From positions 4,335 to 68,334 of the forward strand of contig CAZISK010000001.1 in NCBI GenBank assembly GCA_964541355.1: a DNA stretch of 64,000 bases, read 5' to 3'. The stretch is from an uncultured Candidatus Obscuribacterales bacterium (GTDB lineage Bacteria > Cyanobacteriota > Vampirovibrionia > Obscuribacterales > Obscuribacteraceae). The translations under genes and the position numbers were made by a program. Position 1 is the first letter of the stretch; each line of letters begins with the position of its first letter. Below the pieces are notes generated by a model that saw nothing but the letters and a program-made list of their open reading frames with translations, did not search any database and was not told the origin of the DNA. Positions 1-64,000 of this stretch are shown here, piece by piece.

Positions 1-294
1 AAAGATGACTGCGCGCCCTTCTTGCATCGCGCGTCTAGTTAACTCAGCGGCCTCAGGATTAGCATCTGGTACTTCCAAAATGTCACAACCATTGACCTTC
101 AGCTCGTTCAAAAACGCTGACTCGTGAAGCGAACCATGCTTTCTCAAAAGGATCGCTGCTTCGTCAGCTTCGTCAGGTTGAAGCTCCTCTGGATAGTCGC
201 AATAGTGCCTGTCCATCCACGAGTCGAATCTAGACTCCATAAAAACTATGAGGTCCGAAGGCGAGTAAATGTAACTTTTGCCAGCCTTTCTCAT
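1..294 (-). CDS. RecB-like PD-(D/E)xK nuclease, N-terminal part (runs off the left edge)
   Basis: Absent from the ORF track because the window edge truncates it. My minus-strand translation from the ATG at 292-294 reads MRKAGKSYIYSPSDLIVFMESRFDSWMDRHYCDYPEEL...LRKHGSLHESAFLNELKVNGCDILEVPDANPEAAELTRRAMQEGRAVIF and is open to position 1. The pattern (SxSDL, G..hE..fL..L, T..AM..G..vI) resembles N-termini of TM0106/Cas4-type RecB-family nucleases. Confidence 0.4.
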   Translation of the reverse strand, partial: MRKAGKSYIYSPSDLIVFMESRFDSWMDRHYCDYPEELQPDEADEAAILLRKHGSLHESAFLNELKVNGCDILEVPDANPEAAELTRRAMQEGRAVIF

Positions 295-427
295 AAGGAT
301 GCTCGATCTACTCTCCGAAAATAGCAGAGATGACTGCGAAATATCCGCAGTCCACGGTGGTTAACATTAAGTCGATCTGGTTTGCGAGGCTCTTTATCGT
401 CGATACCGCAAACTTATAATTGTCGCC

Positions 428-1177
428 TTAAAGTTCCCGAGTAAGTCGATCCGCTTCATCGCGATCTCGCTTGGACAGTTCCTTCATGCCTAAGTCTTGA
501 TAAGCCAACGCACGATCGTACAAACATTGAATCACTGCCGCTCTTGCTCCATAAATCCGGGCAGCGGTATCGGATGATTTCAATTCGGCTCTGAGACTCT
601 CCAGAATTTTAGAGAAGGCCACGACCGCTTCCTTCGAACGTCCCAAATTCATCAGAACTTTAGCTCGATCGCTCTGCGCGCTGCCATTGTTAGGGCGTAA
701 CACCAGGGCTTTATCCAGCCATGTCAACGACTCTTTAAGCCGTCGAATCATATAAAGAGCCTTTGCCTTGTGGGTGTACGCCATCGATAAAAGGCGCTTC
801 TGATCATCAATAGCAGGCTTATCTTTGACCGTAAGCGTGGCCAGTAAACTTTCCCGGATCGCGATATTTTGGTCAAAACAAACCAATGCTTCAGAATACT
901 TTTTCAACTGACTTTGTGTTTCAGCCATGACCTCCAAACGAAGCAGTTTTTCATTAGTGGTACATCGATTCTCCGGCACGGCACGAGCGATTTCGAGAGC
1001 CTTCTCGTTGCTCCCTTCCCCCATCATCCGAAATGCTGTGTTTAGTGTTTGCTCAATGTTGTCATCTGCATTCGCACTTTGTGGTGACACCACAAGAGCG
1101 ACCGCCACCACAAATCCAAAGTTTCGCATTGACTTGCGTTTCAAAGAGTTGTCCTTTTCGCAAATTTGTAAGGGCAA
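428..1177 (-). CDS. secreted TPR-repeat protein
   Basis: 249-aa ORF. Signal-peptide-like MRNFGFVVAVALVVSPQSANA suggests the start is the ATG at 1127-1129. Repeated A/L/Y-rich helical pairs (ALEIARA, AYTHKAKALYMIRRLKESLTWLDKAL, RALAYQDLG) are typical of TPR. Confidence 0.65.
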   Translation of the reverse strand: MPLQICEKDNSLKRKSMRNFGFVVAVALVVSPQSANADDNIEQTLNTAFRMMGEGSNEKALEIARAVPENRCTTNEKLLRLEVMAETQSQLKKYSEALVCFDQNIAIRESLLATLTVKDKPAIDDQKRLLSMAYTHKAKALYMIRRLKESLTWLDKALVLRPNNGSAQSDRAKVLMNLGRSKEAVVAFSKILESLRAELKSSDTAARIYGARAAVIQCLYDRALAYQDLGMKELSKRDRDEADRLTREL

Positions 1178-1406
1178 TGGATATGCAAAAGATCATTGTC
1201 GTGCAGCTTGGCAACGAACTATCGCTACCTAGATAGAAATAATCTAGCCAGGTCCGCGCTCAAACATCCTGCCGACTTCGTTTTATTCAGAAAGATAGCC
1301 AGTCCATATGCGACCAATGGCATAGTCAGCCACGGGTTGCAGCGCTACATTTTCAATGTGCGACCAATGACGCCCGCACATTGCTACCTTGTTCGGAGGC
1401 TGAATC

Positions 1407-1601
1407 ATGCAATCTACACGCTTACCGGATCACATGCGAGAATTTGCCGCTGCCAATCCTGACGTAGGAATTCAGGTAAGCATCACGATCGATCCCCTCG
1501 CGATCGATGAATTGCAGAGGGAAGCCAAAGCTTTTCCAATTGTGCGCGTCATGGAACGTATGAAGTTTCATTCAGAGGCAGAGGCACAGAGGATTCTATA
1601 A
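1407..1601 (+). CDS. hypothetical small protein
   Basis: 64-aa ORF with protein-like composition, immediately upstream of the co-oriented ORF at 1633. No recognisable domain. Confidence 0.3.
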   Translation: MQSTRLPDHMREFAAANPDVGIQVSITIDPLAIDELQREAKAFPIVRVMERMKFHSEAEAQRIL

Positions 1602-1632
1602 TCACCGAAAGGTACACGCTTAGGGGGATGCA

Positions 1633-1944
1633 ATGCGGGCAGACGATTTCGGTATGTTCGATTCGGTCAAGCTGAAAACAAACCTTTACTGCGACGATAT
1701 CTATGGCGTTGAAATTCAATTGCGAAAAGGCAAGAATGGCTGTGTTCTTGAAATGGGAAAGGAACCAAACACCGTCATAGTCGAATTCAAGATTGGTCCT
1801 GGAATGAAGGGTAACACCGACTATACCGCCGTTGAAATTGATGCTGATAGCCTTGAAATGGTATCCAAGATTGGACGCCGGTTTTCCGAACCGAACCCAT
1901 ATTTAGAGACAGCCATGGCCATCAAGGCTGGAAAACTCAAGTAG
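1633..1944 (+). CDS. hypothetical protein
   Basis: 103-aa ORF preceded by the GGGGG Shine-Dalgarno-like motif (ttagggggatgcaATG). No recognised domain. Confidence 0.5.
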   Translation: MRADDFGMFDSVKLKTNLYCDDIYGVEIQLRKGKNGCVLEMGKEPNTVIVEFKIGPGMKGNTDYTAVEIDADSLEMVSKIGRRFSEPNPYLETAMAIKAGKLK

Positions 1945-2507
1945 GAGAGCAGCGAAGTCATCGACTCAAATCGATGCGACGTCAATCACGTGACAGAGCG
2001 CAAAGGCTCACCGCAAGAGTGGAAATGTCTAACGCTAGTTTGAAACGCCTTGAATCAAGACGGAACGCTTAGGTAGGCCAATCTTCCCATCGAAACATTC
2101 GTTTCAATTGACGAAAGTTGTGCCATTCAAGTTGCATGACCGGCAGTGCTTGTTGGATTGCCTGTGCTTTTGGAGCACTTGTAACACCATCTGCCACCGC
2201 ATTTGGTGCGCACTTGCTCGTCAATAGTAAGTGAGCGAAGCATCAAGTCGATGGTACTCAACAGGCGTAACTGGCTCTTCGCTCCTGCCTTTCCGGGGAC
2301 AAACTTTATCCCTCTTTGAACAGCTTCTTGTACCACTATCAGCGGTGCAGTGGCCAGTCCAATCGCTCAATTTTCCTGAAGGCGATAAATTGGCGTTTTT
2401 TCCGACCACCTTACTCAAAAGTTCTGTGCTCTCATCCCACAGAATGATTAACCACTCGCCCTTTTTGACTAGACTGAATCTAGCAGCTCAATCAATTCGG
2501 AGGGAAT

Positions 2508-3284
2508 GTGATGAAGAGAAGCCTCATACAGTTACTACTAGTCTCTTGGCTTCTCACGTTGGCAAGCCCCGCTCTGGCAGATCAAACCATTTCCGGCACC
2601 CAAAGTCGGGGCAAGGGATCCGATGGCAAACTTACTTGCGCGGGTGTTGCTATCTTCAATGGCGGCACAGTTGTACGAGCTACTGACTCCGGCGCAGGGT
2701 TCTGGCTGCAAAACGATAAAGGTAAAATTCTTCGTTTTAACCGCGAGTCTGATGCGGTAGGCACAGTGCTTGACGGAGGAACCTGGTGGGCCTACCCAAA
2801 CCTCTACCGCAACAACAGTGAAGCCGGGGTATCTGTTACAGTGGCGACCGGGGCTGGAGAGGGAGCATCAACCAGTTCGACAACTGCAGCACCCGGAGCA
2901 CTGACGGGCTCCGCGCGCGATCTCAAAAATACTCCTGGGAGCCCCGGGTCAAAAATCACAGGAGTGCAATCCAACACAACGAATGCCCGTTCAATCGCCG
3001 GCTCCTGGCTTGAGGGAAAGAACAACGTCAGCATTTCCCAAGCCGGAGATAAGGTAAGCATTACTTGCAAATACAAGCATCCTCAAGCCGGTGCTATAGA
3101 GTGGATTTGCACGGGCACTTTCGTCGATGGCAAGCTTAAAGTACGGCTGGTTCACACGCGCGCACCTGCGGGCTGGCAAAGTCAAATCAGGCAAGCTGGC
3201 TTGAGTTCAGATGGCAGGTCCCTTAGTGGAACTGCACGATTGGATGATGGCACGATCCAGCCGTTCACATGGACAAGGCAGTGA
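2508..3284 (+). CDS. secreted hypothetical protein
   Basis: 258-aa ORF with a clear signal peptide (MMKRSLIQLLLVSWLLTLASPALA), a G/S/T-rich linker and GGAGGG upstream (cggagggaatgtgATG). Confidence 0.65.
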   Translation: MMKRSLIQLLLVSWLLTLASPALADQTISGTQSRGKGSDGKLTCAGVAIFNGGTVVRATDSGAGFWLQNDKGKILRFNRESDAVGTVLDGGTWWAYPNLYRNNSEAGVSVTVATGAGEGASTSSTTAAPGALTGSARDLKNTPGSPGSKITGVQSNTTNARSIAGSWLEGKNNVSISQAGDKVSITCKYKHPQAGAIEWICTGTFVDGKLKVRLVHTRAPAGWQSQIRQAGLSSDGRSLSGTARLDDGTIQPFTWTRQ

Positions 3285-3388
3285 CGTTGATGCGTCAAAG
3301 GATTCGAGAACAGGCTGTTCAACTACTTAGACAGTATCTGAGCGACTACGGCGATGACATTACGGCGAAATCGCAGAGTGCTATCCAT

Positions 3389-3691
3389 TTACACTGCGGC
3401 TCTCTTCTTGAGAAGTGGTGCATACCAATACATCGCTTTATTAACTATCTCAACATTGTCTACACCAATGGACATCTTCTCGCGATTCAGTTCCCGAACC
3501 TGTTTCTCCAGGGTTTCAATCTTTTCCAAATTCGGACATTCGCAGTCTCTCTCTTCGGCTAACTCTCTTGCACAAAATGCCAAATACTCAGCAAAAACTT
3601 CAGCTGCAACCTCGCAATCAATCTGCAGTTCTTCTATCGTTTTCTTTACTAGTGGTTTCGTTGCCATCAGAGCCTTATTTTCCAGCCACAT
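3389..3691 (-). CDS. hypothetical helical protein
   Basis: 100-aa ORF with charged, helix-like composition. It looks more protein-like than the overlapping plus-strand ORFs (3269..3562, 3354..3842). Confidence 0.4.
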   Translation of the reverse strand: MWLENKALMATKPLVKKTIEELQIDCEVAAEVFAEYLAFCARELAEERDCECPNLEKIETLEKQVRELNREKMSIGVDNVEIVNKAMYWYAPLLKKRAAV

Positions 3692-4049
3692 ACGCTCATT
3701 TAAACTTATAGCATTTACTTGCGGCTTTCAAGAGCCCAGATCCTCAGAAGATCCGACCGGTTTGGATTTTCGGCAATTAATTCGACGGGTTTACAAACAT
3801 GGTTCCGCCCTCCACTGCTTTTCGGTGGAATTCTCACAGTGAGAGTTTTGAACTCCATGCTGAGCTAAACAGTTGCGCCACTCATTCAATCCAGCTTCTA
3901 AAAGAGCACGTGCGGTTTTCCCGAGAGCGAATGCTACCACGAGCGGTGGCGCAATGCCGTTGCTCAAGAGTTCCAGATGCTAGGCGTCCCAAAGGCGTCC
4001 CAGCTTCAGTTTCGATTAGAAGGGAAAATCGTCTGCCGTCGGAAACGCT

Positions 4050-4084
4050 TGATGGGCGAGGTGGGACTTGAACCCACACGTATT
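4050..4084 (-). repeat. att-type direct repeat: last ~35 nt (T-arm plus acceptor 3' strand) of a tRNA-Leu. Left copy.
   Basis: tgatgggcgaggtgggacttgaacccacacgtatt is identical to 22447..22481. Its reverse complement contains GTGGG-TTCAAGT-CCCAC-CTCGCCC-A, that is a T-stem/loop plus the 3' acceptor strand. Confidence 0.85.
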
Positions 4085-5007
4085 ACTGTCGGCAGAGCCC
4101 TGGCTGATTACCTGGACACGCGCGATTTGAAGCCTGGCACCAAGTACAACTACAGGTGCGTCGTCGAGGCGTACCTTTCTGATTGGATGACCGTGAGTTT
4201 GACGGACATTGATAGAGACCTCGTTCTCAATCGATATCAAAAGATCATTGAGGAAAACGGAGTCGGCGCAGCGAACAATACTATGCGCGTTTTGCGGGCG
4301 CTGTTTGCTTATGCTGAACATCACTATGAGGTCGATAAAAAGCCAGTCGTGACGGAAAACCCTGTCACTTATCTCTCGAAATTGCGAGCATGGCAGAAGT
4401 TGCCGCGCCGGCAAACGGTTCTAACTGTGCACCAACTAAAACCTTGGTACGAGGGCGTGATGTCGCTTGAGGACTCGACTCATCAAGACTTCTTCATTTC
4501 CTGCTCTTCACTGGGTTGCGCAAAGGCGAGGCGATGTCGTTGAAATGGCCGGATGTTAATCTGGATGGTGCCACCATTCTGATTCGTGACACTAAAAATC
4601 GTCGACCGCACATGTTGCCTCTTTCTGATTTCCTTTTGGACATGTTGAAGCGAAGAAGCGGTTCGCGCATTTGCGACTACGTCTTTCCTGGCAAGCTTAA
4701 AGGGCGCATGGCGGAACCTACGACCTTGGTGGAGGAAATTCGCGAAGCAACTAGTATCACATTCATTCCGCACGATCTGAGACGCACATTTGCGACCGTG
4801 GCTGAGAGCCTGGATCTTTCTTGGAAAACGGTGAAGTCGCTTTTGAATCACAAAATGGATGACGACGTTACTGCAGGCTACGTTATATCTGAGGCACAGC
4901 GATTGCGTTCTGCCATGCAGCGGATTACTTACACCCTGTGTGAAATCATTGAGAGCGGACAAGGTTCGGCTCCTACTTCGACTCAAAAGATGAATGTCGA
5001 ATTCTAA
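4085..5007 (+). pseudogene. tyrosine integrase, 5'-truncated and frameshifted
   Basis: ORFs 3977..4543 and 4516..5007 together align to residues ~118-420 of the intact integrase at 22809..24071 (LSDW, MRVLRALF, NP..YLS, LLFTGLRKGEA, HDLRRTFAT, LNH...DVTAGY). The arm-binding N-terminus is missing, and the coding sequence begins directly at the tRNA repeat. The frame switches near 4499 (atttcctgctc). Confidence 0.8.
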
Positions 5008-5042
5008 TCACGTCTTTGGCCGCTGCTCTTAACGCACCGAGC

Positions 5043-5927
5043 TTAGTATTCGATTTCCTTCTCTTCGAAACTGAGCCAGACGAGATATCCAAATCTGCCC
5101 AAGCGGATTGCTTGCTCCTCTAGTTCATAGTCGCCAGCACAATTGGAATCTGGAAACCACGTTTTGCAGTCTCGCTGCTTGCGCTTCCAGGATTCGCAAT
5201 TGGGTTTGTTGGCAAGATCATCGGCAAGAGTGCGTTGCGGTATTCGCTCGCCTGCCGCGATAAAAAAGCCGGTATCTTTGTGGAAACGAGATCTCGCCGG
5301 TGTCTGCCGCAATCGACCTTCGCTATTGAAGTAAAGGCACATTGCTGGGATAGGCGCTTCTTTGGCTACGCGCATCGCGCAGGCCAGCGTGGATATCTCA
5401 TATAGGGCGGTAAGCTCTTCGATGCCTGTGAAAAATTGATCGTAGTTGAAAGATTTCAGTTGTTGCTCTAGATGCCACTGCGGCATTAGAAGTTCGGAAG
5501 CGAATTCGTTTGCTTGAGATTCGCGCTCATAGCCGTATTGTCTGCCGTGAACATTGTGCTGAGGGTTAAGAGCATCTTGGAGAGACTTGTTTTTGTGAGT
5601 CTCAAAATGCGCATGTCCCGTCTCGTGCGCGATGGTGAACCGCTGGCGGAGGTACATAACGCGGTCTTTGGAAAAATCTCCCTTCGCTTCAACGCCGTCT
5701 GTGTTCACGTAAATCGAGACCTGTTTGTCCTCGTCGATTTCAAAACGGCCGTCGCGACGTTTGTCCACTAGATCGCAAAAGTCCTCGAAGATGAGCTGCC
5801 AATCGTGTTTCTTTGCCAGTTTCGCAAGATCTACGGGAACTTGATCCATGCCTGCGTCTGCCAAGATTTGCAATGCGCCTTTGCGCGGATTCTCCGATAA
5901 GTTGAGGAAGTACGGATTGAGCGGCAT
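5043..5927 (-). CDS. ImmA/IrrE-family (COG2856) zinc metallopeptidase-domain protein
   Basis: 294 aa with an HExxH motif (FTIAHETGHAHF) followed by E..ANEFA.ELLMP, as in ImmA/IrrE peptidases. Its start overlaps the stop of the upstream XRE gene by 1 nt. Confidence 0.8.
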   Translation of the reverse strand: MPLNPYFLNLSENPRKGALQILADAGMDQVPVDLAKLAKKHDWQLIFEDFCDLVDKRRDGRFEIDEDKQVSIYVNTDGVEAKGDFSKDRVMYLRQRFTIAHETGHAHFETHKNKSLQDALNPQHNVHGRQYGYERESQANEFASELLMPQWHLEQQLKSFNYDQFFTGIEELTALYEISTLACAMRVAKEAPIPAMCLYFNSEGRLRQTPARSRFHKDTGFFIAAGERIPQRTLADDLANKPNCESWKRKQRDCKTWFPDSNCAGDYELEEQAIRLGRFGYLVWLSFEEKEIEY

Positions 5928-6298
5928 TATTTCTCATCCTTCTTTTCGGGTGGCAGTTGCTCTACAAAGCGGTTCAAGGTAAGGATGTTTTCCCTCGATA
6001 GTCCGCGTGCTTTCTGCATCATTCGCTCGAGGATCACTTCTTTGCCAGGATCTTCTGATTCTGAGCCGCTGCCGGACAAGACTTTCTCCATCGACACACC
6101 CAGCACTCTGCAGATGCTCTGGAGTGCTGTTGTTGAAGGTAGTCGATCGCCATTTTCAAACTGAGCTATAGCCGACTGCGACAAGTCCGCTTGCTCTGCC
6201 AGATCGCGCTGGTTGAGTTCCAATGCCGTCCTGATCTGCTTCAGCCGTTTGCCCACTTCCTTCCGATACCTTTCGGCATCCTCGGATTTCTTTTTCAT
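5927..6298 (-). CDS. XRE-family helix-turn-helix transcriptional regulator
   Basis: 123 aa. LKQIRTALELNQRDLAEQADLSQSAIAQFENGDRLPSTTALQSICRVLGVSMEKV is a canonical Cro/C1 HTH. Confidence 0.85.
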   Translation of the reverse strand: MKKKSEDAERYRKEVGKRLKQIRTALELNQRDLAEQADLSQSAIAQFENGDRLPSTTALQSICRVLGVSMEKVLSGSGSESEDPGKEVILERMMQKARGLSRENILTLNRFVEQLPPEKKDEK

Positions 6299-6429
6299 AG
6301 GCCCCTCCCGTTTAATCTAGAATATCACAGTTTCGACTCATCGATCTATGCCATATGCGGTGCGGACCGTTGCTGGGCTCGGTATCGCAATCCTCTACAT
6401 AGGCAATGCGCTGGGATTTACCCGGTGCG

Positions 6430-6457
6430 TTGTAAAATCACAAATGTGATGTAGAAT
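6430..6457 (+). promoter_or_regulatory. sigma70-like promoter with a palindromic operator in the spacer
   Basis: TTGTAA (6430-6435), a 16-nt spacer, then TAGAAT (6452-6457). The spacer holds the perfect inverted repeat ATCACA-AA-TGTGAT (6437-6450). It lies in the divergent region between the XRE gene and ORF 6525. Confidence 0.4.
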
Positions 6458-6524
6458 ATAAGCAGATGGGGCGACCGCCTCCTATCTCAGAGGTAAACTG
6501 GCGGTCAAGGATGGATAAAGACGA

Positions 6525-6716
6525 ATGGAACCATCAACTGAACTAAAGGAGGCGCTGGCGGCTCTGATGAAGTTGGGAGGCGAGGACATGATGGCCATCG
6601 TGTCCTGGCTGCGCCAGTCCGGCAGAGCGGAACTTCGCGCACGTGGCGCAACCGACGAGCAGATTGGACCGATGCGGCTTGACATAGACAGGTTCGGAGA
6701 TGCGCCGCTTGGCTAA
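6525..6716 (+). CDS. hypothetical small protein
   Basis: 63-aa ORF downstream of the predicted promoter/operator. No recognised domain. Confidence 0.35.
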   Translation: MEPSTELKEALAALMKLGGEDMMAIVSWLRQSGRAELRARGATDEQIGPMRLDIDRFGDAPLG

Positions 6717-6787
6717 GGGTCAAGGAATCTCGCCCCGGCCGGTAGTCCTTTGCGCCGGCCGGGTGTCGACCTTGAATATACTAGGGC

Positions 6788-7516
6788 TTGATACGAGAGG
6801 GAAAAATGCAGATAGTCATTAACCACTTGACAAGGATGGGGGTCGGCCGCATTTGCGTAGCCGGCGTCGATCCATCGACAGAAAAGCACGTGAGGCCGAT
6901 CTTGCCGGACGGATTGAGCAGCAATTTGCTTGAACGCAATAAAGGACCTTTTGACATTGGAAATATTGTGGACCTCGGAAAAACGACAGCATGTCCAACC
7001 AAGCCAAAGGTAGAAGACCATGAATTTGTCGAAAAGCAGGCTTCAAAAGTAAGAGTGGCAAAGTCAGATGGATTCTGGAAACTGCTAACGGCTTTGAGCG
7101 ATGATGATTGGACTGAGATCTTTGGTAATAAGCTGGTGCTCAGTCGAAATGAGGACAAAGCATATTTGCCAGCCGGCACTGGCAAAGCATCGCTGGGATG
7201 CTTGATTCCAATTGGCAAACCGGAGATCTACGTCAACTACTTCGACAAATTGAGGATTCGGGTAAACGCCAACTTTGGTGGACAAGCAAGGCAATTCGAC
7301 CTGTCGCTAACCGATATCCGATTTTATGAGGATAACCATACAACTCCTGATGGGTCAGTCGTTGCTGCAATCAACAAACAACTCAAATCAGAGGAGGTAG
7401 TTCTTGGCGTTGGGGTTGGTTACAAGATGAACGCAACCGAGTATTACCCGGAAGGTCATTGGTTGCAGGTAAACGCGGTGCACCTGTCAGGAAAACCGGT
7501 GTGGCAATTAGGCTAA
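6788..7516 (+). CDS. hypothetical protein (no family recognised)
   Basis: 242-aa ORF. The likely true start is ATG 6806 (gagagggaaaaATG), giving MQIVINHLTRMGVGRICVAGVDP.... It converges on the DUF488 pair. Confidence 0.6.
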   Translation: MIREGKMQIVINHLTRMGVGRICVAGVDPSTEKHVRPILPDGLSSNLLERNKGPFDIGNIVDLGKTTACPTKPKVEDHEFVEKQASKVRVAKSDGFWKLLTALSDDDWTEIFGNKLVLSRNEDKAYLPAGTGKASLGCLIPIGKPEIYVNYFDKLRIRVNANFGGQARQFDLSLTDIRFYEDNHTTPDGSVVAAINKQLKSEEVVLGVGVGYKMNATEYYPEGHWLQVNAVHLSGKPVWQLG

Positions 7517-7950
7517 AGGTGTTTGATGGTAATGTCGCCCCATCGTTCCTTCAAGTACTCCAAAACAAGTCTTCTATGGCAATGATCAGCCGTTGCTTCA
7601 CTGCACAGCAGAACACAAGGGACATCGAAAAGGTGACGATCCAATTTCATTTCGACTTGTCTTTGGCGCAGAAGTTCGATGAATTTTTCTTCGTAAGTAT
7701 TCCAGCTGCCTTTTTCCTTCTTGTACTCATCCAGCATCCGTTGGTCTGGGGCCAGCGATGGCTCATGGATGTACTCGGCATTGCAAATCACTTTCAAGAA
7801 ATACGCGAGATCATCTTTTTTCGCGAACGCCGCCAATTGAGATACGTTGTTCAAGCGGACATCGAGCAACCTCTTGATGCCATTCCGTTTTAAAGACTCG
7901 AAGAACTGAGCAGCGGTTTTCTTTGTGAAACCGATTGTATAGATCTCCAT
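7513..7950 (-). CDS. DUF488-family protein
   Basis: 145 aa. N-terminal IYTIGFT, then DVR, and a C-terminal LLCSEATADHCHRRLVLEYL signature typical of DUF488 (YeaO-like). Confidence 0.75.
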   Translation of the reverse strand: MEIYTIGFTKKTAAQFFESLKRNGIKRLLDVRLNNVSQLAAFAKKDDLAYFLKVICNAEYIHEPSLAPDQRMLDEYKKEKGSWNTYEEKFIELLRQRQVEMKLDRHLFDVPCVLLCSEATADHCHRRLVLEYLKERWGDITIKHL

Positions 7951-8486
7951 GGCTGCTCCTCGTTCTTTCCACCAAAGATAGCTAGCTGTGCCGTTTTCGT
8001 TGCTGCTTCAAGTTCGGATTCGGTTTGAACTAAGCCACTTCCTCTAATGTGGAACAAGTCAACACCAAGCCCCCTCAAAACACGCCCAATCAATAGACGG
8101 CGATGACAATGGAGCGGATCTTCTTCGCTACACAACAGTGCCACCGTATATGATGCTATTCCTGTTCGGACTCTTTGGATGGCGTGCCGAAACAATTCAG
8201 ACTCAGCGATTTTCCAGTATAAAACATAACCCTCATCGTCATAGAAGATCGGGTCCTTGGGTTTTCCGCCCAGTTCAAGTCCAAGAAATAGATACTTTCT
8301 TCCAGCTTCCTTGACAGATAGTTTCAAGTTTTGCTGGTTGAATTGTGGTGCAAATTTCGAAAACGGAGATGAACGAGTATCAACGAGCACATCGATTTCG
8401 TGCTTTTCAAGCAATGACAAAAAATCATCGATGGGATGGTTGGAATGTCCAATCGTAAAAATTCTGTCTCCGGAAGGCGACTCCAT
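7890..8486 (-). CDS. DUF488-family protein (paralogue)
   Basis: 198 aa with IFTIGHSNH, VLVDTRS and ALLCSEEDPLHCHRRLLIG. It overlaps the downstream paralogue by 61 nt. Confidence 0.75.
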   Translation of the reverse strand: MESPSGDRIFTIGHSNHPIDDFLSLLEKHEIDVLVDTRSSPFSKFAPQFNQQNLKLSVKEAGRKYLFLGLELGGKPKDPIFYDDEGYVLYWKIAESELFRHAIQRVRTGIASYTVALLCSEEDPLHCHRRLLIGRVLRGLGVDLFHIRGSGLVQTESELEAATKTAQLAIFGGKNEEQPWRSIQSVSQRKPLLSSSSL

Positions 8487-8708
8487 GCGCTGAACCTCTT
8501 ATCCATCTCTCACCCTTTGCTATTATTCAGGATTCTGAATCCATACATCCGTATGGTAGCAGCGTTTAGCGAAGGATGCAATATGTTTGGGTGTGGCGGC
8601 GCATATAAGAATGCTACTCGCGCTGGGCGTGCGGTATATAGAATGCTCGAAAATTAATTCTCAGCAATTAGGGTCGGAAAATTTGTTTCGGCAGCCAGTG
8701 AAACCTGC

Positions 8709-9788
8709 TCACCCGGATTTTTCCCAATCGATTTGGTCGGAATGCTCTTCTCTTCCCAAGAACAGCACGTACTGTGGTTTTTTTGTGTTGTCAAACAGAT
8801 CACTGATCCCTTCAGTCAGGGGCCCGATTGCGTCAACCACGCGCTTAACTGGGTTGCGCCATGCGGGATTCGTAGCCAATAAATTCCGGGCCCAGTCAAA
8901 GTCGTTGCCTCGACTGTATAGATAGCGTCGGCTGTGCTTGAGCTGCAGCCTATTCAGATAATCAGCACCGTCAAGCGAGAGGTGTGTACAGTAGCCATCC
9001 ACCTTCTGCAGCGAGCTGAAATACTTGCGCTCAAAGAGAGAGAGCGTGACTGTTGGCGACAAGTTGCAAATGATTTGGATACCAGGTGACAGCAGTCCTT
9101 CACCGCTGATCAAACTGCTTGATTCATGCGGCAGGAGTATGACTGGTGTGTCGCACGTTACGAGTTCGCGGTTGGCGGATGTGCTAAAAAGCCAAATGTG
9201 TTTGGCTATCTCCGGAGCTGCTTCAAAGCCAGCGGTCAAGGTCATTAGCACGTGTTGTCCGGCTTGGCATTCTCGGCTTAGTTGAACATCAAAATCGTCT
9301 TCGTTCTGCAGCTCAATCCCAGCTCGTTCCATTTGCAGATTGGCCAGGACTCGGAGGCTGACTCGTGCAAGATTGATTAGACTCTCCCGCTGGTCTGGAG
9401 TTCGAAGATACTGAACGGCCAGAAAGAACGCAAGGCGTATACGATCCTGTTTATAGATCAGCCGCTTGTCGGACAATCTTTTCGGAGTCTTGCGAAGACG
9501 GAAGACTTCGGCTGCGCTAAGTATCGCTTCGATCACGGGTTGTCCTTGGGCCTCCACTTCCGTGAAAGCGCGCTCGCTAATCTGAAATCGCTCAGGAATT
9601 TGTGGATCGTGATCGACGGTTTTCATGTCGTAGAAATATTCCTGGCATGCCGTCTTGTTAATTGCATTCTCGAAACTTCTGTCCGTCTGCTTGTCGAACA
9701 CAAAGATCTTTCCCGGCTTGCTCGCGAATCGGGATAGACTTTTTTGCGGAAGAAAATGTTGCTTCTTCGTTTTCTGGCGATTCTTCAT
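8709..9788 (-). CDS. DUF4238-family protein
   Basis: 359 aa. The N-terminal KKQHFLPQKSLSRFA matches the H(F/Y)(L/V)PQ.yLr.F signature of DUF4238. It lies 20 nt downstream of the HNH gene on the same strand. Confidence 0.65.
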   Translation of the reverse strand: MKNRQKTKKQHFLPQKSLSRFASKPGKIFVFDKQTDRSFENAINKTACQEYFYDMKTVDHDPQIPERFQISERAFTEVEAQGQPVIEAILSAAEVFRLRKTPKRLSDKRLIYKQDRIRLAFFLAVQYLRTPDQRESLINLARVSLRVLANLQMERAGIELQNEDDFDVQLSRECQAGQHVLMTLTAGFEAAPEIAKHIWLFSTSANRELVTCDTPVILLPHESSSLISGEGLLSPGIQIICNLSPTVTLSLFERKYFSSLQKVDGYCTHLSLDGADYLNRLQLKHSRRYLYSRGNDFDWARNLLATNPAWRNPVKRVVDAIGPLTEGISDLFDNTKKPQYVLFLGREEHSDQIDWEKSG

Positions 9789-9808
9789 GAGAATTCTTTT
9801 TTCACCAC

Positions 9809-10906
9809 TCAGCCAATGACGCCAGCCATATTGGAAAAAATGTTGAACTCAGAGGTGCTGCCTAAACAGTACCGTGCGCGATCTTCTCTGTAAAAGACCT
9901 TCTTGACCAAATCAAACTGATGCCCAAATCCAAAGGAACGGCGATTGCCTGTTCGGAATGGATACACTGACAGATTTACTATGTACCGAAGGTGTCCAAC
10001 AAGGGACATCTCAGCCAGAATGCGGTTGTTACTTTCAAAGACTCGGACAATGTGAAACGGAATATGCGGACGGTCTTCGTGTCCCTTCATGGCGACGCCA
10101 TGATTCGTGACTGTCACCGGGTTTGATTCTGACCGGGAACGAATGAAGTCACGGATGGACTCATAGTCTTCATGGTACAGAATTTCGCCGAGTCCAGATT
10201 TGATAGTGCAAAATGCGAAATAGTTGAATGCGATTTTGGCAATGATCCGCATAATGTTTTGATCAAGTCGTCCCTCGAACTCACAGTCGAACACGCCATC
10301 TGAGTTTAGTTCCAACAGCTCCTGATTCGATTGTTGATAATTGATGCCGCGTTTGCGGAGTTCGGAAATTAGCTCACCAACCCCATCCTCTCCATGCGCG
10401 AAGATACTAATGGAAGAGCGCTCTGCTCCAGTCCATTTGATTCGGTCGGCAAAGCCTTTTGCATCCCGGACGCCTTTCAGAAAAATCATCTGGCAATGGC
10501 CATTCTTGCCCTCAATGACAATTTGAGGGGCAGGTATGGCCTTGCCAGTTTCTGGATCCAGCGTGGGAAACATCTGATCAAAGATCCGCTGTTCGCCGGT
10601 GATGCGATTCTTGAACTTCATGCGGTCCTTGCGAAATCGGATGGAAGAATCGTTCCGGAATTGATACTGGGCAGCGATGAAGCCCTCGACAGAATCTTCT
10701 TTGAAGAAGGTTTCCAGTTTGCTGAAACCGTTGTTGCACGTGTCGCACACCTCCAGCAAAATCAAACTAGTGGGCGTGAAAGTTCCCAACGATTGAGGTA
10801 TGACGTGTTCTCGTCCATTGAAAGGTCGATCTGATCGCAGACAATAGATACAACGCACGATGTCAGACCCTCCTTCCGTCAAGACCGCAGATGATGGTAT
10901 TCGCAC
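9809..10906 (-). CDS. HNH-endonuclease-domain protein with a large uncharacterised C-terminal region
   Basis: CIYCLRSDRPFNGREHVIPQSLGTF...VCDTCNNGFSKLE is a CxxC...EH(V/I)IP..LG...CxxCN HNH-type core. The likely true start is the GTG at 10856-10858, preceded by GGAAGGAGGG. Confidence 0.65.
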   Translation of the reverse strand: MRIPSSAVLTEGGSDIVRCIYCLRSDRPFNGREHVIPQSLGTFTPTSLILLEVCDTCNNGFSKLETFFKEDSVEGFIAAQYQFRNDSSIRFRKDRMKFKNRITGEQRIFDQMFPTLDPETGKAIPAPQIVIEGKNGHCQMIFLKGVRDAKGFADRIKWTGAERSSISIFAHGEDGVGELISELRKRGINYQQSNQELLELNSDGVFDCEFEGRLDQNIMRIIAKIAFNYFAFCTIKSGLGEILYHEDYESIRDFIRSRSESNPVTVTNHGVAMKGHEDRPHIPFHIVRVFESNNRILAEMSLVGHLRYIVNLSVYPFRTGNRRSFGFGHQFDLVKKVFYREDRARYCLGSTSEFNIFSNMAGVIG

Positions 10907-11021
10907 GAATTGTTAGCTGCGCCGCATAATCCGCGCAGCCGGACAAATGTATGGTACCAGATTCGGCTTGGTTGGTCAAGTTTTTTATTATGGTACGTCC
11001 GGCGGAGTCCAGAGGGACTGG

Positions 11022-11282
11022 TTATCGAAGCGCGTGGTCCATTTTGTTGACAAAGGCCGAAACGATCGAGTCGCAGGCAGCATAGTTGACGCCTTCAACT
11101 GTGGGACTGAAATCATATTGGATCAAGGTTGTACCGCGTTCGGTTTTGCGGATTTGGATATCTAGCGCCAGAAAGCGCTGGAGGCGTTCTTTGTGCGTGC
11201 GGATGTTGCCGCGCGCGTCACCTTCGATGCGCGTGAATTCGTCGGTGAAGCGCAGGTTTGCGGTAATGCAGTCGCTCAACAA
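11022..11282 (-). CDS. hypothetical protein, possibly the 3' part of a frameshifted gene
   Basis: 86-aa ORF with a TTG start. A well-placed RBS plus ATG (aaggagaacaaacaATG, ATG at ~11368) opens a different frame that terminates after ~49 codons inside this ORF's 5' end. Confidence 0.3.
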   Translation of the reverse strand: MLSDCITANLRFTDEFTRIEGDARGNIRTHKERLQRFLALDIQIRKTERGTTLIQYDFSPTVEGVNYAACDSIVSAFVNKMDHALR

Positions 11283-11394
11283 GTTCTTCGTAAAGTGCTT
11301 CTGCTCGGTCGACTTTGGTGAACGCTGAATTGCCGAAGGCGACCGCGTCTTTTAGATTTAGTTTTTCCATTGTTTGTTCTCCTTAAGACAAGAA

Positions 11395-11423
11395 GGAGAG
11401 AGCGACTAAGTTCTGCTCTCTCC
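11395..11423 (-). terminator. stem-loop, candidate intrinsic terminator for the excisionase-like gene
   Basis: GGAGAGAGC (11395-11403) and GCTCTCTCC (11415-11423) form a perfect 9-bp stem with an 11-nt loop. On the minus-strand RNA it is followed by UUCUUGUCUU. It lies 23 nt downstream of the stop at 11446. Confidence 0.4.
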
Positions 11424-11445
11424 TTCAGGAAGAATGTTGGCGTTG

Positions 11446-11673
11446 TTAGCGGAAACAGATATCTGTGTCCAAAGAGCAGTTTCGTTGTATTGAGTAACTG
11501 TTCTTTTTGATGAGATGCGCAATCCCGCTCCGAGTGAGCATGATGCGCTGTTCGATACGAACCACTGGCAGTTTGCGTTGTTTGATCAACCTGCGAATTG
11601 TGTGTTCAGACATATAGAGTAGCTGTGCTGCATCACGAACGCTATAGAGCTGAAGGTTGTTTGCATCTGTCAT
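11446..11673 (-). CDS. excisionase/MerR-type helix-turn-helix DNA-binding protein
   Basis: MTDANNLQLYSVRDAAQLLYMSEHTIRRLIKQRKLPVVRIEQRIMLTRSGIAHLI. The y.v.eaA..L.vs..ti.rli..g.lp pattern fits excisionase-family HTH. ATG 11671-11673 is preceded by GGAGG. The ORF track extends to 11748. Confidence 0.65.
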   Translation of the reverse strand: MTDANNLQLYSVRDAAQLLYMSEHTIRRLIKQRKLPVVRIEQRIMLTRSGIAHLIKKNSYSIQRNCSLDTDICFR

Positions 11674-12062
11674 GGCGACCTCCAGGTGTGTATGTATGGG
11701 CGGTGATTCACCGCGCACATTATTAGAAGAGCGTGTCCGATGCACCACATGCGGTGCTATGCCGGTCTATCTTGATAGCCGAAAATCAAACACGATGAAT
11801 TAGGGAAAGTGGTTGGGAATGGTCATCAATCTGTGAAAAAGTGACCCTGAACAAAAACGAGGCTAGCCGTGTTTAGCTGGCCTCGGAGGAAGTGCATCGA
11901 GCATTATATTCATCATATCGATGGTTACGAAAAACGCACCATAGGGAAAACCCTGACAATCTGCGATGGGTTCAGACTTCAATTGATATTGGTTGTAAGG
12001 CATCACTTAAGCTTCCTGATACACTTAGGGGGTTCTGATTGTTCGTGTGTGAGGAAGTGGGA

Positions 12063-12485
12063 ATGAATTATTGGCTACTTTGCTTGCCAAGAGAAGACTT
12101 GGAGCATTGTATGCGGCAGGGAACCTTCGGACTGGAGAGAAAGTACATTCTCGGGCAGGTTTCGAAAGGCGATCCTGTGGTGTGTTGCGCAGGGAAGGGT
12201 GACTGGAAGATCATCGGACTTGGTTCCGCAACAAGTGACTATTACGTAGGCGATTCCAAGATATTTTTGAAAGAAGGCTACTTCCCGGATCGTTTTGACT
12301 TCAGCACAGAAAAGTTACCGAATGATCTGGAGATCGATATCAAGTCAATATTCGATCGTTTGAGCTTTGTCACAAACATCGCGTATTGGCCGGTGTTCTT
12401 TCGTAATGGAATAGCCAAAATGTCGCGGCAAGACTGGGAATTGATCTCCGAGAAGACTAGCGATTCTGCGGCGCACCGAAAGTAG
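12063..12485 (+). CDS. PUA-like (EVE/ASCH-type) domain protein
   Basis: MNYWLLCLPRED...GTFGL...GQVSKGDPVVCCAGKGDWKIIGLGSATSDYY. An N-terminal (N/K)YWL followed by GD.vv.y.....ivG.g is the usual EVE/PUA-like pattern. RBS gaggaag lies upstream. It converges on the SNF2 gene. Confidence 0.45.
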   Translation: MNYWLLCLPREDLEHCMRQGTFGLERKYILGQVSKGDPVVCCAGKGDWKIIGLGSATSDYYVGDSKIFLKEGYFPDRFDFSTEKLPNDLEIDIKSIFDRLSFVTNIAYWPVFFRNGIAKMSRQDWELISEKTSDSAAHRK

Positions 12486-12580
12486 ATGCCGGTGCGCAAA
12501 ATGTCATTATTTTGATTGGTCGTGGTGGCGCAGATTGGTACTGAATATGGTGCGATTTTCGGAATGCAATTGAGCCGACT

Positions 12581-15304
12581 TTACCAAGGTGCGGAAAGCC
12601 GATCCACTACGTCTCGTCGTGATAGCACTCTAGAGCAAAGTTCCCAGCGGTTCTTATCAGGATCTATCGTTTCCTGATAACGGATCTCGAACACATCGCG
12701 TGCTTGTTGCCGGAGGTGAATGTACTTATCCATCATTTCGTCGAGTTTTTCCTCGGTGTCGATCCAATCATCGTCGATTGTGTCTGGCATGCCGCCCAGA
12801 ATGTCGTAGCGGTCCTTCATGCGTTTCGATAGAACGCGATACACTTTCTCATCCTGGGTATCATGGTATACCAGGTTCAGCATGTCCACCGTTCGGCGAG
12901 CTTGACCAAAACGCTTGATCCGTCCAAGACGCTGTTCCAATCTGGACGGATTCCATGGGAGATCGACGTTGATCAGTGTGCCGAGAGTTTGAAGGTTCAA
13001 TCCTTCGCAAGCCGCGTCGGTCGCTACAAGCAATCTAAGCTCGCGCTTCTTAACCGCCGCCTTGATGTCTTCTCGTTCCACTGACGCGAAGTCCCCGTCT
13101 CGGAATATGACGCTCTTGCCCGTTCCGGCATAGACGGCCACTGGCACACCATCCAGTACTTTGGCCAACTCCGAACCAAGTGAAAACGCAGTATCATAGT
13201 ACTGACTGAAGATTATGCATCCGTGTTCTAACCATGTCCTGCCCTCGGTGCGGTGTTCCGTAAGAAAGTAGCGCACTGCAGCGGTCTTCGGATCTCTAGC
13301 CTCTGGTCTGGAAAGTTCTTCGACAATGGTTTTTAAATGCTCGCTTTCCGCCGCACCGAGGTCTTTCAAAATTTCGCCGAGGAGCTTTGATTCGTCTTCA
13401 CCCTCAAGAATGTCTTTACGAAGGAGTTTCTCCGCGGTAGAGCGGCCTGACGCGAAGCTTGAGCAGATTCTTTGCAATAGCAGCGTCTTCATGAAACCGG
13501 CCCCTTTCTTGCCTTGTTTCTTCAGCGCATCAGTGAAATCCTCTGCTGCTTTATAGGCAAGATCGAATGGGTGGTTCGTCAACAATCCCTGCCCAGCAAA
13601 ACTTACTCCTCGGTACGCGGTAGCGGGTGCATTCGGATTGGGGTGAATGTCCACTGCAACTTTCTCCAAAAGTCCCATTTCTTCTAAGGTGCTGCGTCGG
13701 CGAAGTACTGTGTGTCGAAGAACTGGATTGTGCTCCCGTAAAAATCCGGGAGCCATAGCGAAACTTACAGCCTGTTGCTCCAACAGTCCCAGCGAACCGA
13801 ATCCTCTATCCGTAAAAAATGTTTGATCAGACAAGCCGAGCTGAAGCCTCAACTGTGCGAAGAGAGCATCTTCATTACCCGGTGGAATTGGATCGCGCAG
13901 CCATTCCCAAGCATCCTTCTCATCCGACGGCGATTCGTCACCCTTCACGACAGGGAGTGCCCTTTGCCAGTCTTGCCAAAGTCCTGTATGGCGTCGACCT
14001 AGCACGAACTCAGCACCACCATTGAGAATATGCAACAGATCCCACAGTTCCCGTACTTCTGTTTGGATTGGAGTTGCAGTTCCGAGAAGCAAATTTTTTG
14101 TTTGATGTCCGAGCAACAGCATGAACTCTAACAAGTTGTTGGGCTTATCTTTCTTGTCGCCGAGCCCTCCACCACGTCTAGCTTTGTGTGCCTCGTCCAA
14201 CACAACCGTACCGTATTTTCTTTCGAGAAGGTTCTGAGCTTCTTCAGAACCGTGGACAATTAGGCCGGTTGATACGATGGCAATAGAGAATGGACAATGC
14301 TTTACGTCAACCGCACCGCGCGTCTTTATAGCGTGTCCCTTGGGATCGATCCACTCTTTCTTCCCCGAGGACCACACGGCACTAGGAATGCCGAGCCTAT
14401 CAAAAAGTTCTACCTGCCATTGGAATTGCAATGTTGATGGGCACAGAATGAGAACGGGACCATCCTCTAGCAGAGCGGACATCATAGCGCTTGCGGCTAA
14501 AGAAAGGGTCTTTCCGACACCAACTTCATCGGCAAGCAGCAGTCGGACTTTCCCATAAGTTTCACGATGCTCCAGAAACATTGTTACGAAGGACCGTTGC
14601 CATGGCTCCAGTTGTTCGCCACCTCTATAAATTGGGCTCTCTGCCAGCGCTGCGGCTGGTAAATCTTTGGCATTGGTCTGTTCGAAACGGATTTCTACAC
14701 GTTCAGCTACGCGCTTCACTTCTTCTATGATGGCTTCGGGTAGCGGATAAGCATCCTTCCATAGCGCGTCGAATTCCTCTTCAACCCACGCAATGCCTTC
14801 GGCAGATCTATCCTCCCAGAGAATTTCGTAGTTCTGCGCAAAGGCGCTTTTGGTTTCATTTATTGAACCGAGAAAACATGTTTTCTCGCCATTTGCACAC
14901 TCGATAACACCGGCTTTGCCGTGGATAAAAACACGATCCTTTGGCACTACGCGAATCTCGACACGGCCGCTAGTGAGAAGCTCATAAAGCTTTCGATAAC
15001 GTTCTCGATGCAACAGGGCTTCCACTTCTGCTGGTGCTTCGTTCCATTTCTCCTTTAGAGCGACCTCTTGCACGTGCTTCGAAATTACTATGTCAGCCGC
15101 ATCCAGTTCGCTGTTGCATACAATCTGAACCTTAGGAATTGATGCGATTTCTTCGCCAACTAATTCGAAGATCGAGCTTCGAAAATATCCGGCAATTCGG
15201 CGGTAAGATCTCGCAGAACTCAATTTGGCACTCAGGAATGCGCGATCAAGTCGCTCTCGTCGGGAGGAAAAGCGTTGGATGTCCGTTAGCCCGCGCTGCG
15301 TCAT
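12581..15304 (-). CDS. SNF2/SF2 helicase with an N-terminal PLD-like (HKD-type) nuclease domain
   Basis: 907 aa. N-terminus: FIHGKAGVIE...FLGSINETKS (HxK...GSxN). Helicase motifs: LLADEVGVGKTLSL (I), VVLDEAHKAR (II, DEAH), LLGTATPIQ (III), LVATDAACEGLNLQ (V), NVDLPWNPSRLEQRLGRIKRFGQ (VI). Confidence 0.9.
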   Translation of the reverse strand: MTQRGLTDIQRFSSRRERLDRAFLSAKLSSARSYRRIAGYFRSSIFELVGEEIASIPKVQIVCNSELDAADIVISKHVQEVALKEKWNEAPAEVEALLHRERYRKLYELLTSGRVEIRVVPKDRVFIHGKAGVIECANGEKTCFLGSINETKSAFAQNYEILWEDRSAEGIAWVEEEFDALWKDAYPLPEAIIEEVKRVAERVEIRFEQTNAKDLPAAALAESPIYRGGEQLEPWQRSFVTMFLEHRETYGKVRLLLADEVGVGKTLSLAASAMMSALLEDGPVLILCPSTLQFQWQVELFDRLGIPSAVWSSGKKEWIDPKGHAIKTRGAVDVKHCPFSIAIVSTGLIVHGSEEAQNLLERKYGTVVLDEAHKARRGGGLGDKKDKPNNLLEFMLLLGHQTKNLLLGTATPIQTEVRELWDLLHILNGGAEFVLGRRHTGLWQDWQRALPVVKGDESPSDEKDAWEWLRDPIPPGNEDALFAQLRLQLGLSDQTFFTDRGFGSLGLLEQQAVSFAMAPGFLREHNPVLRHTVLRRRSTLEEMGLLEKVAVDIHPNPNAPATAYRGVSFAGQGLLTNHPFDLAYKAAEDFTDALKKQGKKGAGFMKTLLLQRICSSFASGRSTAEKLLRKDILEGEDESKLLGEILKDLGAAESEHLKTIVEELSRPEARDPKTAAVRYFLTEHRTEGRTWLEHGCIIFSQYYDTAFSLGSELAKVLDGVPVAVYAGTGKSVIFRDGDFASVEREDIKAAVKKRELRLLVATDAACEGLNLQTLGTLINVDLPWNPSRLEQRLGRIKRFGQARRTVDMLNLVYHDTQDEKVYRVLSKRMKDRYDILGGMPDTIDDDWIDTEEKLDEMMDKYIHLRQQARDVFEIRYQETIDPDKNRWELCSRVLSRRDVVDRLSAPW

Positions 15305-18300
15305 CCGAGCCTCTGATTCTTAACAAGTTCACAGAGAACTCGTGCAGAGCTTGCTTCATCTGGGCGAATTACATCAAGTCTTTTCGCAATATAGTCTGCA
15401 AGCTCAACGACAAGCTCGCGCTGCGTCATATCCATATAGTAATCTGCCACGTTGAGCGTCAGATGCGAGAGCACGTCTCCGCCATCGATATTCTTTTGCA
15501 GTTCCATAACGGCGTATAGAACGGCACGTAGTACTGATTGATGGAGTTCCGAACCTTCACTCATCTCTGAGCGGCCAAACTCGGTTGCGCTTCGTAGTCT
15601 TGCGTTATTTGCCTTATAGCTGGCAAGGAGAGGTTTGAAGTCTCGAACCTTGAACGCCTTCGCGAAGTTTTGGTAATTATCCAATGTCTTGGCACCACGT
15701 GCTTCCATATCGAGCATCTTTAGATAAAATCGTTCAGCGGCACGGAGCTTGTCCCAATGGAATTTTGGAATGCCTTGTGGCACGAGACACTGGTTCGCTG
15801 TGTCAACAGCAAAACCGATAAGTCCATCAACAAATGTAGTCTCCCCTTTGATTCGTGGGCGGATCGCCTCCGCTGACATGTCTCGACCATCAATAATTGC
15901 GTAACGTGTAAGGACTCGTAGAGCAGCGGCGTATCCGGCCATCTGGATATCGGCATCCTCGAATACGTTCTCATCGCGATAGAGACTTTTTGCGCTCTGG
16001 CTGAGACCGGTCAGTGCCTTAACTTGATTCTCCACTTCTTCTTGAATCTCCCAAGCAAGATCATCTCGCGTCGTTTTATGCATGCCCTGACGCTTTCGCA
16101 AGACCAGAATTACGGTACCTTTTACGTGACTACCATCACGCAACGCGCTTTCTGTTTCGGTGACAACGTACCAGGCTGCGGTGACACGTAACCCGGACGC
16201 CCAGACAATATTAGCCATATCTGCCCAGATTGAGCCAGATTGGTGCGTAAACATGATGACCTGAATTCCATTATCCGGCATACACTCAGTCATTCGTTTG
16301 TAAGCCGACACCATGTTGCGCCGAAAATCTTCGCCCTCTCCTCTTATGGCAAGCGCGCGTCGGCTGTCCCAAACCCAGTCGGCGAATTCTGGAGCTGTAT
16401 TCTTGCGCAACCAAGCTATGAAAAATTCCAGGATTTCGTCGTACCTTACCGCATCACCATAAGGTGGGTCCGTCACATAGAGTTCATTTGTTATTGCCAA
16501 CTGTTCTGCGGAATGGGAGGAAATCTTGCTTGAGATAGAAGGATCTAGAGGAAAGGTTTTGTAATCCGCATCAGCAATATCGAGTGCATAACGCATGCCA
16601 CGACATCCGTAGTTGATGAGCGTATTGAGTGCTTGATTGTCGAATGCACCGGTGACCATTGCTGCGCCGCTGCCGCCGATCGTGAAGCGACTCAGCCGGG
16701 AATTACAATTAAGCACCCGAGCAAATCCGAGTTTTAACTCTGCCTGAGTACATTGATTCAATAATCCCGCAACCAGCAATTGTCGAGGATTGAACAAATG
16801 ATGCCAATGCGTCCAGCCGCGCTCTCTATATAGGCGATCGGTTTCATCACCAGGTTCAATTCGCATATCTGGAATCCAGCCTTTGCTCTGCCAATCAGCC
16901 AGATTGTCGGCGATGAATTTTTCTACAATGCGTTCGCGCTCCAAGTCGTTTTCAGTTATTGTTCGGACCTCATATTCCTCACCGCGCCCACCGGCACTCG
17001 GCCGCATCCACTGAATAGCGTATAGCCGCTCTTGAAAAAGGTCACTTGTTCGTGGCATGAAATCGCTTTTTTCCCATAGCCGCAGTTTATTGCCCATGGA
17101 ACCATCGGCCGAACGATACTCACCGCGTAAGGTAGAAAGTTTAGTTCTATACTCAGTGCCATGCACGTTATGAATCAGATATGGATCTTGACCCCGCCCG
17201 TCACTTTGAACGGTGCCTTCTCGGGCCTTTTCCATATCCGCAGGGGAAACACCAGTACGAATTAGAATTTCGTAGCGCTTGTTTTCCGGGTCGGGTATCA
17301 GTTCTAGAACAATAGATCTGACTCTGTTGAGGACTCGATTAGGAAGCATCGGCACAAGCCATCCGGATTCAGGACATCGAACTTCATTACAGTACAAATA
17401 GATCTTGCCTCTCCATCCGTGACCGTCTGTTTCAATTCCCAATCGTGAAATCTCGTTCTCCACTCTCTCAATCATTTCACTTTGAGCAGTTTGAAGATTT
17501 TTTCGATGAATATCTGAACCGCCAACTATATTGAAGGCACCCCACGTGAGCATGCAGGCAACTGGATTTAGGTCAGAGGCATAGACGTCGCAGCCCAAGC
17601 GGGCCGCTTCAAATGGGATTTGTCCGGAACCGCAGAAAGTATCTGCGAAACGTGGACGATGTCCATATCGCATGATTCCGAGCTGCTCTCCAAGTTCTGT
17701 AAACGAAAAAGCATTGGTTCCGAGGTGCGAATTTACTTCCTCCCAAATGTGCTTGTGAACATCAAGAGGATCTTCTTCGGGCCTCTTCGATTCTTCTACG
17801 CGTTTGCGATAAGGCTGGGGAAGCATCTGTGCTTCCAGCTTTCTGCGAGTAGCATCGGAAAGATCGGAGCGCCATTCCACGGTGACATTTTCGTACTGGT
17901 CGTTGGACCAATCCACTGGTGCCGACAACGGGAGGACGTTGTGCGGCTGCACAGTAAAATAATCAGCGATGCGAGGTATCGTTAGGGCGCCAAGTATTTC
18001 TTTGGGTTTTGATCGCCGTTTCGATCGAGCCACAAAGGATTCGTCATCCATGCCCATCAACATTTCGAAGATTTCGAGGTCGCGCGCGGTGTTATCTGTG
18101 GCTGGCAATAGACAACCCAGTATGCATGCTTTATTTAGAATCAGCGGTTTGCGTCCCTTCCAATAACTCCCAAGCGCCGTCAGCGTTTTACCTGTGCCAG
18201 CCATTTGCTCTTTATACGCTTCAGCGGATAGTTTTTGGACTGGTAGAAATCGTTCTATAAGAGCTGGCGCGTCCTTTAAGGAGAGCGGCTTCACCAACGC

Positions 18301-18324
18301 TGTATGTTTAACTACAAGACTCAT
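15301..18324 (-). CDS. DUF1156-type (COG1743-like) DNA methyltransferase
   Basis: 1007 aa. The N-terminal PVQKLSAEAYKE...GKTLTALGSYWKGRKPL is DUF1156-like. SAM motif I is FADTFCGSGQIPFEAARLG, and catalytic motif IV is VTDPPYGDAV (DPPY). It has 4-nt overlaps with both neighbouring genes. Confidence 0.9.
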   Translation of the reverse strand: MSLVVKHTALVKPLSLKDAPALIERFLPVQKLSAEAYKEQMAGTGKTLTALGSYWKGRKPLILNKACILGCLLPATDNTARDLEIFEMLMGMDDESFVARSKRRSKPKEILGALTIPRIADYFTVQPHNVLPLSAPVDWSNDQYENVTVEWRSDLSDATRRKLEAQMLPQPYRKRVEESKRPEEDPLDVHKHIWEEVNSHLGTNAFSFTELGEQLGIMRYGHRPRFADTFCGSGQIPFEAARLGCDVYASDLNPVACMLTWGAFNIVGGSDIHRKNLQTAQSEMIERVENEISRLGIETDGHGWRGKIYLYCNEVRCPESGWLVPMLPNRVLNRVRSIVLELIPDPENKRYEILIRTGVSPADMEKAREGTVQSDGRGQDPYLIHNVHGTEYRTKLSTLRGEYRSADGSMGNKLRLWEKSDFMPRTSDLFQERLYAIQWMRPSAGGRGEEYEVRTITENDLERERIVEKFIADNLADWQSKGWIPDMRIEPGDETDRLYRERGWTHWHHLFNPRQLLVAGLLNQCTQAELKLGFARVLNCNSRLSRFTIGGSGAAMVTGAFDNQALNTLINYGCRGMRYALDIADADYKTFPLDPSISSKISSHSAEQLAITNELYVTDPPYGDAVRYDEILEFFIAWLRKNTAPEFADWVWDSRRALAIRGEGEDFRRNMVSAYKRMTECMPDNGIQVIMFTHQSGSIWADMANIVWASGLRVTAAWYVVTETESALRDGSHVKGTVILVLRKRQGMHKTTRDDLAWEIQEEVENQVKALTGLSQSAKSLYRDENVFEDADIQMAGYAAALRVLTRYAIIDGRDMSAEAIRPRIKGETTFVDGLIGFAVDTANQCLVPQGIPKFHWDKLRAAERFYLKMLDMEARGAKTLDNYQNFAKAFKVRDFKPLLASYKANNARLRSATEFGRSEMSEGSELHQSVLRAVLYAVMELQKNIDGGDVLSHLTLNVADYYMDMTQRELVVELADYIAKRLDVIRPDEASSARVLCELVKNQRLG

Positions 18325-18896
18325 GTCCGCTCCTTGAATAGTGGCAATTGAAGAAGATCGTTTTCGGCTGGTCGTCGTCTTCTTCTCCGCGACGGATTAG
18401 TCTCGCCTTCAGATAGCGCGAAGAAGAGTGCTCGTCGCCAGCCTCGATTTGTATCGCCTGGTAGACCGGACTCCGCTACAGTCATCGAGAACAACCACCA
18501 GCGTTCCTCAGGGCGGAGTGCTGCCCATTTGCTGCAAATTACTGGTAATTGTTCCGTTGTTGCGGTTTCCGCAGCCCATGCGAGCACGCACAATTCCTTG
18601 CCTAAGAGCCGATCCACGAGATTGGTGCCGATGTGCCATCGACCTGTAAGAATCTTTGCCGTCTTGAGCCTTTCGTTAAATTCGCGTCGCGAAGTATCTG
18701 CAATGATCGACCATATGGTTCGTTCAAGTATGACACGTTCCTCGTCCCGTGGGATACCGACTTCTTGCCCGCGGTAGCCATAGTCCTCAATGATCAGTAC
18801 GGGTTCGCTTCGTGCTGGAGGGATTTCGACGCGGAAAACGTGAGCTCCGAATTTATCAGGAGCCCCGAAGTCGACCGTCGTCTGTTTCTCGATCAT
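18321..18896 (-). CDS. DUF3780-like small protein
   Basis: 191 aa. Its size and its position between the DUF499 and DUF1156 genes match my recollection of the usual DUF3780 context. There are 4-nt overlaps on both sides. The C-terminal tail is basic (RRRRRP). Confidence 0.6.
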   Translation of the reverse strand: MIEKQTTVDFGAPDKFGAHVFRVEIPPARSEPVLIIEDYGYRGQEVGIPRDEERVILERTIWSIIADTSRREFNERLKTAKILTGRWHIGTNLVDRLLGKELCVLAWAAETATTEQLPVICSKWAALRPEERWWLFSMTVAESGLPGDTNRGWRRALFFALSEGETNPSRRRRRRPAENDLLQLPLFKERT

Positions 18897-21800
18897 TGAT
18901 CGACGTCTCCTGCAACCAGTTCGATTCCGAGTTTAGTTGCAAAATCCTTTAAATCGTGTCCTGAGGCAAAACTCGATTTGCGAAACGTCATTGTGACTGG
19001 CGTGTCCGGCTTGAATCTTTCCAAAACCTTCACGAGCAACGATTCAATGAATATTGCGTCTACTTCAATATCACCCACACTCACGGCGATCATCTGATTC
19101 CCTTGACCGACAGTCAAATTCACACCTTCGAATGTAGCTGCTCTATCGGCCGCATGTTTCAATCCTTCGAAGGTTTTGCTTCGAGAATCAAGTTTGCGTC
19201 CAGAGCGCGAAACCAGCCTGGCAGGCTTCACGTCATCGACGTGAACACCCTTCTTCCCCTTGGCCGGGAATCGAAAGTCTTCCTTGGTTTCAAGTCCGTC
19301 AGCTGAGGCAAACGCGCGAAGCAATACCTCTTCTTCATCATTTATTCCGATGGGGCCGGTATAAGGTGTGCCTTCACGAGGCTCACTTCCGTCAAGCGTG
19401 TAACGTATTTCTCCTCGCGGTACAACCGACAGTTCCACGGTTCGTTTGCCGTCCTGCTCCGCCAGTTCATTCCTTAACACTAGGCGGTTGCTCCAAGTGA
19501 CAGGATCGCCTGTTTCATATTGTCCCGATAGGTCGCATACAAGAAAACTTACGCGCAACGCGGTGGTAGATAACTGGTTGTCTTTGAGATGGGGACAAGA
19601 TTCCGACACGGGACCATCTTCTGCATATTGAATTCGCGGAGCAGGTCCCGCATTTTGCGGATTCACTCGTAAGCGCACGCAGCCTGCGTCATCCGGACCT
19701 GTCTCAGGAATCACTTGTGCCGAAGTCCGTTTTTTCTTCGGTTTCTTTGTGACGTAACCGTTGCCTAGATCCTCCCACAATCCTCGATTGCACGCGATGG
19801 ATCGGAGTGTCTCAAGTCCCTTGGGCGGTAGCCACGGCATACCTGCTTGTTCGGTATAACGATCAATCACATCAGACCAACGAGCTTCATCTTGGTTTTC
19901 CGGCCATAGAAGGTCCTGTGCTTTGTCTATAATTGCGTCGAAGTCCTTCTCAACATCGATGTACAGTTTTAACGGGTTCGACGTTAACGTCTTTTCGATT
20001 TGTTCTTCACCATTGAAGGCTTTGGTGGCATCGCGAGTCATATCGAGCGCTTTCGGAGCAAGCATGGAAGGCTTACCAGATCGTTGGATAGGGAAAAGAA
20101 CTTTATCGAACAAGTTCAGGACAGTGGAATTGAAGTCTTGTTCGTACGTCTGTTGCTTTCTTTCGAGATCCTCTCGTTGCGCGTGACCCTTTGGGATTCG
20201 CCCATCCGCTTTTTGTGCTGCAAAAAGCTGCCGTGCGGCTTTTTCTACGCTACCCATCGCAGTCTTGTCACCAGTGAGCACGCACAGATTGTTTTTCTGA
20301 GTTAACCCATCGAAAAATTTCTGTACCTCATCTGGAGGAATCTTCGAGTCGGGGCTAACGACGAGCAACGTGCGCCCTTTCCTGACCCTATCAGCGACTT
20401 CTTCTAATTTGGGAAGAGGTAGGACGTCTTCATAACAAGACTTTCGCGACGCCTTGAACATGTCCCGTAGCCGGTGGCGAATTAGATCGTCAACCATATT
20501 TTCAGGGGCATCCTGCGCAAGACTTTGCAGAAGCTTGGTTAGATTTTCTTGTCGGTCAAAATAGTAACGTCCTTCGGAATTATGGTGGATGTACCAGGCT
20601 ATTTTTTCCAATTCTTCGAAAGCTGCAAGAAATTCCGATGGCTCTCTAAGCGGCGACACCAGGCATTCGACCATTTCTTCACGAGTCAGTCCCTTTACTG
20701 AATTGACTGCTGTGGACAAACTCGCGGTGAGAAGGAGCGAGCCAACCTGAGTCGCCGCTTCCTTTCCGGTTTGCAAGTCAATTACCTGGGCGTGCGAGGA
20801 TTGCTGACCATCCCACAAGTCCTTTGCTATAACATCGCGCATCCCAGAGATCTCTGTCAGTTTATCGCGCACGTCCGGAATGGACAGATCGAAGTGCTGC
20901 GGGCCGATGAGAAAGACATCGTTCGCTTGCCGTTCCCATACTGATTTCAGCAATCGCGATACCAATTCAATAAGTCCTCGCGTCTGCTTGAATTGCTCAT
21001 TCTCTTTGAATAGCGCGATGACATTTTTCAATCGCGGATGGAACGGGTATGTGGCGAAAACTTCGTCGGCGATCGCTTCAGCACCACGATGTGCGGTTTT
21101 GGATTTGGCGGCTTCTTCCAACTTTCGTCCAAAGGCGTCAGCAATGTCTTCAATTTCGGCCTTTTGCGGAAGTGACTTGAACAGCCGTTTGCGCAGAATG
21201 TCATAGATTTCGTTTGCTGCAAGATCTACCGGCGTAATATTCCGTTCCTGACGGCCGACTTCCGCACGAGCATCTTCTAGCGCACGATTTATCAGTTTGG
21301 AACCTGTGTCATAGGCCGCTGCAAGATCGCTAACAACAACGCAAACATTCTTCTTCTTGCCGGCTGCTGTAAGCAGATTCGCGAAGGCTCTAGTGGCTAT
21401 GTCGGCTACAGTGCCGTTTCCTACTTTCTGTGTATCAAGATAGTGGAAATAAGGTGGGAGTTCGTCCAGCAGAATAAGCACTGGCTGATCACCATCGAAA
21501 AGTTTGAGCCAATCCTTCTCGTCTGGCGCCTGCGGACCACTCGTCCAAAAGCCTTTGAATTGATCTCCCTTACCGAGCTGAGTGGCAATCTCTCCCCAGA
21601 AGAAGTTGTTTGGATTGTTTCTCCCGTTGAATGCTGCTATTTCCGCTTTGTCGAAGGACTCGGCGTGGGCCATGCCAGCGCAATACTTTGCTCGCAGTTT
21701 CCAATGACGCGCCAGAAGACCGAATCCAACCAGGAGGTGCGTTTTACCTCCTCCCATCGCCTGCTTCAGGTGAAAGATCGCTTGCGACGAGTTTCCGGAT

Positions 21801-21979
21801 AGCCTGGCTATGCCCTCCACGATCAGATCTTTCATGCCTTGCGTGATGTGGGTCTTTTCGAAGAAGGCCGAGCCATCCCCTTCTGCAGAGATGAGCTCAT
21901 CGAGTTGCTCGATTTGATCGCTAAGTTTGATGGATATCGCATTATCTTGAATTACGCATGCATCACGGACGGTTTTCAT
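18893..21979 (-). CDS. DUF499-type (COG1483, BrxC/PglY-like) P-loop ATPase
   Basis: 1028 aa. Walker A is MGGGKTHLLVGFG and Walker B is PVLILLDELPPYF. The C-terminal part has two (I/R)xY..DG(S)xP beta-sandwich-like motifs. It is the first gene of the four-gene operon. Confidence 0.85.
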   Translation of the reverse strand: MKTVRDACVIQDNAISIKLSDQIEQLDELISAEGDGSAFFEKTHITQGMKDLIVEGIARLSGNSSQAIFHLKQAMGGGKTHLLVGFGLLARHWKLRAKYCAGMAHAESFDKAEIAAFNGRNNPNNFFWGEIATQLGKGDQFKGFWTSGPQAPDEKDWLKLFDGDQPVLILLDELPPYFHYLDTQKVGNGTVADIATRAFANLLTAAGKKKNVCVVVSDLAAAYDTGSKLINRALEDARAEVGRQERNITPVDLAANEIYDILRKRLFKSLPQKAEIEDIADAFGRKLEEAAKSKTAHRGAEAIADEVFATYPFHPRLKNVIALFKENEQFKQTRGLIELVSRLLKSVWERQANDVFLIGPQHFDLSIPDVRDKLTEISGMRDVIAKDLWDGQQSSHAQVIDLQTGKEAATQVGSLLLTASLSTAVNSVKGLTREEMVECLVSPLREPSEFLAAFEELEKIAWYIHHNSEGRYYFDRQENLTKLLQSLAQDAPENMVDDLIRHRLRDMFKASRKSCYEDVLPLPKLEEVADRVRKGRTLLVVSPDSKIPPDEVQKFFDGLTQKNNLCVLTGDKTAMGSVEKAARQLFAAQKADGRIPKGHAQREDLERKQQTYEQDFNSTVLNLFDKVLFPIQRSGKPSMLAPKALDMTRDATKAFNGEEQIEKTLTSNPLKLYIDVEKDFDAIIDKAQDLLWPENQDEARWSDVIDRYTEQAGMPWLPPKGLETLRSIACNRGLWEDLGNGYVTKKPKKKRTSAQVIPETGPDDAGCVRLRVNPQNAGPAPRIQYAEDGPVSESCPHLKDNQLSTTALRVSFLVCDLSGQYETGDPVTWSNRLVLRNELAEQDGKRTVELSVVPRGEIRYTLDGSEPREGTPYTGPIGINDEEEVLLRAFASADGLETKEDFRFPAKGKKGVHVDDVKPARLVSRSGRKLDSRSKTFEGLKHAADRAATFEGVNLTVGQGNQMIAVSVGDIEVDAIFIESLLVKVLERFKPDTPVTMTFRKSSFASGHDLKDFATKLGIELVAGDVDQ

Positions 21980-22449
21980 CGAGTCACTCCCAAACTGTGT
22001 TACCTGTGATGTTCATATCACCCCTCGGCAATTGCATTTAAGCCTGATGTGGTAACTGGCGGGTTGCCAACGGGGCGAAGTGTTCTTGACGGGGGCACGA
22101 TCCAAGCCATACATTATCTAATAAGATCAGCCTATGTTCCAGCGTACGGGACGCGGCTGCAGAATACGCGCATTTAGCCCCAATGAGGTTCTCCGAGGAA
22201 AGACTGCAACGAGCAGCGCTTGGCATCGTCCGGTGTGTTACTGCCACCGCATTCGGTGGCAACATGGAATTGCGCAGTTCTTGAATTTGTCGCGATTGGC
22301 AGAAAAGCTGAGTTTCCACGAATCTCCGGATGTTGTCCATGCTGTTGACTGGTATGCGTTGACGTTTATCCATTCTGGGGTCTATATGGGGTCCAGCCCA
22401 GAAAACCTCCCCCAAAAAGAAAACCGCCTTTCGGCGGAAACGTAGATGA

Positions 22450-22504
22450 TGGGCGAGGTGGGACTTGAACCCACACGTATTGCTACACTAGATCCTAAGT
22501 CTTA
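22450..22504 (-). tRNA. 3' fragment (~55 nt) of tRNA-Leu(UAG), not an intact gene. Right copy of the att repeat.
   Basis: The reverse complement reads TAAGA-CTTAGGA-TCTAG (anticodon arm, anticodon TAG, G37), then TGTAGCAATACGT (long variable arm, GTA/TAC stem), then GTGGG-TTCAAGT-CCCAC, then CTCGCCC-A. No complementary GGGCGAG 5' acceptor strand or D-arm follows. Confidence 0.65.
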
Positions 22505-22619
22505 TGAGTAGCCTTGTACGGCGTTGTAATGAGTTGTACGAGCGTAGGGCTTTAATTAACAAAAGTGGCTGATCATGGGCATTTCAGGGCTTGATGTTTT
22601 GTATTCTCTTGGATACACT

Positions 22620-22811
22620 TGTAATTACTACGACAGGTAAATGGTCGTTTATTGGTCGTTTGTTTGATGACTGCACGAATCGTGAAATTCAAATCTATCT
22701 GTTTTTTGCTGTAACTACTGTGACTATTGTAACTACGCCCAGCCGGTGGGGCTTTCGAGACTATACAACTGTAACCACGACTGGGACCACGGAAGAAAAA
22801 CTGTAACCATG
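22620..22811 (+). promoter_or_regulatory. cluster of short direct repeats (candidate arm-type integrase/Xis binding sites) between the att repeat and int
   Basis: TGTAAYYAY-type 9-mers occur at 22620, 22710, 22719 (TGTGACTAT), 22728, 22770 and 22802. The three at 22710-22736 are contiguous, and the last overlaps the int ATG. TGGTCGTTT also occurs twice (22642-22650, 22653-22661). Confidence 0.4.
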
Positions 22812-24071
22812 AAAGTAAAACTCACCCAAGAATTTGTCGAATCCGACCTTGCGCCCGGAATGTACCGAGACTCTGGACACCCGCGGGCACAAAGCGGGTT
22901 TGCTCTCAAGGTCACACCGGCCGGCACCAAGGTATATCTAGTCGATAGCAAGGTCCGAGGCACCCGAAAAAATGTCACGGTCACTATCGACAAGCATCCG
23001 ACCATCTCGTGCAAGGATGCTCGGGATCGCGCAAAGGAAATCTTGGCTCTGCTTCATCAGCGCGTAAATCCAAACGAGCTTGAGCGTGAGGAGCAACGCA
23101 AAGAACAAAATGAGGCGGCTGAGCGTCTCGATCAGAAGCGAGTGGCAGAGCTGACGATCAGAAAGGTGTTTGCAGAGTATGTGGTCTCCAAAAAGCTCAA
23201 AGCAAGCACTGCGTATGTTTATCAATGCGATTTGTTCAAATGCCTTTCGGACTGGCTCGATAAGCCAATGTCATCAATCACTAAAGAGATGGTGGAAAAA
23301 CGACATAGAAAGGTAAGCGAGGAGCACGAAGGACAAGCAAACCATGTAATGCGGATTCTCAGAGCGCTGTTCTATTACGCCATGGGCACGTATGAAGACA
23401 GAGAAGGTAAACCATTGCTTACTCAGAATCCGGTAAAGCGCCTCTCTCAAATCAAGGCATGGAATAAACTTGATCGCCGCCAAGACATCATCGATGATCA
23501 GGACCTTCAAGCCTGGGCAAAAGCTGTTCTCTCACTAAGGAACGATGCTGTGCGTGATTACATACTGTTGATGCTATTTACTGGCTTGAGGCGCGACGAA
23601 GCAGCCAAGCTAGAGTGGCGAAATGTCTCCACCCGCAAAAGAACATTCACCGTTACTGATACCAAAAACGGACAGTCTCACACCCTGCCGATGTCGGATT
23701 ACCTCTACGCATTATTCAAGCAGCGAGAAGCAACCCGTACAGGCTCGTATGTGTTTCCGGGCAGGGTATCACCACACCTGAAGGATTGCAGAGCGCAATT
23801 CGCGATGGTGACCGAGGAGAGCGAAATCGAATTTACACCGCACACGCTCAGAAGAACGTTCACGACAATTGCAGCGCGGATGCTTCCGGACTATGTGGTG
23901 AAGCGATTGACGAACCATATTGATGGAGCCGACGTGACCCAAGGCTATGTGGTCGTTGAAGTGGAGAAACTGAGAGAACCGATGCGCATGATCTCAGAAC
24001 ATATCCTCACCCATGCGAATCTGAAAACAGCGGAAATCTTGGAATCATCGAAGGTGGTCCAGCTAGCTTGA
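22809..24071 (+). CDS. int: tyrosine integrase with an N-terminal DUF4102-type arm-binding domain
   Basis: MKVKLTQEFVESDLAPGMYRDSG...GFALKVTPAGTKVYLV is the P4-type integrase N-terminus. The catalytic region has LFTGLRRDEA, HTLRRTF, LTNH and DVTQGY. The ORF track starts at 22746. Confidence 0.9.
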   Translation: MKVKLTQEFVESDLAPGMYRDSGHPRAQSGFALKVTPAGTKVYLVDSKVRGTRKNVTVTIDKHPTISCKDARDRAKEILALLHQRVNPNELEREEQRKEQNEAAERLDQKRVAELTIRKVFAEYVVSKKLKASTAYVYQCDLFKCLSDWLDKPMSSITKEMVEKRHRKVSEEHEGQANHVMRILRALFYYAMGTYEDREGKPLLTQNPVKRLSQIKAWNKLDRRQDIIDDQDLQAWAKAVLSLRNDAVRDYILLMLFTGLRRDEAAKLEWRNVSTRKRTFTVTDTKNGQSHTLPMSDYLYALFKQREATRTGSYVFPGRVSPHLKDCRAQFAMVTEESEIEFTPHTLRRTFTTIAARMLPDYVVKRLTNHIDGADVTQGYVVVEVEKLREPMRMISEHILTHANLKTAEILESSKVVQLA

Positions 24072-24272
24072 GATTAGAAAAACTTGCGTAATGACGGTAA
24101 ATATACGATGGCTTGGCACCGCCAGCAATTCCATTAGAATGATTTCGAAAGCGTTGTCGTGACAGACCATCAGCCGTCAAGTGTCGTTCAATAGATGAGA
24201 AAAACTTGCGTAAAGACAACGCCCTTGATTAGGCGGCTAACCCAATAAACTGGCCTTATCCAAGACGGGAGG

Positions 24273-25124
24273 ATGTACAGCGTGACAATGGGTCTAACAC
24301 TGAATGAGGCTGCAAGTCTGTGTACATCTCCACCTAGAAGCACTGGGTTGCTTCAGCGTATTCCGGTGAGCTTCGAAGAGTCCGCCATCTGGATACAGAT
24401 TGAGCGGGATCTCAAAATTCCACACGATCAACAGCCAGTCTCTCCATTTGTCGCGTGGTTAAAGTCACGCCGATCTTCCGAGCAACATACATTGATGGCA
24501 ATGTGGCACTCAAAGAAGATCGCAATCGCGAACGAGGGACTGTCAACCTACGAGCCGTTCGCCGATGTTGGCACCGTGAGGGGTGATGGAAATCAATTTA
24601 CCCCGGATGGCGAGTTGTGCCTATTCCTACTGTTGCACGTATGCAAGAGCTTGGGAGTTCAACCCAGTGCACCATGGATGGTGAATGCGGCAGGCCGATA
24701 CTTCTTCTATCGCGGCGTGGAGCCCAACATCAAGAGACGGTCCAGCGGGCAACACATCAGCATCGCAAAGGCAGCGGAAGACTTATTTCGAACGATTCAA
24801 ACAGTTCTCACACACGAGGCACTCACTCAACTGACCCCCATAGTGGGTAGCAGAGAACTCGTTGAGCGAACAGCGGAGATTGTACCTATTCCAGTTCGTT
24901 CAAAACACAAGCCGGCCAAAGAACAGGATAGGACATCGATGGTCGTAAAGCACCTCACCGGGGGTCAGTGGTCACCAAAACTAGATAGTGAACCACACTG
25001 CGAAGCTACTCAGCAGCACAATGCAGAATGGAAAAATGCCAAGCCTTGGTACCTTCCCGCCCTAACTCCTCTGACCGCGATTTTGTTTGATTTGAATTTG
25101 AGAGCAATTCTAGATACGGAATGA
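24273..25124 (+). CDS. hypothetical protein
   Basis: 283-aa ORF in the operon-like plus-strand series after int. No recognised domain. Confidence 0.45.
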   Translation: MYSVTMGLTLNEAASLCTSPPRSTGLLQRIPVSFEESAIWIQIERDLKIPHDQQPVSPFVAWLKSRRSSEQHTLMAMWHSKKIAIANEGLSTYEPFADVGTVRGDGNQFTPDGELCLFLLLHVCKSLGVQPSAPWMVNAAGRYFFYRGVEPNIKRRSSGQHISIAKAAEDLFRTIQTVLTHEALTQLTPIVGSRELVERTAEIVPIPVRSKHKPAKEQDRTSMVVKHLTGGQWSPKLDSEPHCEATQQHNAEWKNAKPWYLPALTPLTAILFDLNLRAILDTE

Positions 25125-25201
25125 CCCTCATTCCGTATTAGGGGATTCACCACCGGCAGTGTACAGTCTCATCTGACCTGAGGCGAGACGGTACAAAGAC
25201 G

Positions 25202-25582
25202 GTGGATGAATCCTATATGCAGAAAAACTCAATCGTGGAAAAGTTTTCCAGGGAATTTCTACAGGCGCGGAAGGGGCAACCGCAACCGAGTGCTCAGGCG
25301 CCCGAGAAACAAGCGCCACCCCCTTGGAGATTTGATAAGTCTATCGACGACTACGTCCCGGGATCAAGCACGCCCGAATACATAAGCGAGAAACAGGCCG
25401 CGGCCCTGGTTGGGCTGTCTATCTTCACACTGCAAGCCTGGCGTTCAAAACGCTACAAGGACTTCGCAGGACCGCCTTACGTAAAACTCCCAGGTGGAAC
25501 CATCCGCTATCACGTCAAGACTCTCTTGTCCTGGTTTGCACAGTACTCACAAAACAATGGAGAACCACCCTCGGTGGCATAG
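25202..25582 (+). CDS. AlpA/excisionase-like helix-turn-helix protein
   Basis: YISEKQAAALVGLSIFTLQAWRSKRYKDFAGPPYVKLPGGTIRYHVKTLLSWF is an HTH_17/AlpA-like pattern. It lies 4 nt upstream of the primase gene. Confidence 0.6.
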   Translation: MDESYMQKNSIVEKFSREFLQARKGQPQPSAQAPEKQAPPPWRFDKSIDDYVPGSSTPEYISEKQAAALVGLSIFTLQAWRSKRYKDFAGPPYVKLPGGTIRYHVKTLLSWFAQYSQNNGEPPSVA

Positions 25583-25585
25583 AAT

Positions 25586-26686
25586 ATGCAACAGCAACGA
25601 AACCCCAAGCTAGCGGCAAGGGGTTCGGGTAAGAGTTTCAGCGCTCATTATTCTAACCTAAATGCCCAGAAAGTCAAAGATGCTGCCGTCGGTCGGTGGT
25701 ATGCCATCCTTGTCAGGTTGGGTGTTGACTCTGCCAGTTTGACGGGCAAGCATTCACCGTGCCCCATATGTGGTGGCAAAGACAGATTTCGGTATGACAA
25801 TCGCGAAGGCCGCGGCACCTTTATATGCAACGGCTGCGGATCTGGCGATGGTTGGACGCTGCTTATGCGTCTGCATAATTGGAACTTCACGCAAGCTGTT
25901 GAAGCTGTGGCTGGCACTTTTGGATTGGATTCAGAAGTGACGGTTTTGCCGCCAAAGCAGGCAGAGCCGACGGTGAGCCCGTTCCAATCCGAACGAAACA
26001 AGAAGCGACTGAGCCGGTATTACAAAGGTTCAAAATGGACGACAGAAATAGATGTGGTTGGGAAATATTTGCACTCGAGAATACCAGGACTAGACGAGCA
26101 AGTGTTCAGAAACAAAGTGCTTAGAACTCATGAACGTCTTCCCTACTTCCGTACTTCCGGACAGCAACCCATCCTGATGGGCAAGTTCAATGCATTGTTA
26201 GCAATCGTCAGCGCCCCTTGCGGGAAGCCAATCACAATGCATCGACTTTGGCTTGATAAATTCGGTAGAAAACTAAAGCTTATTGACCCTGAGCAGTTTG
26301 GCGCTTACCTTCCTTCAAGGAAATTGCTCCCACCAGAGATCGAAGGCGCCGCCAGGGGTGGTGCAATTCGGCTATTCCCCTGCGGCCCGGTTCTCGGCGT
26401 AGCTGAAGGACTCGAGACAGCCCTAGCCTGCTATACAGCGACAAAGATTCCCACGTGGGCAACGATTAGCGCTGCCGGCATGGCATCACTAGTGGTGCCC
26501 GCCGATGTGACTGAGGTGGTCATTTTTGCTGACAATGACGAAAACAGCGCGGGGCTAAAGGCAGCCAGGAAGTTGGCGAGCAGGCTAATCGCTGAAGGGC
26601 GGACGGTTCGAATCGTAATGCCGGACTTCGTCGGCACTGATTTCGCAGACGAGTATTTGGGAGAATTCGATGAAACGTCATCCTAG
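25586..26686 (+). CDS. P4-alpha-type zinc-binding plus Toprim primase
   Basis: HSPCPICGGKDRFRYDNREGRGTFICNGCGSGDGWTLLM is the P4 primase zinc ribbon. LGVAEGLETALA...VVIFADNDENSAGLKAARKLA carries the Toprim E and DxD motifs. Confidence 0.85.
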   Translation: MQQQRNPKLAARGSGKSFSAHYSNLNAQKVKDAAVGRWYAILVRLGVDSASLTGKHSPCPICGGKDRFRYDNREGRGTFICNGCGSGDGWTLLMRLHNWNFTQAVEAVAGTFGLDSEVTVLPPKQAEPTVSPFQSERNKKRLSRYYKGSKWTTEIDVVGKYLHSRIPGLDEQVFRNKVLRTHERLPYFRTSGQQPILMGKFNALLAIVSAPCGKPITMHRLWLDKFGRKLKLIDPEQFGAYLPSRKLLPPEIEGAARGGAIRLFPCGPVLGVAEGLETALACYTATKIPTWATISAAGMASLVVPADVTEVVIFADNDENSAGLKAARKLASRLIAEGRTVRIVMPDFVGTDFADEYLGEFDETSS

Positions 26687-27734
26687 CATCGCAGAAAAAA
26701 CTCAATCCGCTTCAACGGTTAGCGCTGCAGAAATGGCGGATGACATAACCGCTGAAATCAAACTTAGCGGCGTCAAGTATCCGCCCAATTTCAAAGTAAA
26801 TATCAATGGCGTCTATATCGACTCGCCGAGGCGAGATGATGGAGGTCAATTCGTGCGTGTTTCTGGGCCGCTTTACGTCTCACGCATGGTGCGCAACCCG
26901 GAGACTACCGGTTGGCAATGGAAAATCGTAATGCGCGATCGAGATGGAAAGCGCAAATTCATTTTCGTGCCAGCTACATTGCTGCATGAAAGTCGTGGTG
27001 TTCACGTAATCTCGATGCTGGCTGACGCTGGGTTGTTAATTGTGCCAGGTCGCGAGAAAGATGTTATTGCATACATCGGTCTGTCACACACGGACAACCG
27101 CGCCACCTCAACCGACAAACTTGGCTGGCTTCCGACCGACAAGCTAGCCTATGTGCTGCCGGAAACGACCATCGGCACAACATCAGACCCTGTCGAGTTT
27201 GCGCCAGAGAGACACAGTCCGGTGGCGACTACGATGCAATCAAGCGGCACGCTGCAAGATTGGCAGAACGAAATTGCAAAGGCTTGCATGCCATTCGACT
27301 ATTTAATTTTCGCGTTATGTTTTGCATTCTCATCAGTGCTGCTCAAATTCGTTGTGTTGGAGTCAGGCGGCTTCCACTTTTGGGGTTTGTCTGGTCGCGG
27401 AAAAACACTCCTGCTGCAAGTAGCAGCTTCTGTGTGGGGGTGTGGTTCAGATCCATCGGACGACCCAGATAAGAGCTATGTGAGGAAGTGGAATTCCACG
27501 GCGAACGCTTTGGAAGCGCTTGCGGCAGCCCACTCAGACGGTCTACTAATTTTAGATGAAATTGGAACCTGTGCAGCGAAAGACGTAGGTGGGGCTATCT
27601 ACAACTTCTCCGGTGGGCGAGGAAAGGAGGCGTTAGACGCAGGACGAAAACTCAAGAAAGCTAGAACGTGGCGCACGCACCTTTTGTCCAGTGGTGAGAA
27701 ATCAATGAAAGAAATGATTGAGGAAGACAAATAA
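26670..27734 (+). CDS. DUF927-type (SF3-like) helicase/NTPase, N-terminal portion
   Basis: Walker A is FWGLSGRGKTLLL and Walker B is LLILDEIG. It ends at TAA 27732-27734, and the next ORF appears to continue the same protein family. Confidence 0.75.
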   Translation: MKRHPSIAEKTQSASTVSAAEMADDITAEIKLSGVKYPPNFKVNINGVYIDSPRRDDGGQFVRVSGPLYVSRMVRNPETTGWQWKIVMRDRDGKRKFIFVPATLLHESRGVHVISMLADAGLLIVPGREKDVIAYIGLSHTDNRATSTDKLGWLPTDKLAYVLPETTIGTTSDPVEFAPERHSPVATTMQSSGTLQDWQNEIAKACMPFDYLIFALCFAFSSVLLKFVVLESGGFHFWGLSGRGKTLLLQVAASVWGCGSDPSDDPDKSYVRKWNSTANALEALAAAHSDGLLILDEIGTCAAKDVGGAIYNFSGGRGKEALDAGRKLKKARTWRTHLLSSGEKSMKEMIEEDK

Positions 27735-28576
27735 TGAAAATTGCAAAAACGGGTCATGTCGGTCGCGTCTTGGATATTCCAGTGCAAGCAATCACTGATG
27801 AAAAAAGTGTGCCCCACTTCAAACGCGCACCGAGCCTCTACTACGGTGAAGCAATCAAGGCATTTTTGCATGGTTTTATTAAACTGTTCGTTACCGAACG
27901 AGCTGCACGGCAGCAGGTAGAGCAGCTAGTCGGCGAGGCTTTGGAGCGCTTAACCCCACTTGATGCCACGACCGATCAAAAACGCGCCCTGAAACGTTTT
28001 GCGTTGACCGAAGCAGCTGGACGGCTGGCTTGCCAGCTCAAAGTTCTTCCATTTTCGGAGGATGTTGTGATTTCGGCGGTCAAAAAAGTGACTCGTGATT
28101 GGTTAGAGAGCGCATCAGAATTGTCCGATGTTGACAGAGGTATCGCTGCCCTCCGATCGTTCATACTCAAGAATCGAGACGCCCGCTTCAAGAAATGGAA
28201 CGCAGACTTCGAAGCGAACAGACGGGACGTTGCAGGCTATATCAACCAAGAAAACGGAGAGTATTACATTCTCTCCGATGGCTTCAAGGAAGCCTTGAAG
28301 GGATACAACATTCAAGAAGTTGCTGGCGAATTGAAAAACCGCTCGCTGCTGGTAGGTGAGCGCAATGCTAGTTACCAGGCAAAGAGATACATCGGACCCG
28401 CGGGTGAACGGATTCGCCCCCTTTTTTACGTCATTAAAAAGGAGCTTCTGGGAGAAAGCGAGTTATCCGATAAGAACAAAACTGAACAAACCAAGATTGA
28501 GTTGGCGTGTGACGTCCAGGGGTCCAAAGAAGAGTACGACCCCAAAGAAGATTACGACCCCTCTGAAAACAACTAG
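27734..28576 (+). CDS. DUF927-helicase C-terminal-like portion (split gene or frameshift)
   Basis: It starts with an ATG overlapping the upstream stop (aaATAATGaaa), in a different frame. HVGRVLDIPVQ resembles the R.lDIP segment that, as I recall, follows the ATPase core in full-length DUF927 proteins. Confidence 0.55.
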   Translation: MKIAKTGHVGRVLDIPVQAITDEKSVPHFKRAPSLYYGEAIKAFLHGFIKLFVTERAARQQVEQLVGEALERLTPLDATTDQKRALKRFALTEAAGRLACQLKVLPFSEDVVISAVKKVTRDWLESASELSDVDRGIAALRSFILKNRDARFKKWNADFEANRRDVAGYINQENGEYYILSDGFKEALKGYNIQEVAGELKNRSLLVGERNASYQAKRYIGPAGERIRPLFYVIKKELLGESELSDKNKTEQTKIELACDVQGSKEEYDPKEDYDPSENN

Positions 28577-28697
28577 GAGAAATCATGAACAGACCAAATC
28601 TAAATGCTTTAGGAACTCGCAAAGCGCCAAACTAAGGAGCGCTTCAAGAAACGTAGTGGGCATTATCAATAACCGCGCCAACGCGCGAGGAGGAACT

Positions 28698-29081
28698 GTG
28701 GACAACAAAACTTCGACACATGCAAACACAGTCGATGCTCGACTGAAATATCTATTGCTGGGAGACCGGCATGACCCTGCAACACTGATGTGCCCAACAT
28801 GCGGCTACATGTACACGTGTTTTGATGATCAGGTAACAACATACGATGATGGCAGAGACAGCATTCTTGTAATTCCAATGAGATGCGAACTTGATCACAC
28901 GTTTCAGTTGCGATTGAGCTTTCATAAAGGCGAGACGCACATAAGCACTGAACCTGCCAAGGTGGTCTCACTATCTACAGAAGAATGCACAGCCCTCGAA
29001 GAGCTATCAAAGGCGAGTGGAAAATCAACATTGAATGGGGTGTTGGCAAAGCTGACACGGGAGATAAATGATGATGACTAA
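28698..29081 (+). CDS. hypothetical protein with a CxxC motif
   Basis: GTG 28698 is preceded by AGGAGG (gcgaggaggaactGTG). The sequence contains CPTCGYMYTC. The ORF-track start at 28356 would overlap the previous gene by 220 nt. Confidence 0.45.
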   Translation: MDNKTSTHANTVDARLKYLLLGDRHDPATLMCPTCGYMYTCFDDQVTTYDDGRDSILVIPMRCELDHTFQLRLSFHKGETHISTEPAKVVSLSTEECTALEELSKASGKSTLNGVLAKLTREINDDD

Positions 29082-29568
29082 CGGCGAGCATGATGGTCAG
29101 TCGTCAATTGACCCGCTAGTTGTGATCGATAGCGCTCGCGGGCCCATCGTCGACGCATGCGCAATTCCGTCAACAAGAATGACCGCATATCACGGCGACT
29201 ACTTCATACACAGCATAATGATTAGAACTGCTGCGTGCCCGCTGTGCGACGAAAAACACGAGCACCAACTAACATGGGTCGCCAAATCTGAGGTTTGGTC
29301 GCGAATCCCAAAACATTTAATCAATACACCGCTGCCGGTGCGACGCAACTGTTCAAACTACACGCCAGGATTCGGACCTGCAACTTACCTCATCAGGCTG
29401 GCAGAAACAGACCCGAATGCAATTGCCTTCAACGGCACATTAAGTATTGGCGAGTTGAATGAATTGATTTCGGCGTGCCACGAAAAGCTTCTGAGAGACA
29501 CAGGCACCGAGGCACTCTTGAACCTTACGATACGACTCGTGCAAGCATACGACACGCGACCAATATAG
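29068..29568 (+). CDS. hypothetical protein
   Basis: 166-aa ORF overlapping the upstream stop by 14 nt. It contains CPLCDEKHEH. No family recognised. Confidence 0.45.
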   Translation: MMMTNGEHDGQSSIDPLVVIDSARGPIVDACAIPSTRMTAYHGDYFIHSIMIRTAACPLCDEKHEHQLTWVAKSEVWSRIPKHLINTPLPVRRNCSNYTPGFGPATYLIRLAETDPNAIAFNGTLSIGELNELISACHEKLLRDTGTEALLNLTIRLVQAYDTRPI

Positions 29569-29641
29569 CTTGCTTCACTATAGTGAAAAGCCTAAACTAG
29601 AAGAACATCATGGGCACCGCCCGCAATACCATGGAGGAATC

Positions 29642-31804
29642 ATGGGATTACCGAGAAAGAAATCAAATCCGTTGATGCAAATGATGCGCCCTCAGGTGGA
29701 TTTATCCATGGGCGTAAATACAGCATCGCCAGGACGAGGGATGATGGGACCATCATCACCAGACCCACGTAGCCTGAGATTTCATGCCGGTGGCGGCGGG
29801 GATGGAATGCTCTGGAGCGGCAGCCGCGATGAGATTTTGAGGGTTCCTAAAGAAGACCCACCGCCGGTGTTCCCCGAGCACACCATGGAGCAGCGGATTT
29901 ACGATCAGCCGTCGCAGGGAATGCGTAAGGCTGTAATGCGCACCGATGAAAATGGGCAGCAGTACAGCCTGCCATCGGATTATATGGACAGGGGGAGTGC
30001 ATCGATGCCTCGCCAGCAACTGATGGATATCGCTCGTGGCGGCGCTGGGATGATGCCGCGCCAGTCGCTCGATATTGGCGGCGCCCTGCAAATGCCTGAC
30101 CCCGGCATGGATAAAGCGGCATTTCAGCGTAGGAATCGCCACGCAATCGGCGACTATTCTGGCGTGCCATCGGATAATCACGGCTTGATGGAACAGGCAG
30201 CTGGAGGCATCACCCGGATGCTCTCTCCACTGCGCAGGATTGCTGACCAGGGTTTGTTTGGTAATGGGCCGGCGCCGAGGTTGTTTGGTCGCAAGGGTCC
30301 GCAGGTTGATAATTCGCAGATATTCGATAATAAGGGGCAGTACGCATACGGCGGGCAGATAGATCCGTCATTTGATAATGCTGGATTATTTTCGAGCTCA
30401 GGACACCCGCCGAACGTTGACCCACGTCAAGCTTCCGATGGCTTAATCCATCAGGGTGGATACCCTTTCGAGCCCGGTTCGAAGGTCGACCAGATGCTTA
30501 ACGGCAATTCTGGCGGCGGCTCCATGGGCGGTGCTGGCGGCGCATTCGTTGACAGGCAGGGGCGCTTGGTTGACCCTCAGGGGCGCAGCCAGGAGCAGTT
30601 TTTCAATGACCTTGCAAGTGATCCGAACGTAGGCATCTCATATGAGGAGATGCAACGGCGAACACTGCCGAATCAGGACCAGTACGCCACCCGTGGTGCT
30701 GTGCAGCAGCAGCCATTTTTATCGAGCCCAGATTTTCAGCAAGCGCTTGCGGGCGGCTTCACCCTAGCGAATGACCGTTACAACCGAGGCATGAATGCAC
30801 GCCAGCAAATCCTCGGTAGATTCAATGATTTCAATAACCATGACATGAATCGCGCCATGGCAGCCGACACATGGGGCAGCATTGGCGACATCGCGAACCT
30901 GTTCGGTAAATCTGGCATGAGCTCCCAGCAGGACTACCAGGAGTATCGCCAGCGATTAAATGATGTCGCAAACAGACAAACGCTCGACAATCAATTTACA
31001 GACGACAGTGCGCAGCGGCAGCGGGACTTATTCTCGATGTTGAATCAGACAGACCCGACAACAGTCGCGAATCAAACAAAGATTGCTAATGCGATGGCAA
31101 ACCGCGACCGCGCAGGATTTTACGGACAGTCGGTTTATGGACAGCACGAAAACACCGCGAACAGAAACTATGAGACCTCTCGCCACAACCAGGCGACCGA
31201 AGGAATTCAGCAACAAGACGCAGACACGCGACGGTTAGGTGCAGAAGGGCTAAGCAAGTATCGCGATAGTTTGATGCAGCAAGGTGCGCAGCGAATTGAG
31301 CTTGAACGTCAGAAACTGCAGCAACAAATCAACAGCGGAAGCATCAAAGCCGATCAAGCAAATCAACACTTGAACTTCCTGCGAGAGCAACTGCAAGCCC
31401 GCATAGACGACAATCTCAATCGCGCATACAACACATACATTGGAAACCAGGGCGAGTTGTTTGGCGACATACTGCGCGAAATCGGCGATGCGAACTCGCA
31501 ATACTCAGACGGACACAAGAAGACGGAAACTCGCGGAACAACCGAGTTAAAGCAACTTCTTGGTGGGTTGCTCTCCGGACAGGGTTCTGCTCAATCTGGA
31601 AGTGCTTTTGGAGGGCTTCTTTCTCCATTATCGTCTTCTCCAAAGCTTCCAGTAGGCGCTCCACAGATGGGTGGCAATCGCGTAGCTCAGGCCCATGGTT
31701 TCCTTAGGCAAGCAGCACAACAACTCGGTGTGAGCAATCTCAAAGATCCGAAAGTGCGGCAGCTCGCCCAACAGATGGCAAAGAAAGCGGGGTTTAGTTT
31801 CTAA
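29642..31804 (+). CDS. large low-complexity (G/M/Q/N-rich) protein, ORFan
   Basis: ATG 29642 is preceded by GGAGG (ccatggaggaatcATG). The N-terminal half is G/M/P/D-rich and the C-terminal half is Q/N/R-rich and coiled-coil-like. The stop overlaps the start of the next gene. Confidence 0.6.
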   Translation: MGLPRKKSNPLMQMMRPQVDLSMGVNTASPGRGMMGPSSPDPRSLRFHAGGGGDGMLWSGSRDEILRVPKEDPPPVFPEHTMEQRIYDQPSQGMRKAVMRTDENGQQYSLPSDYMDRGSASMPRQQLMDIARGGAGMMPRQSLDIGGALQMPDPGMDKAAFQRRNRHAIGDYSGVPSDNHGLMEQAAGGITRMLSPLRRIADQGLFGNGPAPRLFGRKGPQVDNSQIFDNKGQYAYGGQIDPSFDNAGLFSSSGHPPNVDPRQASDGLIHQGGYPFEPGSKVDQMLNGNSGGGSMGGAGGAFVDRQGRLVDPQGRSQEQFFNDLASDPNVGISYEEMQRRTLPNQDQYATRGAVQQQPFLSSPDFQQALAGGFTLANDRYNRGMNARQQILGRFNDFNNHDMNRAMAADTWGSIGDIANLFGKSGMSSQQDYQEYRQRLNDVANRQTLDNQFTDDSAQRQRDLFSMLNQTDPTTVANQTKIANAMANRDRAGFYGQSVYGQHENTANRNYETSRHNQATEGIQQQDADTRRLGAEGLSKYRDSLMQQGAQRIELERQKLQQQINSGSIKADQANQHLNFLREQLQARIDDNLNRAYNTYIGNQGELFGDILREIGDANSQYSDGHKKTETRGTTELKQLLGGLLSGQGSAQSGSAFGGLLSPLSSSPKLPVGAPQMGGNRVAQAHGFLRQAAQQLGVSNLKDPKVRQLAQQMAKKAGFSF

Positions 31805-34800
31805 TGAGTAAACGAAGCATATGGGATGACGCTGCGGACTACCAGCCAGATGTTTGGGATCAGGCTGCCGACTATCAACAGGCTGACAATGGAGATATCT
31901 GGGATCAAGGAGCCAGTTACAGCGCACCACACGGATTCCCAACCACGATGCCGATGAGTTTTCCAGCACCGGCGACAACACGACAATCGAAACCTGACTT
32001 ATTCGGCTTGTTTAACACGCCAGAGCAAAAACATCTGAATCTGACGAACCCAGCGAAATCAAAAGATCGATTCGATCTCAATGCGACGATTAACAGAATC
32101 CCACTTGTGCAGAAATTCCACGAGCGAGCAGATGCCTACCGCAGGCTCGGTGACTCTGACCCGAATCTGGCCGCCGGCATCGACACAGCCGGCTCAATAG
32201 TCGCGGGTATTCCTGGCGGTGTACTTGAGATGGCTGATGCAGTTACGCACAGCCAGGACTGGAACCCCGTTGACCCTATGTTTTGGGCTAAGAGGACAGG
32301 CGCACCCATGCCTGAACTCCCAAACCTGTCTAAGCCGTATCATGACACCTTGCAGCCATCAGTTGACGAGGGGTATGACCTCGGCTCTCTGCTAGGTCAA
32401 GCACTAGTCCCAACAGGAACCGGCGCAGCTGCACCAACCGCCAAACTGGCAATGAGATCGGGCGCCTTCGCTGGTGGTCTGTCCGGCTTGCTTGGCGATG
32501 CAGGTACGCAGCTGCGCAAAACTGGCAGTGTCAACCCAGTCGAAGCAGCGTTCTCCGGGCTGGTCGGCACCGGAGTAGGAGGTATTCTCGGCGGTGCTGG
32601 ACATCTAGCAGGTGAAGGTCTTAAGAGATTACTTGGTAGGGCGCAAGCAGGCTGGCCCAAGGCATCACCCCCGGTGCCCGAACCTATCCCCGAGGCTCCA
32701 TGGACCTATGACAGCATGCCTACGCAGGGGCGTTCGCGCGGGGCTACTGCTACAGGACAAAACCTGATGCAGTCCCTCGGAATGGGAACCAAGCAGGGCT
32801 CGCTCGGTGGTTCACGTCTTGATGACGAAATGCTATCGCTACTTGAACAATCAAATCCAGTTCACCCATCAGGTACTCCACTGTCTCAATCTTCATCGAC
32901 TAGAGTGGCGGAGGCAGCAATTAAGCCAAACAGTGTTCTGGCACCGCTCAGCGCTCATCCAGAGCCCGCCAAAGGCTTCTTTGGTAACACGCGGCGGTAC
33001 ATTCAGGGAAGCAGCGGAATGGACGCTTATGTCGAATTTCCAACGCCTCTCGAAAGAGATTTGGTGGCAATCGCAAGCGCGAAAGTTGGCAAGTCTCTTC
33101 CGAATTACGTCCAACACGTTTCACAAATTGCAAAACAGCTTGGCATCGAGGAGAAGGATGTATACGCTTTTGCGCGAAAGTACGCAGAGAGCATCAAGTC
33201 CGACGTGAAATCAAAGGTTCAGACAGCACGAGCGGCAGGCGGCAATCTACAGGATGTGTATCACCAGGCACCGCCTGCAATGCCTCCGGCTTCAGCGCCA
33301 GAACCTCAAGGCGTATTTCGCCATCAACGAACAGCTTTCGGCAGAAACAAGGTCGACCAAGCGCACGACGTTTCAAAGTTTTCTCCAGAGGTCCAGGCGG
33401 CAGTAAATCGAGTGGCCGAGCATAAGGTCGTTCTCGATTCGGCTAAGGCACTTGCCAAGGAATATTCAGACAAGGTTTGGCAGGCTCACGTCGCCAAAGG
33501 CGAGGCAACCCTCGGAGAAGGTTCCATAACCAGAGGTGGTGTTCAACTGATTCGTGAGCAATCGCGTAGGTCTGAACGCTTGCCTGTTGCGATTGAACAA
33601 GAACTTGCAAAACTCCGAGAATCCCTCGCCGAGGGCGTAGCGTCACCAACGATGAAGCAACACGTAGCGGCAATTGTCGGAGGCAACTTCGGCGCTGAAG
33701 GGCGATTCGGATTACCGGTACCACATATAAACAATGTGGAAGATCTTGATGAGGCATTTCAAAATCTTCGACAGCTCCATCTACAAGTCAAAGATGCACA
33801 AAAGCTCTATGACGCTGCAAAGAAGGAAGCACATCCACTCTTGGAGAAAGCGCAAGCATCGCTTAGACAGTCCGAGCCAACTGCATCGTTCAATGCTCGT
33901 ACTCGAGCAAAGACTCCGTTCGGCGATGAAGTCGACGTAGCAGTTTCACTCGACCACAATTCGATGCATCTTAAACTTTCGGAAGATGCAGAAAAGATCT
34001 ACAAGAAAGCTCAAAATGAGGCCCTCCAACAAGCCGAGCTCGACCGAAACAAACTGCCTCGATACGACTACAAGATTGACCTTAAGAGCCGCACTGCGCG
34101 TGCAATACTCGGGCTGGCGGGCACGCTGGCGCTTGGAAGCAACCAGAAAGCATCTGCTGCTGATGGTAAGACAACTGAGAATCAAACCGACCTGATGCCG
34201 GTCACAACCAAGCTATTGGGAGGGCTCGCGCTCGCGCTCGCGATTTCACCACGCACTGCCAGACTATTCACAAAGGAGCTGGTTCAGACTTCCGCGTTTT
34301 TCAATGACACTCTTTCTCGGGTCGGCGCTCTGGATGCCGCTCTCGGCACCAAGTTAGAGGCAACGATCACACAGCACCTCGGTATGGTGCATCACGCCAG
34401 CTTTGGTCTGCACATCAGCGACGAAGTTAGAGCGCAGGCGTTCAATGTTTTGAGAAATGGAAACCTCAGCGCTGCCGACCTAAGTGACTACTCCAGGATT
34501 GCTGGCACTGTATTCGATGGCATGGGGCAGCCGGAGCTCAGAGCATTCCAAACCTACAAACGCGTGCAAGAAAATCTCAAGCGCCTGTTTACTCAGCACG
34601 AAGAAATCGCACGAACACACATTGATGCACTTGCTGCTGCAGGTAAAAACACAGATCATCTGGAAAGGCACCTGGATGCTTTGCATAGCATGCAGCAGGC
34701 GTTGACAGGTCGTCAGCTAAATAGGTTTGAAAAAGATGTTCGCGGGTTGATGGGCAATTTCTATGACTACCACTTCTTCTTTAATCCTGCATTCCATCTC

Positions 34801-36072
34801 ACGAACTTAACAGACATGGTCATCGCCGGCGGTACCAAGGTCGGACCTATGAATATGGCTATGGCAATGAAGGAATTGGGTCCTGTCGCCCTGGGAGGGA
34901 ATATCGCTCTCAAGAAAATATTCAAGCATTCCAACCTGGTCGGCGGGCTGAAGGCTGAAAAAGTAGCAAACAACGCCGTCATTGGAAGACAAGCTAAAGG
35001 ATTGAAGCTGCCAGATTTCGCCAGCGACAAAATCAATGCTGATCGAGTAGCGCTCGGCGCGATATTCCAGTACGCAAGTACACGTGCTCGCGCTAATGGC
35101 TTCACTGGTTCGCCGGTTGAGTTTGCTGAGAACCTTCTGCAAGGAAAGTATTCGGCCGAGATGACGATTGATGCATGGGCTCACGTGGCTGAATCAGCCA
35201 GCCGCACATTGGGTGTCGACCCGCTCAGACTGAATCAAGACTACTTCGGTGACTCAATGGTTGCGGCTTTCATGGCACCATTCACCAAGCAGCCGTTCCG
35301 GATTGCTAACATGGCGCTGGGATACATGGCTGAAGGCAACTTCAAAAAGGTCGCATTGATGTTCGGTCTCACAGCTCTTGTAGGCGGTAGAGCAGCCATT
35401 CCAAAGGATGCGCAAGCCGCGTGGGAAAATCTCGATCCAGAGTCCTATTTCATGGCTGCATCTATTCTCGATAAGCTGGAGTTGTATCAGTACGCAACCG
35501 GCAAGACGCTTGCACCAAAAGTGCAGTGGTCGCTCATTGCTCCGCTCGGTGGTAGTTGGATAGGAAAATCTGGAGGCGACCCAATCTCGACCACGATTAG
35601 CACGAACTACAAAGATTTCATCATGGGTTTGAAAGACCTGGGAAAAATGGATTTCGACCTCTCCGACCCCGATAGACGCGCACGGATATACCGGCAGCTC
35701 GGAAACTTGCTTCAGCTGTTCCCACGGGTCTACGGGCTGCCCAGCAAGCAGATTCTGAACGGTATCACAAGCGGTGACGAGTCATTCATGAAGGAAGCGG
35801 TGAAGGTTCACCACTTCGGCACATTGGGCGACCGCATTGACTCGGAGGACGTCAGCCTCGATGAACTCGGAATCACGCCGCTTAAGCACATGGCAGATGC
35901 ATTCCTTCCGGGTGAGAATGCTGCCATAGCACAGCGTAAGCTGTCGACGCTCGAGCAGAAAAAGCGAGAGCAAGTTTCCGAGTCGAAGTTGCCTTTTATA
36001 AATTCGAACGCTCCGACGTTTTTCGAAAGCGACAATCGGAAGAAGAGTTTGCTAAACGCACTTGGACTTTAA
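31804..36072 (+). CDS. very large (1422 aa) protein of unknown function with glycine-zipper/hydrophobic segments
   Basis: Uninterrupted 4.27-kb ORF. The N-terminus has three tandem WD.AADYQ repeats. It also has the G-rich hydrophobic segment GLVGTGVGGILGGAGHLAG and a predicted membrane segment LLGGLALALAISP. Confidence 0.7.
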   Translation: MSKRSIWDDAADYQPDVWDQAADYQQADNGDIWDQGASYSAPHGFPTTMPMSFPAPATTRQSKPDLFGLFNTPEQKHLNLTNPAKSKDRFDLNATINRIPLVQKFHERADAYRRLGDSDPNLAAGIDTAGSIVAGIPGGVLEMADAVTHSQDWNPVDPMFWAKRTGAPMPELPNLSKPYHDTLQPSVDEGYDLGSLLGQALVPTGTGAAAPTAKLAMRSGAFAGGLSGLLGDAGTQLRKTGSVNPVEAAFSGLVGTGVGGILGGAGHLAGEGLKRLLGRAQAGWPKASPPVPEPIPEAPWTYDSMPTQGRSRGATATGQNLMQSLGMGTKQGSLGGSRLDDEMLSLLEQSNPVHPSGTPLSQSSSTRVAEAAIKPNSVLAPLSAHPEPAKGFFGNTRRYIQGSSGMDAYVEFPTPLERDLVAIASAKVGKSLPNYVQHVSQIAKQLGIEEKDVYAFARKYAESIKSDVKSKVQTARAAGGNLQDVYHQAPPAMPPASAPEPQGVFRHQRTAFGRNKVDQAHDVSKFSPEVQAAVNRVAEHKVVLDSAKALAKEYSDKVWQAHVAKGEATLGEGSITRGGVQLIREQSRRSERLPVAIEQELAKLRESLAEGVASPTMKQHVAAIVGGNFGAEGRFGLPVPHINNVEDLDEAFQNLRQLHLQVKDAQKLYDAAKKEAHPLLEKAQASLRQSEPTASFNARTRAKTPFGDEVDVAVSLDHNSMHLKLSEDAEKIYKKAQNEALQQAELDRNKLPRYDYKIDLKSRTARAILGLAGTLALGSNQKASAADGKTTENQTDLMPVTTKLLGGLALALAISPRTARLFTKELVQTSAFFNDTLSRVGALDAALGTKLEATITQHLGMVHHASFGLHISDEVRAQAFNVLRNGNLSAADLSDYSRIAGTVFDGMGQPELRAFQTYKRVQENLKRLFTQHEEIARTHIDALAAAGKNTDHLERHLDALHSMQQALTGRQLNRFEKDVRGLMGNFYDYHFFFNPAFHLTNLTDMVIAGGTKVGPMNMAMAMKELGPVALGGNIALKKIFKHSNLVGGLKAEKVANNAVIGRQAKGLKLPDFASDKINADRVALGAIFQYASTRARANGFTGSPVEFAENLLQGKYSAEMTIDAWAHVAESASRTLGVDPLRLNQDYFGDSMVAAFMAPFTKQPFRIANMALGYMAEGNFKKVALMFGLTALVGGRAAIPKDAQAAWENLDPESYFMAASILDKLELYQYATGKTLAPKVQWSLIAPLGGSWIGKSGGDPISTTISTNYKDFIMGLKDLGKMDFDLSDPDRRARIYRQLGNLLQLFPRVYGLPSKQILNGITSGDESFMKEAVKVHHFGTLGDRIDSEDVSLDELGITPLKHMADAFLPGENAAIAQRKLSTLEQKKREQVSESKLPFINSNAPTFFESDNRKKSLLNALGL

Positions 36073-36776
36073 TCCGCCAAGGCGTGTAATACACGCTTTG
36101 GTTGCGGTTCTCCACGCTCGAATAGCCATGCATCTTCCAGTGCATTACACCCAAACTCAACGTACAAACCCAATTGATAGGGTAGCTCACCATTCTGGTG
36201 AGCCAGGAAACTTAGCTTGGCGAAATCCAGCACAGTTAGATATTTAAGGTTGTCCGCGTACTTTACCTCTATCACCAACAAATTTCCTTCCAAGCTCGGG
36301 TTTTGCCGTTTATGAACAATGATATCGGGAAAAATTTTTCGATAAAGCGCTTTTGACATGCTGAGCTTCAGCTGCTCTTCGGCAGTCAAGATCTGCTTCT
36401 GTCCCAGTAAGCTTATAATTCTTTCGAAATTTTCCGTTCTAATATCTCGTATTGCAGCAGAGAAGACATCAGGTCCCAGCGAATGCAACATCACTCCAAA
36501 CTCAGATGTTTGATCTGTTTTTCTAAACTGCTCAATAGTCCTAATGAGTTCATCGCGAGGTACCTCTTTCGGCCTATGCTCCAGCTTATTGTATTCGCAG
36601 TCGACATCCCAATCCGGGAACCCTTCAGCAAGATATTTGGCAAGGCAATGAGAAATCGACCTTTCATTGGCGCTTACCTCGAATAGTGGTTTATCCTCGC
36701 GATAGAGCTTTTTAATCGACTCTCGAAAGACCTGTTCGATGCTTTTCTCGGACTGGGCATCTTTCCATTTGCGCAT
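36069..36776 (-). CDS. PD-(D/E)xK nuclease-like protein
   Basis: 235 aa with ERSISHCLAKYL...FPDWDVDCEYNK and FPDIIVHKR...NLLVIEVKY, a D...(E)xK restriction-endonuclease-like core. It lies 12 nt downstream of the STAND gene on the same strand. Confidence 0.55.
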   Translation of the reverse strand: MRKWKDAQSEKSIEQVFRESIKKLYREDKPLFEVSANERSISHCLAKYLAEGFPDWDVDCEYNKLEHRPKEVPRDELIRTIEQFRKTDQTSEFGVMLHSLGPDVFSAAIRDIRTENFERIISLLGQKQILTAEEQLKLSMSKALYRKIFPDIIVHKRQNPSLEGNLLVIEVKYADNLKYLTVLDFAKLSFLAHQNGELPYQLGLYVEFGCNALEDAWLFERGEPQPKRVLHALAD

Positions 36777-36788
36777 CGCCTTCCTCTC

Positions 36789-39700
36789 TTAGTGAAGTCC
36801 TAAATCAAGTGTGACGGCGGATAGTTTTATTCCATCGGTAGAGGCCGTGTCGCATGCCACATCAACCAAACCACGCACCTCCTCAATGGTCGAATGCTTT
36901 CTACAGGCAACTGCCGATTTGTCATTTGGATAGTGAATGTCACAGTGATAGAAACCAACAACATAAATCCCATGGGTGAAGCAATTCTTCTGTAGATACC
37001 TTTTTTTGAGTTGTGTCTTTACTGATGATAGTAGCCCTTTGTTCCAGCAGCCTTTCACCTCAATAATGACGACAAACGTAGTTGAAAGCGCGGGATCAAA
37101 AGATTTCGCGTAAACGTCCACGAGCTGACCACTTCGACGTGGTTTGCTTTTATCCTTCTTGTCTCTAAATCGAGGCAAATCGCCAGCCCGAATTTGTGGT
37201 TCTCGGCACACTAGCACCTGTTGTTGCACCAACTCATCATCAAGATGGCGCTTAATGTAATCAGACAATCGATTTTCAACTTTGGGAGAGTATCCACTGT
37301 CATTTTCATTCCATAAATCAATAGCACACGGAGTTTCGGAGTGCTGCAGCTTCTTCTGAAGACGGTCCAACGATTCAATAACTGCCTCCATAAGTTGCTG
37401 CGAATCTTGAATGACCCGTCGCCTACTGTCCTTCAGTAGCGTCTTCAGATCGGAGGCTGTGGGTCTCGGCCAAATTGATGCTCGCAATCTGAATTCGGCT
37501 TGCTGCGTAATGCCTGGCAGTCCAACGTAGTCAGGGAGCGCCTTTGCCAAACGTTTCAATTGGTTCACTGAATCTAAAGTTGCTCGACGACGTAGTTCTT
37601 CTATAAGCGCGCTATGTAACTCCTTGATTGAACCAACCGGTCCCCAGCAGAGCGCCGGAGATAAAGTGATAAGCTCCGGTCGATTTGCAATGAAAACATA
37701 GAGATCGCCAATTTGTTCCTCAGACAGTTTCAGAACAAAATCCTTCGGAGAGAGCAAACTAAGGGCGTTAAGTAGTTCCTCGGTTAATAACTCAATTTGA
37801 AGCTGCGTCCATACTGTATCCCACTCAGAATCTCCAGACGACCGAACCAGCATTTTTATGAGTGCAACAACTAATTTCGGCTCCGGTCGCTGCGAATTGC
37901 CAAGCAATGTCAGCACAAGGCGCTTTCCTTCGTCAAAGGCTCTAAGGAGCAAGTGGCCAACTAATTCAACCTCCTTGTCACTGAATTTGGTGCAATTGTT
38001 TATTCTATTCAGAACAAACTCCTCTAATTGCTGCGTCCAGTCTATGCGCAACAATACCTTAGAGGAAGCTTCGTACAGCCAGTCGTGTTCCAACAAGTCG
38101 TCTAATCGCTTTAAAACGGCGTCAGGTGCCAACTTTAAGAGCTCGGCCTCAATTGCATTCTCTTTGTTGTCGACATCTTCTTTCGAAAATGCAAGCAACA
38201 CCAAAGACCACTTTCCCCACAACTCGACTTCAATCTCTTGTCCGCTACTCCTAAGCAATTTGAATGCCTTATACGCTGACATTGCTGGTCGGTGGTAGGT
38301 TGTTTTTCCAAGCCAATCCTCGTCCTTGAGGTCATATGTCTGAAGATACCGCTTTGCGATGTACCTAAGTTGTTCGCGGACCTCATCGCTTGCCGATTTC
38401 CAGCCAGGGTAACTCAACAAGTTCATTTGATGTTCTGAAATTCCACTTCGCCCGTCTTCGTGGTACAGAAGCGTTAGAACAATTCTCCACCACTGACCCC
38501 AATCTCCACTCAAGGCGAGTTCACGCAGCCGCTCCAGCTCTTGACTAGGAGTTTTATAACCCTCCCGTTTTTTAGGGTCGTCAGGTTCATTCTCAGCAAG
38601 ATTGATATCCGCGTCTTGTTTAAGATCAAGATACTTTTGATGTTGACTTAGGTCGCAGTCAAACTTCACCGCTGGATCAAGGAGATTTCGAATCGGGAGA
38701 ACCGCGTCAATGTGATCTAGTCGCTCCCAATTCAAAAGTCTATCGATCAAATACATCGCTATTTCACGGGCTCTTAGCGAGTTGCATTCCGCAGCAAACC
38801 GACACAGTCTCGGAACGTCATCTGCAGTCACCAAAAAGCATCTAAAAGCAAGCCATCCCGCCACATCGAGCGAGTCAATGCTATTCATTGCATTCCTAAT
38901 AGCCTCAGCAGGTTCAATCTCAGCAGCGTCACGGGACTCAACTGGGTGGCTAATTGCAATAATATTGATGACCTCAAGAAGAAGGTCATACCTGTCTTTT
39001 GATTCACCAATCTGACTACGATATATTGCTTCACCATCTCTACCGACCGGAGCATCATCGAACCTCTGCCTGGAGACCAAATACGCTATGAAGTTACTTC
39101 GCACTCTTGGATGATCTAGACTGGAAATTGCCCGGAAAACGAACTCTGTTATAAGGTCGACAAAGTCGCGAGGTTGCTTGTCGATTGCCCCCAGCTTGGC
39201 CGCCCAATCAAGTGCAACATCCAAATCACTTTCTGGCATCAATTCTAGTAAGTCGTGAAGAAAGCCACTATAAATTCCTGCAGTATTCTCGTGCTGTGGC
39301 CGTAAAGCTTCAAACATTTCAACACTCGACAGGAGCTTTGGATAGCAACAATACAGGGCATATCCAAGCAATTCCATTTCCGAATCAGTATCTACCGATT
39401 GCGAAAGCAACGGCTTGAGCATGAGCTTGCACTCGTCCGATCCAATCTGCCTTACAACACCTGCTGCCCGACGTCTAACTGTCACATTTTCAGAAGAATC
39501 AAGAGCGATGTCCGCCAGTTTCCATTCAAGAGCCTCCAGTCGGCACGCGCCTGTCATCGTGACTGCAAGACGACGAGCGGGAATTGAGAGTGTCTCTTTG
39601 CCTAGCAATTCCTCAAGCTGCTTCGACAGTAATTCGTGTGTTAAAGCTCTCAGTCTTCGATCGGTCGTTTCAACTTCGAGCAGGCGCCCGTCCATCATAT

Positions 39701-41042
39701 GTGCAAATAGCTGCTCGACAAGCGTTAGTCGCTTTTCGTCGGTATTGGGCAATGCGTCACCAGATAACAACGCGAGCGGATCTGATCGCACAACGATGTC
39801 GAAAAGGTCGTCGCGTACAACACATAGCCAACTTGTAGTCTCTGCAACCTGAACAATTGGTTTTCCATTTTGAATGAGAAGACCTGTGACCTGCTTGGTG
39901 CTCAACCCGTTCGAATGAATGTAATAAGCTGCCAAAAATTCAGCATTCGTCTTTTGCTTCCATTTTTGTTTCCCGGAACCTCCGAATTCAAAAAGGGCAG
40001 TAGATAGTGTCTCTCTCAAAGAATCGTAGGTTACGTTTACTGTATCTTCGCCGTTAGCAACAGTCCCTCCAGAAAGCTCGGACAAACGCAAATCTAGATT
40101 TGATTCCGAAAGCAGATTTCGCTGATCAAGGTCCAGGTCGATCACGTATTTGCCCATGAATACGGAATAAAATGCAATTCTACTTGCGATAGCCAATCGC
40201 TCTAAATCATTAAGGCTGCTTTGCGCATTTCGATTTTGTTCACCGGATAGCACTCGGCAAAGAGACCTAAAGAGTTCCCATTGGTTATCTGGAAGCTTCC
40301 CAGTTTGTTGAAAATATTGCATAAGTGCTATCAGAGTATTCGGGCTGGCGGCAAAGTGCTCAGCCTGCTTTTCGGAGATAGCTTCATCAAACAAGTCTGC
40401 TTTCAAATTATGCGCTACTGCTGCCAATTGCACATCCGAACGCTGCAGTTGACACAAACGATAGACAGCAATGTGATCAGCCTGCCACGCCGCCTTCAGC
40501 GCAGGCTCAAATGAACGATTCCACCTGGAGTCACGGCACGTTAGTCTTACCTTGCACTCCGCCACTCGCGTGCCACACTGTCTTTGTAGTTCTGATGTCA
40601 AAAATGTTTCCATCTGTCTGAAGGTCAAATGCTCGCATTCATCAACGCCGTCGACAAAAATGGTAAATTCTCCACCGCTCGAATTCACCCAGTCTTTGAA
40701 TGGAGTTGATTCAAAAAGGCTTTCGTGAAGTAGCCTAGGATCGTCTTTTGATCCCAGATCAATAAAAATCGACTGGCGCCCGGAATCCTGTGTCTGCCGA
40801 AAGGCACGTTTGAGCGCATAGCTCTTCCCCATTCCAGGTTCGCCCAGAAGGACCAGGAACGGCACATGCTGAAGCTCACTGTAAAGGTGTTTATCACGAA
40901 AGCTAAATTTCGAATTTTTCTTCGAGACCCAAGTATAGCCATCATCAGTCCAAGTCGGCTCTTCTCCGTCTTTGTACCAAAGTCGTTCCCAGTCGTAGGT
41001 CTTACTGAAATCCCATTCGGGCGCCATGTTCACTGGCTCCAC
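36789..41042 (-). CDS. STAND/NACHT-like P-loop NTPase with a long helical-repeat region and a C-terminal PD-(D/E)xK-like module
   Basis: 1417 aa. Walker A is LVLLGEPGMGKSYALK and Walker B is FTIFVDGVDECE. More than 1000 aa of leucine-rich helical sequence follows, including HEAT-like VTVRRRAAGVVRQIG. The C-terminus has LSDYIKRHL...GQLVDVYAK...FVVIIEVKGCWNKG. Confidence 0.8.
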   Translation of the reverse strand: MEPVNMAPEWDFSKTYDWERLWYKDGEEPTWTDDGYTWVSKKNSKFSFRDKHLYSELQHVPFLVLLGEPGMGKSYALKRAFRQTQDSGRQSIFIDLGSKDDPRLLHESLFESTPFKDWVNSSGGEFTIFVDGVDECEHLTFRQMETFLTSELQRQCGTRVAECKVRLTCRDSRWNRSFEPALKAAWQADHIAVYRLCQLQRSDVQLAAVAHNLKADLFDEAISEKQAEHFAASPNTLIALMQYFQQTGKLPDNQWELFRSLCRVLSGEQNRNAQSSLNDLERLAIASRIAFYSVFMGKYVIDLDLDQRNLLSESNLDLRLSELSGGTVANGEDTVNVTYDSLRETLSTALFEFGGSGKQKWKQKTNAEFLAAYYIHSNGLSTKQVTGLLIQNGKPIVQVAETTSWLCVVRDDLFDIVVRSDPLALLSGDALPNTDEKRLTLVEQLFAHMMDGRLLEVETTDRRLRALTHELLSKQLEELLGKETLSIPARRLAVTMTGACRLEALEWKLADIALDSSENVTVRRRAAGVVRQIGSDECKLMLKPLLSQSVDTDSEMELLGYALYCCYPKLLSSVEMFEALRPQHENTAGIYSGFLHDLLELMPESDLDVALDWAAKLGAIDKQPRDFVDLITEFVFRAISSLDHPRVRSNFIAYLVSRQRFDDAPVGRDGEAIYRSQIGESKDRYDLLLEVINIIAISHPVESRDAAEIEPAEAIRNAMNSIDSLDVAGWLAFRCFLVTADDVPRLCRFAAECNSLRAREIAMYLIDRLLNWERLDHIDAVLPIRNLLDPAVKFDCDLSQHQKYLDLKQDADINLAENEPDDPKKREGYKTPSQELERLRELALSGDWGQWWRIVLTLLYHEDGRSGISEHQMNLLSYPGWKSASDEVREQLRYIAKRYLQTYDLKDEDWLGKTTYHRPAMSAYKAFKLLRSSGQEIEVELWGKWSLVLLAFSKEDVDNKENAIEAELLKLAPDAVLKRLDDLLEHDWLYEASSKVLLRIDWTQQLEEFVLNRINNCTKFSDKEVELVGHLLLRAFDEGKRLVLTLLGNSQRPEPKLVVALIKMLVRSSGDSEWDTVWTQLQIELLTEELLNALSLLSPKDFVLKLSEEQIGDLYVFIANRPELITLSPALCWGPVGSIKELHSALIEELRRRATLDSVNQLKRLAKALPDYVGLPGITQQAEFRLRASIWPRPTASDLKTLLKDSRRRVIQDSQQLMEAVIESLDRLQKKLQHSETPCAIDLWNENDSGYSPKVENRLSDYIKRHLDDELVQQQVLVCREPQIRAGDLPRFRDKKDKSKPRRSGQLVDVYAKSFDPALSTTFVVIIEVKGCWNKGLLSSVKTQLKKRYLQKNCFTHGIYVVGFYHCDIHYPNDKSAVACRKHSTIEEVRGLVDVACDTASTDGIKLSAVTLDLGLH

Positions 41043-41120
41043 TCAACATTTGCTACCTATGAGTTTGACCCATTCAGAATGAGACACAAATAAAATGTTT
41101 TTTGGATTCTGAGGCAAATT

Positions 41121-41336
41121 TCAACTCAAGCGTGAAGCCAAGCGCTCCTGAATCAAGGCCCGAGCATTCTTCAAAATCTCAACTTCAGACTCAAACTCAC
41201 ATTCGTCTGGGTCTTTGTTCATGCCCGCAATAAGCAGGCGGATGCGAATTGCCTGCTCAATGCTTGCCCAGACTTCGCGTGAAAACATTAGACCGAATTC
41301 GGGGTCGAAACTTGTACGCATCATCGCGGCATCCAC
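41121..41336 (-). CDS. hypothetical small protein
   Basis: 71-aa ORF between the integrase and the STAND gene. No recognised domain. Confidence 0.3.
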   Translation of the reverse strand: MDAAMMRTSFDPEFGLMFSREVWASIEQAIRIRLLIAGMNKDPDECEFESEVEILKNARALIQERLASRLS

Positions 41337-41429
41337 AATATGTCACCCGCATAGCATTTAAAAGGTTTTCGAATTGCCGAATGGCAATGTCAAAAGAATT
41401 CCCGCATCTGCGAGAAACAGCACACTTAG

Positions 41430-42716
41430 TTACTGATGCTCCTTCTTTCGACGGGACCTTTTGAATGGAGTGCCACCTTGCTCTTTCAACCATTCCTGCA
41501 ACATCGATTCCTGATAGAGCACCGTGTGTCCCTTTTTCAGATAGGGTGGACCAGCATTTCGCGAACGCATCGATACAAGCTGTTTAATGCTGGTACCGAT
41601 TATCTCGGCGGCACGATCTGTTGTAATCCACTCGCTTTGATATCGCTTATTCGACTCCAGGTTCTGCCGGTCAGCATTTGGTTCATACGAAAGCCCAGCC
41701 GCTTTCAACATGGCTCTCGTTGCCTTAGTCATAGCCTTTCTTACCGGCTCGGCGTTCAGGCGCGCATAGATTGCTGTAGACTCCAAGTCTTTGTGATTCA
41801 GGGTTGCACTGATTGCCGAGATGTTTGCGCCAGTGATTGCCTCCCATGAAGCGAGAGTGCGACGGAGGTCATGAATGCGTGCATCAGTTAGATTCGCACG
41901 CTCCCTGAGCACCTTCCAAGCTGCCTCTGGCTTGGTCAGATGCCCTGTTGGAGAACGATCAGAGGAAAACACCCAAGGGCTTGCACTAGCTCGACGAACA
42001 GCGCGTTTTCGCAGTATGCTCATTGCCACCGGCACGAGAGGTACCACCTGTGGTGTTTTATTTTTCGTCTTTGGGATTGTCCACAGCTCGTGTTCTAGAT
42101 TTAACTCCGACCATTTCATGGCTGCTACGTTCGCGCGCCTCGCGCCCGTGAGCAAGCACATCAGAAGGAAGTCCTTAGTTGTTTCGTACCGTAGCGTATC
42201 AAGTGCCTCAAAAAACCTTCCCAACTCGTCAGTCTGTAGGAATCTGGAGCGCGACTGCTCATCGAATTTTCGAATTTTCGAGCCCGGATTATAGCCAGAA
42301 ATCAGCTCCCAATCAGATGCTTTACGGTACATCATCACAAGTAGCTCAAGCGCGCGATTAGCTGTGTGCGGCATCGGCTTACCTCTCTTTGAGTTTCGTC
42401 GACCTAGTTCAGAATGCCACTGCTGTACTTCCGCTCTAGAGATTCGCAACAAGTCTCTGTCTGACCAGTGCGAGAGGTAATTCCCGTAACAGCGCTCCAT
42501 GTCTCTCCATCTTGCGCAATGCGCTCGGGCGTAGTCTTCCATATACCGCTCATATAATTGCTGCAGGGTGATGCCTGCTGGCTTTCTCTTCTGGCTTTCC
42601 AAATCTTCGGTCACGTTGTTAGAAATCATCTTCGCGAACATGCGCAGCTTCATAAGTTGCTCTGGGTCTATGTTCAGATCGTTATCGTCAGACCTCAGTG
42701 TTTGTAATTCATTCAT
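41430..42716 (-). CDS. int: tyrosine integrase with a C-terminal AlpA-like HTH extension
   Basis: The catalytic region has LLTGARRANV, HDLRRTLASW, LNH and AIYARL. The C-terminal ~60 aa read WITTDRAAEIIGTSIKQLVSMRSRNAGPPYLKKGHTVLYQESMLQEWL, an HTH of the same family as 25202, 54563 and 55950. Confidence 0.88.
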   Translation of the reverse strand: MNELQTLRSDDNDLNIDPEQLMKLRMFAKMISNNVTEDLESQKRKPAGITLQQLYERYMEDYARAHCARWRDMERCYGNYLSHWSDRDLLRISRAEVQQWHSELGRRNSKRGKPMPHTANRALELLVMMYRKASDWELISGYNPGSKIRKFDEQSRSRFLQTDELGRFFEALDTLRYETTKDFLLMCLLTGARRANVAAMKWSELNLEHELWTIPKTKNKTPQVVPLVPVAMSILRKRAVRRASASPWVFSSDRSPTGHLTKPEAAWKVLRERANLTDARIHDLRRTLASWEAITGANISAISATLNHKDLESTAIYARLNAEPVRKAMTKATRAMLKAAGLSYEPNADRQNLESNKRYQSEWITTDRAAEIIGTSIKQLVSMRSRNAGPPYLKKGHTVLYQESMLQEWLKEQGGTPFKRSRRKKEHQ

Positions 42717-42972
42717 GGAAGTGCACCTTATCGGCTAGTTTGTCGACGTTGATTTTGAGAGCGCGCGAGAGGCGCGTGGCAGTGCTCATAAGCGTGGAGC
42801 GACGTCTCATGGTGTTTTCATAGAGCACAAGGCATGGCACACCTGCATTGGCTGCCAAGCGCCCAAAGGTTGGCTCCTCTTGTAACGCAGTCATTCGATA
42901 AAAATAGAACCCAGGCAACTGCTGGCGAGACCGGCAAGCCTTGGTAGAGCGAACGGCCTTAGAGCGATGCAT
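42709..42972 (-). CDS. Cro/XRE-like HTH protein
   Basis: FGRLAANAGVPCLVLYENTMRRRSTLMSTATRLSRALKINVDKLADK. The start is probably MTALQ (~42894). It overlaps the integrase start by 8 nt. Confidence 0.45.
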   Translation of the reverse strand: MHRSKAVRSTKACRSRQQLPGFYFYRMTALQEEPTFGRLAANAGVPCLVLYENTMRRRSTLMSTATRLSRALKINVDKLADKVHFHE

Positions 42973-43072
42973 TCGTCACCTCTTAGATGCGGCATGAAAA
43001 CCCCTTCTTGCAGGCAAGAGTTGAGTTTATTTCCATGGACTTAATTTCTAGTTTACTTCATAGTCGTTCAAT

Positions 43073-43294
43073 ATGGACGTTGCTAAGAGAGCTATTAGAA
43101 AATTCGGAAAGCGCCTCAAAGAGCTACGACTGCAAGCAGGTTTAACTCAGGAACAGCTTGCGGAAGCTCTGGACTTCGACACAACATTCATTTCAAAAGT
43201 CGAAAACGCCAAATCTAGCCCGTCGCTGGCCAACATGGCGCGAATTGCTAAGGCGCTTGATGTTCCGCTGTCAGCGTTTTTTAACTGGGACTAA
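43073..43294 (+). CDS. XRE-family HTH transcriptional regulator
   Basis: FGKRLKELRLQAGLTQEQLAEALDFDTTFISKVENAKSSPSLANMARIAKALDVPLSAFF is a canonical Cro/C1 HTH. Confidence 0.85.
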   Translation: MDVAKRAIRKFGKRLKELRLQAGLTQEQLAEALDFDTTFISKVENAKSSPSLANMARIAKALDVPLSAFFNWD

Positions 43295-43301
43295 GCAAGC
43301 T

Positions 43302-44240
43302 TCAAGCAGAGAACCTGTCCGCGTAGGCATCTTTCTTGCAGACATCTTCCCACCGCTTTACGCCAGTTGCAAACAAATCCATTCGGCGCTCGCGTTTGAT
43401 GATTTTTGAAATCATCGGCAGCGGCCAGCGCCCTGTAAGAACTCTTATCCGGTTGCGCCTTGGTTTGGTTGTCGGCTTACAACTTTTCGGCAAGATTCCT
43501 TTTTCTTGTAAGCGCTCAGCAATTTTCTTGAGGGTGAAGATGCGTTTGCCGCGCTTATCCCTCATGCTGTATAGCCTGCGAATATATCTGATCACTCTCT
43601 GTTCTTCCTCATCTCTGACGAGGTCCCCGTTGTGCCACTTCCAACCATAGCAAGGTCGGAATCCCGGCCACTCATTACGAGCGAGTTTCTGCCGCTTGCC
43701 TGCGAGCCCCCGCTCCACGATGCGGTCGCATTCGTCTTCATCGATTACAGCTACAAGGCTGTAATACAAGGCGCCTGCACGGCTGAACAAATCAAAATCT
43801 TGAGTGCAACTCCATAACCGTTTTCGATTCTGCCTGAACTCTCGTTTGTATTTTGCGCGGTCTTCAATTGAACGGCTGAATCGGTCGTACGAGAAAACAA
43901 TCAGCCCGCAAAGGTCAGAGTTCATCAACGATTCAAGCGCAGCCGAGATACCATTGCGAACTTCAACAGAGCGGCCAGTTTCTACGTCGAAATAGATAGC
44001 GACGAGGAAATAGCCAGCCCTCTTGCAAAACTCTTCAATCAGAGCCGCCTGGTGTTCAATGGAAGTGTTTTCTCGTTGTGTCTCAGACGAAATTCTGACA
44101 TAGCCAATTACAGCTCCGGATTTCTGAGACTCTTTCAACCATGAAGAAATCCAAGTCCACATAGAGGCACCTCCATGAACGTAATGAAATCTGGGTTTTG
44201 TGAAACTACTGAACGGGCTCGTTAACAACAGTATTCCCAT
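43302..44240 (-). CDS. serine recombinase (resolvase catalytic domain plus recombinase domain)
   Basis: VIGYVRISSETQ carries the catalytic Ser, followed by GLIVFSYDRFSRS, then the recombinase-domain-like RPCYGWKWHNGDLVRDEEEQRVIRYIRRLY. The likely start is MWTW at ~44162. Confidence 0.85.
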   Translation of the reverse strand: MGILLLTSPFSSFTKPRFHYVHGGASMWTWISSWLKESQKSGAVIGYVRISSETQRENTSIEHQAALIEEFCKRAGYFLVAIYFDVETGRSVEVRNGISAALESLMNSDLCGLIVFSYDRFSRSIEDRAKYKREFRQNRKRLWSCTQDFDLFSRAGALYYSLVAVIDEDECDRIVERGLAGKRQKLARNEWPGFRPCYGWKWHNGDLVRDEEEQRVIRYIRRLYSMRDKRGKRIFTLKKIAERLQEKGILPKSCKPTTKPRRNRIRVLTGRWPLPMISKIIKRERRMDLFATGVKRWEDVCKKDAYADRFSA

Positions 44241-44413
44241 GCGCTTTGAAAATCAATCCCCATCAGGGTCTTCGTAGTTTTTTCAATCCACTTTTCATCG
44301 GTTTCCAGCTCCGTTTAGGTCTTGGCACGAATACGAGCGTAGTTTTTTTCTGTCCACACTCGCAGATATTTCATCCAGATTCGGGGCTTTCCGGTCGTAG
44401 CTTTTTCAATCCA

Positions 44414-44557
44414 GCAGAGCTGCGGCTCACTCACCTGCAATACATTTACTCGAGAATCGAAAACGGTCGGCGTGCGGCTTCACTCGCTAATGTAGGACGA
44501 ATTGCGGATGTGCTGGTGCTGGATGTGCCAGTTGCCGCGTTGTTCGAGTGGAAGTAA
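44414..44557 (+). pseudogene. remnant of an XRE-family HTH gene (paralogue of 43073..43294)
   Basis: The C-terminal 47 aa of ORF 44246..44557 (YSRIENGRRAASLANVGRIADVLVLDVPVAALFEWK) align with SKVENAKSSPSLANMARIAKALDVPLSAFFNWD. The N-terminal helix region is not recognisable. Confidence 0.45.
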
Positions 44558-44920
44558 TTAACCAAGGTGATTCGGACTGAACACAGCCCGACACACAGAA
44601 GTCGAAATTTGATCAGTCTTACGTGCATTATTGATAATTTTTGACAGCATCGCGAGAGACCATCTAGCAAGTACTGACGAGCCTTGTTTTGTCGATTTCG
44701 GCGGTATGCCCTTCATATAGAGTCGATCCGATATTAGCCTCAGGGTGAGCAACCTCTTTCCGTTTCGCGCCCGTAGGCTGTAGAGCCGTCGAATGTATCG
44801 CATCACTCGTTGCTCCGATTCATCCCGCACCAGACACCCATGTTCGCTGCGCCAGCCATAGGGTGGTCTGTATCCCGTCCATTCGCCTCGTTCCATCTTC
44901 TCTGGCTTAGCTTGGGTCAC
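44558..44920 (-). pseudogene. serine recombinase fragment lacking the catalytic domain (paralogue of 43302..44240)
   Basis: GEWTGYRPPYGWRSEHGCLVRDESEQRVMRYIRRLYSLRARNGKRLLTLRLISDRL aligns with residues ~180-260 of the intact recombinase. There is no resolvase N-terminal domain. Confidence 0.7.
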
Positions 44921-44934
44921 GATGATACATCCGC

Positions 44935-45195
44935 CTAAATCAAAAGCACTTCCACATTCTCGACCAAATCATCGATGGTCACCTCAAGAACCTGTGCAAT
45001 CCTCCAAGCCGTGCCAACACGCATTGCGCGAAGCCCGGAAAGATTTCCAAACAGCGTTGTCCAAGGTAAGTTTGTGATGTTGGAAAGCGCCTGATATGTT
45101 GGCTCGTAACCGAGTGCCTTCATGCGCTCGGCAATGTACTCCGGCAGCTTTTGCGTTGCCGGTCGACCAACCCGTAGCTTCGGTAGATCGCTCAT
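44935..45195 (-). CDS. HTH DNA-binding protein (Cro/XRE-like)
   Basis: 86 aa. ...YQALSNITNLPWTTLFGNLSGLRAMRVGTAWRIAQVLEVTIDDLV. ACGGAAT repeats lie immediately upstream. Confidence 0.5.
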   Translation of the reverse strand: MSDLPKLRVGRPATQKLPEYIAERMKALGYEPTYQALSNITNLPWTTLFGNLSGLRAMRVGTAWRIAQVLEVTIDDLVENVEVLLI

Positions 45196-45312
45196 TCACC
45201 ATTCCGTAGCGGTGTTCTTCCTTGATATCACGGAATCTCACGGAATGGTAGTTCAATTTCTGTAGCGGGGACTCGGAAACATTAGCCGCCAAACAGGCAG
45301 CATATTCCCCAT

Positions 45313-46344
45313 TTACGGAGTTATGTTGCGCTCCTTCATAAAGACCTTCTCCACCCAGACCTCACCATGCACGCGACCGATACCCATGCTGAATTGCATA
45401 GAAGACTGATACTCCTCACAATAGACTTCATAAGGGAACTCGAGTCTGTACTCAACATCAGAATCGTCTTTTGGTAACGGCTTGAACCAGTCACAAACAT
45501 AGAGAGAAAGACCGGGGTAAATCACAGGATTGGAAAATGTATTGAACATTCTAGAAGTACGCTTACCGTGGGGCGCAAATCCCGCATTGACATCGTAAAC
45601 CAACTGACCACCTTGAATAGATTCATTTTTGGAAGTCCACACTAGTTTCTCTGGGTTGAAATCGTCGCTACTACCAGGGTGAAAGACTACAGCAGGGTGC
45701 CGCGCAAGGCCTCTTCCGCTATTTCTTAGTCCAAATGACACACATAGTTTGTTGCTGGATTGCGTACCGGCAAGCACGTGGAGTTCTAATTTTGGTACAG
45801 CTCTTCGCGCAAACATCGCTCCGACCTGGTTGTGTTCCATCGGCATTGAGCGCGTACCCATTCGAATGTAGTATCGATGCTGATTCTTTGCTGTAGCCAT
45901 TACAGGGTCGCCTTCCGTGACAGCGGGAATCAACATCACAAGAAAACCCTCATCGTCGGATTGCTCAATTGACTCGAATTCAACCCCCTCAACTGGTCGC
46001 TGCACCACCTGGCTTGAGAAACTTTCCATCGCGCTTTTGACTCGACTCAGCTCTCTTATAGGATGGAGGTCTTTGACCTGTTCCGGGTCATCGTCGTTAC
46101 CCTTGGTTGATACGCCCCACACTAGCACCCCACCGCTGGAGTTCGCGAACGCACTTATTGTCTTTGCCAAGTTTGTCTTGTCGTCGTCATTTAGGGACGG
46201 ACCATCTCTATGAAGCTTTTTGAACTCCAAAATATAGCTCTCTGATGCTTCATCGGTTTTCAGCGCACGAACATACTCGATTCCGCCTGTCTTGAACTCT
46301 TCAAATAAAGCGCGCACAGCGTCCATGATGCACCTCGGGCTCAC
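45313..46344 (-). CDS. AlbA_2 (Schlafen-like, divergent AAA_4-associated) DNA-binding-domain protein
   Basis: ESYILEFKKL......NLAKTISAFANSSGGVLVWGV matches the E..EFK...i.k.i.AFAN..GG.l..GV AlbA_2 signature. The C-terminal ~200 aa are unassigned. Confidence 0.65.
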   Translation of the reverse strand: MSPRCIMDAVRALFEEFKTGGIEYVRALKTDEASESYILEFKKLHRDGPSLNDDDKTNLAKTISAFANSSGGVLVWGVSTKGNDDDPEQVKDLHPIRELSRVKSAMESFSSQVVQRPVEGVEFESIEQSDDEGFLVMLIPAVTEGDPVMATAKNQHRYYIRMGTRSMPMEHNQVGAMFARRAVPKLELHVLAGTQSSNKLCVSFGLRNSGRGLARHPAVVFHPGSSDDFNPEKLVWTSKNESIQGGQLVYDVNAGFAPHGKRTSRMFNTFSNPVIYPGLSLYVCDWFKPLPKDDSDVEYRLEFPYEVYCEEYQSSMQFSMGIGRVHGEVWVEKVFMKERNITP

Positions 46345-46630
46345 TAATAAAAAGATATCCGACAGACCCCGAGTCAGAGGTCTCCGGGAATTAAATTTCG
46401 TTAGACTTCAAGCACATCCACATCTGCCACTACGGGCAGTATCATCGAAGCTCGATGCTTGAATTCCATGCTGGGATTCGAGTTTCGGCAATCTAAATTT
46501 CTTGCTATCGCATATGGTGGCATTCTCGGTATATCGATCCGCTGTACTTGATTGGCGACGAGCTGCTGATAGGCTGTAATTCAGAGGGCGGCACGTGGTC
46601 GCTCCAACCATCTAAAAAGGAATTTCTTCA

Positions 46631-46954
46631 ATGCTCGAAACGAAATTTGAATTCAGGCTCACCGCTCGCGGTACCATCGAAATGAACTGCCCCGGTGTGG
46701 GTGAAGCTGAATTTAGCATCCACAAGGCGACCGTGCTTAGGCACATCATCGCGACTCTTCCGCAGGTCACTACAACTAAGCCGAGCAGGCTGGGGCTGGG
46801 CAATGCCTGCGTAAAGATCTCCAAAATCAATGAACACGCCTATATCGAAATGCTCGTCAATTACGACCTGCATTCAGAAACCGGCACAGTGCCGATGACG
46901 CAGATTCCCGCTGCAATTCGACAGCTCGATGCGCTAATCTCCAGGGCTGCCTAG
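46631..46954 (+). CDS. hypothetical protein
   Basis: 107-aa ORF. No recognised domain. Confidence 0.35.
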   Translation: MLETKFEFRLTARGTIEMNCPGVGEAEFSIHKATVLRHIIATLPQVTTTKPSRLGLGNACVKISKINEHAYIEMLVNYDLHSETGTVPMTQIPAAIRQLDALISRAA

Positions 46955-47215
46955 CAGCCCATCCCTGCGCAGCTGATTCCAAACACTGATCGACTCGATG
47001 GTATACAGCCTCTCGCCGCATACCTCCAGATCATAGGATTTCAGCTGCCCGTCGAGTTCTTCTACCTCTACATGCTCAGGCCCGAGCCCTTGCTCGCGTA
47101 GCGCCTGGAAATCTGCCAGCTCTAATTCAGCTAGAGCCGCGGCTTCCGCTTCGGTAAGTACGGCTGGATCGCCAGAGCTAAGGGTTTCGAGCTTGGCATA
47201 TAGAGACTCGATCAC
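46934..47215 (-). CDS. hypothetical acidic protein
   Basis: 93-aa ORF, E/L/A-rich. It converges on 46631..46954 with a 21-nt overlap. Confidence 0.35.
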   Translation of the reverse strand: MIESLYAKLETLSSGDPAVLTEAEAAALAELELADFQALREQGLGPEHVEVEELDGQLKSYDLEVCGERLYTIESISVWNQLRRDGLLGSPGD

Positions 47216-47470
47216 GTTTTCATTTCCACCTCATTGGTTGATTGAGCGTGCATATGAATCGCACACTATACAGGCTATACAGGCGATCCGAGACACCCCA
47301 AGCCAACGGTCTCACCGCCACACCAAACCATAAGGGTGCTAGAGTTTTATCACGATCTCCGCAGCTAGTCGAGACGAGCAGGTGTATATACAATGGCAAC
47401 CCGCATCAGCTTCAAATGCAGCTCTTCAGCAAACCGATGGTGATGTTTGTGGCAATACTGATATGAAGCA

Positions 47471-47728
47471 CTAATACACTGGGCGTCCGCATCTACAGAT
47501 TCTTGGGGCAGTAGTTTCATAACGCTTGCCCGTGGGTGTTTTAGATTTTCTCTCAGCCCCAGCTGTACCCTGTCCAGCAGCGGTTACTCTAATCACCCCA
47601 CCGATCTCCTCTATCGGCTCATCCTCAGCTATCTTATGCGGTCCCTGGCAGAGAGCGCAGTGAACATCCTCAGCTTTCATCTTTTTCACGTTCTTATCTT
47701 CCATTTTTTTTGGCTCTCCTGCGAGCAA
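47471..47728 (-). CDS. hypothetical small protein with a split CxxC...CxC motif
   Basis: 85-aa ORF containing HCALCQGPH ... ICRCGRP. It lies downstream of the PLD gene on the same strand. Confidence 0.3.
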   Translation of the reverse strand: MLAGEPKKMEDKNVKKMKAEDVHCALCQGPHKIAEDEPIEEIGGVIRVTAAGQGTAGAERKSKTPTGKRYETTAPRICRCGRPVY

Positions 47729-47949
47729 TCTTTCATTTCGATCCTATCACAAACGCGATCTCCACTCGCTTGAAACCCGCATGATCTCTTAATCTTCGGA
47801 GATGCTCGTTATAAATTCCCGTTATTTATTTCTGTAATTTTGTCCGCTATATTTTTTTTGAAAAAAAAACGCGATTTATTTATTGGACATTTCGGCGCCG
47901 ATTTCGAAACAATAATCGCTCGATGGTATTGCCGCCGAGTTTCCCCACC

Positions 47950-48801
47950 TCACGTCCAAATGTTGTCCGGATCCGTTCGGCCATTAATCACCGAAAACTT
48001 TGTATGCTCAGCAAACCGCTCAATTCGGTAGAACTTCGAAATGTATTTGTTGTTCAATTCGCGGACCTTCACCAGGTCAGTCGAGATTTCCAGTAGCTCC
48101 TTTGATTCATCAGCTTTAGTCCAGCCTGCCATGGTGAGATTGGGGGAGCCGTAGAGTGCAACGATGCCATCGAACACATACAGCTTCTGGTGCGTTTGGT
48201 CGAAGTGAATATCAGATCCTGTGTGAGTTACATTGAAATTCCCAATCGATTGAAGGGTCTTAAGCGCCTGAACCTTGTATGCATCATTCGGCTTGTCGAG
48301 GGGCTCTCCAATGACACCACGAACCGGGATTCGAGTAGCGAGCATTGCAAGAGCACCAATTAACTCGGTGGTGAAGTTCCATGTTGCGAAATGAACAAAA
48401 TGCGAACTCTCTGCCATAAGACGAAACAGAAGGTCTATTGGCCGCGACGCCCCCGCTTTATACATAGATACCCACTTCACCAGTTTCTGCGAGTGCGTAA
48501 GGGCATCGTCAATTGCAATCAGAGAATCGTATGCACCGAAGAAGTCCTTCCAGCCGAAAGTGGAGCCGCCTTTTTCCCAGGATGCCTTGCATCCTGGGCA
48601 TATCGCGGTCTTCTCAGAGTGCTTCAGGTCTAGATAAATAGAAACCAGCGCCACACACCGTGGACACATCGCATTTGGGAAGCGAGCATCTGACAAGCTC
48701 TCGACATCAAAACCCATGTGTCGACCTCTAGTAGGAATTCGCAAACGTTGATTATAGCGCTTGTCGGTGCATGAATTCGTATCTACGAACGCCTGTAGCA
48801 C
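47950..48801 (-). CDS. PLD-family (HKD, Nuc-like) nuclease with an N-terminal zinc ribbon
   Basis: HQKLYVFDGIVALYGSPNLT is an exact HxK(x4)D(x6)GSxN motif. The N-terminus has CPRCVALV...ICPGCKASW. Confidence 0.75.
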   Translation of the reverse strand: MLQAFVDTNSCTDKRYNQRLRIPTRGRHMGFDVESLSDARFPNAMCPRCVALVSIYLDLKHSEKTAICPGCKASWEKGGSTFGWKDFFGAYDSLIAIDDALTHSQKLVKWVSMYKAGASRPIDLLFRLMAESSHFVHFATWNFTTELIGALAMLATRIPVRGVIGEPLDKPNDAYKVQALKTLQSIGNFNVTHTGSDIHFDQTHQKLYVFDGIVALYGSPNLTMAGWTKADESKELLEISTDLVKVRELNNKYISKFYRIERFAEHTKFSVINGRTDPDNIWT

Positions 48802-48853
48802 ATTCTAAACATTCACAAAATTTGCGTGCCGTCGTTGACGCACGAGCCAACCG

Positions 48854-49318
48854 GTGCGCATAGGGTCTGATATCCTTACATGCATGAGTAATGACATTGA
48901 ACATTTTATAGCGAAGAGTAATAAACTCCGCATCCTGAGCCGCATTAAGTCCGTTCGCTTATCTTCCTCTATTGAATTACCCTGCTGGAAATCATTGCGC
49001 AACGAAGCAGAAGAGATTCTCAATGATGCTGGCATTGAGACAGTCACTAGTGAAGAGTTTCTCGATGGGCAGGGCGAAGCAATGCTTCTAATTAAGTGGG
49101 GTCTGCCGAGCGAAGACGTAGGTATAGGACAGCTACTCTTGTTCGCTGACATGCAAATTCCAGGCACCGAGGATGAATTCCACACTTCGGTGATTTGGCT
49201 GTCTGAGTCGCTGCTGCTCTTAGACCTTCAAAAGCAGGAAGAGCTTAGGAAAATCGTTCTGAACGAAATTCGTGAGTTCGCAGCGGCGCACCAAAAGGCT
49301 TGCTCTTTGCCGAACTAG
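48854..49318 (+). CDS. hypothetical protein
   Basis: 154-aa ORF. No recognised domain, and the start is uncertain. Confidence 0.35.
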   Translation: MRIGSDILTCMSNDIEHFIAKSNKLRILSRIKSVRLSSSIELPCWKSLRNEAEEILNDAGIETVTSEEFLDGQGEAMLLIKWGLPSEDVGIGQLLLFADMQIPGTEDEFHTSVIWLSESLLLLDLQKQEELRKIVLNEIREFAAAHQKACSLPN

Positions 49319-49384
49319 CACAGAATCCTTAGAATACGTAAAGTGCTACTATGCTCATATAGGCCGAAGCCATGAGACGGGAAC

Positions 49385-49933
49385 ATGACACCTGGCAAAG
49401 AAAATTATAAGTTCGATCCTCCGCAAGATAGAAGATTCGAGGTTTTCGCCGTAATTGCTATCATTCTATTTTTTGCTTATTGGCAATTCAAAAATAGCCA
49501 GCTTGCAGAAACTGAAGTTCCTGCAAGCAAAACTGATACAAGCCAAACTGTCCAACCGCATAGAGGCAATCCTGCCAAGCGGGGCGGAACCGCTACTGTT
49601 CGAAAAGCTTATGACATACATTCCGATGACCCAAGCACGACCAATGATGAATCAAACGATCAACCAATTGGCCACTTCGGCGATGCCACGGTAACAGTTC
49701 GAAACGTCAGCAGTGGAAACTCTTATGACGTTGATGTGGACGTCGATGCAAACGAGGTGACAAGAATTTATTTTCAAAAAGGTGGCTGGGTAGATATGGA
49801 CACCAGTGATATAGATGAAGATGGCAATGGCAACGGGACCGATGAACAAGGTCGAGACTGGGAGTTTGAAGGCTACGTGCGGACACCGGAAAAAGCAGAT
49901 GATGATAACGGCGATGAGGATGCCGACAGTTAG
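49385..49933 (+). CDS. membrane-anchored protein with an acidic C-terminus
   Basis: 182 aa. It has a single TM helix (FEVFAVIAIILFFAYWQF) and a D/E/G-rich tail. Confidence 0.5.
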   Translation: MTPGKENYKFDPPQDRRFEVFAVIAIILFFAYWQFKNSQLAETEVPASKTDTSQTVQPHRGNPAKRGGTATVRKAYDIHSDDPSTTNDESNDQPIGHFGDATVTVRNVSSGNSYDVDVDVDANEVTRIYFQKGGWVDMDTSDIDEDGNGNGTDEQGRDWEFEGYVRTPEKADDDNGDEDADS

Positions 49934-50121
49934 TCCTTCATCAGGAAACCGGACTTAATGCGTCTTTATTCACGGGTAAAGAAGACTGGAACGTAAACCA
50001 GTTTGACGGTGAAATCGCTGAAACCATTTGATGGCACTGGTATCAACATTCGCCACTAACGGGTCGTTTATTTTGGGAATTCGCGTGGCAAATGGCTGGA
50101 AGCAATCATTGAGGATGAGAC

Positions 50122-50571
50122 ATGAGGCTATTGCTTGTATTGGGATTTATTACTCTTACTTTAGCGCCTGCATTCGCGGAGAATGACTTCGCTTCAAAAC
50201 TCGAAGGTGTTTACACGACACAGCAAACCGACTTCGTTACCATGAAGCGGCTAACCTTCACTAAAGAGAAAGATGGCAGAATAAGGATTCAAGCTGCTCT
50301 CATGGGCTTTCCTGAAGAGGTCTCACTGGGAGAAGCAACTCCAGAGCTATACACGCAACGACTTAGCAAAACGAACCCAGATTCATTACTGGCAACATTT
50401 TCGTCCAGCAAGTACAAACCATTTATGATTCTCAAACCGTCCACCGAAAAAGGCATTGGCGGTGGTTCGACAATCTTTCAAGTCATGACTTACACATGCT
50501 ACTTCCGCGACCTGGACGGGAAGAACGTGCACATAAGTGGCACACTGCATCGCAATGAAGGAGATAAATAG
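50122..50571 (+). CDS. secreted hypothetical protein
   Basis: 149 aa with the signal peptide MRLLLVLGFITLTLAPAFA. Confidence 0.55.
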   Translation: MRLLLVLGFITLTLAPAFAENDFASKLEGVYTTQQTDFVTMKRLTFTKEKDGRIRIQAALMGFPEEVSLGEATPELYTQRLSKTNPDSLLATFSSSKYKPFMILKPSTEKGIGGGSTIFQVMTYTCYFRDLDGKNVHISGTLHRNEGDK

Positions 50572-50969
50572 TGATAAACAAAGTATTTTCTCTGCTCTTT
50601 GTTTTGGCGATTTCAGTCACGACCGTCACTGCTAAGGAAGTCCAAGTCAAAGGCTACACAAAGAAAGACGGCACAAAGGTTGAAGGCTATACGAAGACCG
50701 TCAAAGACAGAGACACCACCAAGGTAAAGGCTTACACAAAGAAAGATGGCACTGTTGTAAAAGGCTATGAGCGCAAGAAGAAAGGTGGAGAAGGCACCAA
50801 TCCCGGTCCGCCAGTTGCGAAAGCTCAAGGTGGCGGAAAAGGAACATACCCAGGACCTGGTCCAGCTAAAACAGCAGGCGGCGAATTGGGCGGCAATCCT
50901 GGACCACCGGTAGCTAAATCTGGAGGCGATGTGAATCCAGGTGCGAAGCAGCAGAAGAAAGACAAATAA
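50571..50969 (+). CDS. secreted repeat protein (YTKKDGT.V.GY and NPGPPVAK repeats)
   Basis: 132 aa with the signal peptide INKVFSLLFVLAISVTTVTA. VKGYTKKDGTKVEGYTK and VKAYTKKDGTVVKGYERK are internal repeats, and G.NPGPPVAK occurs twice. Its start overlaps the upstream stop. Confidence 0.55.
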   Translation: MINKVFSLLFVLAISVTTVTAKEVQVKGYTKKDGTKVEGYTKTVKDRDTTKVKAYTKKDGTVVKGYERKKKGGEGTNPGPPVAKAQGGGKGTYPGPGPAKTAGGELGGNPGPPVAKSGGDVNPGAKQQKKDK

Positions 50970-50972
50970 CTC

Positions 50973-51539
50973 CTACTCTGCGTCTTGTTCAAGTCGATTC
51001 ACGAAGTCCGCAAACGACTCCGCAACCAGCGTTAGGTTGCGATGTAATCGATTAGCTGGAATCGGTTTACCTGCTTTTTCGTAGTCTTGCACGTCTGGTG
51101 ATTCATTTTGCGAATCCCAAAGGTAAATGCGGCCTCTCTTGACGTCATGGTCATCGTCATCAATGCCGATACAGAAGTAATTTCCGCGAAGGTCATAAGC
51201 AATCGGCACCACTGAAGGTGGCATGCGATCCTGTTCTCTAAAAACGTTGTATCGGTCAAAAATTCCATAATCCTCTGTCATTCCAGCGAAGCACATGACC
51301 TCCGGAAGATTTCTCTCTCCGCCTATATAACTCGGAGTTTTTGCAATCGGCCTCACTACCACCGATTCCCCAAAGCACGACTCCCCATACTTCGACACAA
51401 AGTCTCTGTAATCGTCCGGCAACCGTTGCCCAATGAGTTTCTCAAACTCATCAAGGTCTGCACCAACCAACGGGCAGTATGCATCCGCGATGGGTTGAAG
51501 TTTTAGGTGCTTAAGTTTGTTTTGAATTTCGGTTTTCAA
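50973..51539 (-). CDS. SMI1/KNR4 (SUKH-1) family immunity protein
   Basis: LDEFEKLIGQRLPDDYRDFVSKYGE is the SMI1/KNR4 N-terminal signature. Its start overlaps the toxin stop by 4 nt. Confidence 0.8.
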   Translation of the reverse strand: MKTEIQNKLKHLKLQPIADAYCPLVGADLDEFEKLIGQRLPDDYRDFVSKYGESCFGESVVVRPIAKTPSYIGGERNLPEVMCFAGMTEDYGIFDRYNVFREQDRMPPSVVPIAYDLRGNYFCIGIDDDDHDVKRGRIYLWDSQNESPDVQDYEKAGKPIPANRLHRNLTLVAESFADFVNRLEQDAE

Positions 51540-53509
51540 TACGCTGGATTCCTCAGTTTAAATGCGTCTCCCGTGTGTTTGAAATAGTCGTGCAATTGCA
51601 TGGGTACAAGCTGTACCTGCGACCCATTACCGCCTGGTGGCGTATGAAAATGGTGTGGCGTCAATCTTTGCGCTGCAAGCTTTATTTTTACTTGATTCGC
51701 AGATGTTGCACCTTCCCAACCTTGTTCTGCCAGATACTTGTAGATTTTCGGGAAGTCAGCATCCGAGCCGTCTAGTCCGTCAATAACAAAGTTCTTTTGC
51801 TTCCAAGCCCACTTCTTGAAGTCAGGGACGCCATGCTTGTATGGAATCAGGTCTCCCGGTTTCAAGAACTTCTTCAGGTCCTTCATTGCTTGCGCAGATG
51901 GTTTGAAATTCAACTTTCCTTTGATAACACCAAAGTCGCCTTTACCAGATTTGATCCATCCATCAGGCCAAGGAAGCTCTTCAACTGTGGCTCCATCAAG
52001 CTTCCATCCCTCCTTGATCTTCGACATGTCGCCGAAAGCAGGTTTAAATTTTCCGGCGGCTTTTTCAGCACCGGATTTCGCCATGTTGTATAGGTCTTCC
52101 CATGGTGAAGTTGCACCGGGAGGACCTCGAGGCGGCCAGTTGCTGCCGACGCCTGCGTGAGCAAGCGCGGGACCACTTCCCCACCTTGATGCAGCGGCTG
52201 CAAGTTTGCGCGCGCCAGCACCAAGCTTATCTTTTCCGGCCGCCAATGCTGCTTTCAACTCCGCACCGAGTTGTTGTGCATGCGGTTTGAGCACATCCTT
52301 TGCTTTGCCCAAGGCTTGCCCACCAACCTTGGAGGCACCTCCGAAGATGGCATTCCATGTCATCATCTTCCCGAGTTCTTTACCTTGTTTCCGGGGTGTC
52401 ATTTTCGAATAATCATCGACGTACTTCTCGGTTGCCTCGATTGCACCTTTAAGCAAGATATTGAACTTGCCCGGGTCGTTTACGGCCGTATCTAAAGTTT
52501 GCTCAGCAGCGTTCGCGAGTCCGGTCCCGAAAGCGCGCGCTGCTTCCGCAGCTTCCTGCAATGTGCCAGCGGGATCTTCCTTGAAGGACTCTGTTTCTTT
52601 TACCAGCTCATTAAAAGCAGTCTCACCTGTTTTGAATATCTCGTCCTTTGCCTCGTTAACACCATCCCCGATACCATCCATCTTTTCGGTAATGTTATGA
52701 ATCGTCGCTGCTCGCTTAGCAGGGTCGAAGATTTCGACGCCGGCACGCTTGGCCATGGCGTTGCCCATGTCAGCCAGTTTCTTCGTTAGATTCGGATGAT
52801 TGGGGCGTAGGTCGGCTGTCGGTAGCTGGTCCTCGGGTACTGTGCTTGTTGGTGTCGAAGTTGAAGGTATCGTGCTTGAAGGTGGGCTTGTGTTCGTCGA
52901 CGGCGTATACGGAGGTTGATACCCGGTTGATGGGGGTGTGTAGGGTGGTTGAGAAGATCCACCCCGCCCAGGTCTTGGTTGAGGCTGTCCTCCAGTGCCA
53001 CTGATAGGCGGATAAAATCCACCAGGGGGAGTGGTTCCACCTGCCTGTTCCCACGGCCGTGGCCTTATTGTTCCGTATGGCGGATTGTTGCTCGGTGGTT
53101 GTCGACCAGAGTTATTATTAGATTGCTGCTGAACTCTGCGCTGGAATTCATCCTCCAACTCGTGGAGCATCTTCTGAGTTGCGCGTCGAAGCTGATCAAC
53201 CCATCGAGCAATCCGTCTCTTTGTCGCCGGATCTTTAGTAGCTGCTCGTTGTCTCTCGGCCGTCTGGCTGCCAGAGTTCCACATCTGGTTGATGCGCTCA
53301 CGTTGTCCATCTCGCCAGGCTTTCAGTTCCTCATAGCTGCCCCCTTCTGGAGCGCCTGATATGAATGGATTGTTTGAGGGTATTTCTCCGCCCGTGTTCA
53401 CCGAGAATGTATCCGCGAAAACAGCCGGGCTCATGAAAACATGAGCAGTCACAAGAAGGACGCCAAGATATAGCGAAAGAAGGCGATTTATGAAAAGCAT
53501 GCCTACCAT
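51536..53509 (-). CDS. secreted polymorphic toxin with a C-terminal HNH/EndoVII-fold (WHH-like) nuclease domain
   Basis: 657 aa. It has a signal peptide (LLSLYLGVLLVTAHVFMSPAVFA) and a P/T/S/G-rich linker. The extreme C-terminus, RLTPHHFHTPPGGNGSQVQLVPMQLHDYFKHTGD, resembles the xHH...QLV....H....HtG toxin nucleases. A SUKH immunity gene follows immediately. Confidence 0.7.
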   Translation of the reverse strand: MVGMLFINRLLSLYLGVLLVTAHVFMSPAVFADTFSVNTGGEIPSNNPFISGAPEGGSYEELKAWRDGQRERINQMWNSGSQTAERQRAATKDPATKRRIARWVDQLRRATQKMLHELEDEFQRRVQQQSNNNSGRQPPSNNPPYGTIRPRPWEQAGGTTPPGGFYPPISGTGGQPQPRPGRGGSSQPPYTPPSTGYQPPYTPSTNTSPPSSTIPSTSTPTSTVPEDQLPTADLRPNHPNLTKKLADMGNAMAKRAGVEIFDPAKRAATIHNITEKMDGIGDGVNEAKDEIFKTGETAFNELVKETESFKEDPAGTLQEAAEAARAFGTGLANAAEQTLDTAVNDPGKFNILLKGAIEATEKYVDDYSKMTPRKQGKELGKMMTWNAIFGGASKVGGQALGKAKDVLKPHAQQLGAELKAALAAGKDKLGAGARKLAAAASRWGSGPALAHAGVGSNWPPRGPPGATSPWEDLYNMAKSGAEKAAGKFKPAFGDMSKIKEGWKLDGATVEELPWPDGWIKSGKGDFGVIKGKLNFKPSAQAMKDLKKFLKPGDLIPYKHGVPDFKKWAWKQKNFVIDGLDGSDADFPKIYKYLAEQGWEGATSANQVKIKLAAQRLTPHHFHTPPGGNGSQVQLVPMQLHDYFKHTGDAFKLRNPAY

Positions 53510-53633
53510 TCTAGCCGGTCAAGCAATACTTATTAGGCAATTTAACCCTTTAGGTTGTGTCCGGCTATCTGCGTGGTAAAGAGAACCTGGAGGCCCGGAA
53601 TCTCATATTGTCATTTCTTCGGAGGGCTAAGAA

Positions 53634-53843
53634 ATGAAATTGGCGCTCGGCCTTCTTTGTGCTTTTGTGTTTTCTCAATCGAACGCTATTGCATCTACAT
53701 GCCTAGGAGAGGACCCATGCCACGCATGCCGGACGTGCAGCTCATGTAAGAGATGCACGAAGCTCGGTGGCACTTGCGGTGTTTGCAAACCAGCGCGCTC
53801 ACATAGACACGCAAACACGCAGAAAATTTCGAAGAGAAAGTAG
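53634..53843 (+). CDS. small secreted cysteine-rich peptide
   Basis: 69 aa. The signal peptide is MKLALGLLCAFVFSQSNAIA. It is followed by CLGEDPCHACRTCSSCKRCTKLGGTCGVCKP (8 Cys in 31 aa) and a basic tail. Confidence 0.45.
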   Translation: MKLALGLLCAFVFSQSNAIASTCLGEDPCHACRTCSSCKRCTKLGGTCGVCKPARSHRHANTQKISKRK

Positions 53844-53845
53844 CA

Positions 53846-54517
53846 GTGAAGAAGATTGTCTCAGTGCTTCTTGCATTTCTGTTTACCGTAAACCCTGCGT
53901 TTTGCAAGCTGGTCAAACTTGACGTTCAGAACCCGAACAGATCACTAGACTACTTCTTAAAACCTTACTGCATTTACGCAAGAAAACGAATTGAAACAGA
54001 GTGGACAAGCCGTGATCCGCGAATAAATCGCAAACTACAGATTGCTTTTACCGTTAATCAGGCTGGTGACATTATCGATATACGAAGCGTCGATATCAAC
54101 TTCCCTGACGCGCAAATTCAAGCGGCTGTTGCGGTGCATCGGAGTGGGCCTCTTCCGCCTCTCCCGCCCGGCCAGACCAAGATGGACATAATCGCAGAGT
54201 TTAAGAGCCAACGCCCCTTTTCGACTTTTGATCCGACGTCAAAAATTGATCCGCTCGCGGCGCTTGCAGTTGGAGCATTGGTTGGATTTTCTATATGGGC
54301 ACTCTGCTCGAAGAGTGGCAGAAGTGCATTGGCAAATGTCGGAACTGGTGCCAGCAATGATTACATATGGGTTGATCCTTACTACCTCTCAGATGGTACC
54401 TATGTTGAAGGGCATTACCGACCGCGTCCGAATGACACTGTTCTAGACAACTGGACGACTAAAGGAAACGTAAACCCAATTACTGGAAAGCCCGGATATA
54501 GAAATCCATATCCATAG
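53846..54517 (+). CDS. secreted/membrane protein with a TonB-C-like segment and a C-terminal DGTYVxGHYR motif
   Basis: 223 aa with the signal peptide KKIVSVLLAFLFTVNPAFC. LQIAFTVNQAGDIIDIRSV...AQIQAAVAVHRSGPLPPLP is TonB_C-like. It has a TM helix (LAALAVGALVGFSIWAL). The tail is LSDGTYVEGHYRPRPNDTVLDNWTTKGNVNPITGKPG. Confidence 0.45.
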   Translation: MKKIVSVLLAFLFTVNPAFCKLVKLDVQNPNRSLDYFLKPYCIYARKRIETEWTSRDPRINRKLQIAFTVNQAGDIIDIRSVDINFPDAQIQAAVAVHRSGPLPPLPPGQTKMDIIAEFKSQRPFSTFDPTSKIDPLAALAVGALVGFSIWALCSKSGRSALANVGTGASNDYIWVDPYYLSDGTYVEGHYRPRPNDTVLDNWTTKGNVNPITGKPGYRNPYP

Positions 54518-54562
54518 GATTAACTTGGGAATCCTCGCGGAGTTACGGGATGGAGGAAAACA

Positions 54563-54904
54563 ATGTACACAGACGAACTGTTAATCAAACAGCTCACAAG
54601 AATTGCAGACGCCCTCGAGAGAATTGCATATTCAAGAGAGCGTCCATCAGTAGAGATGCCGAAAGGTAAAGAATCACTGTTTGGGCCAAACGCATTCCTA
54701 ACAGAAGTCGAGGCTGCGGAGAAACTGGGAGTCTCAAAATCATTCTTTAGCCATAAGCGACTCTCGGGAGACGGTCCCCCGTACGTGAAAGTCGGCAGAC
54801 GCGTGAGATATAACGCAAAAGAACTGGAACAGTGGTGCAGGAGTAACACGGTCGCACATAGCGAGTGGTCGTCGCGTCGAAGTCAGAAACGGACAGAATT
54901 CTAG
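54563..54904 (+). CDS. AlpA/excisionase-like HTH protein
   Basis: FLTEVEAAEKLGVSKSFFSHKRLSGDGPPYVKVGRRVRYNAKELEQW. The RBS is ggaggaaaacaATG. It is a paralogue of 55962..56288. Confidence 0.7.
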   Translation: MYTDELLIKQLTRIADALERIAYSRERPSVEMPKGKESLFGPNAFLTEVEAAEKLGVSKSFFSHKRLSGDGPPYVKVGRRVRYNAKELEQWCRSNTVAHSEWSSRRSQKRTEF

Positions 54905-54986
54905 GGCGGTACAGACTTTCAAGGCAAAAGATGATGAATACCTTCAAAGATTTGAACAGTGGCCAAACACAAAAGAAATCTCAGAA

Positions 54987-55934
54987 ATGATCGTCGACCT
55001 TCCTACGAAAGACGAGCTTGAATGGAATGGTGTTGCCTTCCTAAACCTCGCTTGGGAACTGGTTATTGGTTTGTCGCTTCAACTTGCAGACGCTCAGGAA
55101 GCACACGACTATGGCTACTTTGGTCTCACCGTACGACAAATGGAAAAACAAAAACAACTGTTTTGGGAACAGGCCCAGCATCAGATTTCCGTTGCAATCG
55201 CACTCACTCAACAAGGAGCTGAGTTCCTGCTTAAGAGCAAGATCGCGGATACCTCACCATACCTCCTAATAGCGGGTGAACCGAATAAGTGGCCGAGCGG
55301 TTGTGATCGCGAACATAAGTCATTCTCAGAATTCATCACAATCGATGCACATGAGTTGATTCGAGTTCATGACACCATTTGCGGAGATAGCGAGCGCTTA
55401 AAGGTAGAGTTTCGGGAAGAGTTTGAAAGACTTAGAAGACTAAGAAACACGGTTATGCACTCGGTGGACAAACGTCGTTCACTTGCGGCTCGTGACGGAG
55501 TACTAGCAATTCTGCACGTTGCAAATGGGCTAATGGGACCTCAAACATGGCAATACATGCGAAAGGACTACTTGGGCAAGAAGGTCAATCCAAGCGACCC
55601 TGATTGTTCCTCTGGCAATCCAATGGCTGCTCTGGCAAGAGAGACACAGCATGCAATTACCGACCTGGGTCTTTCAAAGGCCGATGTTCGAAAACACTTT
55701 TTGTTTGATCCAAGTAATAACCGGAAATATATTAGTCTCTGTTGTAGTGATCGGGACACTGATTTTTACCCATTACTCACGCAAATTCGCCCAAGAGCCC
55801 GCGGCTCTACATCCGTAACCTGCGCATCTTGCTGCGACTCATTTCCAATACTTCGACAGCAATGCACCTGGTCAAATTGCAAAGGAAATGTCATTGACGA
55901 GAAGAGCGGTCACTGCCTAACATGCGGGTATTAA
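54987..55934 (+). CDS. HEPN-like (DUF4145/Abi-type) protein with a C-terminal zinc ribbon
   Basis: 315 aa. FERLRRLRNTVMHS contains an Rx4H HEPN-type motif (RNTVMH) in the l..lR..RN...H context. An upstream helix AIALTQQGAEFLLKSKI precedes it. The C-terminus has CASCC...CTWSNC...HCLTCG. Confidence 0.5.
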   Translation: MIVDLPTKDELEWNGVAFLNLAWELVIGLSLQLADAQEAHDYGYFGLTVRQMEKQKQLFWEQAQHQISVAIALTQQGAEFLLKSKIADTSPYLLIAGEPNKWPSGCDREHKSFSEFITIDAHELIRVHDTICGDSERLKVEFREEFERLRRLRNTVMHSVDKRRSLAARDGVLAILHVANGLMGPQTWQYMRKDYLGKKVNPSDPDCSSGNPMAALARETQHAITDLGLSKADVRKHFLFDPSNNRKYISLCCSDRDTDFYPLLTQIRPRARGSTSVTCASCCDSFPILRQQCTWSNCKGNVIDEKSGHCLTCGY

Positions 55935-55961
55935 TTTCTCACCACGTCAATGGAGGGAAAA

Positions 55962-56288
55962 ATGATGTTCACCGACGAAATTCTCTGCAAACAACTCACC
56001 AGAATCGCAGATGCCCTTGAGCAAATCGCGTCCATAATTGACCGCCACCCGCAAAACGATAAGCCACTCACTCCAGCCAATCACCTGACTGAAAAAGAAG
56101 CAGCCAAGCATTTGGGGCTTTCAGTAGCTTGGTTTCAGCGAAAGCGATGGGAAGGTAACGGACCACCATATGTTAAAGTCGGAAGCGCAGTCAGATACAA
56201 TGTTCGGAAATTAGATGAATGGGTGAAACAAAACACTGCTTCCCGCGTTCTTGAATCACGAGGACGCCAAACAAGGACAGAGTTTTGA
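55962..56288 (+). CDS. AlpA/excisionase-like HTH protein (paralogue of 54563..54904)
   Basis: MMFTDEILCKQLTRIADALEQIA...LTEKEAAKHLGLSVAWFQRKRWEGNGPPYVKVGSAVRYNVRKLDEW. ATG 55962 follows GGAGGG. The ORF track starts at 55950. Confidence 0.7.
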   Translation: MMFTDEILCKQLTRIADALEQIASIIDRHPQNDKPLTPANHLTEKEAAKHLGLSVAWFQRKRWEGNGPPYVKVGSAVRYNVRKLDEWVKQNTASRVLESRGRQTRTEF

Positions 56289-56392
56289 AGTTCATTGAAC
56301 GCTAATGAGTGAAGCGATTGATAAGAACAAACATAGGGGCGATACCATATATGGTTCTTCGCCTTTGGAGTAACCATCCATGTGATTTTTCC

Positions 56393-57895
56393 TCACCTCG
56401 AAGCAAAATTCGTCGGCACATTCGATTTTCGTTGCTGCCTGCGAAGTTCTAGTGATTTGTTGATACACCAACCAAGATCTAAATCGGCAAGATTCTTCGG
56501 CATCAACACGCTGAAGTCCCCCCAGGCAAGCAAACTGTCTATTCCAAATTCGTTAAAGGTCGTCGCAACGTTTTCTTGCAATGCTCGAAATCCACCAGGT
56601 TCATTGTTCACCAGTTGATGAACTGTCTGAGGCAAGAACGAAATCACATCGCCTGCAAACTCTTCTACAAACTCTTTGAATTCAAGTGCATCATTTGCAC
56701 TATCGATTGCCCCAAAAGCTCCCGATGCCGCTGGCAATTCGTGTTTCAATTGGTTGTACATTCCGCGTCCGACGGCAAGTACGGCGACCTTCAGTTGTGC
56801 AGTTTTATCCAAATCACGTGTTTGATGAAGTTTCTTCGCGGTCCTGAGAATGTCGGGATACATTCTTCCTAACAACTGCTTGTCTTTGTAAATGCTGCTT
56901 CCGGCATCACAAATACCATTGTAAAGGTTCAACCACTCCTCCTGGGCTTCTACGTAACCGCGACGCAATCGGATAAAATCACCGCTAAAGTGCACCAAGC
57001 CTCCAATCTCTGTCTTCGCTCTTTCCTCCCAGAGCAGCGCTCGTTCTCTTATTTTGATCCAGGGGAGATTCTCGCCAAAACCTGGAAGATCGTAATCGAA
57101 CTTACCAATTTCTATTCGCTTGGCCCATTCTTCGGGGACGATTGGGTCTATGGGCAACACCTGTTCCAAGGTTTTAAGATCATGGGTCTTGTTACCAGCA
57201 AGCGCATGAGCATTGATGCGAGGCTTTGCTTTAAGAGCCCCGCCTCGCATCCCAAGTCGGCGTTGAAGTTCTGAGAACTGGTTCTCTAACGCTTTTGCAT
57301 CGGAGTTCAGAGTTTTTTCAAGTTCAGCGGCGCATGTGCGGTATTTTGTTGATTCACCGTCCAGCTGGTCGATCTCTTTTCGCATCTGCTCCAATGTCTC
57401 TGGCCAATCCTTCTTAATTTTTTGAAGATCTGCTTGCTCTCGATCGAGCTGACTTTTTAACAACTTAAATTGCTGATTTCGCCGCCGAATTTCAACTGTT
57501 GCATTCTCAAATCGAGGCAACATATGCTGAATCCACACACGGTTCTCTTGGGCGTGCCAAGCTATATTTTCAATATTTCCAGCGACAGTAAGATCGAGAT
57601 AAACACCATCAAAGTCTAGGCCTAAGTCTTTATACGTGTAGCCTAGATCACCGAGCAGGGTGTCGTAGCGCCGGTTTAGTTCTGCAAAGCTTGGCAAACT
57701 TGGTGCAGAACTAGAGTCAGTCTGCGATTTTGTATTTGTCGGTTCCTGAGACCGTTCACGTTGAGGTACAGAGCTAGTGGGGCCTTTTTCATGGTAATAG
57801 TGTTTGGTATATATGCCTTGCCAACCTGCAAATGCGCACAATGAGGTGGTACACAACCACAACATTAATGTCAGCAGGAAAACTCCTTTCGCCAT
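56393..57895 (-). CDS. secreted/anchored coiled-coil protein
   Basis: ATG 57893-57895 is preceded by AAGGGAG. The signal or anchor is MAKGVFLLTLMLWLCTTSLCAFA. Long heptad-like segments follow (LKSQLDREQADLQKIKKDWPETLEQMRKEIDQL). The ORF track extends to 57997. Confidence 0.55.
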   Translation of the reverse strand: MAKGVFLLTLMLWLCTTSLCAFAGWQGIYTKHYYHEKGPTSSVPQRERSQEPTNTKSQTDSSSAPSLPSFAELNRRYDTLLGDLGYTYKDLGLDFDGVYLDLTVAGNIENIAWHAQENRVWIQHMLPRFENATVEIRRRNQQFKLLKSQLDREQADLQKIKKDWPETLEQMRKEIDQLDGESTKYRTCAAELEKTLNSDAKALENQFSELQRRLGMRGGALKAKPRINAHALAGNKTHDLKTLEQVLPIDPIVPEEWAKRIEIGKFDYDLPGFGENLPWIKIRERALLWEERAKTEIGGLVHFSGDFIRLRRGYVEAQEEWLNLYNGICDAGSSIYKDKQLLGRMYPDILRTAKKLHQTRDLDKTAQLKVAVLAVGRGMYNQLKHELPAASGAFGAIDSANDALEFKEFVEEFAGDVISFLPQTVHQLVNNEPGGFRALQENVATTFNEFGIDSLLAWGDFSVLMPKNLADLDLGWCINKSLELRRQQRKSNVPTNFASR

Positions 57896-58037
57896 AGATC
57901 TCCCTTTAAGGCCAGGTTCAGTCAGTCGAAAGCATTCGTGTTTCCAATGGTTGAAAATTATCCCACATGACTGCTCTGGGGTCAGTGAATTGCACAAGAG
58001 AGTTTTGCGTCAATCGCGCTAAGGCGATGACGGGAGG

Positions 58038-58610
58038 CTAGCTTCCCCGCTCTTGAGGCGCGTGAGAGTAGTCAGCGCCGGGGGGCAGGATCCCTTTTTC
58101 CTTGAGCAAAGCGAGAGCTTCAGCCTCCTCGGTTGAGGCTCGCTCTTCTGCAGTCACATCAATCAGGGAAAATGCTTCACGTTGCAACAAGACCCTATAT
58201 TCGTCTTTAGACATGAGGTACTCCATTGCCTTGTCGTGATCTCCACCGATTAACTTCATGGCTTGCCTGAGTTCTTCCTCGTTCAAATCAGCCCCAGTCG
58301 GTGCATTTGCATCTCTCTGTTTGATTGCGGAGATCTGTTCCTTACACAAGGAGCCGATTACCTTTGCTCGATCTGGGTCATAGTCTTCTTTATCAACGGC
58401 CTTAATGAGATCAGAGAGATATTCCACTACACCTTTGATTGTAGTGAGATCTCGTTCAGCTGGTGCGGCTCGCCCAACAACTGCTGGAAGATTTCGAGGA
58501 TGCTGCCAGCATCCCTCACTTCCTTGAAGCTTCAGTGAAGTGCAGAGTTTGCCGCTATCCATTTGATAGCCGCATTGCATTGATGGTGGTGGTAACTCTT
58601 TTTTGCCCAT
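58038..58610 (-). CDS. hypothetical protein
   Basis: 190-aa ORF. No recognised domain. Confidence 0.45.
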   Translation of the reverse strand: MGKKELPPPSMQCGYQMDSGKLCTSLKLQGSEGCWQHPRNLPAVVGRAAPAERDLTTIKGVVEYLSDLIKAVDKEDYDPDRAKVIGSLCKEQISAIKQRDANAPTGADLNEEELRQAMKLIGGDHDKAMEYLMSKDEYRVLLQREAFSLIDVTAEERASTEEAEALALLKEKGILPPGADYSHAPQERGS

Positions 58611-59010
58611 AGCTAAACCATTACAGTTGCATTCAGTATAGCCTCAAGTTGCATGCACCGCCAGTAGTGACTATGAAATCAGACATTATTCGCGCAATCT
58701 GTCAATCGCAAGCGTAATTCAGCGAATGTACAGAGCCAGTACAGTTTTCTACAGATCTCCATGACTGTTGCCCCGCCTGAATTCTCAGGTTCTAAGAATA
58801 AGCACAGAAAATTGTGGACATTCAGCGTACATACAATGGGCTATGAGCGCGAAGAGTTTTGATAAGGTACCGTCAGTCGAGCTTTGCAAAGACGGTAAAG
58901 ACAACATTCTAAGTTTCAGCTCAAAATCAGGATTCCGGTAAAGACAATCGGCAAAATCCAGGCGCGATTCTGCTAACTTTCAGCCACAACAATTCCACAA
59001 AGGAGAAACG

Positions 59011-59427
59011 ATGATTCACACCAAAGCCAAGCTCTCTACGGAGATAACAATACTCAGCGACGTCGAACCACATATAGCACTATTCAATGGGTTTTTAGCT
59101 CGCACAATTCGACAGCTTACTTCTGAGCAAGCTCGCGGGCTGTTTCTAAGGCATGTTTCGAGGCAGGTTGATACTCTTTATGCGGCCGAAGAAGAGCAGC
59201 CTGGAACTGCTCTGTGGAGAGTGATACTTGAGTCTGTCGGTGCAAAGAAAATTGAAGTACTCAAGATTGTTCGCGAAGTCGCCGGGCTTGGACTGAGGGA
59301 AGCGAAGGATATTGTTGACGCAGTCGGTGCAGGTCCAGTGCCTATTGCTTCAGACCTGTCCATTCAAAAAGCCCGAGAAATGAAACGCAGACTCGAATCG
59401 GTCGGTGCAGTCGCGAGGCTCGATTAA
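59011..59427 (+). CDS. protein with a ribosomal L7/L12 C-terminal-domain-like module
   Basis: The C-terminal 70 aa read VILESVGAKKIEVLKIVREVAGLGLREAKDIVDAVGAGPVPIASDLSIQKAREMKRRLESVGAVARLD. This tracks the L7/L12 CTD consensus (v.L...G..Ki.vIK.vR..tGLGLkEAKdlVe..p..i.e.vsk.eAe.lk..Le.aGA.vel). The N-terminal 70 aa are unrelated to the L12 NTD. The RBS is aaaggagaaacgATG. Confidence 0.7.
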   Translation: MIHTKAKLSTEITILSDVEPHIALFNGFLARTIRQLTSEQARGLFLRHVSRQVDTLYAAEEEQPGTALWRVILESVGAKKIEVLKIVREVAGLGLREAKDIVDAVGAGPVPIASDLSIQKAREMKRRLESVGAVARLD

Positions 59428-59921
59428 TGCCCTACAAAGGACCGCTCCGCGGATTTGAAAAACAGCAGATTGAATTCGAGTCAACGTTGCAAAACATATT
59501 GCAGGATTTGCCCCGCGAACAAAGAGTTCAATTCTTGGAGTACGCAAAGGCGAGGGTGTCTTGGTCACGCGTTTTCGAGAAGGCGCTCGGCCGAATCAAA
59601 GCAAAAATCGAGCACCATGAGCCGTTGTCGGCTCTTATTTCTGTCATTAACAGAAATGCATTTCACGGTCCGCTCAAAGCAAAAGATGCGCGCAACTTGT
59701 ACGACCTTCGATGCGCGATGACGAACATAGAAGATGATGGCTCACTTGAACCACCTCTTAGAAAAGCTATCACTGTGTGCAAAAACTTGGTCCATGCGAT
59801 TCTTTACGCAGACATTGTTCTGTACGGGAAGAATGGGTTTCTAGAAAAGGATAAAGACAATGTCTGGAGAGTAGTCACTAAAGATGGCTTCATCGACCTT
59901 CAGGTGCACGAGCCGGGCTAA
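59427..59921 (+). CDS. hypothetical protein
   Basis: 164-aa ORF whose start overlaps the stop of the L12-CTD gene (TAATG). No recognised domain. Confidence 0.5.
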   Translation: MPYKGPLRGFEKQQIEFESTLQNILQDLPREQRVQFLEYAKARVSWSRVFEKALGRIKAKIEHHEPLSALISVINRNAFHGPLKAKDARNLYDLRCAMTNIEDDGSLEPPLRKAITVCKNLVHAILYADIVLYGKNGFLEKDKDNVWRVVTKDGFIDLQVHEPG

Positions 59922-60015
59922 ACAAAAAAAATAGAGGCTTCTTGGGGCGACAACCAGACCAAACAACTACGAAGTACCACGCAACAAAAAACGCAACAAA
60001 TTGGAGATTAGGTAA

Positions 60016-60495
60016 GGTGACAGGTCCAACAGTAATGATTTTCTTGAGGCAGTTGTAGATCGTTTCGGCTCTATTGTTTGGGATCTTGCGGCAACGAATG
60101 AAAATGCTGTGCTGGAACTGGGTGCAGATGGTCACTATTATGGTCCCGGTTCACCGTATCACGAAGACGCACTAGCGCCTGAGTGTGTTTGGGGTGCCGA
60201 TGATCGGGATGATTCAACATGGAATTTGCACAATCATTGGTTGAACCCAGAGTTCAATCATGTCGCCCCGTGGGCGAAGAAAAGCAGCGAGAGCCAAGCA
60301 AAGATATTGTTTCTAGTTCCTGCAAGTATTGGCAGCCGATGGTTCGCTGAATACGTCAACAGAAAGGCGTATGTGCTCGGACTAGATCCGAGGCTGACAT
60401 TCAAAGGTTCGAAAGATCCCTATCCAAAAGATCTCATGCTGTGCTGCTTCAACTTCTACGGCTTTACTGGATTCGACACATGGAGATGGAAATGA
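60016..60495 (+). pseudogene. phage Dam-family N6-adenine methyltransferase-like gene, apparently 5'-decayed
   Basis: The open frame begins right after TAA 60013-60015. It encodes DFLEAVVDRFGSIVWDLAATNENAV (rFG.f.lD.AA...NA motif) upstream of the first in-frame start codon (GTG 60109). Downstream motifs are HWLNPEFNHVAPWAKK (NPEF in place of NPPY/F), LVPASIGSRWF and RLTFKG. Confidence 0.5.
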
Positions 60496-60567
60496 CGAAC
60501 GACGAAGCAATCAAACTAATTGAAGAGGCTTGTAACCAAGCCGTGATAACCGCTGTGCATCCTGAGA

Positions 60568-61311
60568 TTACGGAAACACGTTGAATCCACCCATCAGATT
60601 CGGCATCGTTGTTATCATCCCGCCACTCGGAGTGTATATATTCTGCCCACCAAAAACGTTCGGCATTGTTGTAGTCATTCCATCTGAACCGTAAATGTTC
60701 TGACCACCAAACACGTTTTTCATGGTCGTGGTCATTCCACCATTCGGAGAATAAATGTTGTAACCGCCAAAAACATTGGGCATTGTTGTGGTCATGCCGC
60801 CGTCGGAGTGAATGATGTTCTGTCCGCCAAAAATGTTTCGGGAGGACATCGAACCGGAAGCGATGAGGGGTGGTGCCAGCGGAGTAATCGGTGACGGGGT
60901 TATCATCGATACAGGCGGATTAGACATCATCATCGGCATCGGGCCGCTTGGTGACAATGGATACTGACTCGCCCCAGCGCAGAAGCGACCTGTGAAAGCG
61001 AGGGCATTTTGACCGACAACCATAGCTCCCTTACAGAGCCCTTTGCCTAACGTGCCCAATCGCTTTTTGAGTTTCCACTTAGAGGATTGAGGCGGAGTGG
61101 GGAGCGCTGCCGGGTCCATTGGAGCCGTTACATTTGGGTCCGAGGCTAGCACTGGCGAAGGAGTCGCTGCTCTGACCGGCGCTGGCCCGGGCTGAATAGC
61201 AGCTTGTCGTCGAGGTGCCAGGTTCGGCAGCTGCGCCTCTGCCTTCTGTGCACTAAAACCCGCACACGCCATCAATAGTGCAAAACCAACTACAAAACTC
61301 TTCATTTCCAA
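60568..61311 (-). CDS. secreted protein with tandem GGMTTTMPNVFGGQNIY repeats
   Basis: 247 aa with the signal peptide MEMKSFVVGFALLMACAGFSAQKAEA and a P-rich middle region. The C-terminus has 4-5 tandem ~20-aa repeats. Confidence 0.65.
   Translation of the reverse strand: MEMKSFVVGFALLMACAGFSAQKAEAQLPNLAPRRQAAIQPGPAPVRAATPSPVLASDPNVTAPMDPAALPTPPQSSKWKLKKRLGTLGKGLCKGAMVVGQNALAFTGRFCAGASQYPLSPSGPMPMMMSNPPVSMITPSPITPLAPPLIASGSMSSRNIFGGQNIIHSDGGMTTTMPNVFGGYNIYSPNGGMTTTMKNVFGGQNIYGSDGMTTTMPNVFGGQNIYTPSGGMITTMPNLMGGFNVFP
60571..60845 (-). repeat. in-frame tandem ~60-bp coding repeats
   Basis: There are five related units: NIFGGQNIIHSDGGMTTTM, PNVFGGYNIYSPNGGMTTTM, KNVFGGQNIYGSDGMTTTM, PNVFGGQNIYTPSGGMITTM and PNLMGGFNVFP. 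The DNA motif ccaccaaa(a/c)acgtt recurs. Confidence 0.6.
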
Positions 61312-61403
61312 CGCCCCTTGGTGTTATGGGAATGAAATCAGAGTTTCGTGGAAGATTCGTGGCATAACACTTCTTAGAAACCTGAACTGTTCGTAATTTA
61401 GTA

Positions 61404-61994
61404 ATGAGAAGAATCGGTGGCATAGGGATAGGACCTGGAGGACCCAGAAAGAGGGGGTCTATTACTTCGTTTGCACGCCATTTCAGACGAGACAGCCACC
61501 TCTTTCCAGACAATTCCACCACCTCGGATTTTGAACTCGATTCTTGGGTTGGGAGACTCCACCGCAGGGTCTGGATCGCGCTAGGACTAGTTTGCATATT
61601 TGGATTTTTCCCGTTTTCAATCTTGTACGGCTCCAATATACAAGCTGGTCGAGTTGTATTCTGGCTGACCACAGCGGTGTTCCTTTTGCTCTTCCAGCTA
61701 CCCCGATTTCGCGCACGTCCAAAGAGCGCCGACTCAAGCGGAGCATTCAAGAGTTTCTGCACCCTTTGCGACAGCACCACCGAACAACTCTGGGACGCAG
61801 AGTCCGAAAACTTGCACCTGCAGTGCACCGTCTGCAATACCAAATTAATTTGGGAACATCCTTACGTTGCAAGTGCACGTTGTCCCAGGTGTCAATGCAA
61901 ACTAGACTGGCAAGAAAATTACAATTGGACTCTGCGTGGCTCTTGCACTAGGTGCCGAATGTCCGTTGACTCGCTTCCACCAGTTATGCCTTAG
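61404..61994 (+). CDS. membrane protein with C-terminal zinc-ribbon-like CxxC pairs
   Basis: 196 aa with two hydrophobic helices (VWIALGLVCIFGFFPFSILY, VVFWLTTAVFLLLFQL). These are followed by CTLCDS...CTVCNT...CPRCQC...CTRCRM. I prefer it to the overlapping minus-strand ORF 61253..61843. Confidence 0.4.
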   Translation: MRRIGGIGIGPGGPRKRGSITSFARHFRRDSHLFPDNSTTSDFELDSWVGRLHRRVWIALGLVCIFGFFPFSILYGSNIQAGRVVFWLTTAVFLLLFQLPRFRARPKSADSSGAFKSFCTLCDSTTEQLWDAESENLHLQCTVCNTKLIWEHPYVASARCPRCQCKLDWQENYNWTLRGSCTRCRMSVDSLPPVMP

Positions 61995-63076
61995 GTAGTT
62001 TTTCCTCCACCTTCATCCACGAGCTCTTTGCAGTAACGCCTGAATGTTTGGTCCAACCTATCTTTTGTGTATGCACAGCCAATGTCAAACGTCTCTTTTA
62101 TTCTTTCTCCTGTGAAATCCGCAAGCGTGTGGAGATCAAGTCGAGCCAAACATTCCAGGGCTTGGTCAAAATACCCTTCGCCAATTGCGATCAATGCGAG
62201 TTCAATACAACATTCGTCACCGCCGGTCAGAGTGCTCTTTTTCCTTTGAACCAGTTCTTTGAACAACCTGTCACAGAAGTGTTTTCTTACGTAGTCGACA
62301 CAATAGTAATCTTCGTCCTTAATGAGTCGAACCAGCTCCGGCCTGGTGTTGGTTAGTGCCAGTGAAACCAGTTGAAAAGCCGATTCCGCCTTACAAGTCT
62401 CCTTGCAATTCGACTTCCTGGTGCTCTTATTGCAATAGGTGTCATTATGATCTTCAAACGACAGTTTTGTGCATTGCTGAAGCTTCAGCTCTCTCGGCAC
62501 CATAAACTCATACGTATACGCATCCAGTCGCCACCAGCCTTTGCCGTCAAAATAAATTGGCTGATGAAGACTTTGGGGATCGAGCTTCTGCAGCTTAGTG
62601 AGCACACTCGAATCAACTTGTCCTGGCTCGCAAACTAAAATCCGCAAAGCCGGAGGCTTGTATGAAGCTACCTTCTCCACCCAATAAAATTCGGTATTCT
62701 TAGTAATCAGCTCACTCCAGTTGAAGTGGAAAGCTACTGTGCCGTATATGTATCCCCAATACCAAACATTGGGCGATAGCCAAATCACCGGCAATCTTTC
62801 TTGATTTAATTTGCTCTTGTCGTAAACCAGACCCGTTTGAATCTTTCCCGCCTTCAAAATATTGACGGCATCACTTCTGTGCGCAATATGTGTTATGCTC
62901 GCAATCTTATTGAGAGGCGTTGGCTTTGCTGCAAGATCAGCGGCTGTTATCTGATATTCATTCCACGGCACACTCTCTTGCATATCTCGACGCCTCACTG
63001 GTGATGGCAACACAAATTCAAAGGATTCCAGTCGTCGGTGGCAATATGCCACAATAACCCGCGTGCTACATTCCAT
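61991..63076 (-). CDS. hypothetical protein
   Basis: 361-aa ORF with ordinary globular composition. No recognised domain. Confidence 0.55.
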   Translation of the reverse strand: MECSTRVIVAYCHRRLESFEFVLPSPVRRRDMQESVPWNEYQITAADLAAKPTPLNKIASITHIAHRSDAVNILKAGKIQTGLVYDKSKLNQERLPVIWLSPNVWYWGYIYGTVAFHFNWSELITKNTEFYWVEKVASYKPPALRILVCEPGQVDSSVLTKLQKLDPQSLHQPIYFDGKGWWRLDAYTYEFMVPRELKLQQCTKLSFEDHNDTYCNKSTRKSNCKETCKAESAFQLVSLALTNTRPELVRLIKDEDYYCVDYVRKHFCDRLFKELVQRKKSTLTGGDECCIELALIAIGEGYFDQALECLARLDLHTLADFTGERIKETFDIGCAYTKDRLDQTFRRYCKELVDEGGGKTT

Positions 63077-63782
63077 CGTAGAGAAGCGCTATAAAACTCA
63101 TAAAATTTGTGTGTGCCATGCTGGGGGAGGGTGGGATCTCAGGGCGGGGGTATACCCCCGGGGTATCGCCCATGGTGCGGCGAGAATTGCCCCCTCCCTA
63201 ATCTTGGTTCGTTTGGTCCGTGATAGAATAGCAACCATTCGGCATAGCCGACGAATGAGCATAACGGACAGATTGAGCAAACATAGTCCGCCGAGCAGAC
63301 TCCAGCAGTACTAGCGCTGGCAGTCGCCGAGCACAAAGCAAGTCAATCAGGAGGAAACTCTATGAAGTTTTCGACCGTTTTCGTTCGCCGTAGTTGGAAA
63401 GACCATCGAGTCGCCGAGATTCCACTCGAAGCACTCACAGGCTTGCACCTCACTCGGGTATCCGGCGGTGCCAGATCGAAGAGCCCACGTCCAATGCTGC
63501 ACGGCTTCATTCCATGCAATACCAATGGTGCATGCGACATTCCTCATTCAGGTCTGCATGGTACATGTCCGCACAGCATCAAGGTGGTTGTGGTCCAATG
63601 CGATAACAGCAAGGCGCTATACGCTGAGCTGCGCAAGCTAGTGGGCTAAATCCAGTTGGGAGGGAGAGGTTTGTGCCTCTCCTTCCCAAATTAAATCTTG
63701 CACCAAATGCGGTGCAGACCTTGCCGAGAATTGCTATTTTCGGCAAGATAGTACTATGCAGTTTTAGCGAGATTAAGAAACC

Positions 63783-64000
63783 ATGCAATTCTTAGATGAT
63801 GACCTAGACATTAAACCTGATGAATTTTCGGCAAAGTTGCAGAAGGTTCGGGGAACACATCCACCTCCGTCAAGGCGCCCTAATAGCGAGGTTCGACCGA
63901 GGGAGTATTTAACCCTGCAAGAAATCAAAGCGATGACAGTTGCGGCAATGAATCGTGGTCGAAATGGATGGCGTGATTCATTCGTAATTCGCACTCTGTT
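63783..64000 (+). CDS. tyrosine recombinase/integrase, N-terminal part (runs off the right edge)
   Basis: Absent from the ORF track. My translation from ATG 63783 is MQFLDDDLDIKPDEFSAKLQKVRGTHPPPSRRPNSEVRPREYLTLQEIKAMTVAAMNRGRNGWRDSFVIRTL. The REYLT..E...l..aa...GR.G.RD...i pattern precedes the first catalytic Arg in FimB/phage-integrase-type recombinases. Confidence 0.55.
   Translation, partial: MQFLDDDLDIKPDEFSAKLQKVRGTHPPPSRRPNSEVRPREYLTLQEIKAMTVAAMNRGRNGWRDSFVIRTL

Follow-up and report, generated by a model that had tools for sequence, protein, structure and literature searches.

A four-gene operon on a tRNA-Leu island of a Candidatus Obscuribacterales bacterium is very probably an intact member of the MANTIS (Gao_RL) anti-phage family

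Four minus-strand genes found between positions 12581 and 21979 of the window (the whole 64-kb stretch of DNA analysed here) form an operon, mtsABCD, that is an ordinary copy of an already catalogued methylation-based anti-phage system. The data make it very probable that this is an intact member of MANTIS (Gao_RL/Gao_29; Type-2, DUF499-centred BREX-related), to which the mechanism described for this family can be carried over by orthology. According to a citation in a preprint of 24 Sep 2026 (bioRxiv 10.64898/2026.09.23.753747), the gene set was tested as anti-phage by Gao et al. 2020; it was given the class name "Type-2 BREX-related" by Rakesh and Krishnan (NAR 2026; PMC12839542) and was renamed MANTIS, with genes MtsA-D, in the same preprint. 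The first-pass annotation had rightly described the set as flagged in defence surveys; the precise family is Gao_RL/Gao_29, and its remark that no mechanism was described has since been superseded by the preprint. The four genes are as follows:

18893-21979, minus strand: mtsA, 1028 aa, DUF499 AAA+ (ORC/Cdc6-clade) ATPase
18321-18896, minus strand: mtsB, 191 aa, standalone DUF3780 protein
15301-18324, minus strand: mtsC, 1007 aa, DUF1156 N-terminus and N6-adenine methyltransferase
12581-15304, minus strand: mtsD, 907 aa, PLD nuclease fused to an SNF2-type SF2 ATPase

Family assignments were examined with Pfam, with NCBIfam equivalogs and their curated cut-offs, and with PADLOC models. All four products scored over their full length above the NCBIfam cut-offs, with 1497.5 bits for MtsA against NF042962 (cut-off 1200), 235.6 bits for MtsB against NF042961 (cut-off 200), 1276 bits for MtsC against NF042963 (cut-off 1000) and 1205.6 bits for MtsD against NF042964 (cut-off 1100), each of these models carrying the name "anti-phage-associated". 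Dedicated PADLOC models (PDLC02192, 02191, 02189 and 02193 for MtsA, MtsB, MtsC and MtsD, respectively) also gave full-length matches with E = 0. HMM support had been named beforehand as a check on the DUF499, DUF3780 and DUF1156 calls; these and the PLD-SNF2 helicase call are upheld by the three resources, and together with the motif positions and the conserved gene order (see below), these matches argue for membership in MANTIS. The operon can thus be annotated automatically by curated equivalog HMMs and carries little weight as a discovery. The core order DUF499 ATPase, DUF3780, DUF1156 methyltransferase and HKD-helicase is present on one strand and includes the standalone DUF3780 protein (MtsB), a component specific to Type-2; a standalone DUF3780 gene and a helicase that bears its HKD nuclease at the N-terminus have been described as the defining synapomorphies of Type-2 and not of Type-1 (PMC12839542).

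In MtsA, Pfam detected DUF499 as well as CHB_HEX_C_1 and Fn3_assoc at aa 844-897, a region corresponding to a C-terminal, FnIII-like beta-sandwich (ca. aa 844-897); FnIII-like domains preceding the C-terminal domain of MtsA are optional and occur in 53% of Type-2 systems (PMC12839542). Walker A (GGGKTH, with K79) and Walker B (LLDE within LLDELPPY, with D172/E173) are invariant across 57 orthologues. MtsB matched DUF3780 (Pfam, 2e-70) and ends in a basic C-terminal tail (RRRRRRP...LPLF); it has 4404 homologues, the best 120 clusters listed being 74-86% identical to it, exact self-match aside. An AlphaFold2 prediction for MtsB, based on an alignment of 21 sequences, was too poor for a fold search (pLDDT 46.5); it agrees with the published fold only in the order of its elements, four strands and then five helices, to which a short C-terminal helix is added. 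MtsB of MANTIS has been described as a dimer lacking any structural homologue. MtsC has a DUF1156 N-terminus (Pfam) and carries motif I (FCGSG, 230-234) and motif IV (DPPY, 619-622), in between which an entropy profile delineated a hypervariable TRD insert (ca. 256-610). Finally, MtsD combines PLDc_2 (26-182) with SNF2-rel_dom and Helicase_C in Pfam; a single HKD (H128-x-K130, then GS146xN148) is located in its N-terminal part, its motor contains GVGKT (K265), DEAH (370-373) and motif VI (790-801), and H128, K130, K265 and DEAH are invariant across 46 orthologues. PDB sequence and profile searches returned no match for MtsA, MtsB and MtsC; for MtsD they retrieved nothing but generic SNF2 motors.

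All four ORFs start with ATG and are linked by 4-nt ATGA overlaps at the three junctions (18893-18896, 18321-18324 and 15301-15304), with a Shine-Dalgarno-like GGGAG, AGGAG, AAGGAG or AGAGG located 5-13 nt upstream of each start. The ORFs and the motifs cited in the first-pass annotation were all confirmed, and its view of a single translationally coupled operon holds for the compact operon, in which the ATGA overlaps probably couple translation, but not for a tight mtsC/mtsD coupling as a feature of the family. Upstream of mtsA, no sigma-70 promoter stood out convincingly above what chance would give, and the signals from a scan for promoters and terminators were no better than those of shuffled sequence. 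Internal inverted or direct repeats that could indicate a switchable TRD were sought across the operon and not found.

A survey of 80 loci indicated that the order A-B-C-D is common to all complete related loci, which come from many phyla (47/47), in line with the co-conservation that had been named as a further check. The 4-nt overlap occurs at A/B in 53/63 and at B/C in 44/61 related loci and, considered with the constant gene order, argues that the arrangement is not due to chance. The mtsC/mtsD overlap, on the other hand, is rare (1/51 relatives), and accessory genes are inserted between mtsC and mtsD in 31 of 51 relatives, which speaks against tight coupling of these two genes as a family trait. 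The survey thus depicts a tightly coupled MtsA-B-C module to which the effector MtsD is loosely attached, and this fits the published split between a recognition-methylation module and an effector. In the relatives the catalytic residues are invariant, and variability clusters in the insert that separates motif I from motif IV of MtsC, a conservation pattern that is consistent with specificity being encoded by MtsC. Since the TRD of MtsC is divergent, with 51% identity to E. coli MtsC, the recognition site is presumably different. Orthologues in other phyla show 68-80% identity to this copy, which is devoid of frameshifts. Apart from a single NCBI contig, the exact mtsABCD proteins turned up solely on short Logan contigs, and near-identity DNA searches retrieved nothing from E. 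coli genomes, plasmids and phages.

In the P. aeruginosa model (bioRxiv 10.64898/2026.09.23.753747), MtsA uses ATP to load the methyltransferase MtsC, with MtsB in a putative helper role, MtsC hemimethylates asymmetric 6-bp sites and unmodified DNA is restricted by the MtsD PLD-helicase with a preference for inverted site pairs; in vitro reconstitution of cleavage by MtsD is still awaited in that model. By orthology, the AAA+ ATPase MtsA of the present operon would load monomeric MtsC on unmodified asymmetric sites of ca. 6 bp, the choice of which would be set by the central TRD of MtsC; an MtsB dimer would boost transfer of the methyl group and MtsA would hydrolyse ATP to reset the complex for turnover, the predicted N6-adenine hemimethylation of host DNA acting as the self mark. 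On unmethylated invading DNA, site-bound MtsABC would license a dimeric MtsD, expected to combine two SNF2-type motors with a single composite PLD active site, which would translocate along the DNA and cut it, best between inverted site pairs. We infer that mtsABCD is expressed and active in its host.

MtsR, an Arc/CopG-type repressor encoded upstream, is optional and is reported in "some operons" (bioRxiv 10.64898/2026.09.23.753747). No plausible small ORF for MtsR occurs within 21980-22745, and no conserved MtsR-like ORF was found among the 51 relatives examined; four small ORFs located upstream in relatives cluster as HTH_17-like and the one checked by HMM (L045) is indeed HTH_17. Because MtsR is absent in this clade and all three junctions are ATGA, including the rare mtsC/mtsD one, translational coupling may substitute here for transcriptional repression, fixing the MtsC:MtsD ratio against autoimmunity. 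This compact, MtsR-less MANTIS variant is a possible comparator for specificity and regulation.

The mtsABCD operon is carried by an 18.4-kb tRNA-Leu island whose integrase has decayed, with the following landmarks:

4050-4087, minus strand: att repeat copy 1, matching copy 2 at 37/38 positions; other end of the 18.4-kb island
4082-4962, plus strand: integrase pseudogene of the MANTIS-bearing island, N-terminal ca. 135 residues missing, frameshift near 4498
22447-22484, minus strand: att repeat copy 2, 3' end of a tRNA-Leu gene, fragment only

Copy 2, which is accompanied by a terminator-like hairpin (22424-22437), marks the end of the MANTIS-bearing island that is distal to the integrase, as well as its junction with the next island. 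In 17 of the 20 metagenomic loci scanned, the att core coincides exactly with the 3' end of intact tRNA-Leu genes, and an intact integrase (22746-24071) matches the pseudogene with 39% identity in two frames (tblastn, E = 5e-55). An exact junction search of metagenomes for the empty att site gave 0 matches; the att repeat core alone likewise gave 0 in viral contigs, and matches were obtained only with a shorter tRNA core. Rfam and tRNA scans of the 64-kb window returned nothing, and no homologue was found for a neighbouring ORF of 1422 aa.

Placed tail-to-tail with mtsD is a divergent HTH_17/EVE-like gene pair, and the same pair elsewhere adjoins BREX and Druantia-like cargo. The EVE-like ORF was considered as a fifth MANTIS component and rejected, as it is absent in the 44 related loci having sequence downstream of mtsD. 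The pair may be the signature of a defence hotspot with exchangeable content, in which its PUA-like reader might work together with whichever DNA-modification-based system is inserted. Both proposals, that overlap coupling takes the place of MtsR and that the pair marks a hotspot with a cooperating reader, are speculative and rather unlikely.

Membership in MANTIS was weighed against other known systems. The first-pass annotation had pointed to a Hma-type classification, and PADLOC models for HmaC, HmaB and HmaA do match the operon in part (8.8e-55, 1.1e-21 and 4.8e-36), the ATPase, methyltransferase and helicase cores being homologous across BR types (PMC12839542). These partial matches are, however, far weaker than those of the dedicated Gao_RL models (full length, E = 0), while the presence of a DUF3780 gene and of a nuclease of the N-terminal HKD type are Type-2 traits, and neither a TUDOR nor a C-terminal PD-(D/E)XK domain was detected by Pfam in MtsD; that the operon is itself a Hma (Type-1 BREX-related) system, rather than a relative of this sister Type-1 system, is thus extremely improbable. 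We give just as little credence to a variant of BREX type 3, DISARM or Type ISP/III/IIG restriction-modification. Partial matches of the helicase to DrmD, BrxHI/HII and DpdE models and of the methyltransferase to PglXI could point that way, as could the asymmetric-site hemimethylation that MANTIS has in common with BREX and Type III/ISP (bioRxiv 10.64898/2026.09.23.753747), but the DrmD equivalogs reach only 166 and 126 bits on MtsD (cut-offs 610 and 950), over the helicase core only, and the BrxC model gave no PADLOC match to MtsA at E <= 0.01. Moreover, no PglZ, BrxA/B, DrmA/B/C, Res or S subunit occurs in the operon, confirming the initial description of a methyltransferase and a motor-nuclease without PglZ or S subunit, and PglZ, BrxA and BrxB had no match in the scanned neighbour genes either.

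Because the island carries a dead integrase, truncated and frameshifted, the operon could also be a silent or decaying passenger, perhaps no longer expressed or functional, and the lack of MtsR and of a convincing sigma-70 promoter beyond chance upstream of mtsA would be in keeping with this. Against it, the four ORFs are full length with every catalytic residue intact, and the identity to orthologues in other phyla (68-80%) comes with zero frameshifts; since loss of methylation with an active MtsD would be toxic in the MANTIS family (bioRxiv 10.64898/2026.09.23.753747), partial decay would be selected against. Such a passenger therefore appears quite unlikely, and an intact MANTIS operon is the reading retained here.

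Compared by description, the MANTIS of Pseudomonas aeruginosa AZPAE15024 shares with this operon the four proteins, their order and their domain architectures, with nearly equal residue numbers (K80/E174 versus K79/E173 here; DPPY at 621 versus 619) and H122/K260 in MtsD versus H128/K265 here. There too, each MtsD carries one HKD and the TRD of MtsC is where variability is concentrated. The P. aeruginosa system differs by the presence of MtsR upstream (MtsR-MtsABCD), whereas the present operon has no MtsR and is fully overlapped, including at C/D. The E. coli Gao_RL system (for example that of NZ_CP019250, 151341-160557) is collinear over its full length, receives the same four names from PGAP and shows 56%, 55%, 51% and 59% identity for MtsA, MtsB, MtsC and MtsD, respectively. 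Its MtsC lacks a segment of ca. 45 aa in the N-terminal domain (aa ca. 131-170 here) and diverges across the TRD. Directly upstream of the E. coli mtsA lies a small HTH gene of the excisionase family, and its junctions are a 1-nt overlap (B/C) and a 3-nt gap (C/D) instead of 4-nt overlaps. According to the preprint, the proteins of an E. coli variant listed in REBASE are >99% identical to those of the system tested by Gao et al. 2020 (bioRxiv 10.64898/2026.09.23.753747).

Hma (Type-1; HmaABC, with HmaA of Halomonas meridiana tested) has a homologous DUF499 ATPase, DUF1156 N6-methyltransferase and Swi2/Snf2 helicase-nuclease, but no DUF3780; its helicase bears an N-terminal TUDOR and a C-terminal PD-(D/E)XK domain instead of the N-terminal HKD, and its ATPase is often fused to HEPN (PMC12839542). 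BREX types 1 and 3 resemble MANTIS in their asymmetric 6-bp hemimethylation, in a BrxC AAA+ protein related to DUF499 and in methyltransferase-directed specificity. Unlike BREX, mtsABCD has no PglZ, BrxA, BrxB or BrxL, MtsC is a group-alpha methyltransferase where PglX belongs to group gamma, and MANTIS has an explicit PLD-helicase nuclease effector with inverted-site preference (bioRxiv 10.64898/2026.09.23.753747). Finally, SauUSI (Type IV, PDB 7CLG) gave no sequence-level match to MtsD in PDB searches; it combines, as does MtsD, an N-terminal PLD nuclease with an SF2 motor, and a SauUSI-like dimer with one composite active site has been reported for MtsD (bioRxiv 10.64898/2026.09.23.753747). 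SauUSI is nevertheless autonomous, with its own TRD, and acts on modified cytosines, whereas MtsD, which lacks a TRD, follows MtsABC and attacks DNA that is unmodified.

Four minus-strand ORFs were found in the window at exactly the coordinates proposed by the first-pass annotation, running from 21979 down to 12581:

18893-21979, minus strand, mtsA, 1028 aa
18321-18896, minus strand, mtsB, 191 aa
15301-18324, minus strand, mtsC, 1007 aa
12581-15304, minus strand, mtsD, 907 aa

The three junctions, which had been described as 4-nt overlaps, are each of the ATGA type, and a Shine-Dalgarno-like purine run precedes each start within the upstream gene. The motifs previously quoted were all recovered, with GGGKTH and LLDELPPY in MtsA, DPPY in MtsC (together with FCGSG) and, for the HKD and DEAH motifs of MtsD, H128-x-K130...GSxN, GVGKT and DEAH. 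No internal repeats or inversions were detected in the operon.

Pfam searches matched MtsA to DUF499, MtsB to DUF3780, MtsC to DUF1156 and MtsD to PLDc_2, SNF2-rel_dom and Helicase_C. The four proteins also gave full-length equivalog matches to NCBIfam NF042962, NF042961, NF042963 and NF042964, all above the curated cut-offs, three of these families being named "anti-phage-associated" and the fourth a PLD-like "anti-phage protein". A search against the PADLOC models returned end-to-end matches for four dedicated ones (PDLC02192, 02191, 02189 and 02193), while matches to the PADLOC Hma, DrmD, BrxH, DpdE and PglX models were limited to common catalytic cores. The DUF499, DUF3780 and DUF1156 assignments are thus upheld by HMM searches, the earlier domain calls being correct in all three collections, and the operon is very probably a member of the MANTIS family.

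This system is already known and has a published name, classification and mechanism, where the initial annotation named no described mechanism (PMC12839542; bioRxiv 10.64898/2026.09.23.753747). Exactly the architecture of the window operon has been reported by Rakesh and Krishnan (NAR 2026) under the name "Type-2 BREX-related (BR) system"; it occurs in 1120 taxa, and its hallmarks are a standalone DUF3780 gene and an N-terminal HKD nuclease on a Swi2/Snf2 helicase (PMC12839542). In the same work, "Hma" is said to correspond to DUF499-centred systems, the tested HmaA having the Type-1 helicase-REase architecture. The Hma classification mentioned at first therefore needs correction: since the standalone DUF3780 and the N-terminal HKD define Type-2, the operon is the sister type of Hma and strictly not Hma. 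A preprint of 24 Sep 2026 gave the name MANTIS, with components MtsA-D and an optional MtsR, to the system of Gao et al. (Science 2020) that was formerly designated Gao_RL or Gao_29 (bioRxiv 10.64898/2026.09.23.753747). In a Pseudomonas aeruginosa system, the asymmetric 6-bp site CAACAC undergoes N6-adenine hemimethylation, a reaction that depends on MtsB, on MtsC and on both the binding and the hydrolysis of ATP by MtsA. For restriction, the whole set MtsA-D is required and inverted pairs of sites are favoured; swapping the TRD loop of MtsC switches the specificity of both activities. MtsD is dimeric, has a single composite PLD site and resembles SauUSI; in vitro reconstitution of its cleavage has yet to be achieved (bioRxiv 10.64898/2026.09.23.753747). 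The text of this preprint prints "DUF3870" for MtsB, though it cites the BR paper; the Pfam family matched by the MtsB of the window is DUF3780.

Related loci were collected by a scan with an MtsB alignment, using one genome per GTDB species, and the best 80 of the 161 confirmed loci were compared. These 80 span, among many lineages, Burkholderiales, Syntrophales, Verrucomicrobiota, Planctomycetota, Acidobacteriota (Terriglobales, Bryobacterales), Chloroflexota and Nitrospirota. Co-conservation of the genes in other genomes was borne out, with the A-B-C-D order found in 47/47 of those loci that have four complete genes. Across phyla, identity of complete genes to the window was 72-84% for MtsA, 69-81% for MtsD, 63-75% for MtsC and 70-80% for MtsB, and such strikingly high values imply frequent or extensive, recent horizontal transfer of the MANTIS genes under strong constraint. 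For MtsA, MtsB and MtsD, identity was 69-84% between Pseudomonadota, Verrucomicrobiota, Planctomycetota, Chloroflexota and Acidobacteriota hosts (related loci L002-L081). The Walker, DPPY, HKD and DEAH residues are invariant in the related loci, and sequence entropy concentrates in MtsC, at aa ~95-200 and above all at ~256-610 between motifs I and IV. This pattern is the one predicted by the published model if MtsC alone sets specificity.

Among the same best 80 of 161 loci, the 4-nt overlap is kept at the mtsA/mtsB junction in 53/63 and at mtsB/mtsC in 44/61, and occurs at mtsC/mtsD in just 1/51. Extra genes lie between mtsC and mtsD in 31/51 relatives and between mtsB and mtsC in 16/61, as follows:

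between mtsC and mtsD, SLFN_AlbA_2 and HATPase_c_4 proteins (14 loci)
between mtsC and mtsD, DarT with a macro-domain DarG (5 loci)
between mtsB and mtsC, YhcG/DUF1016 PD-(D/E)XK nucleases (8 loci)
also inserted, PIN toxins, AAA_14/DUF4143 proteins and DUF3800 proteins

Loci L033, L036, L038 and L065 are examples with such in-operon genes. These insertions agree with the BR paper's "auxiliary and backup effector" observations (PMC12839542); the window operon is the compact form, without any of them. We infer from this gene organisation that MtsA-B-C may be tightly co-expressed as one module for recognition and methylation, to which MtsD is more loosely attached.

Tail-to-tail with mtsD lies a conserved, genuine gene that adjoins a divergent gene; it has 135 homologues, a few of them with an EVE-domain (PF01878) match:

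12063-12485, plus strand, EVE/PUA-like ORF
11446-11748, minus strand, HTH_17 (AlpA/excisionase-like) gene

A fifth MANTIS component at 12063-12485 was considered and rejected, as relatives of this ORF are absent from 44/44 related MANTIS loci having sequence downstream of mtsD. The pair recurs in other contigs (L083 7030-8423, L084 6827-8220, L086 7377-8432), where its neighbours are a BREX system or a Druantia-like DruE/PDDEXK/UvrD set, and beyond the pair no backbone common to the window and these contigs was found. We read the ORF and its HTH_17 neighbour as a mobile-element or hotspot marker and not as part of MANTIS; the pair may mark an exchangeable defence hotspot.

The operon is the terminal cargo of an 18.4-kb island whose own integrase has decayed. 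A 38-bp direct repeat (37/38 identical) represents a tRNA-Leu gene's 3' end, and in 17/20 metagenomic loci examined the repeat core coincides with the 3' end of an intact tRNA-Leu gene; no intact tRNA was found within the window, and it is placed outside. After each repeat, on the same side in both cases, comes a P4-type integrase gene, and the window therefore holds two tandem islands:

4050-4087 and 22447-22484, the two repeat copies
4082-4962, integrase of the MANTIS-bearing island, a frameshifted pseudogene (39% identical, ~135 N-terminal residues missing)
5043-5927 and 5927-6298, minus strand, M78-peptidase gene (PADLOC capP match, 3e-35) and HTH_3 gene
7513-7950 and 7890-8486, minus strand, two overlapping DUF488 genes (PADLOC candidate models PDC-M45C and PDC-M45B, 2e-68 and 1e-52)
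8709-9788 and 9809-10906, minus strand, DUF4238 protein and 365-aa protein with an HNH_5 domain, beside the DUF488 genes
22746-24071, intact P4-type integrase of the next island
25586-26686 and 26670-27734, primase and DUF927 helicase of the next island, which also has HTH_56 genes

The GC content of the island is indistinguishable from that of its flanks. No credible small ORF for MtsR, an Arc/CopG-type repressor, occurs in the window between mtsA and the repeat, nor was a conserved MtsR-like ORF found in relatives of the window's clade. The M78-peptidase/HTH_3 pair resembles the CapP/CapH regulators of defence systems and, like the DUF488, DUF4238 and HNH_5 genes, is carried on the MANTIS-bearing island.

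Elsewhere in the window, two overlapping plus-strand ORFs (29570-31804 and 31804-36072) encode G/Q/A-rich proteins of 744 and 1422 aa, with a normal coding codon-position signature and a local GC of 0.53 vs ~0.49 elsewhere. Neither matched Pfam, NCBIfam, PADLOC or PHROGs, and zero homologues were returned when the 1422-aa ORF, as sole query, was submitted to a homology search. A 1417-aa NACHT-domain protein (36789-41042, minus) has partial, sub-cut-off matches to the antiphage EruA and HyoA models and is followed by a 235-aa protein (36069-36776, minus) with a partial PD-Lambda-3_A match. Other mobile-element or defence-like genes, all on the minus strand, encode a tyrosine recombinase (41430-42716), a serine recombinase (43302-44240), an SLFN_AlbA_2 protein (45313-46344) and a small PLD-like (HKD) protein (47950-48801). 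A 45-nt direct repeat in two copies, 76% identical and 78 nt apart start to start, lies at 50646-50768 within ORF 50571-50969. Finally, a 138-aa ORF (59011-59427, plus) has a match to ribosomal protein L7/L12 in its C-terminal half, scoring 62 bits against TIGR00855, whose cut-off of 84 it does not reach; such a match is odd in a region otherwise wholly accessory.

No feature of the window copy departs from the family enough to surprise a specialist. By residue number, its catalytic residues lie 1-11 positions from their counterparts in the P. aeruginosa model system, with K79 and E173 for K80 and E174 (MtsA Walker A and B), 230 for 241 (MtsC motif I), 619 for 621 (MtsC DPPY) and H128 and K265 for H122 and K260 (MtsD PLD His and Walker A Lys). 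A related system occurs in 32/5,426 complete E. coli genomes, where PGAP gives the same four names as those of the families of the window proteins; the two systems are collinear over their full length, with 56% (MtsA), 55% (MtsB), 51% (MtsC) and 59% (MtsD) identity.

Follow-up and report, generated by a model that had tools for sequence, protein, structure and literature searches.

Two adjacent genes in the window, a stretch of 64,000 nucleotides from an uncultured Candidatus Obscuribacterales bacterium, raise the question of whether they form a new two-part sensor–nuclease defence system, as a preliminary description of the sequence had proposed. The open reading frames given there, 36789..41042 (1417 aa from a GTG) and 36069..36776 (235 aa), both on the (-) strand and 12 nt apart, are present, and checking the coordinates recovered every motif that had been quoted for the two proteins. 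The GTG at 41042 is an alternative start of the large gene; the ATG at 41027 lies five codons further in, and a public protein identical to the large protein (P0001, 1412 aa) begins there. The features of the locus are listed in Table 1.

Table 1. Features of the locus, with positions counted from the first nucleotide of the window
Feature	Position	Strand	Basis or comment
Integrase, primase, DUF927	22746-27734	(+)	
Small gene, 235-aa PD-(D/E)xK nuclease, PD-Lambda-3_A family	36069..36776	(-)	PADLOC, family HMM, alignment, model
E170-x-K172 in VIEVKY	36258-36275	(-)	Small-protein motif
P150-D151 in FPDIIVH	36312-36332	(-)	Small-protein motif
Helical insertion of 74 aa, aa 72-145 of small protein	36342..36563	(-)	Loop between first strand and PD motif
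D59/E61 in WDVDCEYN	36588-36611	(-)	Small-protein motif
E38 in ANERS	36657-36671	(-)	Small-protein motif
Spacer GAGAGGAAGGCG, 12 nt	36777..36788	(-)	Between large-gene stop and small-gene ATG
Large gene, NACHT-type STAND protein	36789..41027	(-)	1412 aa from ATG; ORF and identical public protein
C-terminal PD-(D/E)xK-like domain, aa 1216-1411	36795..37382	(-)	Presumed nuclease effector; alignment, AlphaFold, Foldseek
E1323-x-K1325 in IEVKG	37050-37064	(-)	C-terminal domain motif, large protein
D1304 in LVDVY	37110-37124	(-)	C-terminal domain motif, large protein
E1251 in PKVEN	37272-37286	(-)	C-terminal domain motif, large protein
HEAT-like helical repeat region, ~aa 401-1215	37383..39827	(-)	Presumed ligand sensor; family profile match
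N-terminal NACHT NTPase module, ~aa 45-400	39828..40895	(-)	Pfam NPHP3_N, AAA_22, nSTAND5
Walker B FVDGVDEC, NACHT signature D-G-V-D-E	40635-40658	(-)	Large protein; sequence read
Walker A GEPGMGKS	40821-40844	(-)	Large protein; sequence read
Tyrosine integrase with C-terminal HTH_17	41430..42716	(-)	Pfam Phage_integrase E 4e-24, and HTH_17

The spacer between the genes, read directly, holds a Shine–Dalgarno-like GAGG/GGAAGG, and the G+C content of the pair is low (0.467 and 0.446, against 0.50–0.53 in the flanking genes). The spacer with its own Shine–Dalgarno sequence and the shared composition hint that the pair travels as a unit. Immediately upstream of the large gene, in the same orientation, is the tyrosine integrase gene, which may mobilise the element carrying the pair. 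Together with the integrase on the far side, it bears out the defence-island setting between integrases that had first been described. A terminator-like hairpin is found at 41416-41399.

Is the large protein of a new kind? The NACHT clade is defined by a Walker A motif GxxxxGK[ST] together with a Walker B signature D[GAS]hDE (10.1101/2022.07.19.500537), and the protein contains both, the latter as D-G-V-D-E, which agrees with the NACHT P-loop originally called. Residues G62, E63, P64, G65, G67, K68, D126 and D129 are invariant across 37 relatives, and Walker A lies at about residues 55–60 in 86 of 91 relatives, these being the ones in which the motif was located. Among Pfam profiles, NPHP3_N scores 26.9 bits, just over its cut-off of 24.8, and nSTAND5 and AAA_16 score under theirs; NACHT itself (PF05729) is not reported by Pfam for the window's large protein and is present in only some relatives. 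The proposed HEAT-like helical region also holds, as positions 470–551 of the family profile match alphaRep/HEAT repeat proteins, and HEAT_2 is detected in relatives.

That both ORFs are genuine genes is borne out by their relatives, which for the large protein numbered 91 in a word-indexed search and 1515 at E<=1e-30 in a library of 1.84 billion representatives. The closest are 28–37% identical, 37% being the maximum to anything found; the best two stand at 37% and 34%, and the sensor is about 28% identical to its counterparts. The large protein scores 172 bits against the NCBIfam model EruA (aa 55–621) and 127 bits against HyoA, where the equivalog cut-offs are at least 1000 and at least 1200 bits, respectively. 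Its relatives score 184–280 bits and align to the EruA profile end to end (for example P0062, residues 19–1361 against 18–1316 of 1318). The window's C-terminal 190 aa alone match the C-terminal segment of EruA (best stretch 1153–1213 of 1318, E 2e-10), and the copies of this domain in relatives cover EruA 1152–1316 of 1318, with E-values down to 2.5e-20, and also match HyoA within 1283–1425 of 1430. The architecture of Erebus/Hypnos is found here: an N-terminal NACHT module, a long helical sensor and a homologous C-terminal domain. On these profile matches, the large gene is best classed as a distant member of the described Erebus/Hypnos (Avs10/bNACHT64) antiviral family, a homology at the superfamily level and not an equivalog assignment (van den Berg et al. 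2024; Kibby et al. 2023; Lee et al. 2026, PMC13581612).

The NTPase-first, nuclease-last order had been put forward as unusual. As the C-terminal domain corresponds to the tail of the EruA model, this layout is the family's own. A C-terminal effector is a hallmark of the whole large family, and such effectors have already been reported in bacterial NACHT proteins (10.1101/2022.07.19.500537). With the large gene placed in EruA/HyoA and the small gene, as set out below, in PD-Lambda-3_A, the label of an uncharacterised system cannot be retained.

The C-terminal domain itself carries the nuclease-like core that had been suspected. An E...D...ExK...Q pattern (E1251, D1304, E1323-x-K1325, Q1339) is kept across the family in the alignment, and R1275-E1276 form a further motif. 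To bring D1304 into register, the MAFFT alignment has to be moved by four residues (GQLVD against GERTD); without this shift, MAFFT puts a Gly of the window sequence at the family's near-invariant Asp column. The AlphaFold model (pLDDT 85, pTM 0.81) predicts an alpha-beta-beta-beta-alpha-beta core (H37-55, E57-61, E88-94, E103-112, H120-132, E138-145), on which the catalytic residues are placed by alignment and model together. The top Foldseek matches in the PDB are restriction endonucleases (EcoT38I, MspJI, AgeI, Kpn2I and BamHI), with weak E-values (best 0.012, TM ~0.35). A profile search of PDB sequences gave no match for the domain, nor did the local Pfam copy; relatives of the large protein carry the precomputed accession PF28130.1. 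The nuclease domain is found in 66 of the 91 relatives and is absent from those annotated with SIR2, PNP, TIR, CHAT or TM tails. Judged from these annotations, the C-terminus serves as the family's effector slot, in which the nuclease is exchanged for other tails, and this swapping argues for an effector role of the domain.

The small protein, too, is a PD-(D/E)xK protein, as first thought. It matches the PADLOC model PD-Lambda-3_A (E 7.4e-20), the match being broken in two by the insertion, and scores 159 bits against the family HMM; its relatives number 654. All the invariant residues of the family (E38, D59, E61, P150-D151 and E170-x-K172) are kept in the alignment, by which measure the protein appears to be a catalytically intact PD-Lambda-3_A nuclease. 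The predicted model (pLDDT 81) has as its top Foldseek matches 3ijm (restriction endonuclease-like, probability 0.99), Cas4 SSO0001, EcoRI and MGME1, the best E-value being a weak 0.016. The insertion of 74 aa, modelled as five helices at lower confidence, occupies a site where other family members have 3–23 residues, apart from P0143, which has an unrelated insertion of 51 aa. The preliminary description had also suggested that the two nuclease-like parts are paralogues. BLASTP between them found no match, and profile–profile comparison aligns helix with helix and motif with motif at a probability of only 12% (E 0.0025), so that the paralogy is not borne out.

Do the two genes nevertheless belong together? 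Synteny was sampled at 84 large-family loci (81 + 3) and 90 small-family loci, part of each family. A PD-Lambda-3_A-like ORF lay within 6 kb at none of the 81 large-family loci, and no such gene was present at the three loci of the two closest relatives. No conserved neighbour of any sort accompanies the large family. Conversely, an EruA-like neighbour was seen at 0 of the 90 small-family loci, where flanks are often short in metagenome contigs and exceed 1.5 kb on both sides in only 29 of the 90. At the sampled loci the homologues are not syntenic in either direction, which counts against the two-gene module that had been proposed.

The small family has, on the other hand, a wide range of neighbours. 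At 22 of the 90 loci hsdM or hsdS is within 3 kb, and copies sit between hsdM and hsdS of Type I R-M operons, the stops and starts overlapping at several loci (L094, L118, L141, L129, L097, L132, L171). Others follow Gabija GajAB, Avs3a, Avs8A and LmuB, one lies upstream of an Avs4-like STAND gene and another is with a PycTM-like protein. Three STAND families are thus adjoined by PD-Lambda-3_A-like genes: Avs3a (L113), Avs8A (L119, with an 81-nt gap) and Avs4-like (L009). These neighbours, and the insertion in the window's small protein, are hints of coupling. On enterobacterial plasmids (E. coli, Klebsiella, Salmonella), a TIGR02391 protein adjoins the PD-Lambda-3_A gene, which suggests that in the canonical system the small family is served by a separate, dedicated partner; we infer that this protein is PD-lambda-3 component B. 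On Klebsiella plasmids, related copies of the PD-Lambda-3_A gene are pseudogenes. PADLOC gave no PD-Lambda-3_B match among the eleven window proteins scanned, and the window as a whole lacks a TIGR02391-like ORF, so that no second component of a two-gene PD-lambda-3 system was found beside the A gene. The small gene encodes a defence-island nuclease that is widespread and found next to many different immune systems, which makes it improbable that the pair is a new two-part system.

The reading we prefer, at a probability of about 0.6, is that of a self-contained NLR-like antiviral sensor–effector of the Erebus/Hypnos type, accompanied by a PD-Lambda-3_A gene that most likely rides along, independent of it or dispensable. 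The large protein would consist of a short N-terminal leader, the NACHT NTPase, a HEAT-like sensor of ~800 aa and the PD-(D/E)xK effector. By analogy with characterised Avs/bNACHT proteins, the repeat region would bind a conserved phage protein (in Avs10, the HK97-fold major capsid protein), binding would release NTPase-driven oligomerisation, and the resulting clustering of nuclease domains would turn on DNA cleavage, halting infection and probably killing the cell. In Avs10 (Erebus/Hypnos/bNACHT64), it is the major capsid protein that is sensed, and the effector is needed for cell death (PMC12803255, PMC13581612). The small gene would be a portable defence-island gene of the kind inserted into unrelated immune operons, often with overlapping stops and starts. 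Here it would be co-transcribed with the NLR gene, both possibly having been acquired together on the integrase-borne element.

The alternative that survives best, though an unlikely one, is a true two-component system in which the small nuclease serves the NLR-like sensor as a second effector in trans or as a regulator. The NLR-like protein would sense infection, and the small nuclease would be recruited or released, or would regulate the C-terminal nuclease; the insertion, which is unique to the window's copy, would act as the docking element. Such a system would fit the shared strand, the 12-nt gap with its own Shine–Dalgarno sequence, the G+C of both genes below that of their flanks, and the PD-Lambda-3_A-like genes beside the three other STAND families. 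However, the pair is kept at 0 of the 84 + 90 related loci, and the large family, which lacks a conserved neighbour, already has its own effector. For the small family, moreover, the fit is equally tight within Type I R-M operons and beside Gabija and Lamassu, so that tight spacing is typical of the small gene whatever its neighbour. Avs8 also provides a precedent, a two-gene operon (PD-lambda-4) in which the small second gene is dispensable for defence (10.1101/2025.07.02.662641).

It is very unlikely that the small nuclease is instead a back-up or guard toxin, silenced by the co-encoded primary defence complex (Type I R-M, Gabija, Lamassu or an Avs-type NLR) and unleashed upon inhibition of the complex by a phage, leading to abortive infection. 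PrrC is the model for this analogy. Such a role would suit the copies embedded between hsdM and hsdS, whose stops and starts overlap at several loci, and those directly after several unrelated systems, but the argument is one of genomic context, and the TIGR02391 pairing points to a partner of another kind in the canonical system. PD-lambda-3 itself acts by abortive infection (PMC13190303), as a guard toxin would. Finally, the view of one or both genes as passengers, decaying or without a role in defence (the C-terminal domain being, for example, a tethering or regulatory module, or the small gene having been inactivated by its insertion), is suggested by the weak fold matches of both nuclease-like parts, the Gly that MAFFT sets at the Asp column and the Klebsiella pseudogenes, but is scarcely credible given that both ORFs are intact, that no Walker or catalytic motif is lost once the alignment is shifted by four residues, that relatives swap the effector slot, and that the site of the insertion, a surface loop, also accommodates that of P0143.

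The pair can finally be compared with known systems. PD-lambda-3 (Vassallo et al. 2022), a two-gene abortive-infection system of E. coli, shares with the locus the PD-Lambda-3_A family of the small protein, whereas the window's gene carries the insertion and has an NLR-like protein as neighbour in place of a PD-Lambda-3_B or TIGR02391-like partner. Avs8 (Nagy et al., 10.1101/2025.07.02.662641) resembles the pair in having a STAND sensor–nuclease followed by a small gene in an operon, and at the metagenomic Avs8A locus mentioned above a PD-Lambda-3_A-like gene takes the second-gene position. However, in Avs8A, a member of another STAND clade, the nuclease is an N-terminal Mrr domain, and the dispensable partner Avs8B has no recognised fold. 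bNACHT25 and the other bacterial NACHT proteins with restriction endonuclease effectors (Kibby et al.) combine NACHT, a nuclease-fold effector and a repeat sensor as the large protein does, but their effector is N-terminal and not at the extreme C-terminus, a C-terminal variant being mentioned by the same authors. From Erebus/Hypnos, the large protein differs in falling far under the equivalog cut-offs, with no more than 37% identity to any relative, in a sensor too divergent for recognition of the major capsid protein to be assumed, and in being followed by a PD-Lambda-3_A-like gene, as in no other sampled member. It shares with Erebus/Hypnos the length class (~1300–1430 aa), the NACHT module at the extreme N-terminus with its long helical sensor, the homologous C-terminal domain of ~170 aa and the defence-island setting.

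The two same-strand open reading frames that a preliminary description had taken for an uncharacterised two-gene defence system, a STAND NTPase with a nuclease, are both present on the minus strand at the coordinates it gave, and all of the motifs it quoted were found in the two proteins and their positions verified. As both proteins have many relatives, the large and small reading frames are real genes. The anatomy stands, but the interpretation does not, since each protein belongs to a family that already has a name and the pair is not conserved. Judged from sequence, the large gene appears to encode a very divergent new member of the known Erebus/Hypnos/Avs10 family with its own predicted C-terminal nuclease effector, and the small gene encodes a predicted nuclease of the PD-Lambda-3_A family, which rides in many defence operons.

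Features of the gene pair and its surroundings (positions in the window)
Feature	Position	Strand	Remarks
907-aa gene, then DUF1156 methyltransferase, DUF3780, DUF499	12581-21979	-	known candidate defence cluster
DUF1156 methylase / DUF3780 / DUF499 cluster	15301-21979	-	very strong PADLOC matches
Integrase-primase-DUF927 element	22746-27734
Two large cargo genes (744 and 1422 aa)	29570-31804, 31804-36072	+	apparent cargo of the integrase/primase/DUF927 element
Small ORF	36069..36776	-	235 aa
Spacer, large-gene stop to small-gene start			12 nt; TAA-GAGAGGAAGGCG-ATG; good ribosome-binding site
Large ORF	36789..41042	-	1417 aa from GTG; public copy P0001 from ATG at 41027, 1412 aa
71-aa ORF	41121-41336	-	in the 390-nt gap from integrase to large gene
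Terminator-like hairpin	41416-41399		after the second integrase
Second integrase	41430-42716	-	immediately precedes the large gene
Serine resolvase	43302-44240	-	past the second integrase
Schlafen/AlbA_2-domain protein	45313-46344	-	weak pAgo-associated match
PLD-like nuclease	47950-48801	-	past the second integrase

The region is a defence island built of mobile elements, and the integrases on which this setting had been proposed are in place. The two cargo genes overlap stop to start and converge on the small gene, the 1422-aa gene ending in a stop codon that overlaps the small-gene stop by 4 nt; with a G+C of 0.53 they differ from the large and small genes (0.46). Neither cargo protein matched Pfam or PADLOC, NCBIfam matches were at chance level (E 0.01–0.06), and residues 419–528 of the 1422-aa protein form a weakly sirtuin-1-like stretch (PDB 4if6, E 0.009). 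These two genes may be an uncharacterised defence pair, more obscure than the large and small genes themselves. The resolvase, Schlafen/AlbA_2 and PLD-like genes are further genes of defence or mobility type. A search of the window for the att sites of the integrase-borne element, and for a tRNA as its target, found neither: there is no tRNA in it and no convincing att-like or direct repeats.

Pfam detects only the P-loop of the large protein (NPHP3_N at 26.9 bits, barely over the cut-off, with AAA_22 and nSTAND5), and no PADLOC model matches it significantly. NCBIfam matches it to EruA (172 bits, residues 55–621) and HyoA (127 bits), the proteins of the Erebus and Hypnos systems, so that the label ‘uncharacterised’ no longer applies; both models are entitled ‘NACHT domain-containing antiphage protein’, and the scores lie far under the equivalog cut-offs of 1000 bits for EruA and 1200 bits for HyoA. 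Full-length relatives of the large protein align to the EruA profile end to end. Walker A is GEPGMGKS and Walker B is FVDGVDEC, the latter with the NACHT signature D[GAS]hDE (10.1101/2022.07.19.500537), and across 37 aligned relatives the residues of both motifs do not vary. In a library of 1.84 billion representatives the family numbers 1515 proteins at E ≤ 1e-30, and the closest relatives of the large protein there are 37% and 34% identical. When PDB sequences were searched with the full family profile (A1), positions 470–551 matched HEAT-like alphaRep repeats and nothing else was matched; the large protein itself and the profiles of its C-terminus and of the small family, used as queries, gave nothing useful. 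Erebus and Hypnos are antiphage systems which Lee et al. equate with bNACHT64, renaming the family Avs10; its trigger is the HK97-fold major capsid protein, and the effector domain is required for cell killing (PMC12803255; Nature version PMC13581612). At no more than 37% identity to any relative, the window protein helps to map sensor drift in this family and the phage folds that it possibly reads.

The last ∼190 residues of the large protein are conserved family-wide (PKDEN ... NREVEIRR ... GERTDI ... VIIEVKGCW ... TQL..RYL), and the window copy retains E1251, R1275-E1276, E1323-x-K1325 and Q1339. At a near-invariant Asp column MAFFT aligns a Gly of the window copy; in our own reading of that alignment, a four-residue shift matches GQLVD to GERTD and recovers D1304. 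The AlphaFold2 model of the domain, built from the family alignment (pLDDT 85, pTM 0.81), has the alpha-beta-beta-beta-alpha-beta core expected of the proposed nuclease, and its best PDB fold matches are the restriction endonucleases EcoT38I, MspJI, AgeI, Kpn2I and BamHI, though at low significance (best E 0.012, TM ∼0.35). Taken alone, the window domain matches the EruA profile close to the C-terminus, best over positions 1153–1213 of 1318 (E 2e-10); the domains of relatives cover EruA 1152–1316 of 1318, down to E 2.5e-20, and also match HyoA within positions 1283–1425 of 1430, a model to which the window's own domain gave no match. Because EruA and the relatives aligned to it end to end have this domain in common, the order ‘NTPase first, nuclease last’, put forward as a novelty, is the standard layout of the family, and the extreme C-terminal position of some bNACHT effectors has already been stated (10.1101/2022.07.19.500537). 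Among 91 relatives, Walker A sits at about residues 55–60 in all 86 where the motif was found, and 66 carry the C-terminal nuclease domain. The domain is absent from relatives annotated SIR2, PNP, TIR or CHAT or ending in hydrophobic (transmembrane) tails, which indicates that the C-terminus is an exchangeable effector slot, documented here over the 91 relatives. Possible free-standing copies of the EruA-type nuclease were rejected, the short matches being frameshifted, split or decayed pieces of large genes (loci L173–L175). At L175 (3486–7666) the split large gene consists of a 1190-aa ORF and an overlapping 221-aa ORF.

PADLOC likewise puts the small protein in a named family, PD-Lambda-3_A (E 7.4e-20, match in two stretches), and relatives of ∼160 aa cover the whole model at E 1e-33 to 1e-52. 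A textbook PD-(D/E)xK set (ANERS, WDVDCEYN, PDIIVH, LLVIEVK, D..KL) emerges from the family alignment and is retained in full by the window copy, whose predicted structure (pLDDT 81) bears out the suspected nuclease fold: the best matches are REase-like, namely 3ijm (probability 0.99), Cas4 SSO0001, EcoRI and MGME1. Where the family has 3–23 residues the window protein has a helical insertion of 74 aa; a relative, P0143, carries 51 extra, unrelated residues at that position. The idea that the small protein is a paralogue of the large protein's C-terminus did not survive comparison of the two. BLASTP found nothing, and hhalign, while setting helix on helix, D on D and ExK on ExK, gave a probability of only 12%, and specific paralogy was rejected; the two parts appear to share a superfold and no recent common origin.

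The question of whether the pair forms a module was addressed at 80 genomic loci with a large-family gene, taken from one genome per species, and one metagenomic locus. A six-frame search with the small-family HMM, which recovered all positive controls and the window copy, found a small-family gene within 6 kb of a large-family gene at 0 of the 81 loci, and none beside the two closest relatives of the large protein. Nor was an EruA-like gene found near any of the small-family genes at 90 loci, and the proposed conserved pair must be given up. Clustering of neighbours over the 81 loci yielded no conserved neighbour of the large family. Candidates for an ‘EruB’-like partner were discarded, as the recurrent clusters were antisense artefacts, large-gene fragments and a DUF499-like gene; the last lies just upstream of EruA-like genes in ∼9 of 80 cases in other genomes, and also in L001. 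At L179 and L180, a MauJ-family gene (5112–5960 and 4242–5090, respectively) lies 40 nt upstream of the relative with 34% identity, with an integrase nearby and a convergent 1194-aa gene without annotation after that relative.

Genes of the small family are habitually embedded tightly in operons, next to whichever defence system happens to be present. Type I hsdM or hsdS lies within 3 kb at 22 of the 90 small-family loci, and at hsdM-hsdS loci the small-family gene is typically in between, with stops and starts overlapping (e.g. at the metagenome loci L094, L118, L141, L129, L097, L132 and L171). This position recalls the PrrC-type latent nuclease embedded in an R-M locus. Elsewhere the gene directly follows Gabija GajAB (L006), Avs3a (L113), Avs8A/PD-Lambda-4_A (L119, 81-nt gap), Lamassu LmuB (L155) or a helicase (L095), precedes an Avs4-like/PDC-M54A-like STAND of 1776 aa (L009) or occurs with a PycTM-like protein (L002); the adjacency extends over L009–L011 for the Avs4-like STAND and L006–L008 for Gabija. 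As such embedding is usual for the family, the 12-nt spacing in the window says little for a dedicated partnership. The most useful by-product of the analysis is this promiscuity, especially inside Type I R-M operons: many unrelated defence systems have in their operons a gene of this catalytically intact PD-(D/E)xK family, for which ‘PD-lambda-3 A’ is the only name, and its most frequent place is between hsdM and hsdS. A functional dependence behind this embedding would mean a new layer of cooperation among defence systems; otherwise the window pair is an ordinary case of defence-island adjacency.

A functional link between the large and small genes would be in keeping with the lower G+C common to them (0.467 and 0.446, against 0.50–0.53 in the flanking genes), with the 74-aa insertion unique to the window copy and with the occurrence of the small family beside four different STAND families. 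None of this is specific support, and we consider coupling of the two genes, in all its forms together, unlikely. Still more doubtful is a joint reading, in which PD-Lambda-3_A-like nucleases are portable add-on effectors or back-up toxins for many immune systems, which would include Type I R-M, Gabija, Lamassu and NLRs of Avs3, Avs4-like, Avs8 and Avs10 type, and the window copy, via its insertion, is a specific partner of the Erebus-type NLR. Were that true, the locus would hold an NLR system with two nucleases, or a guard firing upon NLR inhibition.

We favour the reading of a divergent Erebus/Hypnos/Avs10 member beside a mobile PD-Lambda-3_A nuclease, and two known systems offer a comparison. 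PD-lambda-3 is a two-gene abortive-infection system (PMC13190303; PMC10952713). On plasmids of E. coli, Klebsiella and Salmonella a PD-Lambda-3_A-like gene precedes a TIGR02391 protein, whereas the window has no TIGR02391-like ORF. Examples of this order, with TIGR02391 as hypoth_ymh, are L172 4926–5384 (Klebsiella michiganensis plasmid NZ_OP378644.1) and L177 3959–5263 (E. coli plasmid NZ_ON934556.1); the two genes adjoin Hachiman or a restriction endonuclease on these enterobacterial plasmids. The Klebsiella and Raoultella plasmids have a truncated PD-Lambda-3_A-like gene in which the catalytic Glu is substituted (VLKFKK). In the Avs8 STAND operon the small second gene is dispensable (10.1101/2025.07.02.662641), a precedent against a dedicated partnership in the window pair.
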